64,000 bases of DNA from Sedimentisphaeraceae bacterium JB056 (GTDB lineage Bacteria > Planctomycetota > Phycisphaerae > Sedimentisphaerales > Sedimentisphaeraceae). This document shows, one piece after another, positions 1-64,000 of the stretch (within the stretch, counting starts at the first letter, position 1; each line of letters begins with the position of its first letter). Under the pieces are notes generated by a model. The model was not told where the DNA came from and did no database searches. It saw nothing but the letters and a program-made list of their open reading frames with translations. Where the stretch lies: positions 223,235 through 287,234 of the forward strand of contig JBITAJ010000004.1 in NCBI GenBank assembly GCA_044440125.1, given 5' to 3'. A program made the position numbers and the translations under genes.

Positions 1-1310
1 CCATTAAAGTTAGACAAGAAATTCACATTCTGAATAACAGGAGAACTTCCGGAAGCAAACACTCCAATATAACTGTTTAGTATAGTAACATTCTTAAGAA
101 CACTTTCCCCATCTTCCCCGTCAATTAATGATACAGCAATTTGATCTCCGCCATCAATTATCACATCACCGCCTGCTCCTTCAACTGTTACAGGCTTACC
201 ATCAAAGTAGATATTCTCCTGATAAGTACCCGGAAAAACAATGATACGGTCATTTAAGGCCGCACTGTCAATCGCAAATTGAATAGTAGCAAAAGCAGTC
301 TCAGGGCTCAATCCATCATTATTGTCACTGCCGTAAATCCCGCCAACATAATAATCACCGCTTGCCGGTTCAACCATAATAGTTTTTTCTGCCATTGCCC
401 ACATACCGGAATCGTAATACAGAACAGCAATTGATCCCTCATAAGCCGGCGCAATTTCAGTAATCTTCACAAATCCGCTATCACTGATTTCAGCATACAG
501 ATTCGGGAAAAGCGACCAAGTGGCATCTTGAGTAACATCTACTATATTTCCATTATCATAATAGGCATAAGTTTTAAATTGAGCATTATTATTTACCAGA
601 GCAGGCCCTTCGATTTCTATTTTTGTTAGAATTGGTCCCTGCTGGCCATCTGAATATATTTTAACATTATCTATAGCAACCGAGTTGCCCAAATCACTGG
701 AACTGCTATTGCTTATGCGGAAAGAACCGAGACTCTCCGCACCAAGATCAACTGATTTTATGAGTGTGCCATCGATATATATGTTCCACTGCTGAAGTGT
801 TAAATCGACATCCATTCCAATATGGAAAGGCACTCCAGCCGAATAACTGTAATCCAATACACCTGCATCATTCGTACCCCAAATAGCGACACTGCCATCG
901 TCGTGAAATTTTAATGTACGAACACTTGGCGTATCAAGAACAAGCGTAAGATTTCCTGTAATACATTCAATGAGCACATCCATTTCTATATAATATTTAG
1001 GGAATGCTGCTGTAAAGGAATCGTCAAACCCAAAATAGATTTGGCTATAGTCAGTATTTCCGCCTGCACCATAACCTGACAAACTTAATGGCTGATCAGT
1101 TAAAGCTCCAACAGAGCTGACAACTTTGGGTTCACCGAATCGAATTTCTTTAGGTCCTTTTCTTGGTAGAACACCGTCATCAACAACTACAGTTTCGCCT
1201 AAAGTATGTGGTGGAGAGCTGAAATCTACATCATAAAGCAAAGTAGTTTGAGCTGCGCAATAGCAACAGCACAGCAAGATTAAGCCTAAAAATCCCCTAA
1301 TTCTCATCAT
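1..1310 (-). CDS. Secreted protein with a parallel beta-helix (pectin-lyase-like/DUF1565-type) region; 3' end runs off the window
   Basis: Absent from the ORF track; the two ends were translated by hand and are in the same frame. ATG at 1310 after GAAAGG gives MMRIRGFLGLILLCCCYCAAQ (signal peptide). Later sequence YYVGGIYGSDNNDGLSPETAFATIQFAIDSA...IIVFPGTYQENIYFDGKPVTVEG is a typical beta-helix lead-in. Confidence 0.75.
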   Translation of the reverse strand, partial: MMRIRGFLGLILLCCCYCAAQTTLLYDVDFSSPPHTLGETVVVDDGVLPRKGPKEIRFGEPKVVSSVGALTDQPLSLSGYGAGGNTDYSQIYFGFDDSFTAAFPKYYIEMDVLIECITGNLTLVLDTPSVRTLKFHDDGSVAIWGTNDAGVLDYSYSAGVPFHIGMDVDLTLQQWNIYIDGTLIKSVDLGAESLGSFRISNSSSSDLGNSVAIDNVKIYSDGQQGPILTKIEIEGPALVNNNAQFKTYAYYDNGNIVDVTQDATWSLFPNLYAEISDSGFVKITEIAPAYEGSIAVLYYDSGMWAMAEKTIMVEPASGDYYVGGIYGSDNNDGLSPETAFATIQFAIDSAALNDRIIVFPGTYQENIYFDGKPVTVEGAGGDVIIDGGDQIAVSLIDGEDGESVLKNVTILNSYIGVFASGSSPVIQNVNFLSNFN

Positions 1311-1491
1311 ATCACCTTTCCGGTTAATAGCGGCATCAACAAATTCTGATTTTCCCAAATTGAAACCTAAATATACCCAACGGCTTCAACTTTTCAATGT
1401 TTTATATTGAATTACCCGCAAAAACTTTAGGCAAAATCAAAACTCATACAAATGTCTAACATAAACAACATTTATCCTATTGCATATTACC

Positions 1492-1517
1492 GTAGGGAAC
1501 GCTGTCCTCAGCGTTCC
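1492..1517 (+). repeat. GTAG-type REP-like hairpin
   Basis: GTAG followed by a perfect 9-bp stem GGAACGCTG-TCCT-CAGCGTTCC. Confidence 0.5.
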
Positions 1518-1577
1518 GCAAACCCTGCCCCAAAAACAGTACCACGAATGAAAATGAGCGGGCAATCCCCATAAAAT

Positions 1578-1744
1578 CCTAATCCTTAATTCGTAATTAT
1601 TTTAGTGATCTTCGTGTAATTCGTGGTAAAATAACAATCCAGTAAACTCACTCAAAGTGTAAGCCATATTTTCTACTCGCTGCGAACTACGAACTACGAA
1701 CTACGAACTACGAACTACGAACTGTTAACTGATAACTGCTGACT
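1578..1744. repeat. Composite repeat, left copy (heptamer arrays with fixed linker and head)
   Basis: Three nnTAAT(T/C) heptamers, ATTTTAGTGATCTTCGTGTAATTCGTGG, AAGCCATATTTTCTACTCGCT, then nine heptamers (GCGAACT, ACGAACT x5, GTTAACT, GATAACT, GCTGACT). Direct copy at 7040-7221. Confidence 0.9.
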
Positions 1745-1841
1745 GATTTATTGCCAACTTTCAATTAACAATGAAATGCTCATGTCTCATTCGTCACAAT
1801 AGTCCCATTTTGTCCCTTAGACTTAGTGGCGGTGAGCCGTG

Positions 1842-2845
1842 ATTAATAACAGTAGAAATTTACTTAGTCCTTTAGACCTCTCTTCTCTTTGCCATTTTTC
1901 TTACTCATCTACAACAGTAGAAATTTACTTAGTCCTTTAGACGCAAAAACAAAAAGAGGGCCAGCTACTGATCTACAACAGTAGAAATTTACTTAGTCCT
2001 TTAGACACTAAATCCTACACGAATTCCGCCTCTGAATCTACAACAGTAGAAATTTACTTAGTCCTTTAGACTTATATAATTCAATGCCACTGCTGGACGA
2101 ATCTACAACAGTAGAAATTTACTTAGTCCTTTAGACATTTATATCTTTTTGTTTTATTGTATCAGGATCTACAACAGTAGAAATTTACTTAGTCCTTTAG
2201 ACCTCTGGTTTGACTCTCAATCATCTATCACATCTACAACAGTAGAAATTTACTTAGTCCTTTAGACCATACAACAATTAACAAGTGAGGAAACAATATC
2301 TACAACAGTAGAAATTTACTTAGTCCTTTAGACACCCAACATTACATGAAAATGTACCAATCTACAACAGTAGAAATTTACTTAGTCCTTTAGACCAGTA
2401 GCGTGGCACTATCTCCAGCATCGCATCTACAACAGTAGAAATTTACTTAGTCCTTTAGACTACCAAGATTTTCGACATACTTTCCTTGATCTACAACAGT
2501 AGAAATTTACTTAGTCCTTTAGACAATAGATAGCACCCTGCAAATCTTCATCAATCTACAACAGTAGAAATTTACTTAGTCCTTTAGACTTGATTTATCT
2601 TTAACTTTCTCATCGTAATCTACAACAGTAGAAATTTACTTAGTCCTTTAGACGAAGAGCAGCAGGTTGATGAGGATCAAATCTACAACAGTAGAAATTT
2701 ACTTAGTCCTTTAGACCAAGCAGATTATGTTTATCCGCCAAGCAATCTACAACAGTAGAAATTTACTTAGTCCTTTAGACCAAATACGTTTTTAGCGAGG
2801 CATTAAAATATCTACAACAGTAGAAATTTACTTAGTCCTTTAGAC
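1842..2845 (-). CRISPR. Type V-A CRISPR array: 16 repeats (15 identical, 1 degenerate terminal) and 15 spacers of 26-30 nt
   Basis: 36-nt repeat GTCTAAAGGACTAAGTAAATTTCTACTGTTGTAGAT on the minus strand, ending in the canonical Cas12a handle AATTTCTACTGTTGTAGAT. Plus-strand repeat starts: 1842 (degenerate), 1907, 1971, 2036, 2101, 2167, 2232, 2298, 2360, 2425, 2489, 2554, 2618, 2681, 2745, 2810. Confidence 0.99.
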
Positions 2846-3005
2846 AGCTATTTGCCAGTTACTACCATATAATGTGGTACTGCTCAAGATTGCTGTCATA
2901 TATATTGTAGGACTGTATATCATTTTATAAAAAATCAGCTCAAAACCCATTCTTAATTATCAATTTTTAATTTTTAATTGACATAATATTCTTCCATTTC
3001 TACAC
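2846..3005 (-). promoter_or_regulatory. CRISPR leader region
   Basis: 160-bp AT-rich stretch between the cas12a stop and the first perfect repeat; the degenerate repeat lies at the opposite end. Confidence 0.8.
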
Positions 3006-6000
3006 TCACTCTTGTTGAACAAAATCAAGCCAATCCTTATTACTTACAGCCTCAGCCTTACCGTTCTTTCTTATTTTATCCAACAACAGTAATCCCTTGC
3101 GGGCAATATTATACGCTCCATTCGCATCAGCATCGCACGGCAAGAAAGAATCCTGTGAACATCTTCGGGAATCAAAAAAATCTCCATTCGCATCGGCAAC
3201 AGGAGAAAGTATAAAATCAATCTCCTCTCCATTCTCTTTATAGCTATGCCTCAATTGTAGAGTAAGTCCAAGACAAAACATTACTTCACGATAAAAAGCC
3301 GCCGTCTCTTTCTTACCACTGCAAACACTCGTTATAGCTTCAATTAAATCACCGTTTGAATAGTCAATATTATTTTCTTTCAACACCTTTTTCAACCGCC
3401 CCGTTACATCATAACAGTTATATTTTCTCTCTTCCCTGTTATAACGGTATCGCTGCTTGCCATGCGTACAGATTGTCCACACCTTCTTATCTGCCGCTCT
3501 ATCAGTAAACTTGCTATAGTCCAACTCAAATTCAAAATAATCTTTCTCACTGTTATATTTAATACTATCAAACTTGCTTAAAAAATTACGGCTCTTATCA
3601 ACACTCTCATATTTCACCTTTACCAAACTGACAAACCCCGTTACAGGATCAATCTTGGAAGTATTCCAGGCAGGAACATAATACAAAAATCCGCTTTGCT
3701 TACCAAGCTTCTGAAAACTTTCAAACGGTGCGGTAAACTGATAAGCCTTCAGATAATGCCCGGCTTGCCCGAAATCTCTATCCTTAAACACAAGATAATT
3801 AAGTTTATCAATTAATGCCTTTTCAAACTTCTGATAAACCTGCTTCTCCACCTTAAAACGCCCACGCTTAAATCCAAAGTTTAAATCTTCAAGCACAACA
3901 ACCGCATTATGCTCTACCATAAGAGTCGCTATTTTATGTACAACATGCGAGAGATAACCGCTCTTTAACTCCTTGATATTTTCAACCGCTGTCCACGACT
4001 TACGCGCAGCATCCCGCTCTTTCTCCTTACCATCAAGCAACTGATGATAATCAGTTGTCTTGTATATTTTCTTGCCCCCGCTTACAAGATTATTGGTGAT
4101 TCTGTTCAATGAACCCTGCTCAATAATCTCACCTTCCTTATTAATAAGGCTGTAGTAAAGCAGATGTCTCTCACCTCGATCAATACCGATTATCTTCACA
4201 TCATTATCTGTTACATACTTATTAACCTTATCATTGAATTTACCGGCTATGCCGCCCTTGAAATTTAACGTGATAGGACAATGGAAAAAGAATTTATCTT
4301 TCGTAAATCGCTTGTCCTTTACAATATCATAATCAAACTTACTGTATTTCTTTTCCGAAAGCGGATTCTTATTTGCTAAAGCTTCATTTTTACGATGAAT
4401 CACAACTTCATTTTTCTTCTTATCTAAAGAAGCCTTGCGGAAAAACACCTCCGCCTGACCATTGAGCTTCAAGACTAGGTCATTAAGATTATTTTGATTA
4501 AACAACAGCTTCCAATAACTTGTATGAAGATTAGGACGCCCCTTGCTGTAAGGCGAAAAATCCTTACTGTATATCTCAAACAAATAAAGCTCCCCACTGG
4601 CTATCTTTGACTCAATATAGCTTGCCTTGATTTTATCAAATGACATATGATAGCCATCATTAGCAACTTGCTTGTAAAAAGAACTAACATCAGAATAATC
4701 CTTCGTAGGTAAAAAATCAAAATTGAAATATTTACTCCACTCAGGATGTTTAGAAAGCGAGACTTTCATAAATTCTATCCACTTATGGAGAGAATCTATA
4801 TCATCTGCATCCTTCTTGAATAAACCATTATCCCTGATATTATTCAATTCTTCTGAAGGTGAATAAAAATCAATATTCTTTTTACTGAAAAACACTTTCG
4901 GCAGCATCTTAGATGGATCGGGAAGTAATTTATACACCATCTTTTCAAAATAATCATCAGTAACATCTGCTAAAGCTTCATTCGCAATATCTTGCTTCTG
5001 CTTTGCTTTCTTCTCTGAATCTTCCGCCGATGCAATATAATCAAACATCTTATTGGCACTTTTCTTCATAATACCAAGATAATATTTTCCTCCTCTAAAA
5101 AGCAAAACGGAAGTATTGTCTGTTTCCTTGCTCACATCCCAACCATCAAGCAAAGTGCTGTTCTCAAAATTTATCTTAAATTTATCTGTCGAGTAAGGCT
5201 TTTTAGTAACATGATTTCTGACCTTATTATAAATCACAAAACATTTATCAAGCTGTCTGTAAGCTTCATTAAAACTGTCATAAAAATCAATGTTTACCTC
5301 AGCAATCTCTATTTTCTTGCCGCCTTTTACCATAAACAGCGGACGCAGGAATTGCCCAACAGAAAGCAGACTGTCAAGATAAATACGAATCTTCTCTACC
5401 TGCTTGAACCCTTCTTTATCAATCCTTCTGTCTTTATGCAATTGTTCAAGTTCAAGTACTGGTTTAAGTTCCTGATATGACTGCTCAATTAAAGAAGCAA
5501 ACTCTTCGCCATCTCGCTGAAAACCCTTAAAGTATTGACAAATATCCTTAGTCTCAATATCCTCATTTTCTACAAGATAAATATCGACAGCTTCCTGCAC
5601 CTCTTTAATCGAATAACAATCCCTCTTATCCCATTGTTCTTTTTGTTTCTTTGTAAGCGTTAAATAATTTTCTGCATAATTATTCAATGCATCACCAACA
5701 ACCGACCACTGCCCCCATACGGCATTGGATATACCTGTAAGCTCTAAAGCCTTAACATATATTTTGTCACTGTTTTCAGCAGTCAAATACTCATTCAGTA
5801 TATTTTTGATTGTAGATAATAGTTCAGTCGCTAACAGTTGGCTATGCAAATCCTTTATAGCGTTAAATACTTCCTTGTCATCAACAAACTTATCAACAAT
5901 AAATCGGCTGTCAATATCACTCAATATCTGCTTATACAAAATCGCCATCTTAGGCAATTCTCGTGCCTTTATATGATTTTTTTGCCCAAATTCATTTATA

Positions 6001-6839
6001 AGCTGATTAACTCCTTTAGCATTTATATCATCAGATTTATGTCCGATTTTCTCGTTATATTCAGTTATACCACTCTGACTTAAACACTGCGTAAAAGCAG
6101 AAGGCTTGAACATCTCACTATATTCTGAAAGCAATTTAGCTAATTCAGGAAACTTCTTTTCAATTCTGTCAAACCTGATACAGTTATCAAAATGCTTGGT
6201 TAAATTCTCGTTAACTATTCGATAAGAAATAGCCGTTTGCTGATCTTTATCACTGTAAACATTATCACGGTTTTGATTGAAGCCGGTAAAATAAGTACTG
6301 AACTGGTTAAAATTACTTACATATTTTACTCTGTCCTCAAATTCTTCCTGAGAAATATCCTCATTTTCATATTCTTTTTTAAGCCAATCCCAAAGACGCC
6401 CCTTAGTCTTCTTCGCCCCGCTGCCTGATTCATTGACAAGTTTACTAAATTTACCCTTGTAAAGATGGTAATCCTTGCTTTTTGCAGCAAATGCCTTACC
6501 TATTTTCTGACGCATCTCCTTTTGCCGCCTAACTAACTTGTCTTTCACATCTTTGCCCGCACCGGAAGCCTTAGCCTGACAATATTTATCCGCATAATCT
6601 TCTAATTCCGCTTTGGTGAAAATTTCTTCGCTCAAAACCTCCTCTATAAAAAACCGATGATAATCATCCAATATCCTCTTCATCTGTATATAATCTTGCG
6701 CACGCTGCCTATCTTCAGCAACAATACTCTTTAACCCCTCATTCTTAAAATCCTCAATCCGCTCAGCGGTCTCCCCAACCGCTCGGAGTTCAAAGCGAAG
6801 TGTTTTGCTCAATGAGTAGCAATTTGTAAATTCCTGCAT
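3006..6839 (-). CDS. cas12a: Type V-A CRISPR effector Cas12a (Cpf1)
   Basis: N-terminal EFTNCYSLSKTLRFEL; WED GWDVSKE; PI KMLPKVFF; RNase site NLHTSYW...KLNGQAE; RuvC IGIDRGERHL, VLEDLNFGF, DADANGAYNIARKG. The start is probably the second ATG (6839) because the RBS AAGGAG abuts the ATG at 6845. Confidence 0.98.
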   Translation of the reverse strand: MQEFTNCYSLSKTLRFELRAVGETAERIEDFKNEGLKSIVAEDRQRAQDYIQMKRILDDYHRFFIEEVLSEEIFTKAELEDYADKYCQAKASGAGKDVKDKLVRRQKEMRQKIGKAFAAKSKDYHLYKGKFSKLVNESGSGAKKTKGRLWDWLKKEYENEDISQEEFEDRVKYVSNFNQFSTYFTGFNQNRDNVYSDKDQQTAISYRIVNENLTKHFDNCIRFDRIEKKFPELAKLLSEYSEMFKPSAFTQCLSQSGITEYNEKIGHKSDDINAKGVNQLINEFGQKNHIKARELPKMAILYKQILSDIDSRFIVDKFVDDKEVFNAIKDLHSQLLATELLSTIKNILNEYLTAENSDKIYVKALELTGISNAVWGQWSVVGDALNNYAENYLTLTKKQKEQWDKRDCYSIKEVQEAVDIYLVENEDIETKDICQYFKGFQRDGEEFASLIEQSYQELKPVLELEQLHKDRRIDKEGFKQVEKIRIYLDSLLSVGQFLRPLFMVKGGKKIEIAEVNIDFYDSFNEAYRQLDKCFVIYNKVRNHVTKKPYSTDKFKINFENSTLLDGWDVSKETDNTSVLLFRGGKYYLGIMKKSANKMFDYIASAEDSEKKAKQKQDIANEALADVTDDYFEKMVYKLLPDPSKMLPKVFFSKKNIDFYSPSEELNNIRDNGLFKKDADDIDSLHKWIEFMKVSLSKHPEWSKYFNFDFLPTKDYSDVSSFYKQVANDGYHMSFDKIKASYIESKIASGELYLFEIYSKDFSPYSKGRPNLHTSYWKLLFNQNNLNDLVLKLNGQAEVFFRKASLDKKKNEVVIHRKNEALANKNPLSEKKYSKFDYDIVKDKRFTKDKFFFHCPITLNFKGGIAGKFNDKVNKYVTDNDVKIIGIDRGERHLLYYSLINKEGEIIEQGSLNRITNNLVSGGKKIYKTTDYHQLLDGKEKERDAARKSWTAVENIKELKSGYLSHVVHKIATLMVEHNAVVVLEDLNFGFKRGRFKVEKQVYQKFEKALIDKLNYLVFKDRDFGQAGHYLKAYQFTAPFESFQKLGKQSGFLYYVPAWNTSKIDPVTGFVSLVKVKYESVDKSRNFLSKFDSIKYNSEKDYFEFELDYSKFTDRAADKKVWTICTHGKQRYRYNREERKYNCYDVTGRLKKVLKENNIDYSNGDLIEAITSVCSGKKETAAFYREVMFCLGLTLQLRHSYKENGEEIDFILSPVADANGDFFDSRRCSQDSFLPCDADANGAYNIARKGLLLLDKIRKNGKAEAVSNKDWLDFVQQE

Positions 6840-6936
6840 TTTCATCTCCTTAAATCATTAGTATTAAAAGTATAATATTAAACTCTGCCTCACAAACATC
6901 AAGAAAAAACAATAAATCATCTCCACCTCACGGCGA

Positions 6937-7011
6937 AAGCCATATTATCTACTCGCTGCTATCTGCAAACTGCGAACTGATAATTGATAACTGTTAACTG
7001 AATCGCGTCTT
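6937..7011. repeat. Composite repeat, partial copy
   Basis: AAGCCATATTATCTACTCGCT, six heptamers, GAATCGCGTCTT. Confidence 0.85.
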
Positions 7012-7039
7012 TGCGTTAAAAAATTCCGTCTCCATCATC

Positions 7040-7221
7040 CCTAATTCCTAATTTGTAATTTATAATTATTTTAGTGATCTTCGTGTGATTCGTGGGCAAG
7101 AATACCCAATCAATCATCACAGTATAAGCCATATTATCTACTCGCTGCGAACTGCGAACTACGAACTACGAACTACGAACTGATAATTGATAACTGATAA
7201 TTGATAACTGAATCGCGTCTT
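7040..7221. repeat. Composite repeat, right copy
   Basis: Four nnTAATT heptamers, ATTTTAGTGATCTTCGTGTGATTCGTGG, AAGCCATATTATCTACTCGCT, nine heptamers, GAATCGCGTCTT; same orientation as 1578-1744. Confidence 0.9.
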
Positions 7222-7225
7222 AGCG

Positions 7226-7680
7226 CCTAATGCCTTTTGCCAAGTGCCCTGTGCCTATCCAATAGCAACATAGTGTTAAAACCCTCGTTTTTTTCGAGTC
7301 CGATGAGACTTTTCCAAATTTCGCCCCATTTTTGACCAAAAATCGTCAAAAAGTGAACAAAAAGCGCGCGTTTGGGCGCATTTGAGACCACTTTGGCCTC
7401 AATTTAGGCCCAAAAAAGTTATACTATCTTGCTATTCAAGACAAACCAAGTGTCCAAGTTGCTTGCATTTTCGCACAAAATCACTCATTTACACCCCCGC
7501 CAAATCCCCAAAAATTAATTTTTTCAATTATCCATTATCAATTGTTTAACACCTTTCAAACATTTCACACTTTTCGCACCTTAAAACATTATTAATCAAC
7601 AACTTACTCGACATACTATTGCCTATTACCTTTTGCCTTGCTCCTCTAATGCCTCTTGCCAAGTGCCTACTGCCTACCTA
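7226..7680. repeat. Two TGCC-type degenerate heptamer arrays
   Basis: CTAATGCCT(T/C)TTGCCAAGTGCC at about 7227-7248 and 7647-7668, each within 7-periodic TGCC runs. Confidence 0.7.
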
Positions 7681-7859
7681 TAAAAAAAAGCACAAACGCG
7701 CAAGCTGCCTTAAACATGCATACTGGCATCAATTTTATCTCCAATTAACGGCTATGACCATAAATTCTTTGACTTTTACGGCTAAAAACGGATACTAATG
7801 CGGTTTTAGAGTAACAAAAACAGACAAATTTACATATACAAACAAATATTTGGTGAAAT

Positions 7860-8960
7860 ATGGCATTAAGCATAGGAATAGTCGGACTGCCGAACGTCGG
7901 CAAGAGTACAACATTTAACGCACTGACCAAGGCTCAGAACGCCGAGGCCGCGAACTATCCGTTCTGCACGATTGAGCCCAACAAGGCCATCGTCCCCGTA
8001 CCGGATAAAAGACTCTATAAGCTGGCGGAAATCGTAAACCCCAAGCGTGTGCAGCACGCGACCGTGGAGTTTGTGGACATCGCCGGCCTTGTAGCAGGTG
8101 CGAGCAAAGGCGAAGGACTTGGCAACAAATTCCTCGGCAACATCCGTCAGACATCAGCCATCGTACACGTAGTACGCTGCTTTGATGATGATAATGTGGT
8201 GCATATTGCCGCCCATCCCGATCCAGTGCGTGATGTCGAGATCATCGAGACCGAACTGATCTTCGCCGACCTCGAACAGCTTGAGCGTAAAATGGAGCGA
8301 CTGGCAAAGCTTGCCCGCATGGATAAGAAGCTTCAGCCGACCCTTGATATCGCCGCATCTGTGAAAGAGCATCTCGAAAACGGCAAGCCGGTAAGCCTCT
8401 ACCCCGACCAGGAAAACGAGACTTTCCAGGAATTCGTAAACGAAATGGGCTTCATCACGGCAAAAACAGTGATTTTCGCCGCTAATGTTGACGAAGAAGC
8501 TCTGCTTGAGGACAACGAATACGTAACCGCACTTCGCAAAATCGCCTCAGACCGCGGCTGCGAGATCGTAAAGCTCTGCGCAAAACTCGAAGAAGACATG
8601 GTCGACATGACCGATGAGGAAAAACACGAATTCCTCGACTCAATGGGTATTGAAGAAAGCGGCCTTGAAAAAGTAATCCATAAGGGTTTTGATGCTCTGG
8701 GCCTGATGACATACTTCACTGCCGGAGTTCAGGAAGTACGTGCATGGACAATCGGCAAAGGCTGGACAGCCCCGCAAGCGGCCGGCGTAATCCACACAGA
8801 TTTTGAACGCGGCTTCATCAGAGCCGAAGTGATTTCATACGATGACTTCGTTGAGCACAACGGCGAAGCAGGAGCAAAAGCCGCCGGCAAAATGAGTGCC
8901 AAAGGCAAGGCATACGTAATGGAAAACGGCGACGTAGTCCACTTCCTGTTCAACGTATAA
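7860..8960 (+). CDS. ychF: Redox-regulated ATPase YchF
   Basis: GIVGLPNVGKSTTFNAL, NYPFCTIEPN, DIAGLV and a C-terminal TGS-like domain (AAGVIHTDFERGFIRAEV). Confidence 0.98.
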   Translation: MALSIGIVGLPNVGKSTTFNALTKAQNAEAANYPFCTIEPNKAIVPVPDKRLYKLAEIVNPKRVQHATVEFVDIAGLVAGASKGEGLGNKFLGNIRQTSAIVHVVRCFDDDNVVHIAAHPDPVRDVEIIETELIFADLEQLERKMERLAKLARMDKKLQPTLDIAASVKEHLENGKPVSLYPDQENETFQEFVNEMGFITAKTVIFAANVDEEALLEDNEYVTALRKIASDRGCEIVKLCAKLEEDMVDMTDEEKHEFLDSMGIEESGLEKVIHKGFDALGLMTYFTAGVQEVRAWTIGKGWTAPQAAGVIHTDFERGFIRAEVISYDDFVEHNGEAGAKAAGKMSAKGKAYVMENGDVVHFLFNV

Positions 8961-8971
8961 AGAAATAAATC

Positions 8972-8998
8972 AAGGCGGAGCATAAAAAACTCCGCCTT
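8972..8998. terminator. Hairpin terminator after ychF
   Basis: AAGGCGGAG...CTCCGCCTT stem between convergent genes. Confidence 0.75.
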
Positions 8999-9065
8999 AA
9001 CATACATATTAGCAGTAACGCGTCAGCCGCTCTTTAATCTGACATAGACTTGATCCAACTCCAAA

Positions 9066-9905
9066 TCAAGTTTTGTTCCTTAATTTAAGCGGTGACACTC
9101 CTAAAACCTTATTGAATGCCCTGTAAAAGCTGCTCAGATTCTCAAAACCAACTATAAGAGCGATTTGCGTGATAGGAAGCTGTGTGTCTTTAATAAGATC
9201 CTTAGCCTTCTCAACCCGAACCTTGTTAAGATAATTTATAAAAGACATGCCTGTAACCTGTTTGCAGATATTTGTGAATTGCCTTGGACAGAGAAACGTT
9301 ATCTTTGCAGCCTTTGCAAGATCATACTTATCATAATATGTCCGGCTTATCAGTTCAAGAAAAGACTTCATCCTTTCAACACTGCTGGTATCATCATCTT
9401 CAACAAGGTATTCAGTCCTGATTCTATAGATATCAACAAGCAAAACCTGACCGCCATTTTGTATTAATAACTCAAAGAATGGAGCCTGAGTATTTATCTC
9501 TGATATAAAACCATAAACACACCTTTTCATCTGTTCGAGATACAAGCTAGGTATATGAAGCGGCTTGGAATCTGCATAAACAACTTTCACAAAATCATCT
9601 GTCAAGATAGGCAACTTCGAAGTAAAAGCCACAATACAAGCCTTAAGAGGTTCTTCACTCATATTTGTAAGTTTCACCTTCTGGCCTTCTTTAAGACAGA
9701 CGACAGAATCATAACCCATAGGATAAATACTGCCGTCAATATCAACCGCAGCACTGCCGGAATGAATAAACAAAAGCCGCATATATTTCTCAGCAAACTT
9801 ACCATTGGCAAAGCTGCTTTCTCCGGTTATGTAACTTACATAAACACCCGTATGTTCCAGAAATTCTTCCGGATCAGTTATTCTGTTCTTCTCTTGTCTA
9901 AGCAA
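9066..9905 (-). CDS. AraC family transcriptional regulator
   Basis: Cupin-like N-terminus; C-terminal RVEKAKDLI...IALIVGFENLSSFYRAFNKVLGVSP. Confidence 0.92.
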   Translation of the reverse strand: MLRQEKNRITDPEEFLEHTGVYVSYITGESSFANGKFAEKYMRLLFIHSGSAAVDIDGSIYPMGYDSVVCLKEGQKVKLTNMSEEPLKACIVAFTSKLPILTDDFVKVVYADSKPLHIPSLYLEQMKRCVYGFISEINTQAPFFELLIQNGGQVLLVDIYRIRTEYLVEDDDTSSVERMKSFLELISRTYYDKYDLAKAAKITFLCPRQFTNICKQVTGMSFINYLNKVRVEKAKDLIKDTQLPITQIALIVGFENLSSFYRAFNKVLGVSPLKLRNKT

Positions 9906-10066
9906 TTTTATATAAACCTTTAACAGCAGAAGTCAACAAACAAATTGTATCAACTTCTGCAAAATTATCAACTCATCACATAAGCTTATTACGCAAGATA
10001 TATCTCTACTTTTGGAATATATTCAGTACCTCTGCCATCATACGAAACCGTTCTTACCTGAACATA

Positions 10067-11404
10067 TCACTTATCTATTTTGATAACGGCAACCCTGCTA
10101 TTTGCCTCATGGGCAACAGTAAAGACTACTTTACTGCCATCAGGCGTAATATTAGGATGTATGTGACGTGGATGCCTTAAGCCACCCATTATTCTCGCAA
10201 GTTTAATCGTTTTGCCCGAAGGCACATCAAACATAACTAAATCTTCAGGATTATTCTGCTCTACAGATTCACCACGTGTTATCCTTGTAAGAGAATACAT
10301 AGTATCCCAAATTATACGTTTACCATCTCTGCTTACTGCAACATGAACCGGTGATGGAATTACTCCTTCAATAATTTTTTCAACTTTTCCACTGCGAGGA
10401 TCATATCTTGTGATACCTCCATCAATTATCACTTCATCATGAGTAGGTATATCAACAAAATACTTATATTGACCTGCCCATACCTCATGTGTATGAATAA
10501 CACCGGGAGGAGTTATTGTATCCATCTTGACAAGTGAACCGTCAGTCTTTGCTGACCACATTCGAGCACTTTCAACACTTCCGTTAGAAAGTCCAGAATA
10601 ACCATGACAGAAAAACATCTCATCTTTATCTAAAGGATTTATAACCGCATGGGAAAGATTTACGCCATTAGTATCTTTAGGATGGGATACTACTGCCCTA
10701 TTAGTCCATGTAAAGACAACGGAAGGACCATCAAGAATCTCATTTGTTTCAGGGTCAAGATCAATAGAATATACGGCAGTAGTTCTACCGGAAAAAAAAC
10801 TGCCATTTTCCGGACCCGGATGAACAGCAAATACAATAACCCTGCTGCCATCATCTGTTATCGTAGGCGGATCACCAAGAGTACCTATCGCAATATTCCA
10901 AAGTAGCTTTCGCTGCCCATTATCAAGATCAAGCAGATAAAGATTGTGTCCAGTCATATCATAATACACAACAACATTACTCTCCGGCGCATAATCGCTG
11001 TGATATTGAGAGGACATTGAAAGATGATTTTTACCATATTTAACAGTATCCTCAACCTCAATGGATGCAAGCCAATAAATATCACCATTTCCGATATCTG
11101 CTGCAAGAAGCTGTCTCTCGGTGCGATGATAATCAGAATTATCACCCGTAGAAGGCTTCCCGTCAGGACGGGGACGAACAGATTCAAATATCACATATTT
11201 ATCATCTTCTAACCAACCTTTGTTATGCGGATACTGAGCCGAATTAAGATATTTACCATCAGAAAGGTAAACAATTTCTCTACCGGTTTCTGAATCAACC
11301 ACAACCTCCCGTTCATTCGCAATTTTTTCAAAATTATCAGCAAGCTTTGCATTAACGGCAAAATTGAGAACAGTGATACACAGACAAAAAAATCTGATAT
11401 TCAT
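10067..11404 (-). CDS. Secreted oligogalacturonate lyase (PL22)-like beta-propeller
   Basis: Signal peptide; DSETGREIVYLS start; THEVW, VHV and HPRHIHPNITPDG histidine motifs. ATG at 11404 preferred over TTG at 11410. Confidence 0.7.
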   Translation of the reverse strand: MNIRFFCLCITVLNFAVNAKLADNFEKIANEREVVVDSETGREIVYLSDGKYLNSAQYPHNKGWLEDDKYVIFESVRPRPDGKPSTGDNSDYHRTERQLLAADIGNGDIYWLASIEVEDTVKYGKNHLSMSSQYHSDYAPESNVVVYYDMTGHNLYLLDLDNGQRKLLWNIAIGTLGDPPTITDDGSRVIVFAVHPGPENGSFFSGRTTAVYSIDLDPETNEILDGPSVVFTWTNRAVVSHPKDTNGVNLSHAVINPLDKDEMFFCHGYSGLSNGSVESARMWSAKTDGSLVKMDTITPPGVIHTHEVWAGQYKYFVDIPTHDEVIIDGGITRYDPRSGKVEKIIEGVIPSPVHVAVSRDGKRIIWDTMYSLTRITRGESVEQNNPEDLVMFDVPSGKTIKLARIMGGLRHPRHIHPNITPDGSKVVFTVAHEANSRVAVIKIDK

Positions 11405-11448
11405 TTGCAAGAAGTCCTTTTATGTATAATTTATAGAGTTGCAAAATA

Positions 11449-11480
11449 AAGTCTGCCGAAACAAATGCTTCGACAGACTT
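11449..11480 (-). terminator. Intrinsic terminator after the LamG gene
   Basis: Minus strand AAGTCTGTCGAA...TTCGGCAGACTT followed by a T-rich tail. Confidence 0.65.
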
Positions 11481-11493
11481 GAAATAACATCAA

Positions 11494-14421
11494 TTAGTAT
11501 CCCATCCATTCATCTGCTAATATAGAATAGTCATACAGGTCGACCTGACAATCATCGTTAAGATCTGCATTTATAAATCCTGAACAAACAGGAGCTGTTA
11601 TCAATTCTATATTATCAATATCTATAGTACCCGTACCTTCATAGCCAGAGAGCGCATAACATCCCAAAACCAATCCCTGAACATTATCTAACTCAACAGG
11701 AGCATAGCTGGTATAGAGAAGCCTATCAAGATCAACAAGCCAGTTATCCCATTGATCTGCAGGCTCAGAAGTTGAACCCTGCTCATACGTTACTATAGAC
11801 GTAGCAGCTACATTATCAAAAGCAACACCGCCATTCAGGAATTTAACATACATTCCTGTTTGTTTTGCATTACCGGAAGCTCTCTTAACCCACAGGCTGA
11901 GATAATCATAACCACTGACATCTACAGGAGTATCGAGTTCAAACAGAATATCTGTAAATCTGGCTCCGTTACCACTAAAATCGTTAGTATTATACTGCCA
12001 TCTCAATGCTTTGCTTCCTGAATAAGATTCAGCAGAAGTACTAAGCAACGTTGCTGTACTCATAGCTGTCGATCCGATACTTGCAGATTGGCCAAAGTCA
12101 CTCCAATATGTATCAAGTGCGGCCTGATCCGCATAATATTCAAAAGTTCCTTTTTCGAAATCAGTAACAGTCGATGGCTGCTCAATAGTGGAATCAATCC
12201 ATGAACCAGCGAACTGATCAAGGTCATCCCCATCAACATCTGAATCCTGATCTACATCACCAAATACAATAGGCCCACCATTATATATATCATTAACATC
12301 ACTTGGAGAAAGATCTTTGTCGTAGATTCTAAAGTCATCTATTGTACCATCAAACCAGCTGTTGGCGTTGGTTGTATCAAAACCGAGAGTAGCTCCTATC
12401 GTAAGAGCATATGCTCTTGTCATATCACTGTTCTTATAAAGCTTTTTGAAGCCGTCCTGAATACCATTAATATAAACTTCACAACAAACAGATGCTTCTG
12501 TACATTCCCTGATAACAGCAGCAACATGTGTCCACTCTCCAGGTGTTACCTGTCCGACAGTCTGTATAATCTCATTTCCTTCTGTTGTACTTACTCCCTG
12601 TAAACGGACAAGACTGCCGTAAAGATACAAATAATACTTATAGCCGCCTGTCTGTGGTGCTATATTAAATATTTGCTGAAGCCCTGATGTATCATCAGGA
12701 TTTATCCAGCAACTTATAGTTTTATCCTTGAATGGACCGAAAGCAAACTCATTATTTCGATCTTTAAATGTGATACTGTTTGAAATACCATCAAAATCAA
12801 AACATTTACCATAAACGCCATTAACCCATTGAGATGTATTGCCATCATAATTATTCATCACGCCGTAAAGATCATTACCTGATGAATCAGCAATAAGATC
12901 ACTGCCGCCTTCCTGATCCATCTCGTAATACAACTCAAGATCATCTTTAGTTCTAAAAACTCTCTCAGCAGGAACTGTAGCAGCCAAATCAGCTACTTCA
13001 GTGTCAGTAAGTGTTGCATTATAAATCCTGAAATCATCTATCTTGCCATAGAATGCCTGCCTCTGAACCGCTGTCATACTTTTATCAGCAGCACTGCCGC
13101 CAATACTTGGATAATAATGTTTACCAACTTCATCCCTTGTTATACCTGTCTTAGTTACAGCAAGAGTACCATTAACATAAAGTCTGAATTCTGACATACC
13201 ATCAGCCGTATTGGCATTTACAACGGCAAGATGATACCATGTATTGCCATCTATAACCGGTATTTGATACTGTTGATAACCCTCTGTACCTTGAACTCTG
13301 AAATATCCATTCACCATCGCAAGATAAAACTTATACGGCTGATCAGAGCCGTTAATCAAACCAAAAATAAATTGCACAGTATTTCCAACAGGTGAAGTTG
13401 CACCAGTCGGACACACCCATGCTGAAATCGTATTATTCTGGAACTTTCCCAATGCAGTAGTAGCATATGTATCAGGGACTGATGCCAATGCTATGCGGTT
13501 CTCATTACCATCACCATTAAAACATCGCCCAAATTTTCCGTGATTATTCCATGCGGACTCAATACCACTGAAACCTTTGACTTCTCCTCCCATTGTTCCC
13601 TTTTCATCATACGCCCATACAGTTAGACCATCATCCATAGGCATATAAACCAGCAAAGAATCCTCTAAACTGTCTGTAGAAGGTTCATAATCATAAAGTG
13701 CTTCAATCTGCTCCTGAGATAATGCAACATCATAAAAACGCATATCATCAAGCATACCTTTTATAAATTGAGACGAATCAGGATTTTGAGCATTATTTGT
13801 ACCAATTCCCAAATTATCAACAAGACCTGTTTCATCTCTGACCAAACCAGCCATAGAGGTTATCATAACACCATTAACCCAGGCTTCCATTGTAGAGAGT
13901 CCATCTTCTGTATTTCTTGAAAGTAAAATAACATGATACCACTGCTCTGTCTGAAAAACACCAGAGACGCGTTTATCACCGACAATTCCATTCTTGTCAT
14001 CATACTGCATCCTTAACTGTCCATCATAATTCAACAAAGTCGCTTTATAACCTCCCCAGTTATTGCAAAATAAATACTGCACAGAAGAAATATCATTGAA
14101 CTTAACCCACATCGAAACAGTCTTTTCCTGAAAACCGCCAAGATCAGAGATTGTCCATACATCTGAATATGGAGTAGCACAAGCTCTGCCATCAAAATTA
14201 ACCGCATTACCAAATTTCCCATCAACCCACTGGCTTGTATCTGAAGCTTCAAGTCCTAATAATTCGACTCCGATATTGGATACGGAATCAGCTCCGATAA
14301 GTCCGGCTGTTTCATCAAACCTCCAATGAGTTATCAGATTATCCTGAGGATTAAATACCGCAAAAGATATATTACAAACAAATATACATATCCATAAGAT
14401 CAACACATTTCTAATTTTCAT
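11494..14421 (-). CDS. Secreted protein with three LamG-like jellyroll domains, a CBM-like domain and dockerin-like motifs
   Basis: Three repeats of HWRFDE/YMPMDD/YYEMDQ...W(Y/T)H...G(M/K/T)(L/I)DD(M/F)R; two DxDxDxxVDxxD motifs near the C-terminus. Start MKIRN at 14421. Confidence 0.85.
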   Translation of the reverse strand: MKIRNVLILWICIFVCNISFAVFNPQDNLITHWRFDETAGLIGADSVSNIGVELLGLEASDTSQWVDGKFGNAVNFDGRACATPYSDVWTISDLGGFQEKTVSMWVKFNDISSVQYLFCNNWGGYKATLLNYDGQLRMQYDDKNGIVGDKRVSGVFQTEQWYHVILLSRNTEDGLSTMEAWVNGVMITSMAGLVRDETGLVDNLGIGTNNAQNPDSSQFIKGMLDDMRFYDVALSQEQIEALYDYEPSTDSLEDSLLVYMPMDDGLTVWAYDEKGTMGGEVKGFSGIESAWNNHGKFGRCFNGDGNENRIALASVPDTYATTALGKFQNNTISAWVCPTGATSPVGNTVQFIFGLINGSDQPYKFYLAMVNGYFRVQGTEGYQQYQIPVIDGNTWYHLAVVNANTADGMSEFRLYVNGTLAVTKTGITRDEVGKHYYPSIGGSAADKSMTAVQRQAFYGKIDDFRIYNATLTDTEVADLAATVPAERVFRTKDDLELYYEMDQEGGSDLIADSSGNDLYGVMNNYDGNTSQWVNGVYGKCFDFDGISNSITFKDRNNEFAFGPFKDKTISCWINPDDTSGLQQIFNIAPQTGGYKYYLYLYGSLVRLQGVSTTEGNEIIQTVGQVTPGEWTHVAAVIRECTEASVCCEVYINGIQDGFKKLYKNSDMTRAYALTIGATLGFDTTNANSWFDGTIDDFRIYDKDLSPSDVNDIYNGGPIVFGDVDQDSDVDGDDLDQFAGSWIDSTIEQPSTVTDFEKGTFEYYADQAALDTYWSDFGQSASIGSTAMSTATLLSTSAESYSGSKALRWQYNTNDFSGNGARFTDILFELDTPVDVSGYDYLSLWVKRASGNAKQTGMYVKFLNGGVAFDNVAATSIVTYEQGSTSEPADQWDNWLVDLDRLLYTSYAPVELDNVQGLVLGCYALSGYEGTGTIDIDNIELITAPVCSGFINADLNDDCQVDLYDYSILADEWMGY

Positions 14422-14455
14422 TTCAGCATCCTTCAATTAAATTAACATTAAAAAA

Positions 14456-15760
14456 TCACTCTACAGAACACAATGAAATCTTACTCTGAGAATTTTCAAA
14501 ATCACAGTAAACTATCTTCTTACTGTCTCCGGAGACATGAAAATTAATTCTCTTTCCAGATATTCTGCTCTGCCTTGCTGACACTAATGCCTTCTTCTCG
14601 GCAGTAATTGTGTTCAATTCATAAACAACAGTAGAACCTAAATCGTTATCATCATAACTTATAGGCAATATATTATAGATTATATTATCATCAGGTAATA
14701 CAATGAGATTATCCATATTCACTCTATAAGAAGGAAAAGGAATAAAACTAACACTCTTATCTGATTTACTCTTAACCTTTACTCTCTTATCAGTCAATAA
14801 TTTCCGCCATCTTTGATAACCGGTACTATTAATATTAGCTCTCGAAAATCCACCTTCAGCTACAAAATACAGATCATTGCCCTTACACCACAAACCTCCA
14901 ACACTCCCAATTTGGTCAGCAAATCTTCCCATACGTGAGCCATCAGTTAAACAGTATTCCAAACAGTAACTTTCCTGACCATCCATATCAATCTGTTTAT
15001 TTTTAAAAGCCATCCAACTCCCATCAGGAGACAGAAACGGATAACCAAGAGTTTTTGACGCTTGTGATTCATTAGCCTTTATATTAGCAAAACTGTTGGC
15101 AATCTCAATATCACCAACTACCTGCATATTTACAGTATCAATATTAAAGACCATTATAGAATGATTTGTACCATCATAATAGTCAGTATCAGGTCCTCGA
15201 TGAATTGCTTCAATAACAACAACACCGCCATCATCACTTATTGCCGGAGTGCCTATAAAAGTTCCAGCAAATAAATGTAGAAGTTCTATTGTCAGATCAT
15301 CCGTCAACCGCTTAAGATAAAGATGATGCCCTGTAATATCCCGGTATGCCACCAGATCATTTTCTCTGCTGCATGTAAAATGTGCATCAGATGAAATATC
15401 AAAGTGCCCCCAACCGTATATAAATGGATCTTCAACTTCTAAAGATGTTATCCAATACGCATCTCCTGTTAACAAATTAATTGCCGCTATCTGCTTTTCT
15501 CCATTACCGCTTGATTCCCCCTGAGGCCTTGCCATATCCGTTTCAAACAAAACAAATTGTTCATTGCCAATCCATATATTTCTGTCAGGCAAGGGAATTG
15601 TAATATCAGAGGAATTAGTGAACGACAAAACTTCTCTTCCAGTAAGCGGGTCAACAGAAGTAGATGAATCAAAATTAATTTGAATATAATTACCAACAAC
15701 AATATCCGCAGATACTGCTTGCGATAACAAAACTGTAAAGATCAATATTTTATTTATCAT
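14456..15760 (-). CDS. Secreted PL22-like beta-propeller paralog with divergent C-terminus
   Basis: Shares VDPLTGREV, EKQIAAINL.TGDAYWITSLEVED and YRDITGHHLY with its neighbours, but lacks the THExW and HxHP motifs. Confidence 0.65.
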   Translation of the reverse strand: MINKILIFTVLLSQAVSADIVVGNYIQINFDSSTSVDPLTGREVLSFTNSSDITIPLPDRNIWIGNEQFVLFETDMARPQGESSGNGEKQIAAINLLTGDAYWITSLEVEDPFIYGWGHFDISSDAHFTCSRENDLVAYRDITGHHLYLKRLTDDLTIELLHLFAGTFIGTPAISDDGGVVVIEAIHRGPDTDYYDGTNHSIMVFNIDTVNMQVVGDIEIANSFANIKANESQASKTLGYPFLSPDGSWMAFKNKQIDMDGQESYCLEYCLTDGSRMGRFADQIGSVGGLWCKGNDLYFVAEGGFSRANINSTGYQRWRKLLTDKRVKVKSKSDKSVSFIPFPSYRVNMDNLIVLPDDNIIYNILPISYDDNDLGSTVVYELNTITAEKKALVSARQSRISGKRINFHVSGDSKKIVYCDFENSQSKISLCSVE

Positions 15761-15782
15761 ACCTTAAACCATATTCTTTCAA

Positions 15783-17090
15783 TTATTGATCAATATCAAC
15801 TACCACAACCTGACTGTCATCAATACCAACACCAACATTAAAAGCAATCATTTTTCCATCAGGTCTGAGGATTGGGTGAGGATGTCTGGGGTGATTAACA
15901 CCTCCAATTTGACTAGCCACTTGAATAAGTGAAGCTTCCGCCCTGTTATACAACCATATACCAATATTTCTTGTATAATCGTCTATCAAACTGTTAAATG
16001 TATCAAATACAAACAAATTTTCAGCCTTATCCAAACCTATATGAATAATTGCCAGTGAAGTGCTTGAAAATACTTCTTCAAGACCGCCATTCAACACATC
16101 AAGCTTCTGTATACTGCTTCCACTACTTTTAATGCGTACAAAATAACTATATCTATTAGAAAAACCCCACATCTCGTGAGTATCAATGTTTTGTGTGTCT
16201 GTAAGTGATTTTATCAAAGAACCATCAGTCTTACCGTACCAAACACGGCGTTTCTGGACAGAACCATCTGCGGAACCACTGTAACCATGACAGAAAGTCA
16301 TTTGGGACACATCCATTGGATCAATTATTACATGACCAATATTGATTTCGCTATCTTGAGAAATATCAGAACGGTTACTGTAAGAGTATACGAGTTTCGG
16401 CAGTCCTATCGCCTCCCCAGTTTCGGTATTCAATCTAATTTTGTATATTGATGTTGTTTTGCCTGAAAAAAAGCTGCTATCAGTCGGTTTTGCAGAACAG
16501 GCATAAACTAATACAGCCCTTCCGTCCCAACTTATAGATGGCGTATCTCCTAAAGTCGCATACTCAGAATGCCATATTAGATTTCTATTACCTGTATCAA
16601 GATCAAGAGTATAAAGTCTATGGCCTGTCATGTCATAATATACAAGAATATCGGCCCCTGGCGAATAATCTATATGATACTGAGACGACATTGATACATG
16701 ATTAACACCATACTGAGAAATATCTTCAACTTCAATACTTCCAAGCCAATAGATATCTCCATTATTTACATTAACAGCAAGAAGCTGCCTCTCTATAAAA
16801 TGATAATCACCTACAGTATTACCTGTAGAAGGCTGCCCGTCAGGCCGTGGTCTGTCTGACTCTATGAATATATAGTTACCATCATTAGACCATCCTCTAT
16901 TATGAGGATAACAGCTTGTATTCATGTATTGATTATTCGTCAGATAATTTAACTGATAGCCAGTAACAGAATCGACTGCTACCGTTTTTTCATTACCTGC
17001 ATAAGTAAAATTAGATGAAATATCCGCGGTCGACACCTTCAAAAACATCAAAAATGCCAGAAAAATAATCAATCTGATATTATTACTCAA
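15783..17090 (-). CDS. Secreted oligogalacturonate lyase (PL22)-like beta-propeller
   Basis: Signal peptide; close paralog of 10067-11404; THEMW, IHI and HPRHPHPILRPDG motifs. Confidence 0.7.
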   Translation of the reverse strand: MSNNIRLIIFLAFLMFLKVSTADISSNFTYAGNEKTVAVDSVTGYQLNYLTNNQYMNTSCYPHNRGWSNDGNYIFIESDRPRPDGQPSTGNTVGDYHFIERQLLAVNVNNGDIYWLGSIEVEDISQYGVNHVSMSSQYHIDYSPGADILVYYDMTGHRLYTLDLDTGNRNLIWHSEYATLGDTPSISWDGRAVLVYACSAKPTDSSFFSGKTTSIYKIRLNTETGEAIGLPKLVYSYSNRSDISQDSEINIGHVIIDPMDVSQMTFCHGYSGSADGSVQKRRVWYGKTDGSLIKSLTDTQNIDTHEMWGFSNRYSYFVRIKSSGSSIQKLDVLNGGLEEVFSSTSLAIIHIGLDKAENLFVFDTFNSLIDDYTRNIGIWLYNRAEASLIQVASQIGGVNHPRHPHPILRPDGKMIAFNVGVGIDDSQVVVVDIDQ

Positions 17091-17108
17091 TTTGCTTCTC
17101 TTCTTTAA

Positions 17109-17966
17109 TTATTGCCATTGCCAATTGAAAGGATACACAAGACCTCGATAAGGTTGTCCACTGTTATAATCCTCTCCAGGAACGAGGCCATGCCATTCAA
17201 CATGCCCATCAGTAAACCCATAATTGCCGCCATCTTTATGAATAGTAGTCTCATCTTCACTAACAACAGGATTTCCATTAACCAATGCCGTGTGGACAAA
17301 AGGTTTGGCAAATTGAGAAAACCCCGTACTTCCCTGTACTGCTCCGTATTGATCTCCCTGAAAACCAATACCTATGTGAGTTTCACCAAGATGAATAACT
17401 GTTGCCGGATTTTTTACCCTGTAAACACGTGTAGGGACACACGAAAGATCTCCTTTCAGATCAGACCAACTTCGTTCTCCGCCATAGTAATTAGTACCGT
17501 TATAAAAACTCCTGTTGGGACTGTAGGATCTCTTAAACGGCTCACTTCTGGAATCTGTCTGATACAGAATATCGGTAGCAAGTTCACGCCTTTTTCTCGG
17601 TTTTTTGTCAGAAGGACATTCGAGCCATTTTTTAAACACATCTTTCTTATCAGTCCCCATATATTCGGAAAGACTTGAATCCCATGGCCTTCCTACCTGT
17701 TCAACACCGGCAAGATAAGTTACTCCGCCAGTCAAGTTACCCATGCTTTTAGGCCTTATTCCCCTATCCGGCACAAGATAGCCCTTGTTATCAAGTGCAT
17801 ATGTATTGAGTCCCTGTAAAATTTGTTTCTCGTTGCTACCGCATAAAATACGTTTTGCCTGCTCTCTTGCCTTGCCCAAAGCAGGCATCATTATAGCCAT
17901 TAAAACCGCAATTATCGAAATAACCACTAATAATTCTATTAAAGTAAAAGCCTTTTTCACTTTCAT
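17109..17966 (-). CDS. Prepilin-type N-terminal cleavage/methylation protein with H-X9-DG motif (DUF1559-like)
   Basis: [70 protein letters not shown] precedes the ATG at 17966. Confidence 0.93.
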
Positions 17967-18260
17967 AGCAAAACTCTCCGTAAAACAAAAAGTAAATATC
18001 ATTCTATCATATTATGTATTCTAAATCCCAAACGAATAAAAAACCTCATGCAAAAGGAAAAAATTATTCGCATATCCGGCAATAACACTTCTGGATATCA
18101 TAAATTTAGGTTAAAAAAATAAGAAAAAAAGCAAATTAACTGATTAAAGCACCTTTATATAGCTCTGAAATCTTCAATTATATATTTCTCTTAAAAAAAC
18201 AAACGCAAAGTAATAGCTTAGAGATATCTGCTTTATTGAGCTTGGTTTATAAGATTTATA

Positions 18261-18289
18261 TTGACTTCTGATGCCAAAAACTGTTTAAT
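18261..18289 (+). promoter_or_regulatory. Candidate sigma70 promoter
   Basis: TTGACT-17 nt-TTTAAT upstream of the DUF2339 gene. Confidence 0.5.
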
Positions 18290-18312
18290 CGTTATGTAGC
18301 GATTATTCATTT

Positions 18313-20610
18313 ATGTTTGCAGGAGTGATTATGGAGATGTTGATAATCCCGTTTTTGGTACTACTTGGAATATCGATCATTATTATAAGCCCAACGGCAC
18401 TGATTATCTCAATAATAGCAATTAGAAGAATCAACAGGCTCACCGAAAACAAGAACAGATCAAATATACATCGACCCGTTCCGCAACATATTCCACAACC
18501 ACCGCAAAAGCCTGCACCGCCGGCCCCTCTTAAACCAGAAACGCCTGTAAAAGCGAATGTTAGAGAGAAATACAGTAAGCCGACTTCAAGCAAAGATTCA
18601 GTTGAACAACTCATCGGAACCCGCTGGGTTTTATTTGCGGGGATCATAACAGTCATAATCGGCGTCGGCCTTTTTATGAAGTACGCATATGACAATGCTC
18701 TTATAGGACCATTAGGCCGCGTTATAATAGCGGCGATATCAGGAATCGCGGCTCTTGCAATAGGTGAGATAACAAGAAGAAAGGCATATGGAGTTGTCGC
18801 AAAATCAGTTACAGCCCTTGGATTTGCAATACTTTACGCCTCTGTGTTCGCTGCCTATCAGTTCTACGGGCTCATCGACATGTTCCCCGCATTCATATTG
18901 ACGATACTGATAACACTTGCATCGATGCTTTATGCCGTAAGCCTTAATGAAAACATAATCGCGGTATTGTCGCTTTTGGGAGGTTTTTCCGCACCGCTGC
19001 TCATTACTATAGAACGGAATATGCCTTTCCAGGTATTCACTTACATCTTGATACTTGGCTGCGGAGCCATGCTTTGCTCATATTACAGAAGATGGCGTCT
19101 TGTAAATCTGCTGGCATTCATATTAACGGTGGTCAACTATTTTCTCTGGCTCGACAAATTCATCCTCCCGGTAAACCCAAATACAGATGGAATCCCGAAA
19201 CAATTACCAACAGCAATTATATGGGCAGTGATATTCTTCGCTGTCTATCTTGTACTGCCGCTTCTTAACGGATTCATAAGACGCATAAAAGCGGAAAAAG
19301 CGGACGTTTTGCTTGTAATAGCGAATTCCGCGGCAACTTTTCTGTTATTATCCCTGATGCTTTACGCAAAATACCGAACCGCTCTGGCCTTCAGCGCAAT
19401 AGCCCTTTGCGTATCTCATCTGGTAATAATGAAGACCTCAATCGCAAAATGCAGGCAAGACATGAACCTCCGATTATCGCTGCTGACGATAGGCCTGCTC
19501 TTCCTTACAATAGCAATACCGCTTTACTTCCAATTTTATGTATTGTCGATTGCATGGGCTGTTGAAGCCGTAGTTCTGATATTGGTCGGCCTCAAATATC
19601 GAAGCATCTGGACACAGGCAGGCGGCATAATAATATTGATATTGAGTGTATTTCAACTTTTTCTTCAGATTCCATTACATAGAGCGGTATTCACGCTGGT
19701 ATTTAATCCCTCATTCGGTTCATGGATATTTGTTACATCGGCCGTAATGACGTGCCATGTTCTCTACAGAAAAAGCAAGCTGGCGACAGACCGGATACGG
19801 AAGCCAGTATCCGAACCTCTCTATTGCGGTGCAATCAGTTTACTTATACTGACATGCGCAATGGAATGGTTCTATTATTGCAAGTACAACATGATATCAA
19901 TGAACATGCCTCTGTATCTTAAAGGAATGATAGTGATAATATCAGCTTCTTTGCTTACACTGTCAATAAGGCCTATATGCCCTTCCGGAAATCAGTGCAG
20001 AGCTTTCTCTGCGTTCATAGCGATAGCAGGTTCAATATTTACTCTTATAGCATTCACAGAAATACACAAAGACAGCTTCACAATATTCATAAACCCTGAC
20101 TTTCCAACCGCTCTGATATTATTAGCCTCCATGGCGGCATCATCATTATCAATAAGAAAGCGATTAGCAGATCGCTCTTGCAATATAATTTTCTCGAATA
20201 TCATTGCGATAACGGCGATAATATTTCTCTGGATGCTGCTAAACGAGGAAATCTATCTCTACTGGTATTGCAAGAACAGATTCAGCGGGCCCGCGGAAAA
20301 CTGGAGATTCCTTGCCAATATGTATATTTCGGTGATGTGGGCAATTTACGGCGGCATACTTATGATTGGCGGTTTCTACTTCAAAAAAGCAGCAATCAGG
20401 TATATTGCGTTAGGACTATTCGCAATACTGCTATTTAAGGTATTCATATTCGATATGAGTACGGTTAAGAGCGTTTACAGAATCGCCGCATTTCTGGCAA
20501 CTGGAATCATACTTGTAGGTGTCTCATATCTTTATCAACACCTTAAGAACAAAGGTTTCTTTGAAAAGATGGGCATAGATAAACAAATCACACACGAGGA
20601 GAACAAATGA
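18313..20610 (+). CDS. DUF2339 family membrane protein
   Basis: Pro-rich linker, EQLIGTRWVLFAG...GVGLFMKYAYDN, many TM helices, C-terminal KVFIFDMS...RIAAFLATG. Start may be 18331 (RBS AGGAG). Confidence 0.88.
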   Translation: MFAGVIMEMLIIPFLVLLGISIIIISPTALIISIIAIRRINRLTENKNRSNIHRPVPQHIPQPPQKPAPPAPLKPETPVKANVREKYSKPTSSKDSVEQLIGTRWVLFAGIITVIIGVGLFMKYAYDNALIGPLGRVIIAAISGIAALAIGEITRRKAYGVVAKSVTALGFAILYASVFAAYQFYGLIDMFPAFILTILITLASMLYAVSLNENIIAVLSLLGGFSAPLLITIERNMPFQVFTYILILGCGAMLCSYYRRWRLVNLLAFILTVVNYFLWLDKFILPVNPNTDGIPKQLPTAIIWAVIFFAVYLVLPLLNGFIRRIKAEKADVLLVIANSAATFLLLSLMLYAKYRTALAFSAIALCVSHLVIMKTSIAKCRQDMNLRLSLLTIGLLFLTIAIPLYFQFYVLSIAWAVEAVVLILVGLKYRSIWTQAGGIIILILSVFQLFLQIPLHRAVFTLVFNPSFGSWIFVTSAVMTCHVLYRKSKLATDRIRKPVSEPLYCGAISLLILTCAMEWFYYCKYNMISMNMPLYLKGMIVIISASLLTLSIRPICPSGNQCRAFSAFIAIAGSIFTLIAFTEIHKDSFTIFINPDFPTALILLASMAASSLSIRKRLADRSCNIIFSNIIAITAIIFLWMLLNEEIYLYWYCKNRFSGPAENWRFLANMYISVMWAIYGGILMIGGFYFKKAAIRYIALGLFAILLFKVFIFDMSTVKSVYRIAAFLATGIILVGVSYLYQHLKNKGFFEKMGIDKQITHEENK

Positions 20611-22004
20611 CAGTTAGAGCTAAAAAGACCGTTTATACCCCCAAATTTAAGAAAGACCACAGCCCTTCTCTGAGACTTTGGTTTTACACACTCGCGGTGT
20701 TATTTCTCTGCTTCTCAAATTGTTTCGGTCAGACTCCCGAAAAATGGAAATACAGGTGCGGCATAAGCGTTGAAGACAGCAGTAAAAAGTTTGCACAATT
20801 CGATATAACACCGGAAATATACGACAAAAGCCAGAAGCACCTCAACGACCTGAGACTCATAAACTCTGACAATCAGCAAGTGCCGTACGCTCTGATAAGT
20901 CCATGGAAACATACTCAAAAGAATATTTATCAGCCCGATATAATCAACAGGGCGACAAACGACGAGAATTGCTCATTTGTTACACTTGATCTTGGCGAGC
21001 GCAAAATAAAGAACTATATTGAAGTCGATACTTTAGGAAGCAATTTCAGACGAGAAGTGAAAATTGAAGGCTCTAACAACAATACTGATTTTCTGACCAT
21101 TGTGGAACAGGCATTCGTCTTCTCTGTAGAAAAGAAATACGTATCAGAATTCAGCGGCATAAATATGCCTCCAAATGATTACAAATATCTTCGCGTGACC
21201 GTATTCCCTATGGAAGGCGATATTAAAAATCCAGAGATTAAGGAAATCAGGATATATAAATGCGAAAAAGATATTACCGATCCTCTGACGATTGAGCCCG
21301 AACTCAACCGAACCTTTGAAAATGAAAAAGAAAAAACCACCGTATACACATATGACCTTGGCCATAAGAACTTACCCATAGACACAATCACATTTAATGT
21401 AAAAGATGATTCCTTCTACAGATATGTTGAGATTGAGGCAAGGAATGATATTACACAAATAGTGGAACTTGACGGCGAGGATAACAAGATCCTGTACAAG
21501 GAGATCGAGGCAAACTGGATAAGAACCGGCAGTGCGGCTATTTACAGATACGATTCCGAGACGGACAAAACAGAAAATCTAAAAATTAAACTGTCGCCCG
21601 AATCAGCAAAATACAGGTATCTCCGCATAACTGTCAGAAACTATGACGACCTGCCTTTGATTATCAAGGGTGTATCAGTGCAGATAATACCGGAAAAAGT
21701 AATCTTCGAAACAAATACAGCTGTCAGTACCATGCTTTATACCGGAGCTGAAAAAATATCACGCCCGCATTACGATCTCGAAAAGCAGATAAGCAACTCT
21801 GGAAAACTTGATGCAGCAGTCGCAAAGCTGTCTGTACTCGAAGAAAATCCGGAGTTTGTTGCTGAGGCAGACATTGTGCCCTGGAGCGAAAACTTCAAGA
21901 ATGTACCAATGATAATCATCATAATTTTGGTCGCAATTCTTGGATACATCATTGTCAAATCGTTTGAAAAGATAAAAAAAGAAGATACAGTAAATACAAA
22001 ATAG
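20607..22004 (+). CDS. DUF3999-like protein, translationally coupled to DUF2339
   Basis: WKY...IYDKSQKHLNDLRLINSDNQQVPY, PHYDL and a C-terminal TM anchor; ATGA overlap with the upstream gene. Confidence 0.75.
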   Translation: MTVRAKKTVYTPKFKKDHSPSLRLWFYTLAVLFLCFSNCFGQTPEKWKYRCGISVEDSSKKFAQFDITPEIYDKSQKHLNDLRLINSDNQQVPYALISPWKHTQKNIYQPDIINRATNDENCSFVTLDLGERKIKNYIEVDTLGSNFRREVKIEGSNNNTDFLTIVEQAFVFSVEKKYVSEFSGINMPPNDYKYLRVTVFPMEGDIKNPEIKEIRIYKCEKDITDPLTIEPELNRTFENEKEKTTVYTYDLGHKNLPIDTITFNVKDDSFYRYVEIEARNDITQIVELDGEDNKILYKEIEANWIRTGSAAIYRYDSETDKTENLKIKLSPESAKYRYLRITVRNYDDLPLIIKGVSVQIIPEKVIFETNTAVSTMLYTGAEKISRPHYDLEKQISNSGKLDAAVAKLSVLEENPEFVAEADIVPWSENFKNVPMIIIIILVAILGYIIVKSFEKIKKEDTVNTK

Positions 22005-22206
22005 TTCTTTTGCGTTCTAATCTGTTCTTTTTACACCCACTACAAACAAGAATATGTTTGTTTGGTTACAATTACAAATTTCTGCGAAGCAATTTGCTTA
22101 ACAGATTTCTTGCTATAGTTGTTTTTTCGTTTATAATTATTATTTGATTTGCCGCAAGTACGTTTTGCGGCGGCTTTAATACGATCTTTTGTAAAAAGGT
22201 AGTTTT

Positions 22207-23313
22207 ATGCAAGTACCAATGCTTGATTTGCGCAGGCAGTTTCAACAGATAAAAGATGATGTAATGCCGGCTATCGAAGAGGTCTGTCAATCACAGGCTC
22301 TTTGTCTTGGCCCGGCTGTAGATAGATTTGAAACCGAAATAGCTAAATATTGTCAGTGCCGGCACGCCATAGGCGTTTCCAGCGGTACAGACGCACTTCT
22401 TGTAGCGTTGATGGCAGGTGGAGTGAGCGCAGGCGATGAGGTTATCGTGCCGTCATTCACTTTCGCGGCTACTACGGGAGTAGTGGCAAGAATCGGTGCA
22501 AAACCCGTCTTTATTGATATCGATAAAGACACATTCAATATGGATACCTCGCAGCTTCCATCGCTGATTACAGACAGAACCAAGGCAATCATCCCCGTAC
22601 ATCTCTACGGCCAGATGGCTGATATGGAACCAATACTTGATATCGCTTCAAAGCACAATCTGCTGGTCATTGAAGATTCAGCGCAGAGCATAGGGGCAAA
22701 ACAAAATGACAAGATGAGCGGCAGCCTTGGTGATTTCGGATGCTATTCATTCTATCCAACCAAAAACCTCGGAGCATTCGGTGACGGCGGACTTATCACA
22801 ACAAACTCCGACCAGCTCAACAAACACACCAGAATGGTTCGCAATCACGGCCAAAACTCAACCTATCAGTATGAAATGATAGGCGGAAACTTCCGTCTTG
22901 ACGGCATACAGGGTGCGGTTTTGAGTGTAAAACTGAAATATCTAAATAGCTGGGCAGAAAAACGCCGCGAAAATGCCGCCGCTTATGATGAAGCGTTCAA
23001 AGGCGTTGGCGACATCAAAACACCAGTGATAAAACCATACAATTACAGCGTTTACAATCAATACACGATCCGGACTGAAAAAAGAGATCAGCTCAAGGAA
23101 CATCTTGTTGGTAATGGCGTTGGATGCGGTGTTTACTATCCAGAGCCGCTTCACCTGCAGAAATGCTTTGAGTATCTCGGATACAGTAAAGGCGACCTGC
23201 CCGAAACGGACAAGGCCTGCCGTGAAGTTCTCTCTATACCGGTAAGCCCAGAGCTGACCGAAGAGCAACGCAATTACGTAATAGAAAAAGTCAAAGGATT
23301 CTACAACGGCTAA
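22207..23313 (+). CDS. DegT/DnrJ/EryC1/StrS PLP-dependent aminotransferase
   Basis: VPMLDL, SSGTDAL, PVHLYGQ, IEDSAQSIG, SFYPTKNLGAFGDGG, NFRLD. Confidence 0.95.
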   Translation: MQVPMLDLRRQFQQIKDDVMPAIEEVCQSQALCLGPAVDRFETEIAKYCQCRHAIGVSSGTDALLVALMAGGVSAGDEVIVPSFTFAATTGVVARIGAKPVFIDIDKDTFNMDTSQLPSLITDRTKAIIPVHLYGQMADMEPILDIASKHNLLVIEDSAQSIGAKQNDKMSGSLGDFGCYSFYPTKNLGAFGDGGLITTNSDQLNKHTRMVRNHGQNSTYQYEMIGGNFRLDGIQGAVLSVKLKYLNSWAEKRRENAAAYDEAFKGVGDIKTPVIKPYNYSVYNQYTIRTEKRDQLKEHLVGNGVGCGVYYPEPLHLQKCFEYLGYSKGDLPETDKACREVLSIPVSPELTEEQRNYVIEKVKGFYNG

Positions 23314-23337
23314 TCGCTAACTACAAATTGCTAAAAA

Positions 23338-23973
23338 ATGAACAAACTGCCTTTAACAATACGTGACTGCGGCTTATGCGAATATGGGCCGATGCTTGAA
23401 GAGCAAAAGAGCATTCTGGAAGATGTGCATAAGGGAGCACAAAATACTGTGCTTCTGGTTGAGCACGAGAGCGTTATCACGCTTGGAGCCAGGCAGTCGG
23501 AAAACAAATTCGTAAAAAGCGAGGAAGAGATAAAGGATTCGGGCATTGATCTGTTCGCTATCCGCCGCGGCGGCGGTACTACCGCCCATAACCCCGGCCA
23601 ACTGGTGATCTACCCGATAGTAAACCTGCGGACAATGGATATCGGCATAAACGAATTTATCCGTGAACTTGAACAAATCGGCATTGATGCACTCGCAGCA
23701 GTTGGCGTTGAAAGCGAACGCAAGAAGGGGCTTCCCGGTCTGTGGATAGGCGAAGAGAAGATTGCCTCAATCGGCGTAAAGGTAAGCATGGGGATAACTT
23801 ATCACGGCATGGCAATAAACGTATGCAACGATCTGTCAATCTTCAATAATATAGTCCCCTGCGGCATCGACAACGTAATAATGACAAGTGTAGAAAAACA
23901 GGGCAAAACCTGCTCAATAGAAGATTTTAAGAAAGTAATGACCAAGGTCATCACAGACCGCTGGGTCAAATAA
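23338..23973 (+). CDS. lipB: Octanoyltransferase LipB
   Basis: EHESVITLG, RGGGTTAHNPGQLVIYPI, KIASIG, HGMAIN, IVPCG. Confidence 0.96.
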   Translation: MNKLPLTIRDCGLCEYGPMLEEQKSILEDVHKGAQNTVLLVEHESVITLGARQSENKFVKSEEEIKDSGIDLFAIRRGGGTTAHNPGQLVIYPIVNLRTMDIGINEFIRELEQIGIDALAAVGVESERKKGLPGLWIGEEKIASIGVKVSMGITYHGMAINVCNDLSIFNNIVPCGIDNVIMTSVEKQGKTCSIEDFKKVMTKVITDRWVK

Positions 23974-24054
23974 ACTTTAAGAGATACTATTTTACCTTGA
24001 ATTTTGATGATGGGATCATAAAAATTCAAGGTAAAAACATTAAAATCGATACTT

Positions 24055-24930
24055 ATGGAACAAGAAAAGAAAAAAGGTAAGCTTCCGCCGTGGCTCCGGA
24101 GACGGATTGGTTGCGGCGACACTTTCGATCATACAAGCTCAGCACTCAGCGATCTTGGAGTCGAAACAATCTGCAATCATGCCAACTGCCCGAACAAAGG
24201 CGAATGCTGGAGCAGAGGCACGGCAACGGTGCTTATTCTTGGCGGAACATGCACAAGAAACTGCAAATTCTGCTCAGTAGCACCGGGCAAGCCATTGCCG
24301 CCTGACCCTACGGAACCTATGCGAGTAGCAAAGCTTGCGGCTGAGATGAAGCTCAAATATATCGTGATTACCAGTGTAACACGCGATGACCTGCCTGATG
24401 GCGGAGCCGCTCACTTCCGCGATACCGTGCTGGAAACTAAAAAGGCTGTGCCCGGAATCGAAATAGAGCTTCTTGTTCCTGATTTCAAGGGTTGCCAGCA
24501 GCAGGCTATCGAAATACTCGCCGAGGCAATGCCTTTTGTATTCGGACATAACATTGAAACTGTGTCCGAAATGTTCCCAGTGGTAAGAAGCGGCGGCGAC
24601 TATCAGCGTTCACTTGACCTGCTTAAGATGGTAAAAGAGCAGTATCCCGATATTCCAACCAAATCATCAATGATGCTTGGGATTGGAGAAAACGACGCTC
24701 AGATACTGCAAACACTGAAAGACCTGCGGGCAAACGGCGTTGACAGGGTTGCCCTCGGACAATACCTTAAATCTGAAGCCGAAGCCGTAGAAGTAGCAGA
24801 ATATGTAACACCGGAAAAATTCGAATTTTGGGATACAGTAGCCCGCGACATGGGCTTTAAGTGGGTAATGAGCTCGCCGTACACGCGCAGCTCCTACCAC
24901 GCCGAGACCGAGACCGGAAAAGTGGAATAA
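24055..24930 (+). CDS. lipA: Lipoyl synthase LipA
   Basis: CNHANCPNKGEC and CTRNCKFC cysteine clusters; RSSY motif. Confidence 0.97.
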   Translation: MEQEKKKGKLPPWLRRRIGCGDTFDHTSSALSDLGVETICNHANCPNKGECWSRGTATVLILGGTCTRNCKFCSVAPGKPLPPDPTEPMRVAKLAAEMKLKYIVITSVTRDDLPDGGAAHFRDTVLETKKAVPGIEIELLVPDFKGCQQQAIEILAEAMPFVFGHNIETVSEMFPVVRSGGDYQRSLDLLKMVKEQYPDIPTKSSMMLGIGENDAQILQTLKDLRANGVDRVALGQYLKSEAEAVEVAEYVTPEKFEFWDTVARDMGFKWVMSSPYTRSSYHAETETGKVE

Positions 24931-24965
24931 GAATAATTAATAATGAATAATTGACAATTAAGAAT
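24931..24965. repeat. Degenerate heptamer array
   Basis: GAATAAT TAATAAT GAATAAT TGACAAT TAAGAAT directly after the lipA stop. Confidence 0.55.
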
Positions 24966-25016
24966 TGCGGAATTCGCTCCGCTTATACTTCTTAATAGCT
25001 TACGCTTGCCATAACT

Positions 25017-26003
25017 ATGACGACGTATATAATCAGACGACTGCTTTTGATGATACCCACGATACTTGGGATAACGGTGATGGTGTTTACCATCAGCCGG
25101 CTTGCTCCGGGTGATCCTATAAGTATGATGATGGGGCCTGAAAACCAGCTCGATTCACGTCAGGCGGATATGCGTGAGGCTCAGATGGAACTTTACGGGC
25201 TGGATAAGCCTCTGCCTGTGCAGTATTTTATATGGCTGGGCAAGGTAGTGAGGCTTGATTTCGGCACATCGTTCAAGCACCACCGCCCTGTTATGGAACT
25301 CATTAGAGAACGACTCCCTATTACGCTCGTTCTCAATCTCGCGGCTTTTGCACTGATATACATAATTTCACTTCCGCTTGGTGTGTTATCCGCGGTTCGC
25401 CACAAGAAATTCACCGACACAGCGATTTCTGTAGTGCTTTTTATACTCTGGTCGCTGCCTGTGATGTGGGTAGGACAGATGATGATCGGCTATTTATGCA
25501 ACCCTCAATATTTCAACTGGTTTCCACCGGCAGGCCTGAGCAGCAATGATGCTGAAACCATGCCGTTCTTCCAGTGGCTCGCCGACAGAGCACATCATCT
25601 TGTATTACCGGTAATGTGCATCACTTACGGCGGATTCGCAATGCTTACAAAAATCGTAAGAGCCGGAATGCTCGACAACCTCCGAATGGACTACGTGCGT
25701 ACGGCACGTGCTAAGGGACTGCCGGAGAGACGGGTTATAATGGAACATGCTTTCCGCAACAGTGTAATACCTGTGATAACAATAATGGCGACACTACTGC
25801 CGGCAATGATCGGCGGCTCTGTGATAATCGAGAAGGTGTTTACGATTCCCGGAATGGGACTCCTCGCTTTCGAGGCGATAAGCACAAGAGATTACAACAT
25901 CGTAATGGCGGTGGCAACGATAGCGGGTGTATTGAATATGCTTGGTATGCTGCTGGCCGACATAGCATACGCGATAGCCGACCCGAGAATAACGTTTGAT
26001 TGA
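25017..26003 (+). CDS. Peptide/nickel ABC transporter permease (OppB/DppB-like)
   Basis: YIIRRLLLMIPT, PGDP, YGLDKPL, DYVRTARAKGL, HAFRNS. Confidence 0.95.
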   Translation: MTTYIIRRLLLMIPTILGITVMVFTISRLAPGDPISMMMGPENQLDSRQADMREAQMELYGLDKPLPVQYFIWLGKVVRLDFGTSFKHHRPVMELIRERLPITLVLNLAAFALIYIISLPLGVLSAVRHKKFTDTAISVVLFILWSLPVMWVGQMMIGYLCNPQYFNWFPPAGLSSNDAETMPFFQWLADRAHHLVLPVMCITYGGFAMLTKIVRAGMLDNLRMDYVRTARAKGLPERRVIMEHAFRNSVIPVITIMATLLPAMIGGSVIIEKVFTIPGMGLLAFEAISTRDYNIVMAVATIAGVLNMLGMLLADIAYAIADPRITFD

Positions 26004-26009
26004 TGGAAT

Positions 26010-27227
26010 ATGCTGACAATGGAAAAGACGCAAACAAACACAACTCAAACGGATAATAACTGGGGCACATCTTACGGGCAGATGGTTTCAAGGGAGTTTT
26101 TCAAAAGCATCCTGAACAAACTTTCGCTGGGATTTATCATTCTGCTTTTCACGATTGCGGTGCTGGCACCATTTATTGCCAACGACAAACCCTACTGCAT
26201 CAAAATTGACGGCAGTTGGAAATTCCCGCTTTTGACGACATTAACCGCTAACGATATAACTGTTTTGCTGTTCGCGATAGCGGCGATAATACTCTTGGTA
26301 TTCGCAAGACGCAACAGCCGCAAGATAGATCCATCGATGCGATCCGCTGTATTCGGCAGGCAATTATCAATCACTCTTGCCGCGACTATAATCTTATCAA
26401 TCACATCACAGTGGCTTGTGCCGCATAAAAATATAACTACCGACTACAAAGAACTCGCAGTAAGCGGGAAAGCTGAAGGTGCGGTTTTCGCACCCGTTCC
26501 ATACAGCTACGCACGAACCAGCCTCAAAGACCGCTACCTGCCACCATCAAAAGAACACCTCTTCGGAACCGATGATGTCGGCTCAGACTTACTGGCAAGG
26601 GTAATCCACGGCAGCAGGATATCGCTTTCGGTTGGATTTGTGGCGGTTGGAATATCGCTCGTAATCGGAATATTTGTGGGTGCTATTCTGGGCTATTTCG
26701 GAGGCAAGATAGACTTTATAGGCATGCGAATCATCGAGATAGTGATGGCTGTACCAACATTCTTCCTTATCATAACGATTGTGGCGTTCTACGAAAGAAG
26801 CCTTTTCAATATCATGGTCATAATCGGCGTTACAAGCTGGACAGGTCACGCCCGCTTTGTGCGTGCGGAATTTCTCAAGCTTCGTCAACAGGATTTCGTA
26901 CAGGCTGCCAAAGCTCTGGGACTTCCGCTGCGAAGCATACTGTTTCGTCATATGCTGCCAAACGGAGTTGCACCTGTGCTTGTAAGTGCGACATTCGGAA
27001 TCGCTGCCGCTATCTTTACAGAAGCAGCACTCAGCTTTCTCGGCTTCGGCGTTGTGCCTCCGACACCAAGCTGGGGGCAAATGCTAAGCCGAGGCGTAAG
27101 CGTTACAGGCGAATTTCTCTGGTGGCTCTCACTATTCCCCGGCATGGCAATATTCCTCACAGCAATAGCCTACAACATGTTAGGTGAAGGCCTGAGAGAT
27201 GCGATAGACCCGAAACTGAGGAAATAA
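26010..27227 (+). CDS. Peptide/nickel ABC transporter permease (OppC/DppC-like)
   Basis: HLFGTDDVGSDL, DFVQAAKALG, HMLPN, EAALSFLGFG, GEGLRDAIDP. Confidence 0.95.
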   Translation: MLTMEKTQTNTTQTDNNWGTSYGQMVSREFFKSILNKLSLGFIILLFTIAVLAPFIANDKPYCIKIDGSWKFPLLTTLTANDITVLLFAIAAIILLVFARRNSRKIDPSMRSAVFGRQLSITLAATIILSITSQWLVPHKNITTDYKELAVSGKAEGAVFAPVPYSYARTSLKDRYLPPSKEHLFGTDDVGSDLLARVIHGSRISLSVGFVAVGISLVIGIFVGAILGYFGGKIDFIGMRIIEIVMAVPTFFLIITIVAFYERSLFNIMVIIGVTSWTGHARFVRAEFLKLRQQDFVQAAKALGLPLRSILFRHMLPNGVAPVLVSATFGIAAAIFTEAALSFLGFGVVPPTPSWGQMLSRGVSVTGEFLWWLSLFPGMAIFLTAIAYNMLGEGLRDAIDPKLRK

Positions 27228-27245
27228 CAGAAAGATATTTTGTAA

Positions 27246-27273
27246 TTGAATTACACCTTAACAATGGTATAAT
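27246..27273 (+). promoter_or_regulatory. Candidate promoter of the toxin-antitoxin operon
   Basis: TTGAAT-16 nt-TATAAT with an extended -10 (TGGTATAAT). Confidence 0.6.
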
Positions 27274-27301
27274 CAAGTTATGATATAGTGAGGGCATATT
27301 T

Positions 27302-27532
27302 ATGATAGTTAATCTTTCAGAAGCAAAAAACAATCTTTCAAAACTGATTGAACTGGTCTATAAAGGCGAAAAAGTTGTAATTGCAAAAAACAACCAGCCT
27401 TTAGCTGATTTAATTGCACACAAAAGCATTACAGAACGCAAGTTAGGCCTTTTAACCGGCAAACTGAAGGTGCCAGAAAATTTCACAGATGAAGATCTGC
27501 AAATAAATGAAATGTTCTACGGTAAAGATTAA
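27302..27532 (+). CDS. Phd/YefM family antitoxin
   Basis: VNLSEAKNNLSKLIE...GEKVVIAKNNQPLADL...RKLGLL. Confidence 0.92.
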   Translation: MIVNLSEAKNNLSKLIELVYKGEKVVIAKNNQPLADLIAHKSITERKLGLLTGKLKVPENFTDEDLQINEMFYGKD

Positions 27533-27903
27533 TGAAAATTATTATTGATACCCATATATTTCTCTGGATATTAACTGACCCCAATCGACTTACCAAAAAC
27601 CATATCAAACTCATAACTTCAACTTCTAATACAATTTATGTAAGTTCTGTTAGTATAGCTGAAATAGCTATTAAATCATCTATCGGAAAACTTGAGTTCA
27701 ATTACAATCCGGTTGAATTAGCTATTAATAGCGGTTTTGAAATATTAGATTTTGGCGGAAACGATGCCCTTTTATTGAAAGATATGCCGTTTCACCATAA
27801 AGATCCTTTTGACAGAATGTTAATTGCTCAAGCAATTTCAAATAAATACAAAATCATGACTGATGACCATAAATTCAAATACTATAGTTGTAAATTGATT
27901 TAA
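27532..27903 (+). CDS. vapC: VapC/PIN-domain toxin
   Basis: IIIDTHIFLW, SIAEIAIK, HKDPFDRMLIAQA, TDD; TAATG overlap with the antitoxin. Confidence 0.92.
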   Translation: MKIIIDTHIFLWILTDPNRLTKNHIKLITSTSNTIYVSSVSIAEIAIKSSIGKLEFNYNPVELAINSGFEILDFGGNDALLLKDMPFHHKDPFDRMLIAQAISNKYKIMTDDHKFKYYSCKLI

Positions 27904-27951
27904 CAATTAGCATTCCTAATAAAATGGTAAGCCCATAACAATTAGGCTTGA

Positions 27952-28024
27952 TCAGTGCATTTCCACTTCGCAAGCTCCGATTGCCGGACGATAATAATTA
28001 AACTGTACATTAGGATGGTAGGCA
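27952..28024 (-). pseudogene. Relic 3' end of the nagB-like gene (copy of 34900-34972)
   Basis: The 68-nt core encodes [25 protein letters not shown]; its three differences from the intact gene are silent. Confidence 0.95.
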
Positions 28025-28028
28025 CGCG

Positions 28029-28169
28029 GCGACATTCGGAATTGCCGCCGCTATTTTTACAGAAGCAGCACTTAGCTTTCTCGGCATGGCAATATTCCTC
28101 ACGGCAATAGCCTACAACATGGTAGGCGAAGGTCTGAGAGACGCCATAGACCCAAAACTGCGCAAATAA
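28029..28169 (+). pseudogene. Relic 3' end of oppC (copy of 26988-27044 joined to 27144-27227)
   Basis: Encodes ATFGIAAAIFTEAALSFLG joined to MAIFLTAIAYNMVGEGLRDAIDPKLRK-stop; 99-nt internal deletion at a CGGC microhomology. Confidence 0.95.
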
Positions 28170-28170
28170 A

Positions 28171-28199
28171 AAAGCGGCGATAGTTCATACCGCCGCTTT
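28171..28199. terminator. Hairpin terminator after the relic oppC end, probably also serving the PEP-CTERM gene
   Basis: AAAGCGGCG...CGCCGCTTT. Confidence 0.75.
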
Positions 28200-28216
28200 C
28201 AACTTTAATTCTTTAT

Positions 28217-28906
28217 TTACTTCTTCCTGCGTTTCAAAAGTCCGCAAGCTCCAAAGGCAAATAATGCCAATGTTGCAGGTTCTGGAACTACTTCCGTTTG
28301 CCCTACTGTAATAGTAGTATTTACGGTATCCATTATTGCAACTTCATAAATAGTCACCTGAGCTTGATTATAATCATACGGAGCAGCTTCTGTTTTAATA
28401 AAAGCCGACATCTTCATCCAGCCATAGTAATAATCTCCATTGCCGGCACTTATCCTGAAACCAAGATATTTCGTACCAGTTGAACTATAAGTATCACCAG
28501 GATTCGTTTCATCGAATTTACGGAGAATATCTCCACCATCATAATTACGGCCGCTGCCTACAGAAGCGCCTTCACTAAGATAATTCATGCAAACGCCGCC
28601 CTCTGCCGAAGAACTCGCAACTACAGACTCTTCAATGTTATTAGCTCCAATTAAAGCTCTTTTCTCACGATATCTGTTAGCAAGCAAATAAACGTTGTTG
28701 CCGGCAGGATTGAATTCTGTGACATTTCCACTTGAGCTAATATAGAGAAATGCATCATCCGAACCAGCTAAGTTGCTCAGACCTGTATCTGCAATTTTTG
28801 GATCCGATGAATAATCATTGTGATATATTGACACCGCTTCCGCAAATCCAGCAATACTCAGCAGAAAAGTTAACAAAATCAGTTTAGAAACCGCCTTTTT
28901 AAACAT
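28217..28906 (-). CDS. PEP-CTERM sorting domain protein
   Basis: Signal peptide, YLGFR...YYGW motif, C-terminal VPEPATLALFAFGACGLLKRRKK. Confidence 0.95.
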   Translation of the reverse strand: MFKKAVSKLILLTFLLSIAGFAEAVSIYHNDYSSDPKIADTGLSNLAGSDDAFLYISSSGNVTEFNPAGNNVYLLANRYREKRALIGANNIEESVVASSSAEGGVCMNYLSEGASVGSGRNYDGGDILRKFDETNPGDTYSSTGTKYLGFRISAGNGDYYYGWMKMSAFIKTEAAPYDYNQAQVTIYEVAIMDTVNTTITVGQTEVVPEPATLALFAFGACGLLKRRKK

Positions 28907-29081
28907 AGCACAACCCTTTCAATAAATCTACTTCTATTTTCCAATACACTATTGAAATACCAAACCAAAACTACACGCACCGACTTAAGATTCTAATGTA
29001 CCAGGCAAAATATGTCAAGTTTAATTTAGCTATCCAAAATACTGAAAGGGTTTATGCCGTCTTAAAACAAATCCCAGGTAA

Positions 29082-30599
29082 CTAAATACTGTCAAGCCAG
29101 TTCTCAGCCAGAGTCATGAAGTCGACAAGCTCAACGGTTCCATCAAGATTGGTATCACCTTTGTAGGCGGCTGCCTGCCACTGCAATATCGGGAAGAATT
29201 TGTCATCGATAACGAACCAGACATTATCGAAATCCCAATCAGGAAAAGTTGCCGCTTTTTTCATCGCATACGTATCTCTCTTGCTTATCGGATCAGTCGA
29301 TGCATCCCCAACTCCGATATGACCGCATAACCATTTGTCAAAATAACAATAATCATAACTGGCTGATAAGCCGGAACCTACAAAACTGCCCATGGTTTCG
29401 CCGGAGGAGGCGGTTGGTATATCTGAGGGAGACGGAAGAGTCAAGGAATCTGGATAATCACAAAGCCCCGCCGCATAACACTTGCTTATCGAAGTGGTCG
29501 CATCAACAACACCTGCAATCCCTCCGGCATGTGAGTATGCCAGCACAACACCCTGCCAATAGCAGTTTTCTATCGTCTGATAATCAGGACTTGCAGGGAC
29601 TTGCGGATCGATATCAGCATCACAATAACCAACCAATCCGCCTGTGCCGTATCCCGAAGAATTCCCATTTATACGGCCATAAACACTGGTTTTCGCTCCT
29701 GACTTTTTAACGGTTGACATATAAGCGTTTCCAATCAGACCACCTGTATCTCCAACGCCGTTTACAATACCCTCAGCAAAGCACTTGCTTACCGATGTCT
29801 TACGAACTGAACCGGCAATACCACCGATTGTATATCCGCCAATCATATCCACCTGGCTTGTACAGTTTTGAATGGTGGATTGGTCTACAGACTCTCCGAT
29901 CAGTCCACCGATAACTTCACCAACTTCAACATTTATCTCAAATTTAGCAACTGAGCTGCAATTTGTTAAAGTGGTTTCCTTTACAGAACCGCACAGTCCC
30001 CCAATATAGGAGCATTCAGCATAAGCTTTCCAGCATTTTATATTTGATTCTGCATGACAATTATCGATAGTGCTGCCATAGGCTCTTCCAACCAAAGCAC
30101 CAATCTGGCTGTATACTATCCCAAGGTTTGATGTTGAATAAGAAGACATTGTGAATGAAAAGTTCTCAATTGTCAGGTTTTTTATAGTTGCCTGCGAAGT
30201 CTTCCCAAACAAGCCTAAGTAAGACAGCCTATCGTTGGTGTCCTCATAAGCAGATCTATTGAACGCTAAATTACTGATAACATGACCGTTGCCGTCAAAA
30301 ACTCCCGAAAATATGACACCCTGGAAATCATCGACCGCAACATCTGTATCAGGACAAACAACGGCTCCGCTATAAGCGGCTTGAGAAAAATCGATATCAT
30401 TCATCAACTTAAAAACCTTGCCACACCAAATACCGCCATCGTTATCTATTGCTCTAAGTTCAGTAATATTAGTGATTTGATAAGGATTTTCAAGCGTGCC
30501 CTGCCCCGGCCAATAAGGAAGTGGAGTTCCTCCACCCTCGACCAGAGCAAATGAAATACAGATTACAAAAAGACCAATTAAACTGTTTCTTGTTGACAT
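29082..30599 (-). CDS. Secreted GLUG-motif beta-helix protein with a dockerin-like tail
   Basis: GQGTLENPYQI, FDGNGHVISNL, repeated IGGLxG, WDFDNVW, GDTNLDGTVELVDFMTLAENWL. Confidence 0.88.
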   Translation of the reverse strand: MSTRNSLIGLFVICISFALVEGGGTPLPYWPGQGTLENPYQITNITELRAIDNDGGIWCGKVFKLMNDIDFSQAAYSGAVVCPDTDVAVDDFQGVIFSGVFDGNGHVISNLAFNRSAYEDTNDRLSYLGLFGKTSQATIKNLTIENFSFTMSSYSTSNLGIVYSQIGALVGRAYGSTIDNCHAESNIKCWKAYAECSYIGGLCGSVKETTLTNCSSVAKFEINVEVGEVIGGLIGESVDQSTIQNCTSQVDMIGGYTIGGIAGSVRKTSVSKCFAEGIVNGVGDTGGLIGNAYMSTVKKSGAKTSVYGRINGNSSGYGTGGLVGYCDADIDPQVPASPDYQTIENCYWQGVVLAYSHAGGIAGVVDATTSISKCYAAGLCDYPDSLTLPSPSDIPTASSGETMGSFVGSGLSASYDYCYFDKWLCGHIGVGDASTDPISKRDTYAMKKAATFPDWDFDNVWFVIDDKFFPILQWQAAAYKGDTNLDGTVELVDFMTLAENWLDSI

Positions 30600-30776
30600 G
30601 GTAAACCTCCCATAATGTGAAACATTAATACTTTACTCCAAAGCCCATTTTACCGCAGTCAACTCCCAATATCAAGGATTGTTTGGAAATTTCAGGCCAT
30701 GCACAATTCGTTTTATGCCTAACTGCTATATATAAAAAACCGGCATATAACCTAAACTGAAAAGATTACAGACTTA

Positions 30777-31646
30777 TCACAATCTTTCTGCAAGCAATTT
30801 TCTGGCGGCATTTATTTCATCTTCTTCAAGCTCAAAATCGCCCTGTCTCGTGCCAATTCCTAATTGCTCAAGTTTAGAATTGCCAAGTGAATGATAAGGA
30901 AGCAGTTCAATCCCCATGCAATTTTCAAGCCTATTGTATATCTTCGCAAGCGCACTGTAATGCTCAATGTTGTCATTATCATTTTTAACAAGAATACATC
31001 GCAATACTGTTACCGCCCCTAAACTGTCAAGCAGCTCAAGATTTCTCATTATCACATCAAGTTCAACACCTGTATTAGCCAAATGCCGGTTACTGTCGGT
31101 ATCTTTAACATCATACAGCCATAGATCAACAAACTCAGCGGCTCTCTGCACATCCTCGCTTTTGGCAAAACCGCATGTTTCTAAACAAACAGTGATATTC
31201 GCTTCTCGGGCAGCCTTAGCAAGCTCTATTGTAAAATCGCTTTGTAATAAAGGCTCACCGCCTGAAATAGTCAGCCCGCCGCATTCATCATAAAAGTCAG
31301 CATCTTTTAGCACTTCGGTCATTACATCTTGAACACTCATCTCCCTTCCGGAAAGTTTTATCGTACCGGAATCGCATACATCCGCGCAGGAAAGACACTC
31401 CCCGCAATCTTCTCTTGCTGAACCGGATAATATGCTTCTTACATCTTCCTTGGGACATACTCGGTCGCAATTACCGCAGTCAATACACATATTGGGAGAA
31501 AACAATAGCTCCGCTGCCATTTTTTTTGATTCTGGATTGTGACACCATCGGCACTTTAACGGGCATCCTTTTAGAAAGACTGTCGTTCTTATGCCAGGGC
31601 CGTCATGCGTGCAAAATCGCTGAATATCAAATACAATACCGTTCAT
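30777..31646 (-). CDS. Glycyl radical enzyme activating enzyme (radical SAM with ferredoxin-like insert)
   Basis: HDGPGIRTTVFLKGCPLKCRWCHNPES; CIDCGNCDRVCP and CGECLSCADVC; SGGEPL; ELLPYH. Confidence 0.96.
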   Translation of the reverse strand: MNGIVFDIQRFCTHDGPGIRTTVFLKGCPLKCRWCHNPESKKMAAELLFSPNMCIDCGNCDRVCPKEDVRSILSGSAREDCGECLSCADVCDSGTIKLSGREMSVQDVMTEVLKDADFYDECGGLTISGGEPLLQSDFTIELAKAAREANITVCLETCGFAKSEDVQRAAEFVDLWLYDVKDTDSNRHLANTGVELDVIMRNLELLDSLGAVTVLRCILVKNDNDNIEHYSALAKIYNRLENCMGIELLPYHSLGNSKLEQLGIGTRQGDFELEEDEINAARKLLAERL

Positions 31647-31669
31647 CTACTTATCTACCCAAGCATCCA

Positions 31670-33901
31670 CTAAATTTTCTGCTGCGTTCTGTTGATAATC
31701 ATATCCTGCCACTGCTTATTTAATGTCGCAAACCTTGCCGACCATCCGGCAATTCTGACAGGCAGATTCTGATATTTTTCAGGATGTCTTTGCGCATCGA
31801 TAAGCAAGGCAGTATCAACGACATCCATATGAAGATACCAACCGCCAAGCTTCTGGAAAGTTTTCATAAGAGTCGCCATTGCCAGTTTGCCGTTATCACC
31901 TTTAACACTTGCAGGATGAAGTTTAAGCTCAAGCGTTGCACCACCGGGGCAGCGTGAGAAATCCATCTTGCAGTATGATTTGATAACAGCAGTAGGCCCT
32001 TTCTTATCGCTGTCAGGTGTAGGCGAAAAATTCGTAGCAAGTACATCACCGGAATTATGCCCGGAGAACGTAGCTGACCGGCTGGTACTCCAGCTTATCT
32101 CGCGTCCGAAAGTACTGATACCCGCAGGCATAAATACACCATCAGCTTCTTTCTGAGATGCCACTATTGATGTATAGTCGTTAAACACCTTAACCATCAT
32201 CGCATCAGCCTTCTCATTATCATTACCGTAAGCATCTATCCTGTTAAGCACCAGCCTTCTGAGACTTTCCTGTCCCTGCCAGTTATTGTTTACAATATCA
32301 CAGAATTCCGAAAGTCTAAGCGTTTTCTGCTCATAGACAAGCTCATTAAGCACTGTAAAACTGTTGGCAACATCAGCCATGCCGCCCATATGCGGAGAGT
32401 AAACAGAATATCTGGCACCGCGATTATTATAATCCCTGCCTCTCTCAATACAATCATCGACAAGTATCGAAAGAAGCGGGCAAGGCTGCTTGTTATCTTT
32501 GTCAACCCACCTGTTTCGTGAGATATCAATGTGTTTCTGGTAAACATCTTTAAGCTCATCAGTAAATTTAGCATATAACTGCTCAAAAGAAAGGTCATCA
32601 TCAAGCTTTGTCTTTTGACTTTGCCCAAGAGCTTTCTGCATTACGTCAAGGATATCCATCGGGCGATAAATAAAGGCTGTTTTACCGGGAATAAGAACTT
32701 CCCAACAACCATCATTTGTAAAACCACGAGCCTCTTTTATATCGTAGCCAAATTTAACCAATCCATCAATCACTATCTCTTCATTATAAACAGCAACCAT
32801 TCCACCGCCAAGCCGCTGAACCTCCGCTATCCTTTCAAGCAATCGTTGAGGTGTATTTTTATTAATCCTTACCGCTATAGGAAAATCACTTATATGCAAT
32901 TCTTCAACAATATCCAGCACAAGATAAGTAACATCATTGGTTACATCTTTTCCATTTTCATCAATGCCGCCAAGGATCACATTCTGATAATGCTGCGCAT
33001 CACCGCTTCCGCGACCTGTACATGTAGTCCATTCACAACCAAGTATCCAGAAGTGTGCCAGCATCTCTCTTGCCTGCGGCAAAGTAACTGTGCCATTTTC
33101 AAGATCTTTTTTCAGATACCCGCCAAGCATCTGATCAATCCGACCAAGACCAGACCAGTTACCCATGAGTTTCTGAAAAGCAAATGAGAATCTCAGTGAC
33201 TGAACGGCTTCATGGAAATTCTTCGGCGGATTTTGCGGCACGTTTTCCAATGCCTTATAAACCGATAGATATGTATCTTTTTCGCTGCCTCTGCTTTGAG
33301 ATATTTTTTCCTGTATAGAATCGAGATATCGTTTATGCCATATATCCGCCCCATCCATACAAACAAGCATTGATTTAAGTAAATCCTCACCGCCTGCATC
33401 AAGTCCGCCGCGAGAAAGCCTTTCATTTATCTTTTCCCGCAAACCTTTATAACCAAGCGTTAAAACCTTGTCGAAACCAATAGTCGTATGGCTGACACTG
33501 AATACTTCTCCAAGCAAAGGAACCAAATGCCGGCGTCCTTCATCAAGCGTTGCCGAACCGACAATCAGAGAATTGGGCTTTATCCATACAGGAGCCTTTT
33601 CTGAGACAAGCTTAGCTGCCATAGCGTATTTCATATTCATAGACACAGAATCCGCTTCAGAAGGTAAAGCAAAATCTGCCGGTTTGATCTGCCTGCCCCA
33701 TTGCCCGCTCAAGGCCTGATCCGCAAGAACATGTGTATTATCTGAAAGTCTATTCACCCCACAACCTTCGCTTACTGACAGCCATTGGTTTTCATTACTC
33801 TCTATTTTAGAGAAATCAGCCGCTTTAGCTCTATCAGATTTGATTAAGCTGCCGGCAAAAGTCGTTGTAGACGCTAATTTCACAAAATTTCTTCTGTCCA
33901 T
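31670..33901 (-). CDS. Glycyl radical enzyme (PFL-like family) with a putative Tat signal peptide
   Basis: Gly loop NLPVRIAGWSARF, Cys loop NDGCWEV, GLGRIDQML, YGNDNEKAD. AGAGGA RBS precedes MDRRNFVKLAS...AKA. Confidence 0.93.
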   Translation of the reverse strand: MDRRNFVKLASTTTFAGSLIKSDRAKAADFSKIESNENQWLSVSEGCGVNRLSDNTHVLADQALSGQWGRQIKPADFALPSEADSVSMNMKYAMAAKLVSEKAPVWIKPNSLIVGSATLDEGRRHLVPLLGEVFSVSHTTIGFDKVLTLGYKGLREKINERLSRGGLDAGGEDLLKSMLVCMDGADIWHKRYLDSIQEKISQSRGSEKDTYLSVYKALENVPQNPPKNFHEAVQSLRFSFAFQKLMGNWSGLGRIDQMLGGYLKKDLENGTVTLPQAREMLAHFWILGCEWTTCTGRGSGDAQHYQNVILGGIDENGKDVTNDVTYLVLDIVEELHISDFPIAVRINKNTPQRLLERIAEVQRLGGGMVAVYNEEIVIDGLVKFGYDIKEARGFTNDGCWEVLIPGKTAFIYRPMDILDVMQKALGQSQKTKLDDDLSFEQLYAKFTDELKDVYQKHIDISRNRWVDKDNKQPCPLLSILVDDCIERGRDYNNRGARYSVYSPHMGGMADVANSFTVLNELVYEQKTLRLSEFCDIVNNNWQGQESLRRLVLNRIDAYGNDNEKADAMMVKVFNDYTSIVASQKEADGVFMPAGISTFGREISWSTSRSATFSGHNSGDVLATNFSPTPDSDKKGPTAVIKSYCKMDFSRCPGGATLELKLHPASVKGDNGKLAMATLMKTFQKLGGWYLHMDVVDTALLIDAQRHPEKYQNLPVRIAGWSARFATLNKQWQDMIINRTQQKI

Positions 33902-34074
33902 GACCATTCCTCTTTTATGAATATACAAATTAGTAACCAATATTATACGACTGATTTTAGCATAATCGAAATATTAAAATCTATAAACTTTAAACCGTTT
34001 TTTGGTAGATTTTGCGCAACAGTTTTGATAAAATATCCTTTTCAGCTCAAAAACAACTACAAACTGGCAATCTC

Positions 34075-34899
34075 ATGACAAAACTGACGGACAAAAATAA
34101 GTTTCAGGAAGACTTTCTCAACAAGATGCAGAACAAATACTGCTTCACTGATTTGTTTGATTTTCTCTCCGATATATTCTTTTTTGTGAAGGATAAACAA
34201 AGCAGATTTATCATGGCCAACCGACCATTTTTGGACATTTTAGGTATAGAGAAAGTTGAAGAAATGATTGGCCTGACGGATCATAATTTTTTTCCGCCCA
34301 ATATTGCTGATCGATATTTTGAGGAAGACAGATACGTATTGGAAAACGGCGAAATGACACGTGACAGGTTATGGCTTGTACCAAACAGCGATAACACATT
34401 AAAATGGTATCTATCTACCAAAATGCCGCTTTTCGACAAAAAGGACAACATCATCGGACTTGCCGGCACAATGAAAAACTTCGCCAATGTTGATAAACTT
34501 CCTGAGCCTTACAGGGAAATGTCAGAAGTAGTTCAGCATATAAACGACAACTACAATAAAGACATACAGATTACGGAATTAGCTGACATCGCATCACTGT
34601 CGATCAGTCAGTTTGACAGAAGATTCAAGAAAGTATTCGGCATATCACCGCTCAAATACATTACTAAAACAAGAATAGATGCCGCTTGTATTGCAATAGA
34701 AAAAACAAATCAGACAATAACACAGATAGCTTACAATACAGGGTTCAACGACCATAGCTATTTTACAAAGGTCTTCTTCAAAATCATTGGCAAAACACCC
34801 AAACAATATAGAACGCTGATTCGCAAAAGAGCAAATCAGCATTCGAAACCCAAACAAGACATAATCGTAAACTTACAACAACAATTCATTGCGCTTTGA
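34075..34899 (+). CDS. AraC family regulator with an N-terminal PAS domain
   Basis: FFVKDKQSRFIMAN...IGLTDHNFFP...TKMPLFD (PAS) and SQFDRRFKKVFGISP...GFNDHSYFT (AraC HTH). Divergent from the GRE; ATG at 34075 preferred. Confidence 0.92.
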   Translation: MTKLTDKNKFQEDFLNKMQNKYCFTDLFDFLSDIFFFVKDKQSRFIMANRPFLDILGIEKVEEMIGLTDHNFFPPNIADRYFEEDRYVLENGEMTRDRLWLVPNSDNTLKWYLSTKMPLFDKKDNIIGLAGTMKNFANVDKLPEPYREMSEVVQHINDNYNKDIQITELADIASLSISQFDRRFKKVFGISPLKYITKTRIDAACIAIEKTNQTITQIAYNTGFNDHSYFTKVFFKIIGKTPKQYRTLIRKRANQHSKPKQDIIVNLQQQFIAL

Positions 34900-35832
34900 T
34901 TAGTGCATCTCCACTTCGCAAGCTCCGATTGCCGGGCGATAATAATTAAACTGTACATTAGGATGGTCGGCAAGCAGCGACATCGGCACCGCTGTATCTG
35001 CGATACCCTTTGATATCATCAGAGCAGTCAGTCTCATTCCGAAAGGATTATCGTGTGTTCCGGCGTGCCATATTGATACTTTGTCAGACATCCATGTCTG
35101 CTTAGGACCGACCGTCATTGCCATAGTAGGAATCCCTGTAACAACACCGCCGCCGCTTGTGCGTGCATTCTGCATAACAGTAACAGGATGCAGCTCGACA
35201 GCACGTGTAGAGAGCTTACGATATTCCTCAGGTGTTGGCGGAGCATCGGCATACTGACCTTCACGCTTGAATGGGTCATTGAACGCCCAGTGCTTGATAT
35301 CGCCCTGCCCGCCCTGCATTACCGCACAGCGAACGCCTGTTTCCCAGCTCTTGATATACTCAGCAGGGTCAGCATCAGGGAAGTGCATATTTTCGTCAGG
35401 CATCTGGAGTTGCGGCTTGATTTTATTGAAACACATATCCTTATCGGCTTTTTCAAATGAGAGCGGATTGTCAGCAGGTGCAACCTTGCCGTCAATAAGC
35501 CATTCATCCATGCCCCAGAAATGTGCGTTTTTCAAGTCGATGTCAAGCTCGTTTACTATTCTTGCAACAAGAGGAAGCTGTTCGGTTGGTCCGATAGGGC
35601 CGCAGATACCAACAGGATTGTCATCTGTAGCCTGCTTCCATGCGTTTATATATTCCAATGCTTCCGCAAGATAGAACTCTTCAAGAGTCTCATAGAATAC
35701 AACTTTGAACCCTTCCCTTGAAAGCTGGGACATATCCTTTTCCGTTAGTTTTGCCGCATCGTTGAGCAATTGATCATCAAGTGTGGTAAAATCCCACCAA
35801 TCCGGTGCTAATATGCTTTGTTTTCTTGCCAT
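34900..35832 (-). CDS. Glucosamine-6-phosphate isomerase/deaminase (NagB-like fold, divergent)
   Basis: [44 protein letters not shown]. Confidence 0.75.
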
Positions 35833-35844
35833 TTTCCAGTCTTC

Positions 35845-36603
35845 CTATTTTACAAATTTTTCTAATTCTGTTTTCAAAATATTATTATCAGGGTAAGCGT
35901 GTCCAAGATGCTGGCGGAAACCTTCTGCATATCTTACCCCAACCTCTTTCCCCTTAGATTCTGCCGCCTTTTTCATCGAGATCACATATTCATCTATGCC
36001 GTGATGTGCCAAAAGCCAATTACGCTGACTTGCATGACAGCAAAGCATCTTTTCCTTTATATCGATCTTGGTAGAAATATCAACATGGATTGTAGATTTA
36101 ATCTGCTCGCCATAGATATCACAACCACCAAGCGGATCAGCATAATACAGATACGGCACAAAATCATAAGGCTTGACACCCGGAGTCTCGACATTCGGTA
36201 TTCCACAGGCAAAACATGCAGTCCGAACAAGCGAGGACGTATTCTCATGATCGATAAAGTAATCCTGCGGGCTTGAAGTAAAGACTATCGCAGGTTTTAC
36301 CTTGCGTATAATCTCTATTGTCTTGAGAAGAGAAGGTTTGTCGTACATCACAAAGACATCCTCAAGCTCATTACAATAATACTCTGCATCAAGTAAAGCT
36401 GCCGCCGAAGCAGATTCTGCTCTTCGTATCTCGCTGATTTTTTCACGGCCGTATTCTTTGGAACCGCAATCGCCCGGAGTCATTGTTGCTATTACAATAT
36501 TCCAGCCGGCTTCCTTAAGCAATGCCAGTGTACCGGCTGTCATAAATTCTGTATCATCAGGATGACACAAGAATGATAGGACGGTTTTATTGTCAAAATT
36601 CAT
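35845..36603 (-). CDS. PIG-L/LmbE family deacetylase
   Basis: CHPDDTE, TPGDCGS, RRAES, DYFIDHE, CCHASQ, YAEGF. Start MNFDNK at 36603. Confidence 0.93.
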   Translation of the reverse strand: MNFDNKTVLSFLCHPDDTEFMTAGTLALLKEAGWNIVIATMTPGDCGSKEYGREKISEIRRAESASAAALLDAEYYCNELEDVFVMYDKPSLLKTIEIIRKVKPAIVFTSSPQDYFIDHENTSSLVRTACFACGIPNVETPGVKPYDFVPYLYYADPLGGCDIYGEQIKSTIHVDISTKIDIKEKMLCCHASQRNWLLAHHGIDEYVISMKKAAESKGKEVGVRYAEGFRQHLGHAYPDNNILKTELEKFVK

Positions 36604-36636
36604 CTCAAAATACCTGCTGTAAGCATTGTTGACACT

Positions 36637-36712
36637 AAGAATATAGAATATAGAAGTTAGAAGAAAGTAAGCAGCGATTACGACTTGCATTATTCTATCT
36701 TCTGAATTCTAA
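36637..36712. repeat. Inverted pair of heptamer arrays
   Basis: TAAGAAT ATAGAAT ATAGAAG TTAGAAG ... ATTCTAT CTTCTGA ATTCTAA. Confidence 0.6.
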
Positions 36713-36850
36713 ATCCTCGTTTCCTATCGAAACGATAAACATTAAACATTAATAATATCAAAAAAACGCTTCACTTCCATAGCTAAAAGGAGTATCATAC
36801 CCCCAATAAGGAACCTAAAAACATAAACATAACTTCTATAAAACACTTTA

Positions 36851-37738
36851 ATGAACGAAAAAGAGCAATCAAACATAAAAAAGGAATTTGCTCCGGATTC
36901 TACCGGCCATGTCATAGAGGCAAAGTATTTCTATTTCGACCCATCAGAAAGACGCTTGGCTCAAACAAGCATTATGTGCGGGGGGCATGAAAAATGTGCA
37001 TCTGATTTCCGAATTGACAGGCCAAGATTCCCATTTTATGCATTCGTATTCATAGCAAAAGGCAAAGGTTACTACACGTGCGATAATCATAGATATAACC
37101 TTCAATACGGCTCACTGATAATAATGAAACCTGACATGCCGTACATCCTTGAAGCTGACCTCGAAAATCCCATGGAACAATTTCTCGTAATATGCCACGG
37201 AGAAAAATCCAGAGAGCTTATCGAAAAGAATAAGCTCAGCAGTAAACATGTTATAAATATTGCACGGCCGGAAATAACATCAACGCTATTTAAGGAAATA
37301 CTGGAAACGGGATTCCAAAAACCAGAATTTGCGGCGAAAATATGTTCAAACTACCTCGAGTGCATAGTAATGAAAGAAATCAGGGAAAACACCCAGCCGG
37401 AGACCAACGACAGTTCATATCAAAGCTTTCTGAACTGCAAACAGTATCTTGAGGAAAACTTCATAAAAATCAACTCCTGCACGGAGCTCGCCCAGCAATG
37501 CTCATTCGACATACGATACATAGCAAGACTGTTCAAGAAGTACCAAAATACAAGACCTTACGACTATCTGATGAAACTTAAAACAGACAAAGCTCTCAAT
37601 CTTCTGCTGACATCCGACCTGAGCATAAAACGAATAGCATTTATGATCGGATTTTCAGATCCGTATCATTTTTCCCGCATATTTAAAAAACGTTTCAAAC
37701 TCTCACCATCGGAATACAGAGAAAACTTGACAATCTAA
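36851..37738 (+). CDS. AraC family transcriptional regulator
   Basis: CGGHEKC cupin-like region; SIKRIAFMIGFSDPYHFSRIFKKRFKLSPSEYR. Confidence 0.93.
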   Translation: MNEKEQSNIKKEFAPDSTGHVIEAKYFYFDPSERRLAQTSIMCGGHEKCASDFRIDRPRFPFYAFVFIAKGKGYYTCDNHRYNLQYGSLIIMKPDMPYILEADLENPMEQFLVICHGEKSRELIEKNKLSSKHVINIARPEITSTLFKEILETGFQKPEFAAKICSNYLECIVMKEIRENTQPETNDSSYQSFLNCKQYLEENFIKINSCTELAQQCSFDIRYIARLFKKYQNTRPYDYLMKLKTDKALNLLLTSDLSIKRIAFMIGFSDPYHFSRIFKKRFKLSPSEYRENLTI

Positions 37739-37801
37739 TGAGATAAACCTAAAATTTAGCCAAAATTAAGATATTTCAGTAGTTTTCGTTAAAAGGATAT
37801 T

Positions 37802-38473
37802 ATGAAAAATTACTACTGCCCTGATTGCCAGTCTGCCATTAGTTTTGATGATATTAATGTTGCAAATGATATTGCGTTATGCCGCAGTTGCGGCAATACT
37901 CACAATTTCAGCATAATATCAAGCATCGTCGCTGATAATTCAAGCCTTAGCATGGGGAAAACGCCCAAACACGTCAAGGTTAAATCGGAGTTCATGAAAG
38001 GCGGTGAAATCAAATACAGCCGCATCTCACCCGGTATTCTTTTTCTGATTCCTTTCACTTGCTTCTGGTCGGGGCTGTCTGTGTACGGCATATATTTAGA
38101 GCCGTGGCTTAAAAAAGGAAGACTGCCGGAGATTCCACAGATGCTTATGGGACTGCCATTCCTGATTGGTACAATCGTTTTGGTATCGATAATCATCTAT
38201 ATGCTTTTTGGAAAAACCGTCATAACCCTGAATAAAGGCAAGGGTGATATTTTTGTAGGTATCGGCATGATCGGCTGGTGCCGTCATTTCAAATACAACA
38301 CACAATCTCAAGTAAGGCTGGTTCCGACAAGTACAAAAGTAAACAATGTCAGAAAATACGGCATAAGAATTTCAACAAATGAAGATGATATCACGTTCGG
38401 AGCATTGATAGAGGATAAGTCCAAACAATACATGATATTGAAACTCAAAGAGCTTATTCGAACCGGAATCTAA
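37802..38473 (+). CDS. Hypothetical membrane protein with an N-terminal zinc ribbon
   Basis: CPDC...CRSC followed by two TM helices. Confidence 0.7.
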   Translation: MKNYYCPDCQSAISFDDINVANDIALCRSCGNTHNFSIISSIVADNSSLSMGKTPKHVKVKSEFMKGGEIKYSRISPGILFLIPFTCFWSGLSVYGIYLEPWLKKGRLPEIPQMLMGLPFLIGTIVLVSIIIYMLFGKTVITLNKGKGDIFVGIGMIGWCRHFKYNTQSQVRLVPTSTKVNNVRKYGIRISTNEDDITFGALIEDKSKQYMILKLKELIRTGI

Positions 38474-38522
38474 GTGCGACATTCAATGGTTATTGATTTC
38501 ATGAGTCGCTGTTTATATAACA

Positions 38523-38894
38523 TTAACGGTTGATTTCGGGAGCAGATACTACAACTATATTATTCTCGTTAACGGTTATCGTGTCATGGTTTACTACACC
38601 ATTGGTCAGATATCCATCATTACACTCTAAAGTTTGCCCATCAGCAAATTCAACTTTGATCAGATAACTTGAATCACCTCTAACAGTAAAGCTGAAATTA
38701 AACTTGCCGCCCGGCTCAATACTGTTAATAAAGATCCTTTGTCCACCAGCATTAACTTCTGCCTTTTTAATTAATTTTCCTGATGCATTTTTAAAAGTAA
38801 AATCGCTCTTCGAATTAGATTTGCAACTTAGAGGTACAATACACATTACCAATAAAAAACATCCCCAGAGAACTTTCTTCTGAATTGCTTTCAT
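38523..38894 (-). CDS. Hypothetical lipoprotein
   Basis: GGAG RBS; hydrophobic signal ending PLSC; DGYLT motif. Confidence 0.65.
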   Translation of the reverse strand: MKAIQKKVLWGCFLLVMCIVPLSCKSNSKSDFTFKNASGKLIKKAEVNAGGQRIFINSIEPGGKFNFSFTVRGDSSYLIKVEFADGQTLECNDGYLTNGVVNHDTITVNENNIVVVSAPEINR

Positions 38895-39233
38895 TAAATA
38901 CTACTCCTAAAACCAGATTAACAAAATAATGTAGGATTATATATAAATTGAAGACATCTGTCTATTATTAAACCTACTGCCGCAAAACAGTTTAATATTT
39001 TCATAAAGCTGTTAAGTTTAGGTTAGTTATGTGCATAAAACTGAAAAAAAGTTGCTATTTCTGGTCAAAGGGCTAAAATAAATTGGTCTTATATAGACAT
39101 TTTGTTGCTTAAATACTTTAAAATAGGGAAATGGATGATTACGGCTTGCCGCTCAATACACTTTTGAGCAAATACTAACATCTCTGCAAGTCATCAGTTA
39201 TTCCGGCCCACAAGATGGAGAATGAAATAAACA

Positions 39234-41084
39234 ATGTGTGGAATAGTTGCATACATAGGTAAAAAAGCTGCGCAACCACTACTGCTTGAAGGGCTTAGAC
39301 GCCTTGAATATCGCGGTTATGATTCGGCAGGAGTTGGGCTGCTCTCAAAGGACGGTGTTCGCGTCACCAAAAACAAAGGCCGAATCGCTACGTTGTGCGA
39401 AAAACTTGAAGGTTCAGCAGCAGTTGAAACGATTGGTATTGGTCACACACGCTGGGCTACTCACGGCGAACCAAACACCATAAACGCTCACCCTCATATG
39501 GATTTCACAGGCAAAATCACGATAGTCCATAACGGAATTATCGAAAACTACAATACGCTGAAAAAATGGCTTCAGGAAGAAGGCTACAGCTTCAAAAGCG
39601 AGACTGACACTGAAGTATTGGCAAATCTGATCGGCTATTTCTATTCAAAAGCAGAGTCGCTCAATGGGCAGGATAAATTCGAATGGGCTGTTCAGAGAGC
39701 ACTTAATCAGGTTCACGGAACTTACGGTCTCGCAATACTTTGCAGCGATTACCCCGATCGTATAATTGCGGCCAAAAAGGGTTCACCGCTTCTGGTAGGC
39801 GTTGGTGATGATGAGTATATCATAGCATCGGATGCTTCCGCTATTGTTGAACATACAACAAGCGCATTCTATCTGGCTGATGACGAGATGGCTGTGCTGA
39901 ACGTAGACAGTTTCAAGACCCAAACAATCCAGAACAAAGAGATATCAAAAGAAATACAAAAAATCGATTTCTCTCTTGATGAGATAGAGCTTGGCGGCTT
40001 CGAACATTACATGCTAAAAGAGATATTCGAGCAGCCCGAAGCCCTCGCCACATGCCTGAAAGGCCGTATCGACCTAAACAACAACAAGATTATACTCGGC
40101 GGGATTTCCGAACTCTCAAGAGCTCTCACAAGGGCAAAACGATTCATTCTTACAGGCTGCGGCACAGCATGGCACGCATGTCTGGTAGGTGAATTCATGA
40201 TAGAGCAGCTTGCCAGAATCCCCGTAGAGGTTGAATACGCAAGCGAACTGAGATATCGTAACCCGATTATCGAAGATGGAACGGTAGTTATCGCCGTAAG
40301 CCAGTCAGGCGAAACTGCCGACACACTTGCAGCTATCGAGATGTGTAAGGAAAGAGGAGCTACGGTTCTTGGTATCGTAAACGTGGTAGGTTCAACTATC
40401 GCACGTACAACAGATGCCGGTGTCTATCTACGCGTAGGCCCGGAAATCGGTGTTGCAAGTACTAAAGCTTTCACCGCGCAAGTCTCTATCCTTGCTATGC
40501 TTGCAATAGAACTCGGCCGTCGCAGACACCTTGACACACTCCGAACTTCTGAGCTTCTCAATGAGCTTAACGAAATACCCAATAAGATTGGTGAGATACT
40601 CAAGTATTCCGACCAAATCAAGGAAATCGCAAAAGAGTGCTGCGACAAAGAAAACTGGCTGTTCCTCGGAAGAGGCTTCAACTATCCAACCGCTCTGGAA
40701 GGTGCATTGAAGCTCAAGGAAATCAGCTACATCCATGCCGAAGGACTTCCGGCGGCAGAGATGAAGCACGGCCCAATCGCACTTATCACAGACGGAATGC
40801 CGGCGGTATTCATCGCCACAAGGTGTTCACACTATGAAAAGATCATCAGCAATATTGAGGAAGTAAGGGCAAGAGGCGGCAGAACAATCGTCATCGCCAA
40901 TGAAGGCGACGGCGAAATAGAAAAATACGCCGACTATTTGATTACAATACCAAAGGTTGACGATGCTTTCGAACCACTGCTTGCGGTATTACCTCTGCAG
41001 CTTCTGGCATACCACTGTGCAGTACTCAGAGGTCACGATGTGGATAAACCACGAAATCTGGCAAAGAGTGTTACAGTAGAATAA
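39234..41084 (+). CDS. glmS: Glutamine--fructose-6-phosphate transaminase
   Basis: MCGIV, LEYRGYDSAG, GHTRWATHG, SQSGETADT, PRNLAKSVTVE. Confidence 0.99.
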   Translation: MCGIVAYIGKKAAQPLLLEGLRRLEYRGYDSAGVGLLSKDGVRVTKNKGRIATLCEKLEGSAAVETIGIGHTRWATHGEPNTINAHPHMDFTGKITIVHNGIIENYNTLKKWLQEEGYSFKSETDTEVLANLIGYFYSKAESLNGQDKFEWAVQRALNQVHGTYGLAILCSDYPDRIIAAKKGSPLLVGVGDDEYIIASDASAIVEHTTSAFYLADDEMAVLNVDSFKTQTIQNKEISKEIQKIDFSLDEIELGGFEHYMLKEIFEQPEALATCLKGRIDLNNNKIILGGISELSRALTRAKRFILTGCGTAWHACLVGEFMIEQLARIPVEVEYASELRYRNPIIEDGTVVIAVSQSGETADTLAAIEMCKERGATVLGIVNVVGSTIARTTDAGVYLRVGPEIGVASTKAFTAQVSILAMLAIELGRRRHLDTLRTSELLNELNEIPNKIGEILKYSDQIKEIAKECCDKENWLFLGRGFNYPTALEGALKLKEISYIHAEGLPAAEMKHGPIALITDGMPAVFIATRCSHYEKIISNIEEVRARGGRTIVIANEGDGEIEKYADYLITIPKVDDAFEPLLAVLPLQLLAYHCAVLRGHDVDKPRNLAKSVTVE

Positions 41085-41089
41085 AACTT

Positions 41090-41123
41090 AAAACCCTGAT
41101 AGCGATAGAGTTATCAGGGTTTT
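41090..41123. terminator. Bidirectional terminator
   Basis: AAAACCCTGATA...TATCAGGGTTTT between convergent genes. Confidence 0.75.
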
Positions 41124-42250
41124 TCATTGCCCTGATCTACCGGCATAATCTCAAAAACAGTAATATGAGGCGGCGACAATATTCGCATCGGCGGCCCCCA
41201 AGTGCCTGTGCCTCGACTTGTATAAAGCAAACTCCCATTCTCAAGACGATACAAACCATCCTGCATAGGATACTGCATTGCTGTCAAAAAATTAAATGGA
41301 AAAACCTGCCCCTTGTGAGCATGACCTGAAAGCTGCAGATCAAACAAACCGACTGCCATTGAATCAACTTCAGGACGATGTTTCAAGAATACAGTATATC
41401 TATCCTTATCAATTCCGTTAAACAACATGAAATCTTCGCCTGGCTCACCTCTGGCCGGGTCATCAATACCAGCAATATTCAGCTTATCGCCAACCTGAAC
41501 AACTCTGCCCCTGAGCATTGTAAAACCGGCAGATTCCATAAACTCAATCGAATTATCAAGCCCAGCATAATACTCATGATTTCCGGTTACGGCATATTTA
41601 CCCATAGGCGGGTTAAAGGAAGCCCATACCGGAGCCATTCCATCCAGGTGATTTATCTGAGCATCAACCATATCGCCGGTCGAAACGAGGATATCGGGCT
41701 GCAGGTCTTCCAGTTTTTCAATAACATCCACCAATTCACCTTTTTGCCGCATCAAGCCAAGATGCATATCAGAAACCTGTGCCACGACAAATTTATCATT
41801 CGCAGAAAATTTTGAAGAATAAAGCTTTACGTGTTCAACGCGAATATGAGAAGCCTCATAGTATCCATAACAGCAAACACATGCTGCAATCAGTAACAAT
41901 ATCGCGGAAACACGTTTGCTTCTTAACGAAATGGATATTGCCTGCGGCATTGCAAAGCCCAAAGCGGCTGCAATTATCTCCCATAAAATAAGTAAGACCG
42001 ACAAGCTGAAAGCAATAAATACCGCCCCCATCCATATGAACGCAACCCATGCAAGTATTCTTGGTGCCAAGTGATAGTTGGCTTTTTCCAACAATCTCAC
42101 CACAATAGGCATCAGCATCATCACAAACATAACACTAACGCAAGATATAATCAACGATCTCTTGCCTTTGAGCAACGGATATATACCCCAGAAAACAACT
42201 GAGTGAAGAAATGTGTATAGTGTCAAAAATATTGCAATGAATAATATCAT
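41114..42250 (-). CDS. Membrane-anchored calcineurin-like metallophosphoesterase (YkuE-like)
   Basis: N-terminal TM helices; SDMH, TGDMVD, GNHE, LSGHAHKGQ, GTWGPPMR. Confidence 0.93.
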   Translation of the reverse strand: MILFIAIFLTLYTFLHSVVFWGIYPLLKGKRSLIISCVSVMFVMMLMPIVVRLLEKANYHLAPRILAWVAFIWMGAVFIAFSLSVLLILWEIIAAALGFAMPQAISISLRSKRVSAILLLIAACVCCYGYYEASHIRVEHVKLYSSKFSANDKFVVAQVSDMHLGLMRQKGELVDVIEKLEDLQPDILVSTGDMVDAQINHLDGMAPVWASFNPPMGKYAVTGNHEYYAGLDNSIEFMESAGFTMLRGRVVQVGDKLNIAGIDDPARGEPGEDFMLFNGIDKDRYTVFLKHRPEVDSMAVGLFDLQLSGHAHKGQVFPFNFLTAMQYPMQDGLYRLENGSLLYTSRGTGTWGPPMRILSPPHITVFEIMPVDQGNEKP

Positions 42251-42435
42251 CTTACCTTATCCTCTTGAATACAAAAAAATATATACTCGATTATACAAGG
42301 TTTTGCCCATTTTTAATGTCTTAAACGCCGATTTTTTAAAAAAAGAGTAATTTTTCCAAAAAATCATACATTTTTTTGAAATAAACAATTAAAATGAACG
42401 TTTAACTATATAAGCAAAAAGAAAGATCTTTTGAC

Positions 42436-43080
42436 ATGGAAACTAAAAAGAAAAACAGAAAACAGCTTTTAATTGAAGCGGCGTGTGAAGTCTTTTCCCA
42501 AAAGGGCTATCGCGATGCAACCATTGCTGATATATGTGAACGAGCAGAGAGCAACATAGCTTCTGTAAATTATTATTTTGGCGACAAGGAACATCTCTAT
42601 GCGCAAGTCTGGAAATATGCTTTTGAAGAATCTCTTAAAGCCTATCCCCCTGAAGGAGATCTGCCATCCAATGCGCCCGCCACAGAAAGGCTTAAAGCAA
42701 GAATCGGCTCGCTTATGAACAGGATTCTTGACGATGGCAAAGTCGGGTATTTTTCCCGAATGCTGTTTACAGAAATGGCCAACCCTACCGATTCAATTGA
42801 TGAAGTAATAAAGAAAACAGTAATGCCCCAAAAAGAACAATTTTTCGATATACTGAGTAAACTGCTTGGTGAAGCTGCTACAAAAGAGAATGTATGCCTT
42901 TGCGCTGTATGCGTGATGAATACCTGCATAATGTTCTCGATGCATAATCATATGCGAAAAAAAATACTGGTTCCCAAAGATGGTATGAACATTACTCGCG
43001 AAATGCTAATAGAACATATTTATACTTTTGCAATGGGCGGCATAGAGGAATGCCGTAAAAAATATTTAGAAGGAAAATAG
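42436..43080 (+). CDS. TetR family regulator with a CecR/DUF1956-type C-terminus
   Basis: AACEVFSQKGYRDATIADIC...SVNYYFGDKEHLY. Confidence 0.9.
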   Translation: METKKKNRKQLLIEAACEVFSQKGYRDATIADICERAESNIASVNYYFGDKEHLYAQVWKYAFEESLKAYPPEGDLPSNAPATERLKARIGSLMNRILDDGKVGYFSRMLFTEMANPTDSIDEVIKKTVMPQKEQFFDILSKLLGEAATKENVCLCAVCVMNTCIMFSMHNHMRKKILVPKDGMNITREMLIEHIYTFAMGGIEECRKKYLEGK

Positions 43081-44457
43081 ATGAATATAACAATCAAATT
43101 TTTATTTGCGATATTATGCTGTATGATTTTAACATCATGCGCACAAAAAGAAACTGAGCTTGATATTGAACTTGATGTCCCCCAATCACTCGATGAAAAA
43201 AATGTAAGTTCAGAGTTCTCCACATCAGACAAATGGTGGGAGAATTTTGGCGATGCAGATTTAAACAATCTGATATCAACTGCACTTGATGATAATCTCT
43301 CTCTAAACCAGATGTGGCAAAGGGTAGAGCAAGCCAAGCAGGCAGCAGCAATATCAGGCGCAGACCTTGCCCCATCTGTAGACATAAGCGGCAATGCCGA
43401 GCGAAACAGAACTATCACCACCAACGACAAAAAAAGTTACAGCTCGCTGTATTCTACCGGACTGATAGTCAACTATGAGTTGGATATATGGGGACGTGTC
43501 GCAGCCAATGCAGCGGCAGGTATTTATCAATGGCAGGCAAGTGAAGAAGATTATAACGCTGCCAAAATAAGCATAGCATCACAGATAGCTAATGCATGGT
43601 TTGGATATATCGAAACAAATCGAAGGATTCAAATAATCAACCAGCAAATCAAACTCAATGAAGACACTCTCGATATTATTACAATGCAATTTAAACGCGG
43701 TCAGGCAGAAGCCGTTGATGTTCTTCAGCAAAGGCAACTCCTTGAATCAAGCCGCGGCGACAAAACTTTATTGAACTCCCAACTTGATATATTAAAAACC
43801 CAACTTGCAGTATTGACTGGAAAGTCACCGGGTAAGATTGAAATTCCAACAAGATATAATCTGCCGGAAATAAATTCAATGCCGCAAACCGGTTCAGTTA
43901 GCGAACTTCTGAATCGCAGGCCAGATATAAAATCAGCATATCTTAAAATTAAATCTTACGACAGAACGCTTGCCGCTGCTGTAGCCAATAAGATGCCGAA
44001 AATTAATCTAAGCGCAGCAATAGTTACAAGCGATGACCAGCTTAAAGGTTTATTCGACAGTTGGCAGTCAAATATTGCTGCTGATCTTATTATGCCGTTA
44101 TTTGATTCAGGAAAAACAGAGGCCGAAGTCAAAAGACAGGAAGCACTCAAAAAAGAGGCAACTTACGCTTATATTGAAACTGTTTACAACGCAATCAAAG
44201 AAGTACGTGACGCTCTTTCACAAGAAAGAAATCAAGAACTCTATCTGGAAAGTCTTTCAAAACAAATGCAGCTTTCAAAACAATCTGTTGAAAGAATATT
44301 TGACAGTTACACAAAGGGTAGAAGTGATTTTCTTCGCCTGCTTTCCGTACAGTTGTCCGATCAAAATTTGGAACTAAGCATTGTATCGGCCAGAAAAAAT
44401 CTTATCAGTTACAGGATAGATATTTATAAAGCTTTGGCTGGAAAAATAGAAATTTAA
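43081..44457 (+). CDS. Outer membrane efflux lipoprotein (TolC/NodT family)
   Basis: Lipobox LTSC, WWENFGD, YELDIWGR, LLNRRPDI, YKALAG. Confidence 0.93.
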   Translation: MNITIKFLFAILCCMILTSCAQKETELDIELDVPQSLDEKNVSSEFSTSDKWWENFGDADLNNLISTALDDNLSLNQMWQRVEQAKQAAAISGADLAPSVDISGNAERNRTITTNDKKSYSSLYSTGLIVNYELDIWGRVAANAAAGIYQWQASEEDYNAAKISIASQIANAWFGYIETNRRIQIINQQIKLNEDTLDIITMQFKRGQAEAVDVLQQRQLLESSRGDKTLLNSQLDILKTQLAVLTGKSPGKIEIPTRYNLPEINSMPQTGSVSELLNRRPDIKSAYLKIKSYDRTLAAAVANKMPKINLSAAIVTSDDQLKGLFDSWQSNIAADLIMPLFDSGKTEAEVKRQEALKKEATYAYIETVYNAIKEVRDALSQERNQELYLESLSKQMQLSKQSVERIFDSYTKGRSDFLRLLSVQLSDQNLELSIVSARKNLISYRIDIYKALAGKIEI

Positions 44458-44523
44458 AAACGAAGCTGCAAAACCGAATCTATAATAAAACATAACTTAA
44501 TAAAAAAATCTGGAATACAAATC

Positions 44524-45723
44524 ATGAGTGAGCAAAAAAGTAAAGGATTAAAATTTATATTGATAACAATCAAAACCATAATTCCAATATTGATTTTGAT
44601 CGTTGGAATTGGTGCAGGCGGTTATCTTATGAAAACAAGACCAGTAGCAAAAAAGAAAACAGCTCAACCAACTCCTACAAGAGTCAATATAATAACTGCA
44701 AAAGAGAATGATAATAAAATTAAAATTGAAGCAATGGGAACAGTTAAGCCTGCTCTCAATGTTGAAATTAAATCTCAAGTAAGCGGTGAGATTATTTATG
44801 TATCTCCCAACTTCGTACCTGGCGGAAGATTTGAGAAGGGAGAAGTGATTATCAAAATCGATCCACGTGATTACGAGTTGGCTGTCAAACAGAAGAAACA
44901 GGAACTAACTCAGGCGAAAGCAAACTTAAGACTTGAATACGGCCAGCAGTCAATAGCCAAGAAAGAATATGAACTTCTTGGAGAATCAATATCCAAAGAA
45001 GATGAAGAATTCGTTTTAAGAAAGCCTCAACTGCTCAAAGCAGAAGCAGAAGTGGAACGCCTTGAAGCACAGCTTGATGAAGCAAAGCTTAATCTTGAAC
45101 GTACCGTAATAAAGGCTTCTTTTAATTCTACTGTGCAGCAGAGATATGTCAACCTCGGCTCAAGTGTAAACAGCGGAGGAGAACTCGTATCGTTATACGG
45201 AACAGATGAATACTGGGTAGAGATATCACTACCTGTAGATGAGCTTCGGTGGATAAGAATTCCGGAAAGTATCGAAAGCAAAGGTGCAACAGCAAAAGTA
45301 TTTATTCCGGGTTCGACGAATGATTCTTACAAACAAGGACATGTATTCAGACTTCGGTCGGAACTTGAAACACAAGGACGGATGGCAAGAATCTTAATAA
45401 GCGTAAGTAAACCACTTTTGAGTAAACGTGATGATACAACAGAGCCTCCATTATTGGCAGGATCATTTGTACGAGTAGAGATAGAAGGTACAACATTAAA
45501 AGACAGTATTAAGATCCCAAGACGTGCATTAAGAGATAATAATAAAATATGGATTAACAATAACAACAAACTGAAAGTCAGGGAGATTTCTCCTATCTAT
45601 AAAGACAGCAATTATATCTATACCATAGAAGGCATAGAGAATGGCGAAAAGGTCATTACAAGCGATATAGCCTCACCGATAGAAGATATGATCCTTAAAA
45701 TAGAGGAGAATGAACAGCAATGA
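44524..45723 (+). CDS. RND efflux periplasmic adaptor subunit
   Basis: GTV...QVSGEI, IDPRDY, LERTVIKASF, GSFVRVEIEG. Confidence 0.93.
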   Translation: MSEQKSKGLKFILITIKTIIPILILIVGIGAGGYLMKTRPVAKKKTAQPTPTRVNIITAKENDNKIKIEAMGTVKPALNVEIKSQVSGEIIYVSPNFVPGGRFEKGEVIIKIDPRDYELAVKQKKQELTQAKANLRLEYGQQSIAKKEYELLGESISKEDEEFVLRKPQLLKAEAEVERLEAQLDEAKLNLERTVIKASFNSTVQQRYVNLGSSVNSGGELVSLYGTDEYWVEISLPVDELRWIRIPESIESKGATAKVFIPGSTNDSYKQGHVFRLRSELETQGRMARILISVSKPLLSKRDDTTEPPLLAGSFVRVEIEGTTLKDSIKIPRRALRDNNKIWINNNNKLKVREISPIYKDSNYIYTIEGIENGEKVITSDIASPIEDMILKIEENEQQ

Positions 45724-48700
45724 GTATACTTAAGAAAAGAAGATACAGAGGCCCTATCGGCTGGATGGCCGGTCATACAGTAGCTTCAAACCTGATAATG
45801 CTTTTTTGCATAATCGGGGGTTTCATGATGCTCAGCCATATAAAACAGGAAGTATTCCCTGATCTTACTCTCGACATGGTAACTGTTACAGTTCCTTATC
45901 CGGGAGCAAGTCCTGAAGAAGTCGAACGTGGAATTGTACTATCAATAGAAGAATCCGTGCGCGGGCTTGACGGCGTAAAAGAAGTAAGCTCCACTGCAAA
46001 TGAAGGAGTTGGAACAGTTACCATCGAACTTCTCGAAGGTGAAAATCTTCAGAAACTGTCACAAGATATACAGAACGAAGTCGATCAGATAACAACATTC
46101 CCAGAAGATGCTGAGGAACCTCAGATTACGGTTGTGTCAAGACAACGAGGAGCTATATCACTCGCAATATATGGTGACGTTAACCCATCTGTCTTGCATG
46201 AACTTGGTGAACAGATACGTGACGAACTTCTGCAACTGCCAACAGTAACACAACTTGAACTTACAGGAGTAAGACCTCTTGAAATCAGCATTGAAGTGCC
46301 ACAGGAAAATTTGCGAAGATACAACCTTACATTGAGCCAGATATCTCAGATTATTGGCAGCTCTGCCATAGAGATACCTGGAGGCGGAGTTAAGACAGCT
46401 GGTGGAGAGATACTTGTCCGTATGAAAGAACGCCGTGATTACGGCAGACAATTCGCAACACTTCCAATCATTACTACCGATGACGGTACACAAGTACTAC
46501 TTGAAGATATAGCTCAGATCAAAGATGGTTTTGAAGACACTGATTATTACGCAACCTACAATGACCTGCCGGCTGTTATGATAGAAGTTTACAGAGTAGG
46601 TGAACAGACTCCTATAGAAGTCGCAGACTCTGTCATGGAATACATCGAAAATAATAAAGAGGCTCTGCCACCAGGAATAAAACTCAGCATACTGGAAGAT
46701 CGCTCTGACATATTCAGGCAGCGAATCAATCTTCTTGTTAAAAATGGTGCAATGGGTTTGGTCCTTGTATTGATTGTTCTCGGACTTTTTCTTGAACTGC
46801 GACTTGCTTTCTGGGTAATGCTTGGTATTCCAATCTCATTCCTTGGGTCTTTTCTGATACTCCCATTATTTGGGGTAAGCATCAATATGGTTTCAATGTT
46901 TGCCTATATTATTGCTCTTGGTATCGTAGTCGATGATGCAATCGTAGTTGGCGAAAACATTTACTATCTTCATCAGAAAGGAATGCCGTTTCTTGAAGCA
47001 GCCGTAAAAGGAGCGAAAGAAGTTGCAATGCCAGTTACGTTCAGTATTCTCACTAACATAGCTGCCTTTATGCCTCTGTATTTCATACCTGGCATCATGG
47101 GGAAAATATTCCTTATGATACCTACAGTAGTAACCATAGTGTTTTTAATCTCGTTGGCCGAATCTCTTTTCATTCTGCCATCACACCTTGGGCATCAAAA
47201 AGACAGGAAACGCAAAGGATTGTCAAGATGGTTCCATCAACGCCAACAAGGATTCAGCCGCAGATTTACACACTGGGTAAATGATATATATCAGCCTTTC
47301 CTTGACAAATCACTTCGTAACAGGTATATAGTTTTGTCAACAGGCGCAGCGATTCTTATAATAGCGATATGTTATGCCGCAAGTGGAAGAATGGGTTTCG
47401 CTCTTTTCCCCACAGTTGAATCAGACTTTTCTGTAGCAACAATCACACTCCCTTACGGCGCACCCGTAGAAAAAACGGAAGCTATTGCAAAAAGATTATA
47501 TAAAGCCGCAAGAGAAGTTGTAGATGAATCCGGTAAACAAGAATTAGTGGAAGGTATTTTCTCTGAAGTAGGAGCTGGCGGAAGTCATGTAACAAAAATA
47601 CGAGTCTATCTCGCAGATGCAGATGTTAGGGAAAAAATAATGAGTACCGAAACATTCACAAAGAGGTGGCGTGAAAAGACCGGCCCTATAGTAGGTGCCG
47701 ACAAAGTACTTTTTGAAGCTGACGCCGGAGGTCCAGGTTCAGGTGCATCACTTACAGTGGAATTAAGCCACCGAGATATCGACGTACTTGATAAAGCAAG
47801 TGCAGAGCTTGCGGCAGAACTTGAAAACTATCCCAGAGTTGCTGATATAGACAGCGGTTACCAAAAAGGTAAGCAACAGATAGATTTCACGGTTACTCCT
47901 CAAGGTAAGAGCCTTGGCTTAACCGCTTCTTCAATAGCAAGACAAGTTCGAAATGCGTTCTATGGCGCAGAAGCGATAAGACAACAACGCGGAAGAAATG
48001 AAATCAAGATAATGGTTCGCCTTCCTGAACAGCAGAGAATATCGGAATATGATATTGAAAATCTCATATTGAGAAATTCAGAAGGAAAAGAAATAATGCT
48101 TCGTGAAGCCGCTAAAGCCCAAAAAGGCCGCGCATACACGAATATATCCAGACGTGAAGGACGTCGTGTTGTAACTGTATCTGCCAATGTAACACCGAGA
48201 GACAAGTCCGGTGAAGTATTAGCAAACCTCAAGAAAGATGCACTTCCCAAACTCATGAAAAAATATCGTGGTTTGACATACAGCTTCGAAGGAAGACAAG
48301 CCGATCAAAGAGAGAGTCTTGGGAGTTTGAAATCAGGATTCTCGATAGCAATGCTTGTTGTGTTCGCACTTCTGGCAATCCCTTTTAGAAGTTATCTTCA
48401 GCCGCTTATCGTTATGGTAAGCATTCCATTTGGAATTGTCGGAGCGATAATCGGACATATAATCATGGGATATTCACTAAGCATTGTAAGCATGCTTGGT
48501 ATAGTAGCATTGGCAGGAGTTGTTGTTAACGACTCTCTTGTATTGATAGAATTTGCAAATCGGCGACGTCAGGAGAATAAAGATACTGCTCATGATGCAG
48601 TGCTTGCTTCAGCAACCCAAAGATTCCGACCTATTCTGCTTACTACATTGACCACATTCGGCGGACTTATGCCGATGATATTCGAGACAGAACGCTCGGC

Positions 48701-48866
48701 GAGATTCCTGATACCTATGGCGATATCACTTGGCTTTGGTGTGGTGTTTGCGACAAGTATAACACTGCTTCTTGTACCTTCTTTATATATGGTAGTAGAA
48801 GACATAAAAGACAAGGCAGAAAAAACAAAAGAAAAAGCCGCAGAACTTTCACCTCTGACAAATTAA
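45720..48866 (+). CDS. RND efflux permease (AcrB/AcrD/AcrF family)
   Basis: YPGASPEEVE, GIVVDDAIVVGEN, GVVVNDSLVL, RFRPILLT. Confidence 0.96.
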   Translation: MSILKKRRYRGPIGWMAGHTVASNLIMLFCIIGGFMMLSHIKQEVFPDLTLDMVTVTVPYPGASPEEVERGIVLSIEESVRGLDGVKEVSSTANEGVGTVTIELLEGENLQKLSQDIQNEVDQITTFPEDAEEPQITVVSRQRGAISLAIYGDVNPSVLHELGEQIRDELLQLPTVTQLELTGVRPLEISIEVPQENLRRYNLTLSQISQIIGSSAIEIPGGGVKTAGGEILVRMKERRDYGRQFATLPIITTDDGTQVLLEDIAQIKDGFEDTDYYATYNDLPAVMIEVYRVGEQTPIEVADSVMEYIENNKEALPPGIKLSILEDRSDIFRQRINLLVKNGAMGLVLVLIVLGLFLELRLAFWVMLGIPISFLGSFLILPLFGVSINMVSMFAYIIALGIVVDDAIVVGENIYYLHQKGMPFLEAAVKGAKEVAMPVTFSILTNIAAFMPLYFIPGIMGKIFLMIPTVVTIVFLISLAESLFILPSHLGHQKDRKRKGLSRWFHQRQQGFSRRFTHWVNDIYQPFLDKSLRNRYIVLSTGAAILIIAICYAASGRMGFALFPTVESDFSVATITLPYGAPVEKTEAIAKRLYKAAREVVDESGKQELVEGIFSEVGAGGSHVTKIRVYLADADVREKIMSTETFTKRWREKTGPIVGADKVLFEADAGGPGSGASLTVELSHRDIDVLDKASAELAAELENYPRVADIDSGYQKGKQQIDFTVTPQGKSLGLTASSIARQVRNAFYGAEAIRQQRGRNEIKIMVRLPEQQRISEYDIENLILRNSEGKEIMLREAAKAQKGRAYTNISRREGRRVVTVSANVTPRDKSGEVLANLKKDALPKLMKKYRGLTYSFEGRQADQRESLGSLKSGFSIAMLVVFALLAIPFRSYLQPLIVMVSIPFGIVGAIIGHIIMGYSLSIVSMLGIVALAGVVVNDSLVLIEFANRRRQENKDTAHDAVLASATQRFRPILLTTLTTFGGLMPMIFETERSARFLIPMAISLGFGVVFATSITLLLVPSLYMVVEDIKDKAEKTKEKAAELSPLTN

Positions 48867-48874
48867 GAAACAAA

Positions 48875-48908
48875 AAAAGGCTTGTGGTTTTAATACCGCA
48901 AGCCTTTT
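48875..48908. terminator. Bidirectional terminator
   Basis: AAAAGGCTTGTGGT...ACCGCAAGCCTTTT. Confidence 0.8.
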
Positions 48909-48927
48909 AAAAATCTGTTAATAACGC

Positions 48928-49662
48928 TTAAAAAGAATTCGCTATTCCATCTGCTATAATAGAAGCAACCTTACTTCGATATGAAGAACTGTTCAGGGCC
49001 CTGGCCTCACGATAGTTACTCAAATATCCAACCTCAACAAGCGTTGCCGGTTTGGGATGCTTTACGAGAACACGATAATTCGCTTTTCTCACACCCCTTG
49101 TCTTTATTCCATTTTTCTCAAATTGTCTTATAATTGAATCGGCTATCTTACGGCTTTGGGTCGTAGACTGGCGAGCTATATAACACGAAGGCCCTGAAAT
49201 AGATGAATCACCTATATAGTCCGCGTGTATTGAAACAAAAATATCAGCTCTGTATCTGCCTACCAAAGCAGCGCGGTCATCAAGCTCGATAAAAGTATCA
49301 TTCGACCTGGTAAGCCTTACATTAGCTCCCATGGAACTTAGTTTTGCGGCAACCTTCTTGGCTACATCAAGGTTGATATTCTTTTCCGGAGTGCCTAATG
49401 AAGAGCCAAGTTTAATCCCGAGTGTACCAGGATCTTTACCGCCGTGACCTGCATCTATCAAAATTGTCTTACCCTTTACCGAACTGGTTGAAGGCTGGTA
49501 GGAAGGGTAGGAAGGCACTGGAGTATATGCAGTTGCAGGTTTATCGTAATGACGAAGTCGATTATCTATCCCGCTAACTTCAGGACATGGAGGAGCACAA
49601 CCTGTAATACTCAGAACAACTGCTGCCAGTAAAATTACTCCGATCAGTTTTTTCGTATTCAC
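48928..49662 (-). CDS. N-acetylmuramoyl-L-alanine amidase (Amidase_3), lipoprotein
   Basis: Lipobox ITGC; IDAGHGG, EKNIN, SIHAD, LVEVGYL. Confidence 0.93.
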   Translation of the reverse strand: MNTKKLIGVILLAAVVLSITGCAPPCPEVSGIDNRLRHYDKPATAYTPVPSYPSYQPSTSSVKGKTILIDAGHGGKDPGTLGIKLGSSLGTPEKNINLDVAKKVAAKLSSMGANVRLTRSNDTFIELDDRAALVGRYRADIFVSIHADYIGDSSISGPSCYIARQSTTQSRKIADSIIRQFEKNGIKTRGVRKANYRVLVKHPKPATLVEVGYLSNYREARALNSSSYRSKVASIIADGIANSF

Positions 49663-49690
49663 TTTACACTCCTTTTTTCAAAAATCAAAA

Positions 49691-49715
49691 GGCTGACGGA
49701 ATAAAACCGCCAGCC
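49691..49715 (-). terminator. Terminator after purC
   Basis: Minus strand GGCTGGCGG...CCGTCAGCC followed by TTTT. Confidence 0.7.
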
Positions 49716-49725
49716 ATATTAGAAA

Positions 49726-50619
49726 TCAAACTTCAAATTTCCGGCCGGTGAGCTTTTCGTAGCACTCTATATATTTGGCCGAAGTATTTTGTACGATATC
49801 ATCAGGAAGAATAATACCCTTGCCAGATTTGTCAAAATTTATCTCTTCAAGATAATTTCGCACAAACTGCTTATCATAACTTTCCTGATCACGACCCATT
49901 TCATATTTATCCGCGGGCCAGAAACGTGATGAATCTGGAGTAAGCACCTCATCGATAAGTATGATCTTTCCATCAATAACGCCCCACTCAAATTTTGTAT
50001 CAGCAAGTATTATACCTTTTTCAAGAGCATATTTCCCTGCTTTTTCAAATATTTCAATACTCTTAGCAGCTATGTAATCGGATGCTTCTTTACCAATAAT
50101 CTTCTCGCATTCAGCAACAGAAATATTCTCATCATGTTCGCCAAGCTCCGCTTTTGTAGATGGAGTAAACAGAGGCTCAGGAAGTTTCTGGCATTGTTTC
50201 AATCCCTCAGGAAGTTTATGACCGCAAACTTCTCCGGTCTTGAGATAACTCTTCCAGCCACTTCCCGTTATATAACCGCGAACTATGCACTCAACAGGAA
50301 GAACCTTTGTCTTTTTCACGAGCATACTTCGGCCGGTAAGCTCGGTTTTATGCTCATTAAACGGCACAGGAAGTTCCTCAACCTTACTTGTAATAAGATG
50401 ATTTTCAATATCGCCGGCAAAAAGATCAAACCAAAATTCGGATATCTTGGTAAGAACCTGCCCTTTATGAGGAATACCGTTTTCCATTATCACATCGAAA
50501 GCACTGATCCTGTCGGAAGCAACTATTAAAAGTTTGTCACCCAAGTCATAAATATCACGTACCTTGCCATGATGGACATTACCACTATCAATATTTGTCT
50601 GCAGAACTGTTTGAGTCAT
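49726..50619 (-). CDS. purC: SAICAR synthase
   Basis: GKVRDIY, SDRISAFD, ECIVRGY, FTPSTKA, ADTKFEWG, DEVLTPDSSRFW. Confidence 0.98.
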   Translation of the reverse strand: MTQTVLQTNIDSGNVHHGKVRDIYDLGDKLLIVASDRISAFDVIMENGIPHKGQVLTKISEFWFDLFAGDIENHLITSKVEELPVPFNEHKTELTGRSMLVKKTKVLPVECIVRGYITGSGWKSYLKTGEVCGHKLPEGLKQCQKLPEPLFTPSTKAELGEHDENISVAECEKIIGKEASDYIAAKSIEIFEKAGKYALEKGIILADTKFEWGVIDGKIILIDEVLTPDSSRFWPADKYEMGRDQESYDKQFVRNYLEEINFDKSGKGIILPDDIVQNTSAKYIECYEKLTGRKFEV

Positions 50620-50758
50620 TTTAATGAGTTTCCTTATATTTAATTTGTCGGCATGCCTTGACAGCAGGCATATTTACACAATGATATAATAATTAATCGG
50701 CATGTCAAAGTCAAGGAAGCTTTAAAAAACTCCAATGGTCTATAGTTGTTTAAATAAA

Positions 50759-50791
50759 AAAAGCCCCCGGTTTTTTTTGACCGAGGGCTTT
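50759..50791 (-). terminator. Terminator after the subtilase gene
   Basis: AAGCCCCCGG...CCGAGGGCTT stem with an A-run on the plus strand (U-tail on minus). Confidence 0.75.
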
Positions 50792-50811
50792 ATATTTACA
50801 TTAAGAACAGT

Positions 50812-53800
50812 TTACATCGTTGTGTCATCTGTCGTGTCGTCTGTCGTGTCGTCGCCTGAACCACCTCCTGTAACAGAGTTTGCGGGATCATATCCCGGAG
50901 GGTAATAGGTGATACCGTCTATCATGAGTATCCAGTGTATTACATCCTCATAGTTCATCTCAACATAGTTGTAACCGACAGTCACGATTTGCGGCTGCTC
51001 AATAGCAGTGTATGCATTCTCGTTTGTCGCAGAGTCACCACAGATCACTTTCCACTCAAGCATCTTGCCTGGATAAGGACCGACATTAACCTTCCAGATA
51101 ATAGTACTGTTAGAGTTATCATCTGTACCTGTACTTACCTCATAGTAAAGAGGATCAAGTGTCTCGTTAACAACACCGCCCGCATATATCCTTGGGCTTG
51201 AATAAGAACCCTTGGTCAGACATATGAACTGATACCATACCGGTCCGGAAGCATCTTCACTCTCAGTGAGTGCCTCGATTGTCTGCCATGCGTCCTCTTT
51301 ACCACTGAAGAACTGACTTGGTTCATAAACCTGCTCCGCCCTGAATATACAGGATAGAGGGAATGGCTTATCGCTATCTATCACAGAAGCGGCATTAGCC
51401 ATAGCCGAAGCCTCTTCGGACCAAAGTCCTTCATTGTAGTTTCGAGAAGTATCACGTGTCTTGACACGATAAGTGTAAAGCTCACCAACAGCAAGATCGG
51501 TATCTACGTATTCCGGATCACTCTGCCATGTACTGTTGTGGCCATTGCCGCTTGTACACTCGAAGAAGTATTCAACATCGTACGCTTCCGGATCAATCGC
51601 TGTTTTCGCAACCATTCTTATGCTCGCAACGCCGTCTACCACAGATGCTGTCTGAGGAGTAGTCTCCCATTTAGCCTTAGTAGGCTCAACAGATGTTGGA
51701 TCAGTTATTGGTGCCTGTGAATCATCACCTGCTCTGGTTCTTACTGCAAGAGAAGCAAGAGTTGTATTACCATTGCTGTCACGTGCATAGCAAACATAAG
51801 CATACTCATCATCAATGACCAAGCCAGTATCAGTATATGTACGATCGGTTATCCAACCGCTGTCATGACCGTTTCCGAATGTACACTCGAAATAGTACTC
51901 TATAGTGCCGATACAGTTATCAATCACAGTACTGGCTGTCATTGTTATAGCCGGCTCACCGGAACCCGCCGAAACAGGCTTTCTCTCCCAGGTCATGCGT
52001 CTAACCACATCCTCAGAGAAATCACTGTCAACAGTTTCACCATCTTCACCAAGTATCGGCTGAGGTGCGATTTTATCAGTTACCCCTACGGAAGCCATAG
52101 CGGTACTATCAACATAGTTAACAATACCATCCTGATTTATATCCGTACCATGACACCAATATGGATAGTCACACCTATCGAGCCAGTAGTCAAGCCCCCA
52201 AAGAGCCCACTCATTAGGACTTATCACACCATCAAAATTGAAATCACCAGCAAGGCCGGATGTTACCGGCAAGGTGTAGTGATAACCCATATCAACAGTG
52301 TTATTATCAAGTATACTGTCAACCCTTGTGGTATGACGATAAATATTATAATCTCTGGCTTCACCAGCACCAGCATCAATACAAGGGCTGTTAGCATCTT
52401 GACCGGCACTGATTGCACTGAGATAATAGAAATCTTCAACAGCCCATAAAGGATCTGTTGTTATATTAGAGGAAGCAGGATCCCATATATCCATATCAAC
52501 ATTATAGTTTATAGTACTGCTTCCTTCCGTATAAACAGGAGAACCATAACTTATCTGCGGCTCACCTTCTTCAACAGGGAATCTTAGGCGACCAATAGCA
52601 GAACTATTTCTATTTCTCGCTATCAGAGCAGTTGTTGCATTATCAAGGAACGCTCCTTCCACACCTGAACCCTCAAGCTCATAGAATGTTCCAGGTATAC
52701 CTGTTCCCTTAGAGAATCCTACCCTTGCGGTCGTACCGCCAAGCCCATCTGTTCCGCCATCAGCATCACCGGCTTCCCACTGAATCTGATCATAATTGAA
52801 TTCGATATCAAAATCGTTTTCACCTCTATCGGAACGTTCAATAAGAACAAGCTGGAAATTGTTAAGCTTATCCTGTTTCTGATCGTAATATCCAACATTG
52901 ATATAGTTTACAAAGAAAGCATCACAAGTTATTAGTTGTCCATTTTCTTCAATATCCACAGTTCCGCGTCCATAGCTGATAGTGTTGCCGCGACTGGTAT
53001 CAACATCAGCATGGAATGGTGCGATTATAGGAGTCTCCACATTAGTGCTCAGCAAGAATTCACTGAAAGTCGTAACCGGCTCCCAGAAGCTTATGCAGCC
53101 ATTGTCACTGACATAGACTCTATTTGTGGTAAGCCCATAGAAGTTAACGGTAAATCCAAGATCAACGAGGTCTGTTGAAGTATTCGTCAATGCAGGAAGT
53201 TCAAAATAATCTTCCGTTTCATCAACTATGATCTGTCCCTCATCATCACTGTTTATACCCCTTATCGCCACAAGGCCTGTATCAACAAACGGAGGCTCTT
53301 CTTTAAGCGGCTCTATGAGACTATAACGTATATCAGCATTTGAAGGCTCTCCATCATGAGGCTCACAAACCGCTATCTGCGAACCATTAGAGCAAAGATT
53401 GCCGTAAAGAATACTGTTGATTATTGAAACAGTACTTACATCACTGATAAGAATTCCGCCACCTTTACCACCGGCTGCTGTAACCGCGTTATCGGCCACC
53501 GTACAGTTGATAAGCTGTGGATCAGAATGGGTAGCAATATTCATACCACCACCGCCAAGACCGGCATAGTTACCAGCAAGCAAACAGTTGCGAAGATACA
53601 TATTGCTGTAATCGCTAAGAGATTCTACATCATAAAGACTTTTGCCGGAAACATACACAGCACCGCCAAAACCACCTGTCATGTTCTCTCTGAACTTACA
53701 GTCATTAAGTTCTGTCTTGGCACTGTAAGCCGCAATAGCTCCACCATGGCCACTCTTGTCATACTGATCTTCAGATATAGGATCGATCAGATTACCGTCT

Positions 53801-56800
53801 GCATCATAAACTTCCGGAATATCTTCAAGCTGTATTATGGATCTGTTCGCTGTAAAATCTGAACGAACTACCATAGTATAACCTGCCGCAAGATTTACCA
53901 GATCATTCATACCAGGTGAATAATCAAAATCCATATATACTAAAACGTCCCCATTGCTTGACGGAGTAACGTACTCTACTCTTGAGAGGTAACGAATATC
54001 AGAATCATTACCGCCTGCAATTGCTACTGCACCACCAATATCTGATTCATTTTCGACAAATTCACAATCTTCGATAATGACACTTTCTATAGTGTTGTCA
54101 CTATCGATGTATCCTGTATTATCGACACATATGGCACCACCCATTACGGCCTGGTTACCTTCAAAATAGCAACTTACAAACTTAGGCCTTGAGTTTCTCT
54201 GTGCATAAACGGCACCACCATTACTCTGATAGTCATTTGAGTTTACTATAGTACCACCATCAGGATGAGTAGTCGGCACTTCCCAATTTGCAATATTATT
54301 CTTAAACGAACAATCCTCAAAGAGAGGTTTACTCATAGCATCACAGAATACAGCACCGCCGTATGAAGGTACCCTTGTATGATCAGTTGGGGTTCCGGTA
54401 TGATTTGTTATACCAGAAGAACCACTTGTAGCGCTGCAGTTCTCAAAATAACAATTCCTTATCACTGGTTCAGCACCTATACCAATATACATGGCTCCAC
54501 CACGACCGGCATATTGAGACTTTTCTTCCTGTGCAGGATAATAAGGCTTCTTCTCATGCGGCAATACAAATCTGAAACTATTTGCAACACCTTCTACATC
54601 ATCTTCTTCACTAAACCCAGGCAAAGAAGTCGTATGGGCAACATATGGCCACCATAAAGCGGCCGGGTCGCCCCATAATCCAGGCATCGATTGGAGACCT
54701 GGCCCCATGCCGCCATTTCCACCATGACCACCTTCAGCCGAAAGATTAACAAATTCACAATCCTCAAAGAGAGGATTACAGTAGTTATCAATATAAACAC
54801 CGCCGCCAAAACTAATGCCCGGCCAACCGCCATCTCCTTCAGTACTTGAGGCGCCATCACCTCCATTACCAATGCTGTATGTACCATTGATAAGACGACA
54901 GTTTGTTATCGTTGGAGAAGAAACTGTCCATGTCTCGCTAACAGAATCGTAACTTGAGAGAAGTTTCATTATGCATCCGCCACTGCTAGTTGCATGATCA
55001 CCATCCGGATAGGGATTACATGTAGTTCCACCATCACATGCATCAGCTGTACCGTATGTAATGTTCCTCTGATCGAAAGTGATATCTCTGATTATTGTAT
55101 TACGACCAACATTATGAAAAATCAAGATACCATCCCTGATAATCGTAGACTCCGGATTACCTGGGTCACCACCCTGTATAGTAACAGGTTTATCTATGGT
55201 TGTCCAAATAGACGGATCGTCAGGATTAGTATTCTCGGTAAAATGATGCTCACCAGGAAGCAACTGTATCACATCACCATCTTTAACATCAGGATGAAGG
55301 AGGGCCTTACGAAGAGAATCAAACATGCCATCGCCTTGAGGACCTACGGTCCATACCTGCGGCTGATAGAACTCGACATAAACATCCTGATAGTTCTGCA
55401 TTACTGTTACCTGATTCGTTCTCGATAGTGAAGCATCGTCATCTGTACCGTGCCAGCGTATTTTATGCTCTGGTTCATCAGGTATTGCCTCAAGTTGAAC
55501 AACCTCTCCTCTCTGATATGTTTTAACAGGAGATTCTTCACTATTTTGGTATACGGTACCGTTACCTGTAGTGATAACAATACGCAAAGTCGCCTGCGCT
55601 TCACCAAATACAGCATATATCTCATTAACAGTATCAAGTGGCACAACTATTTTATAAGGTATTCCCTCAACACCGTTATCAACATACATCAGCTGACCAT
55701 CAGTATCATAAAGTCCGTAATAATCTCCATCAGGATTATCTTCAGTTATCTCAGTAAGCAGATTACCGGAACTGTCAGTCCATTGGTAGAACATGTAGCC
55801 TGTACTTGCGATAGCCGTAACAGTAACCTGTGAGTGAGGTTTGAAAGGACTCACTGGATCAGTAATAACACTTCCGCCTCTGGCAGGAATAACATTTACA
55901 GTTAATGTCTCTGTCTCGGAATAAGGTGCGTTTGGATCTGTATAATGATAACCTATATCCGCTATGCCTGTATCATAGACTCCATCAGTCCTCATACTTT
56001 TATCGCCAAGATTATAATCATCGGCCAAACCAAGGCCTCCGTCATAACATGGGCTTGTTGCAGAAGTTCCACTTTCTGATGCAACATCTCCATTTGCATC
56101 CAGTACCTGTCCGGCATCAGCGTGACTCAGATAATACGAACCCAGACTACCTTCAAGATACATTGGATCCTCAACAAGGTTATTTGCACTTCCCGGCATT
56201 GAATCTATGGACGCTGCACTCGCCAAACCGATAACACCATCATCAAAAATGGCACCATCAGGATTGTTGTAATACAGACAATTATTGGAAACCAGACTTG
56301 AAAATGCGCCACTCTCATAGATAGCATAGTTGTCAGCGTTAGTGAATATGCTGTTTATAACATCAATGTAATTATTATCATCAACATAGATTCCACTGCC
56401 ATATCTTGATACGTTATTATCTGCAGTAGCATTAATAATCGTCACATAGGAATTGTCCGTCGGTGTTCCATAAAGATAGACAGCACCACCCCACCAGTTT
56501 GAAACATTCTCAGTAATAAGCAAATTATACATATCAACTGTTGAAGAGTGGATGCTTATACCACCACCAAACATTTCAGATCTGTTACCCGTCATTACAG
56601 CATTTGATATCTCAGACGAAGGAGACCCCTTGATAAAAACAGAGCCGCCATCAGCGAAACATTGATTACCGGTAAAATCAGAGTCAACGACCTGAGCAGT
56701 AGAATACTCTACCATCAGGGCACCACCATCACTGCCGGCAATATTTGAAGTAAAATCACTGCCCTCAATCGCCACTGAACCGTTATCTCCTCCACAGAAT

Positions 56801-58986
56801 ATCGCACCACCACCATAAGGCGGGAAGGCAATAGAAGTAGAGTTGCCAAAGAAATCAGTATCGGTTATTGATAATAGTGAATCCTCACCGTAAAGGGCAC
56901 CACCGCTATACTCAGCAGAGTTATTATCAAAATGAGAATCAATTGTAGAAACTACAGATTCCTTAGCAGCAACACATCCACCATTACCATTGGCCACATA
57001 ATTGAGATAAAAATCACAGGCATTTACATCAATCAGTGCCGAGTTCTCGGCATACACAACGCCACCGTCAAAACCGGCAGTGTTATTATAAAGCTGCGAG
57101 GAGTCAAGTGTAAGTGAAGTTCCACTTAGATATATAGCGCCACCATTCTGCAGAGAAGCATTATCATAAATAAAGCAAGAATTTAGGTCAATAGTACTGT
57201 CTACAGCATACAACGAAGCTCCATAGTCACCCATATTTTCTCTAAGGCCGCAATTGGTCATGTTAAGCGTAGAGTTAGCAGTAACTTTTACTGCTGAACT
57301 CGCAGCCTTTTCAATATATATACCATCCATTGAAACAGTTTCGCCGCCTTCAATTGTAACCAGAGGCAAAGCTTCATCAACAGTATAGCACTCATCAACC
57401 GTTATAAAGGCCATATCTGGTAAGTTCGGATCATCAATAAGACCGAAATTAAGACTCAAGCCATTCGTATTTATATTCTCGTAATACCAGCTGTAATCAT
57501 AAAGAAGGATAGAATCGCCATCGGCTGCCGCATCAATAGCCGCCTGAATCGTGTTGTATTCAGTTTGAGCAACACCATCGTCAAGCAGAACAGGTGTACC
57601 GGCTATCATTCTAAGCATAGAATAGAGATTCAACCGGCCCTCACTCACACACAAACCGGCAAGTGGATCGATCTTGTCTGACGATTCATACATTATCTCC
57701 ATAGCCTTGAGCGGTAACTGACCGTCAGGCCACACGCAGTCAGGATCCGCTGACATATCAGCTGTAGTATCATTAAGGAAAGAATGCATCAAGGCAAAAG
57801 CACCGGCTACTTGAGGAGCAGCCATTGATGTACCACTCATAAACGCAAGCATAGAACCTGGATACGTACTCAAAATATTACTTCCAGGGGCGGCAATGTC
57901 AACTGTAGTTCTTCCGTAATTACTGAATCCACTGACATTGTCAGATTCATCCGTAGACATAACGGATACTATATTAGGAAGATTATAACTTGCCGGATAA
58001 GCCGGAGTTACATCATTATTATTTGTTTCATTTCCGGCAGATGTGACAAAGACTATACCACTGTCACCGGCTTCACTGATCAACTGATAGGCAAGCTCCG
58101 AATAACCATACCCTCCGAAAGAATAATTGATCACGTCAGCACCCATTATAGTTGCATAATAAACACAATAGGCGAAATCAAGCATTGTGGCCGAGCCGCC
58201 AGAATCATCAGCAGACACCTTCAATGCCATCAGGCTTACTGCGTGGTTGACACCTACAACACCAGCGCCATTCCCAACAGCACCTACAATACCGGCAACA
58301 TGAGTTCCATGACCCTCAACATCGTTAGGGTCATTATCCCAATCGTCTTCCTCTTCCATTTTTTCACCGGCAAAGTCGAAACCAATAAGATCATCCACAA
58401 GACCATTGCCATCGTCATCAACCTCGGGAAGACCATTCAATTCGGCGTCATTAGTCCATATATTATCGAAAAGATCAGGATGAACATATTCAACACCGGT
58501 ATCAATCACGGCAACAACAGTATCCCTGGAACCAGTTGTATAACCCCAGGCATACTCAGACTGCATAACCTGATGACACCACTGATCTCCATAATACCCG
58601 TCAGTAGGCACTACTTTAGTAGGTAATGGAGCATTAGTTTTATAAATATAGTTAGGTTCTACGAACTTAACATTAGATGATTGAGCAAAAGTATTTATAC
58701 CGGAATCAACTGTAGAACTAACTGGCAGTTCTACGAGTGCAAGCCCCTTTTTAACCATCGTTGCATCTCTGGCAATCGCAGCCTCAGGCATAACCGTAGT
58801 AACAGCCTGATCGAGAATAACGGTGCTTGAAACCGGCCCCTTCATTGATTCAGCAATACTATCAATATACTTGTCGTCAAAGCAGACGACCAACTGTCCC
58901 TCGACGTATTCCGGCTCAGACGAAGCCCAAACCGACCCAACCAAACCCAACACAAAGATCAGTAAGCTGATAATACGTTTTGTCAT
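50812..58986 (-). CDS. Giant secreted S8 (subtilisin-like) peptidase with beta-helix repeats, NIDO-like, dockerin-like and FN3-like domains
   Basis: Signal peptide; catalytic triad VAVIDTG, GHGTHVAG, SGTSMAAP; repeated GGAI/GGAV...FxxN; IAPFHADVD...NNFQLVL...IEFNYDQIQW; C-terminal (DDTT)3. Confidence 0.92.
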   Translation of the reverse strand: MTKRIISLLIFVLGLVGSVWASSEPEYVEGQLVVCFDDKYIDSIAESMKGPVSSTVILDQAVTTVMPEAAIARDATMVKKGLALVELPVSSTVDSGINTFAQSSNVKFVEPNYIYKTNAPLPTKVVPTDGYYGDQWCHQVMQSEYAWGYTTGSRDTVVAVIDTGVEYVHPDLFDNIWTNDAELNGLPEVDDDGNGLVDDLIGFDFAGEKMEEEDDWDNDPNDVEGHGTHVAGIVGAVGNGAGVVGVNHAVSLMALKVSADDSGGSATMLDFAYCVYYATIMGADVINYSFGGYGYSELAYQLISEAGDSGIVFVTSAGNETNNNDVTPAYPASYNLPNIVSVMSTDESDNVSGFSNYGRTTVDIAAPGSNILSTYPGSMLAFMSGTSMAAPQVAGAFALMHSFLNDTTADMSADPDCVWPDGQLPLKAMEIMYESSDKIDPLAGLCVSEGRLNLYSMLRMIAGTPVLLDDGVAQTEYNTIQAAIDAAADGDSILLYDYSWYYENINTNGLSLNFGLIDDPNLPDMAFITVDECYTVDEALPLVTIEGGETVSMDGIYIEKAASSAVKVTANSTLNMTNCGLRENMGDYGASLYAVDSTIDLNSCFIYDNASLQNGGAIYLSGTSLTLDSSQLYNNTAGFDGGVVYAENSALIDVNACDFYLNYVANGNGGCVAAKESVVSTIDSHFDNNSAEYSGGALYGEDSLLSITDTDFFGNSTSIAFPPYGGGAIFCGGDNGSVAIEGSDFTSNIAGSDGGALMVEYSTAQVVDSDFTGNQCFADGGSVFIKGSPSSEISNAVMTGNRSEMFGGGISIHSSTVDMYNLLITENVSNWWGGAVYLYGTPTDNSYVTIINATADNNVSRYGSGIYVDDNNYIDVINSIFTNADNYAIYESGAFSSLVSNNCLYYNNPDGAIFDDGVIGLASAASIDSMPGSANNLVEDPMYLEGSLGSYYLSHADAGQVLDANGDVASESGTSATSPCYDGGLGLADDYNLGDKSMRTDGVYDTGIADIGYHYTDPNAPYSETETLTVNVIPARGGSVITDPVSPFKPHSQVTVTAIASTGYMFYQWTDSSGNLLTEITEDNPDGDYYGLYDTDGQLMYVDNGVEGIPYKIVVPLDTVNEIYAVFGEAQATLRIVITTGNGTVYQNSEESPVKTYQRGEVVQLEAIPDEPEHKIRWHGTDDDASLSRTNQVTVMQNYQDVYVEFYQPQVWTVGPQGDGMFDSLRKALLHPDVKDGDVIQLLPGEHHFTENTNPDDPSIWTTIDKPVTIQGGDPGNPESTIIRDGILIFHNVGRNTIIRDITFDQRNITYGTADACDGGTTCNPYPDGDHATSSGGCIMKLLSSYDSVSETWTVSSPTITNCRLINGTYSIGNGGDGASSTEGDGGWPGISFGGGVYIDNYCNPLFEDCEFVNLSAEGGHGGNGGMGPGLQSMPGLWGDPAALWWPYVAHTTSLPGFSEEDDVEGVANSFRFVLPHEKKPYYPAQEEKSQYAGRGGAMYIGIGAEPVIRNCYFENCSATSGSSGITNHTGTPTDHTRVPSYGGAVFCDAMSKPLFEDCSFKNNIANWEVPTTHPDGGTIVNSNDYQSNGGAVYAQRNSRPKFVSCYFEGNQAVMGGAICVDNTGYIDSDNTIESVIIEDCEFVENESDIGGAVAIAGGNDSDIRYLSRVEYVTPSSNGDVLVYMDFDYSPGMNDLVNLAAGYTMVVRSDFTANRSIIQLEDIPEVYDADGNLIDPISEDQYDKSGHGGAIAAYSAKTELNDCKFRENMTGGFGGAVYVSGKSLYDVESLSDYSNMYLRNCLLAGNYAGLGGGGMNIATHSDPQLINCTVADNAVTAAGGKGGGILISDVSTVSIINSILYGNLCSNGSQIAVCEPHDGEPSNADIRYSLIEPLKEEPPFVDTGLVAIRGINSDDEGQIIVDETEDYFELPALTNTSTDLVDLGFTVNFYGLTTNRVYVSDNGCISFWEPVTTFSEFLLSTNVETPIIAPFHADVDTSRGNTISYGRGTVDIEENGQLITCDAFFVNYINVGYYDQKQDKLNNFQLVLIERSDRGENDFDIEFNYDQIQWEAGDADGGTDGLGGTTARVGFSKGTGIPGTFYELEGSGVEGAFLDNATTALIARNRNSSAIGRLRFPVEEGEPQISYGSPVYTEGSSTINYNVDMDIWDPASSNITTDPLWAVEDFYYLSAISAGQDANSPCIDAGAGEARDYNIYRHTTRVDSILDNNTVDMGYHYTLPVTSGLAGDFNFDGVISPNEWALWGLDYWLDRCDYPYWCHGTDINQDGIVNYVDSTAMASVGVTDKIAPQPILGEDGETVDSDFSEDVVRRMTWERKPVSAGSGEPAITMTASTVIDNCIGTIEYYFECTFGNGHDSGWITDRTYTDTGLVIDDEYAYVCYARDSNGNTTLASLAVRTRAGDDSQAPITDPTSVEPTKAKWETTPQTASVVDGVASIRMVAKTAIDPEAYDVEYFFECTSGNGHNSTWQSDPEYVDTDLAVGELYTYRVKTRDTSRNYNEGLWSEEASAMANAASVIDSDKPFPLSCIFRAEQVYEPSQFFSGKEDAWQTIEALTESEDASGPVWYQFICLTKGSYSSPRIYAGGVVNETLDPLYYEVSTGTDDNSNSTIIWKVNVGPYPGKMLEWKVICGDSATNENAYTAIEQPQIVTVGYNYVEMNYEDVIHWILMIDGITYYPPGYDPANSVTGGGSGDDTTDDTTDDTTM

Positions 58987-59070
58987 ACAAATACCCTATA
59001 ATATAATTTAGTTATGATAACTGCGAAAATATACGGCAGCCATTACAGCACCGTATATTCATATATGTAT

Positions 59071-59098
59071 GTTCGAGGCCGGAAAACCGGCCTCGAAC
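59071..59098. terminator. Perfect 12-bp hairpin after the secretin gene
   Basis: GTTCGAGGCCGG-AAAA-CCGGCCTCGAAC. Confidence 0.65.
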
Positions 59099-59119
59099 TT
59101 AATAAACTGGAAATATATA

Positions 59120-62100
59120 TTAGAAACGACTTTCCATAGCTGCAACCGCATCTCTTTCCTGCTCATCCTGCAAGATTATTGTAGGCTTAACAAGTATCAA
59201 CAAGACGCTGTTATCTTTTACTTTGCTCCTGTTTTCAAACAACCTTCCAAATACAGGAAGCTTACTCAATACAGGAACACCTTCATCCTTGTTTATCTCA
59301 CCGGTAAGTTTCTGACCACCGATAAGCAGCGTACCGCCATCAGGTACGGTAACCCTTGTTCTTACATCAGCAATCTGCGAAACAGGCAGCTGAATCGGGT
59401 AAACCTCACCGGTCTCAGTATCCGGAATATCGTATGTTTCAAAATCAGTCTTGGTATAAGAAGTCATTATACGAAGAAGAACATACTTTTTATCAGCTGT
59501 TATTGTCGGAGTAACATTGAGAACTACACCGTCACGAATAACTGAAATCTCAGGGTCTGCAATCGAAGTGATCACTGGATTATCACCGGTTGTTGTATTC
59601 TCTTCAAATTCATAGTCTGCAACATAAGAGAACTCTGTCTCAACCCTGATACCGGCACTTTCGCCACTAAGCACTGTAACCTTAGGAGCATTCAAATTCT
59701 TAGAATCTTTATGTGCCTGTGTCGCTTCAAGAATAAAGCTGACCTGAAGATCATCAAGTACATAGCCGCCTGATACAGTAGAAGCCAAAGCACCTGCCAA
59801 AGAACCAGGTACACCAGTTGATTCCGGTGAAGCACCATTAGCACTATCCTGATCAATGACTATTGACTGCCAGTTTGTATCGTCCGGATTTATAACTACA
59901 TCGAGATCGAGTCCTATTTCTTCAAGGAAGTTTTCGGTAACCGTCAGGAACCTTGCCTCAATGGCAACCTGCTCACCAAGTGAAGAACGGAGATCATCAA
60001 TTAACTCACGAATCTTCTCATGATTTTCGAGTGTCTGACGAATTACAAGAACATTGTTTGAATAAGTAGTCAGGCTCGCTTCACCACCGGCATCATACCA
60101 ACTTTCAGGATCAATAGTTTCCTGTATAAGCTGTATAATTGCTGATGCGCGTCCCTGAGCTTCCTGACGCATAGTATCACTGTCGTAGTCCTGATCATCA
60201 TCATTGCTGCTGCTTCTGCTACTGCTGCTGCTTCCGCCGCCGCCACCGCCGGCACTACGTCCACCACCCTGATTACCATAATCAGTAGTGTCCATATCAA
60301 AGTTAAATTCTGCTGATGGACTCAAAAGCTCTGTAACATCATACTTACGTACAACAAGCTTATCAGGAAGAGACTCAGCAGTTGCGATTCGTATAACACC
60401 ATCAGTTACAACATAGCTGATATCAGCAAGACCGCCTGCCACTGATGAAAGAAGGAGGCTAAGACCAAGCTTTGCCTTTACAGGAGCAGGAATTGTAAGA
60501 TTGATAGGTGTATTTCTGTCAACAAAAGCGTTCTCATCAAGATCTGTCCAGAGCACAACGATAGTTACCGGAGGCTCCATTGAATTGGCAAGAATATCAA
60601 TAGCTTCGCCGAATGTCATGTCTTCGTAGAAAGAAGTAAGATCGACTGTCTGCTCAAGAGCACGGTAAACAGAAAGATCTTCTGGTGCGAAGTCGTTGTC
60701 CTGCTGAGATTTACGTCTTTCAACGATATCCTTCCATGTCTTAGGATATGTTACTTCATCAGAATAAGGAATTGACGCACGATCTGAATTGAGAAGAGTC
60801 TCAATTTCCTGCTCATGCTTTTCTTTCTCTATAGAAAGCTGCTCACGCCATGTGATCGTTTCTTCGATTGTTTGCTTCTGAAGAAGAGCAATACTGTTGA
60901 GAGGATCTATCGCAAGAAGTGCCTCAAGCTGTGCAAGAGCCTCTTTATATCTCTGCTCTCTCTGGAATGCCATAGCGTTGGCAAGATAATCTTTCACCGC
61001 ACGCTGTCTTTGCGCTTCAACGTTAGAACGTATCTTTTCCTGAAGCTGCTCTGTTTCAATACGCTTGACCTTGGCTTCCTGAGCAGCGGCCTTAGCCTGT
61101 GCTGCATCAATTTGTGCCGAAAGCTCGTCAAGCTGACTCTTATACTGGTTATAAAGTGCATCGCCGAGAAGCATTTTTGTCTTCTCTACATTTGCGTAAG
61201 CTACTGCCAAAGCACCCTTTGCAGCAGAATAATCTCCCGCTTCGATAGCTTCGTTAGCCTTCATTACAGAGTCAGAAACAATCGCCTGAGTATAATCTCT
61301 CTGACGGTCTCTCTTCTGCTGGATAACTCTTATATAGCTGTCTTCTTTGAGCTCTTGCTCTGTCTTGGCAACAGATTCATCTGCATCAGTAATTTGTGTA
61401 TCAGCCGCTGCTTCAACTTTCTGAACATCTGCCTTTTGGGCATCTGCCATAGCTTTGGCTTGTGCAGCTTCCGCCTCTTTGGCTGCCTTAGCATCTGCTA
61501 AAGCCTTGGCCTCAGCAGCTTTACGTGCCTTTTCCTGCTCAGCGGCAACTCTTGCGGCCTCTGCCTTTGCTGCAGCTTCTGCTTCTTTAGCCGCCTTGGC
61601 ATCTGCTAAAGCCTTAGCTTCAGCAGCTTTGCGTGCTTTTTCCTGCTCAGCGGCAACTCTTTGAGCCTCAGCCTTAGCTGCTGCTTCCGCCATTGCCTTC
61701 TCTTCTGCCGCGGCTTTTTCCGCAGCTTCAATCTGAGCAATTTTATCAGCTTCGATCTTCTTATCGATCTTATTCATATAGTAATCGGCATCTCTACCAA
61801 AGAAATAAGCGATATCAACGCCGCTTGCTGCTACCTTAGCAAAACCTTCTTTGGCTTCCATCAGCTTGCCTTCGTTGTAAAGCTCGTAGCTCTTATCGAA
61901 AACAGTCTTCATTTCAGCTCGCATATCCGGCTGAACTTGTTTAGGTGCCATCTGAACAGCTTCTTCTGTTTTAGCCGCTGTTTTTTCCACTTCCTGCTTA
62001 GCAGGCTCAGTTGCGACTTCAACCTTGGCTGAATTCTGAGCATCTTCAATTTTAGAAAGGAAGTAATCACTGTCCTGCCCAAACCAACGGCTTACATTAA

Positions 62101-62683
62101 CACCACTGGCCTTAACTTGCTCAAAACCGGCCTTTGCTGCCGCAAAATCGCCTTCTTTGTAGAGTTCATAACTCTTAGCAAAGAGAGCTTCCATAGCATC
62201 CTTTGCTTCTGCAAGCTTAGCCTGAGCCGCATCTTTTCTTGTCTGAGCTTCTTCTTTTTGAGCGTCACTGGCATATTCATTGCCTTTAACCTGCTCAAAA
62301 GACTCAATAGCCTTGGCATAACTTCCACTCTCATAAGCTTTAATGCCTTCATCAAGCTGAGAAGCAGCAGAACTTCTGTAACCCAAGGCTTCATTAACCT
62401 TGCCAAGAAGCTCCTCGATTTCTGAAGCCTGTTCCTTTGTAAAGATGTCCTGATACTCAGTCTTTACTGATTCAAGACTCTCTTTAGCTGTTGGATAAAG
62501 ACCCTGCTCATACTGAGAAGTCGCTACACTTAGATACTGCTTGATCGCTTTTTCAACTGCCTTATCTTGTGCAGCTTCAGCATATACTACTGCCGCTGCC
62601 GTTATCGCAATTACACTCACAAGCAAAACTGTTCTGAACAATGCAGTTCCTTTACGCGCTAAAAGCGTTACAATTTTAGCCAC
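59120..62683 (-). CDS. Secretin family protein (planctomycete GspD/PilQ-like) with TPR-like and Ala-rich N-terminal region
   Basis: GTG start after GGAGG; QVAIEARFLTV, LNAPKVTVLSGE, GVVLNVTPTI, TRVTVPDGGTLLIGG, VPVLSKLPVFGRLF, LILVKPTII. Confidence 0.93.
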   Translation of the reverse strand: MAKIVTLLARKGTALFRTVLLVSVIAITAAAVVYAEAAQDKAVEKAIKQYLSVATSQYEQGLYPTAKESLESVKTEYQDIFTKEQASEIEELLGKVNEALGYRSSAASQLDEGIKAYESGSYAKAIESFEQVKGNEYASDAQKEEAQTRKDAAQAKLAEAKDAMEALFAKSYELYKEGDFAAAKAGFEQVKASGVNVSRWFGQDSDYFLSKIEDAQNSAKVEVATEPAKQEVEKTAAKTEEAVQMAPKQVQPDMRAEMKTVFDKSYELYNEGKLMEAKEGFAKVAASGVDIAYFFGRDADYYMNKIDKKIEADKIAQIEAAEKAAAEEKAMAEAAAKAEAQRVAAEQEKARKAAEAKALADAKAAKEAEAAAKAEAARVAAEQEKARKAAEAKALADAKAAKEAEAAQAKAMADAQKADVQKVEAAADTQITDADESVAKTEQELKEDSYIRVIQQKRDRQRDYTQAIVSDSVMKANEAIEAGDYSAAKGALAVAYANVEKTKMLLGDALYNQYKSQLDELSAQIDAAQAKAAAQEAKVKRIETEQLQEKIRSNVEAQRQRAVKDYLANAMAFQREQRYKEALAQLEALLAIDPLNSIALLQKQTIEETITWREQLSIEKEKHEQEIETLLNSDRASIPYSDEVTYPKTWKDIVERRKSQQDNDFAPEDLSVYRALEQTVDLTSFYEDMTFGEAIDILANSMEPPVTIVVLWTDLDENAFVDRNTPINLTIPAPVKAKLGLSLLLSSVAGGLADISYVVTDGVIRIATAESLPDKLVVRKYDVTELLSPSAEFNFDMDTTDYGNQGGGRSAGGGGGGSSSSSRSSSNDDDQDYDSDTMRQEAQGRASAIIQLIQETIDPESWYDAGGEASLTTYSNNVLVIRQTLENHEKIRELIDDLRSSLGEQVAIEARFLTVTENFLEEIGLDLDVVINPDDTNWQSIVIDQDSANGASPESTGVPGSLAGALASTVSGGYVLDDLQVSFILEATQAHKDSKNLNAPKVTVLSGESAGIRVETEFSYVADYEFEENTTTGDNPVITSIADPEISVIRDGVVLNVTPTITADKKYVLLRIMTSYTKTDFETYDIPDTETGEVYPIQLPVSQIADVRTRVTVPDGGTLLIGGQKLTGEINKDEGVPVLSKLPVFGRLFENRSKVKDNSVLLILVKPTIILQDEQERDAVAAMESRF
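61463..61678 (-). repeat. 108-nt coding tandem duplication in the secretin gene
   Basis: Two copies of a 36-aa unit containing RVAAEQEKARKAAEAKALADAKAAKEAEAA, with mostly silent differences. Confidence 0.9.
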
Positions 62684-62975
62684 TTATTTACCTCCGGTAA
62701 ATATAAATAATAACAATAATTCCTGTTTCAGGTACAATAAGTCTTTAGACAATTTCCCTACATTAAGTAATATAAGTCTGGTAAGTTTATCCTCAACAAT
62801 AGGTATTTGCAAGCCAAAAATCCAGTTCTTAACGCTATCCATTAATTTTTTTGTGCTTTTTATGTCAATTTAAGTAACAAAAAATTTGAAAACACCCAAA
62901 TTCAAGATATACTATAACCTGTTTACAGTAAAATAAATACAATAGATTGTTAATTTCGACAAGATTTAGGACATT

Positions 62976-63701
62976 ATGGATAAACATTTTGCAATAGCTA
63001 TAGACACCTCCGGACGTGTAGGTTCGGTAGCAGTTGGAAGCGGAGAAAAGGTCATCTGCTCTTCAGCTTTCAGTGGCCAGATGAGACACGCCGCCGAGCT
63101 GTTTCCTACTATATTGGAACTGGTTTCCGGCGCAGGCAAAAACATCTGTGACATAACTGATGTCTACGTTACCAACGGCCCCGGCAGCTTTACCGGTCTA
63201 AGAATCGCAATTACTGTTGCAAAAATGATGGCTCTGGCCTCTGATGTCAAAATTGCTACGGTAAGTTCACTGGATTGCGTAGCTATGAATGCCATAGACT
63301 ATATAAATGAGCAAAATAACAAAGAAATTGAATCTGTAGTGGCCCTCATTGATGCCAAGAGAGGACAGTTTTTCAACTGCCTATATAATAAGGAAGAAAA
63401 CTGGGATGCAGTAACCCCTGAAACCATGAAAACTGCCGAGCAAATACTCGAGATGATCGGCACAACAACAAAAACCCTTATAAATGGTGAGGCTCTTAAA
63501 TATTATCAGGACAAATTCGCACAGGAAAATGTAGAGTTTGCCGATGAAGAACGTTGGGGAATAAAAGCAGAAAATGTATATAAATCAGCCTATAAAAAAG
63601 CCTTGAAAGGCCAGTACGACAACCCCGAAACACTGCTTCCAAAATATCTCAGACTCTCAGACGCCGAAGAAAACCTCTTAAAGAGAGAAAGCAAGGTTTA
63701 A
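62976..63701 (+). CDS. tsaB: tRNA threonylcarbamoyladenosine biosynthesis protein TsaB
   Basis: IAIDTS, HAAELFP, GPGSFTGLRI, IDAKRGQ, PKYLR. Confidence 0.96.
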   Translation: MDKHFAIAIDTSGRVGSVAVGSGEKVICSSAFSGQMRHAAELFPTILELVSGAGKNICDITDVYVTNGPGSFTGLRIAITVAKMMALASDVKIATVSSLDCVAMNAIDYINEQNNKEIESVVALIDAKRGQFFNCLYNKEENWDAVTPETMKTAEQILEMIGTTTKTLINGEALKYYQDKFAQENVEFADEERWGIKAENVYKSAYKKALKGQYDNPETLLPKYLRLSDAEENLLKRESKV

Positions 63702-63735
63702 AGACATTCAACCCAAAAACTTGCTTATAAAGAAC

Positions 63736-64000
63736 TTATGCCAGAAAAGTATCATTAGTTTCCTGCATATATTCCCTAAGCATTTCTCTGTGCTTTTGTA
63801 TCAAAGGAGCATATTGAGTTTTTTTAGAAAGGTCATGAACCTCGCCGGGATCAAGCTCTATATCGAAAAACTGCTCTGCGGGTTCACTGTTGCTATAAAT
63901 AACATATTTATACCGCGATGACCGCACCATTCGGCCATTGACTTTCCCCGGTTTTGCCCAGCCCTCATGCAGATTGTTCTCAGAAACGATGTATTCTCGG
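63736..64000 (-). CDS. Sulfatase family protein, C-terminal fragment (starts outside the window)
   Basis: REYIVSEN...GRMVRSSRYKYVIY...EQFFDIELDPGEVHDL. Confidence 0.8.
   Translation of the reverse strand, partial: REYIVSENNLHEGWAKPGKVNGRMVRSSRYKYVIYSNSEPAEQFFDIELDPGEVHDLSKKTQYAPLIQKHREMLREYMQETNDTFLA

Follow-up and report, generated by a model that had tools for sequence, protein, structure and literature searches.

The window analysed here, a 64,000-nucleotide stretch of the Sedimentisphaeraceae bacterium JB056 genome, carries a gene for a glycyl radical enzyme (GRE), P0001, which is followed on the same strand by the gene of a GRE-activating enzyme, P0002, and preceded by a divergent regulatory gene (Table 1). 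The reading frame of P0001 is open and intact in the ORF list and its translation. The PAS-AraC gene probably regulates the GRE-activase pair, and AraC-type regulators also flank members of the GRE family in three other loci (L011, L016 and L020). Scanning for promoters and terminators told little, with 8 promoter-like sites where 9.7 were expected; a TATAAT at 33947..33942 was spotted by eye only.

Table 1. Features of the P0001 locus, with coordinates in the window
Feature	Coordinates	Strand	Remarks
GRE gene P0001	31670..33901	(-)	Open ORF, stop codon included; 743 aa
Ribosome-binding site AGAGGA	33908..33913	(-)	6 nt ahead of the ATG at 33901
Predicted Tat-type leader, residues 1-27	33821..33901	(-)	n-region MDRRNFVK; h-region LASTTTFAGSLI (12 residues); c-region KSDRAKA with A-K-A
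Twin-arginine motif R3-R4-N-F-V-K8	33878..33895	(-)	Read from the translation
Unconserved linker, residues 28-49	33755..33820	(-)	Predicted cleavage site to conserved core motif (R51-L-S)
Cys loop N396-D-G-C399-W-E401	32699..32716	(-)	Thiyl-radical Cys, with Glu two residues on
Glycyl radical loop R716-I-A-G719-W-S721	31739..31756	(-)	Alignment and Pfam Gly_radical (623-724)
GRE-activating radical SAM enzyme P0002	30777..31646	(-)	289 aa; TIGR02494; 23 nt past the GRE stop
PAS-AraC regulator	34012..34899	(+)	Divergent; Pfam PAS_4, HTH_18, HTH_AraC; start codon uncertain

P0001 as a glycyl radical enzyme

Pfam places a PFL-like barrel domain at residues 135-598 of P0001 (PF02901, 330 bits) and a Gly_radical domain at residues 623-724 (PF01228, 83 bits), both above cut-off. 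P0001 was aligned with its 120 best hits, and in the resulting 121 sequences all six residues of the Cys loop are invariant, as are R716, G719 and W720 of the radical loop; besides G719, C399 and E401, some 70 further positions do not vary. The AlphaFold2 model (pLDDT 89.1, pTM 0.90) matches solved GREs in Foldseek with TMq values of 0.76-0.83. By its domains and motifs P0001 is a member of the glycyl radical enzyme superfamily, bearing out the first-pass annotation, which had described a complete GRE with a DGCWE Cys loop and a RIAGWS Gly loop. A search of the ESM Atlas with P0001 returned generic GRE clusters only.

The best NCBIfam equivalog is HypD (trans-4-hydroxy-L-proline dehydratase), and at 367 bits P0001 lies so far under the cut-off of 1100 that this identity was ruled out. 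Scores were similarly short of cut-off for PFL2-3 (374 vs. 678), CutC (256 vs. 1050) and sulfopropanediol dehydratase (274 vs. 1000). Pyruvate formate-lyase was also ruled out, given the single Cys in DGCWE in place of a Cys-Cys pair and a TIGR01255 score of 74 against 994. Among solved structures the top sequence match is HypD (6vxc, 280 bits over residues 137-741), whose GCVE loop aligns with the GCWE of P0001 (G398-C399-W400-E401), and in Foldseek both 1r8w (glycerol dehydratase) and 5i2g (diol dehydratase) reach a TMq of 0.80. The B12-independent glycerol dehydratase of C. butyricum (1r8w) and the propanediol dehydratase of R. inulinivorans (5i2g/5i2a) have the same ten-stranded GRE barrel as P0001, a G-C-x-E Cys loop, an RxxG[FWY] radical loop and a separate radical SAM activase. 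However, identity to 1r8w and 5i2g is merely 23-24%, the match begins at residue 135 with residues 50-135 being particular to P0001's family, and P0001 is shorter (~695 mature residues, predicted) and has a Tat-type leader; HypD is cytoplasmic and lacks a leader. On sequence, P0001 resembles the GRE 1,2-eliminases and dehydratases in type and belongs to no curated subfamily tested. Both its GCxE loop and its nearest solved structures (HypD and the diol and glycerol dehydratases) fit an eliminase-type GRE, which is the type the first-pass annotation had preferred to PFL.

The N-terminal leader

The N-terminus of P0001 reads MDRRNFVKLASTTTFAGSLIKSDRAKAAD, in which D-R-R-N-F-V-K at residues 2-8 matches a Tat motif of the S/T-R-R-x-F-L-K type, and cleavage is predicted between MDRRNFVKLASTTTFAGSLIKSDRAKA and the AD that follows. 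Five of the 12 h-region residues are Ser or Thr and the mean Kyte-Doolittle value is 1.2; length and hydropathy are within the range of the genome's other RRxF[LIVM]K leaders, at the low end. In the AlphaFold2 model residues 1-46 are disordered (pLDDT below 50 for residues 1-42) apart from a brief helix modelled with low confidence over residues 3-12, and the core begins at about residue 50. Curated Tat models were run on 60-residue N-termini. On P0001, TIGR01409 scored 12.6 bits, under its cut-off of 16.7, and PF10518 gave no match at E<=0.05. P0001's own leader is weak. The curated models are insensitive in this genome, however: of 12 RRxFxK leaders, chiefly on sulfatase-like proteins, 6 are also under the Tat-model cut-off. 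The AGAGGA site and RR leader recorded in the first pass were confirmed. As for its call of a Tat signal, the RRxFxK motif and an A-K-A site are present, the h-region is short and of low hydropathy, and the leader is below the cut-offs of both models.

A start downstream of the RR motif, which the first-pass annotation had named as an objection to its own reading, is unlikely from the sequence. The conserved core motif starts at residue 51, there is no Met between residues 1 and 89, and the sole GTG between the start and the core motif is codon 7, which lacks a good ribosome-binding site. Translation from this GTG would yield a protein without the twin arginine, and the codon's presence speaks for it. 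However, AGAGGA stands ahead of the ATG with no comparable site ahead of the GTG, and the RR recurs in the nearest four relatives of P0001, at 65-76% identity, as well as in most of the family, which would be unexpected for untranslated sequence; we consider this start very improbable.

Some GREs bear N-terminal encapsulation peptides, as in the choline and propanediol GRE microcompartments, and the short modelled helix could be read as a targeting peptide of this kind. However, the P0001 peptide fits the Tat consensus and not an amphipathic helix. A search of the 99.8% complete genome for the BMC shell domain PF00936, in which the controls matched, gave no hit; microcompartment targeting was rejected on this basis and strikes us as extremely improbable.

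Distribution of the leader, Tat machinery and activases

The family comprises 2261 proteins at E<=1e-10. Using a regex rule to call leaders in the alignment, we found an RR leader in 94 of the 121 sequences, so the motif is not missing from homologues, a weakness the first pass had foreseen for its reading. Another six carry a single-Arg variant, SR[G/A][E/D]F[L/I]K, and having only one Arg in the motif they count against Tat export. At the DNA level the leader is present in 12 of 20 genomic loci (Bacteroidota, Armatimonadota and Hydrogenedentes). The consensus of 97 leaders is [N/D/S]RR[D/E]F[L/V/I]K, then ~14 uncharged residues and A-x-A at RR+24..26. A K or R occupies +5, a position outside the selecting rule, in 80 of the 97, and A-x-A occurs in 65 of them, whereas 500 shuffles gave 44.7 on average and never more than 57. 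At E<=0.05 PF10518 matches 27 of 60 family N-termini, four of these clearing its cut-off, and TIGR01409 is above cut-off in three of six relatives. The leader is a trait of the family. It is also more than chance: in the genome of P0001 even a looser rule selects 93 of 4128 frames of >=150 aa, real exported proteins counted in.

A tree of 98 rows was built with the leader columns removed, using FastTree only. All 67 leader rows fall within one 76-row clade (support 98), and the 17 rows outside it, Firmicutes included, have no leader, their sequences beginning at the core motif; the leader is missing from every monoderm (Firmicutes) copy examined. Nine rows inside the clade have no leader, three of them confirmed on DNA (L013, L014 and L017), and because such leaderless members sit within the leader clade the chemistry of the enzyme does not depend on a periplasm. 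Of the 121 rows, 27 carry a Laminin_G_3 (LamG, lectin-like) insertion behind residue 168; LamG-type domains are mostly extracytoplasmic. The cysteine median is 8 in leader rows and 10 in leaderless rows, a small gap between rows that are not independent, and it carries no weight as evidence here. A search of 40 genomes from the same family or order turned up no copy of the P0001 gene at E<=1e-100, so its distribution is sporadic.

The genome of P0001 encodes TatC (206 bits) and TatA (54 bits), both above cut-offs, and TatC was present in 5 of 5 other genomes with a leader-bearing GRE. Strict RRxF[LIVM]K leaders number ~37 in this genome, on sulfatases, the NiFe hydrogenase small subunit and Gfo/Idh/MocA-type enzymes, with sulfatases holding most of the RR leaders. 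None of the genome's four other GREs has a leader.

P0002 scores 308 bits on TIGR02494 (cut-off 174), and it cannot carry a leader because a stop codon directly precedes its ATG. The first-pass annotation had noted an activase without a signal peptide, and the same is true of the four further activase-like genes that the genome holds (0/5 with a leader, P0002 included) and of eight activases read elsewhere. In one Armatimonadota genome a lone activase accompanies at least three family paralogues, two with the leader and one without. An activase adjoins the GRE in 6 of 21 loci, the window counted.

Apart from the activase, no gene family is common to more than five loci among the 20 loci and the window, and these neighbourhoods vary, with no conserved periplasmic partner or transporter near the GRE. 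Frequent neighbours are carbohydrate-related (GH127, GH77, GH130, GH78, sulfatase and CBM_4_9 proteins) or AraC, PocR and IclR regulators; they name no substrate. In the window, the NagB-like and PIG-L genes near the GRE look cytoplasmic.

Proposed activation and export of P0001

GREs perform difficult anaerobic chemistry, cleaving C-C, C-N, C-O and C-S bonds, and have been taken as strictly intracellular because their radical is set by a SAM-dependent activase and destroyed by oxygen. To our knowledge all characterised GREs are intracellular, and we know of none outside the cytoplasm or a microcompartment. A literature search of limited coverage found no description of a Tat-leader or periplasmic GRE; in passages of PMC9324843, GREs are mentioned in the reference list only, with no such enzyme described.

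We consider it reasonably likely that P0001 is a divergent Cys-x-Glu GRE that is activated in the cytoplasm, exported folded via Tat, and carries out an eliminase-type reaction on a probably glycan-derived substrate; on its leader, P0001 probably works in the periplasm. The protein would fold in the cytoplasm, where the adjoining leaderless activase would install the radical on G719 using S-adenosylmethionine. Folded and pre-activated, P0001 would then cross the inner membrane by TatA/TatC, the leader would be cut after A-K-A, and we infer that the radical would survive the passage. Once in the anoxic periplasm, the enzyme would act on a substrate that stays outside the cytoplasm, in all likelihood a glycan or oligosaccharide. 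Export would have to be by Tat and not Sec because only the folded barrel can receive the radical and hold it. Activation followed by export had been proposed in the first pass, and the conserved RR motif and the leaderless activases agree with it, while the failure of P0001's own leader under both curated Tat models does not.

The proposed order of events follows the logic of classical Tat substrates such as the NiFe hydrogenase small subunit, TorA and DmsA, which have an S/T-R-R-x-F-L-K leader as P0001 does, are matured in the cytoplasm only, and are then exported folded; the leader of the hydrogenase small subunit in the same genome (MRLSRREFLKLASATG...) resembles that of P0001. These proteins mature metal cofactors, whereas P0001 would mature a protein-based radical, a feature for which we know of no reported precedent. 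In anaerobic sulfatases, the cytoplasmic radical SAM enzyme anSME modifies the protein ahead of export. The formylglycine of these sulfatases is a stable covalent product, however, whereas the glycyl radical of P0001 is reactive and oxygen-sensitive and would have to survive transport.

NarG bears a vestigial twin-arginine peptide on an enzyme that works at the cytoplasmic side, and the leader of P0001 could likewise be vestigial or non-exporting, the RR peptide binding a chaperone or the membrane and the enzyme being an ordinary cytoplasmic GRE. The cytoplasmic location of all characterised GREs, the sub-threshold leader of P0001, the leaderless paralogues and basal members showing that the enzyme works without it, and the cytoplasmic activase, NagB-like and PIG-L neighbours all agree with such a remnant. 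However, the leader retains the full tripartite layout of an export signal, with its uncharged h-region and A-x-A, across sequences that are just 53-57% identical, and a chaperone-binding remnant would need neither of these two; in P0001, unlike the NarG motif, they are followed by a disordered linker. Moreover, no TorD/DmsD/NarJ-type gene was seen beside the GRE in the loci scanned, and the lack of the leader in every monoderm copy examined also argues against a remnant, which we regard as rather unlikely.

It is also conceivable that P0001 is exported and inactive as a radical enzyme outside, either never activated or with its radical lost, and acts instead as a binding protein or moonlights in some non-radical role. 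Re-activation of an exported GRE would be impossible, since SAM, reduced flavodoxin and the activase all remain cytoplasmic, and no activase read bears a leader that would bring re-activation machinery into the periplasm. Nevertheless, the invariance of G719, C399, E401 and the further positions in the 121 sequences implies selection for radical catalysis, and a cognate activase adjoins the GRE in the six loci noted above; we regard export of a radical-inactive enzyme as quite improbable.

For an exported, active P0001, one might picture a radical 1,2-elimination on polymer-bound or oligomeric sugars in the periplasm of anaerobes, for instance removing a sulfate, ether or glycosyl substituent beside a hydroxyl, with the LamG-inserted subfamily as the polymer-binding form; this is speculative and we think it unlikely as it stands. 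If true, this chemistry would parallel oxidative polysaccharide cleavage without using oxygen and would offer another route besides sulfatases and glycosidases. Should Tat export hold for a large, multi-phylum clade of GREs, it would follow that a protein radical can survive membrane transport, Tat would have a kind of cargo new to it, matured in the cytoplasm by the installation of a radical, and anaerobic polysaccharide degraders would have radical chemistry outside the cytoplasm. The size of the family, at 2261 proteins, offers concrete proteins on which this can be studied.

The enzyme, its gene neighbourhood and its family

The first-pass annotation described a complete glycyl radical enzyme (GRE) with both loops, preceded by a ribosome-binding site and an apparent twin-arginine (Tat) leader and followed by a leaderless activase, and all of these elements are present. 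Its N-terminus is MDRRNFVKLASTTTFAGSLIKSDRAKAAD, and Pfam places a PFL-like domain at residues 135-598 (330 bits) and a Gly_radical domain at residues 623-724 (83 bits). No AGAGGA-like site stands ahead of the alternative TTG at 33940 or the ATG two codons upstream. A stop codon lies immediately ahead of the activase ATG, so the activase cannot have a leader. The GRE-activase pair is accompanied by a divergent PAS-AraC regulator, with a NagB-like gene and a PIG-L deacetylase gene upstream; conservation across the loci compared gives no support for tying these last two to the GRE.

Features of the GRE locus and other annotated parts of the window
Feature	Position	Strand	Remarks
GRE gene	31670..33901	-	single open frame, 743 codons
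Ribosome-binding site AGAGGA	33913..33908	-	6 nt ahead of ATG at 33901
Cys loop of GRE	N396-D-G-C-W-E401		from sequence
Radical loop of GRE	R716-I-A-G-W-S721		from sequence
GRE activase gene	30777..31646		23 nt downstream of GRE gene; TIGR02494 308 bits, cut-off 174
Type V-A CRISPR-Cas locus	1837-2851 and 3006-6845	-	
Run of secreted-looking genes	10067-18002	-	
2724-aa ORF	50812-58986	-	signal-like N-terminus
1186-aa secretin-domain protein	59120-62683		adjoins 2724-aa ORF

Elsewhere in the window, the CRISPR locus encodes a Cas12a (Cpf1) of 1278 aa with Pfam RuvC_1, NUC, REC1, REC2 and PI domains, adjoined by an array of 16 repeats at ~65 nt spacing; no cas1, cas2 or cas4 was seen between the two. 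The secreted-looking run encodes a protein resembling oligogalacturonate lyases, one of 979 aa that carries three Laminin_G_3 domains, a prepilin-type N-methylation protein and two ~434-aa proteins with no annotation.

The GRE reaches the cut-off of no curated subfamily or equivalog model (PFL2-3, 374 vs 678; HypD, 367 vs 1100; CutC, 256 vs 1050), and its matches to known GREs begin only at about residue 135. In an exhaustive representative search, alignments to family members begin near residue 50 and show 40-76% identity, and every other GRE reaches no more than 34%, which shows that, as judged by sequence, the GRE belongs to a distinct family. A confident AlphaFold2 model from the family alignment (mean pLDDT 89.1, pTM 0.90) has residues 1-46 unstructured. 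Its Foldseek neighbours, at 20-24% identity, are the anhydrohexitol-phosphate dehydratases YbiW (8id7, TMq 0.82) and PflD (8id0, 0.78; 8yjo, 0.79), glycerol dehydratase (1r8w) and propanediol dehydratase (5i2g), both 0.80, and HypD (6vxc, 0.77). All 121 sequences of the family alignment (the GRE and its 120 best matches) share C399, E401 and G719. As in the earlier reading, the single Cys and the Glu after it fit the eliminase/dehydratase group, not pyruvate formate-lyase. A 200-column insertion follows residue 76 in one row of this alignment, at a site different from that of the LamG insert (after residue 168). P0123, a leaderless family member outside the alignment, is 875 aa long, ~130 residues longer than most.

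Conservation and strength of the leader

A leader was called where R[RK]x[FLIVMGW][LIVMFAT] occurs within residues 1-45 and a stretch of 11 or more uncharged residues (the h-region) comes after it. The twin-arginine motif is kept by most homologues, with an RR leader in 94/121 aligned sequences; the remainder are six with a single-Arg variant, SR[G/A][E/D]F[L/I]K, four fragments and 17 that fail the rule. These 17 comprise two RR sequences with an interrupted h-region, two starting inside the h-region, probably from mis-called starts, and 13 short leaderless N-termini. The single-Arg members (P0058, P0073, P0100, P0102, P0114 and P0119) read SRGEFLK or SRAEFLK with the h-region retained, and the four placed in the tree form one clade beside Bacteroidota copies. 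Read from DNA, the leader is present at 12 loci of the 20 compared (in Bacteroidota, Hydrogenedentes, and Armatimonadota including Chthonomonadales), seven are leaderless (Spirochaetales, three Armatimonadota-type paralogues, one Armatimonadia, two Firmicutes) and one is truncated.

The profile of 97 leaders is [N/D/S]-R-R-[D/E]-F-[L/V/I]-K, an uncharged stretch of ~14 residues in which Ala, Gly and Leu abound, and A-x-A at RR+24..26 (offset from the twin Arg). K or R occupies +5 in 80 of the 97, though this position is outside the selecting rule, and A-x-A occurs in 65 (shuffled mean 44.7, maximum 57). For relatives, curated models agree: the Tat-signal model PF10518 matches 27 of 60 N-termini at E<=0.05, four exceeding its cut-off, and five more match the Rieske Tat-signal model alone; the TIGR01409 cut-off is exceeded in three of six relatives. 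The leader is kept down to ~53% identity while the following 20-30 residues are free to vary, which points to selection acting on the leader itself.

The window's own leader has no PF10518 match and scores 12.6 bits with TIGR01409 (cut-off 16.7); its h-region is short, at 12 residues, of which five are Ser/Thr, and A25-K-A27 lies at RR+22..24. Twelve RRxF[LIVM]K leaders of the same genome served as calibration. Most belong to sulfatase-like proteins, and the set includes those of a NiFe hydrogenase small subunit and of a BT_2158-type glycoside 3-dehydrogenase. Six of the twelve exceed the TIGR01409 cut-off, another two reach 13.8-14.2, and the remaining four have no match. Since half of these miss the model and the GRE leader is inside their range by length and hydrophobicity, it is a weak, low-scoring leader yet not aberrant for the organism.

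A FastTree tree was built with leader columns removed from 98 rows: 65 of the 121 aligned sequences including the window's GRE (the first ones, then every second, after dropping four fragments and two with ambiguous starts), 14 representatives of more distant family members, 14 proteins derived from the loci and five general GREs as outgroup. Outside it were the truncated L018, the near-duplicates L007 and L015, and L005, which ORF calling had missed. All 67 leader rows fall within one 76-row clade (support 98), and the 17 rows beyond that clade, with the entire Firmicutes group among them, are leaderless, starting a few residues before a conserved P-x-R-L-S motif. The leader label requires at least eight changes, of which well-supported branches impose seven; shuffled labels need 22.7 (0/500 as low). 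The simplest reading of this tree is a leader gained once and then lost in some lines. Nine rows inside the clade are leaderless, three confirmed by DNA (L013, L014, L017) and six known as database proteins only. The window's GRE lies in a 14-row subclade whose members all have the leader (support 98), its 13 companions including Bacteroidota L003 and L006.

Cellular setting and proposed export

The genome (4.54 Mb, 99.8% complete, 41.6% GC) encodes TatC and TatA and has no microcompartment shell gene. Sulfatases bear most of its ~37 strict RRxF[LIVM]K leaders. Many of these leaders have a lipobox-like Cys just past the h-region, and one is on a Gfo/Idh/MocA-type enzyme weakly matching the BT_2158 glycoside 3-dehydrogenase family. 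The NiFe hydrogenase small subunit is a classic Tat cargo, and its leader in this genome (MRLSRREFLKLASATG...) resembles that of the GRE. GREs are unusually numerous in this organism, and the leader is absent from all four others and from all five activase-like genes, four of them additional to the one beside this GRE. Eight activases from five other genomes with leader-bearing GREs likewise have none, and TatC is present in all five. The complete chromosome of one Armatimonadota member holds at least three family paralogues (L009, L013 and L016), of which two have a leader and one has none. Its single activase gene is far from all of them.

Activation needs SAM, a reductant and a leaderless iron-sulfur activase, so it is possible only in the cytoplasm, on the folded enzyme. 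Tat, the one general route for folded proteins, would carry the GRE out, which would explain the Tat-type leaders in the clade. Because activation is confined to the cytoplasm and Tat takes folded cargo, we read activation as coming first and export second. Most likely, then, the GRE works in the periplasm, where, its leader cut off and its radical intact, it would perform many turnovers under anoxia with no second activation. The closest parallels are the Tat substrates that carry metal cofactors and the sulfatases that a radical SAM enzyme matures ahead of export. Against export, the window leader scores below thresholds, an enzyme once exported has no way to be recharged, leaderless members occur within the leader clade, six homologues have a single Arg, the neighbourhoods of the compared loci revealed no conserved periplasmic partner, and the phylogeny is a FastTree estimate only. 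The main rival, a vestigial leader that does not export, we consider unlikely, and we favour export of the activated enzyme.

Several hints point to a glycan as substrate: the eliminase-type active site, a lectin-like Laminin_G_3 insert after residue 168 in 27/121 rows, the frequent presence of glycoside hydrolase, sulfatase or CBM protein genes beside the GRE, and a host rich in sulfatases. In the full-text literature searched, no paper describes a Tat-leader or periplasmic GRE; the one recurring match, PMC9324843, names GREs only in its reference list. What is new here is an unreported localisation signal on a known enzyme superfamily.
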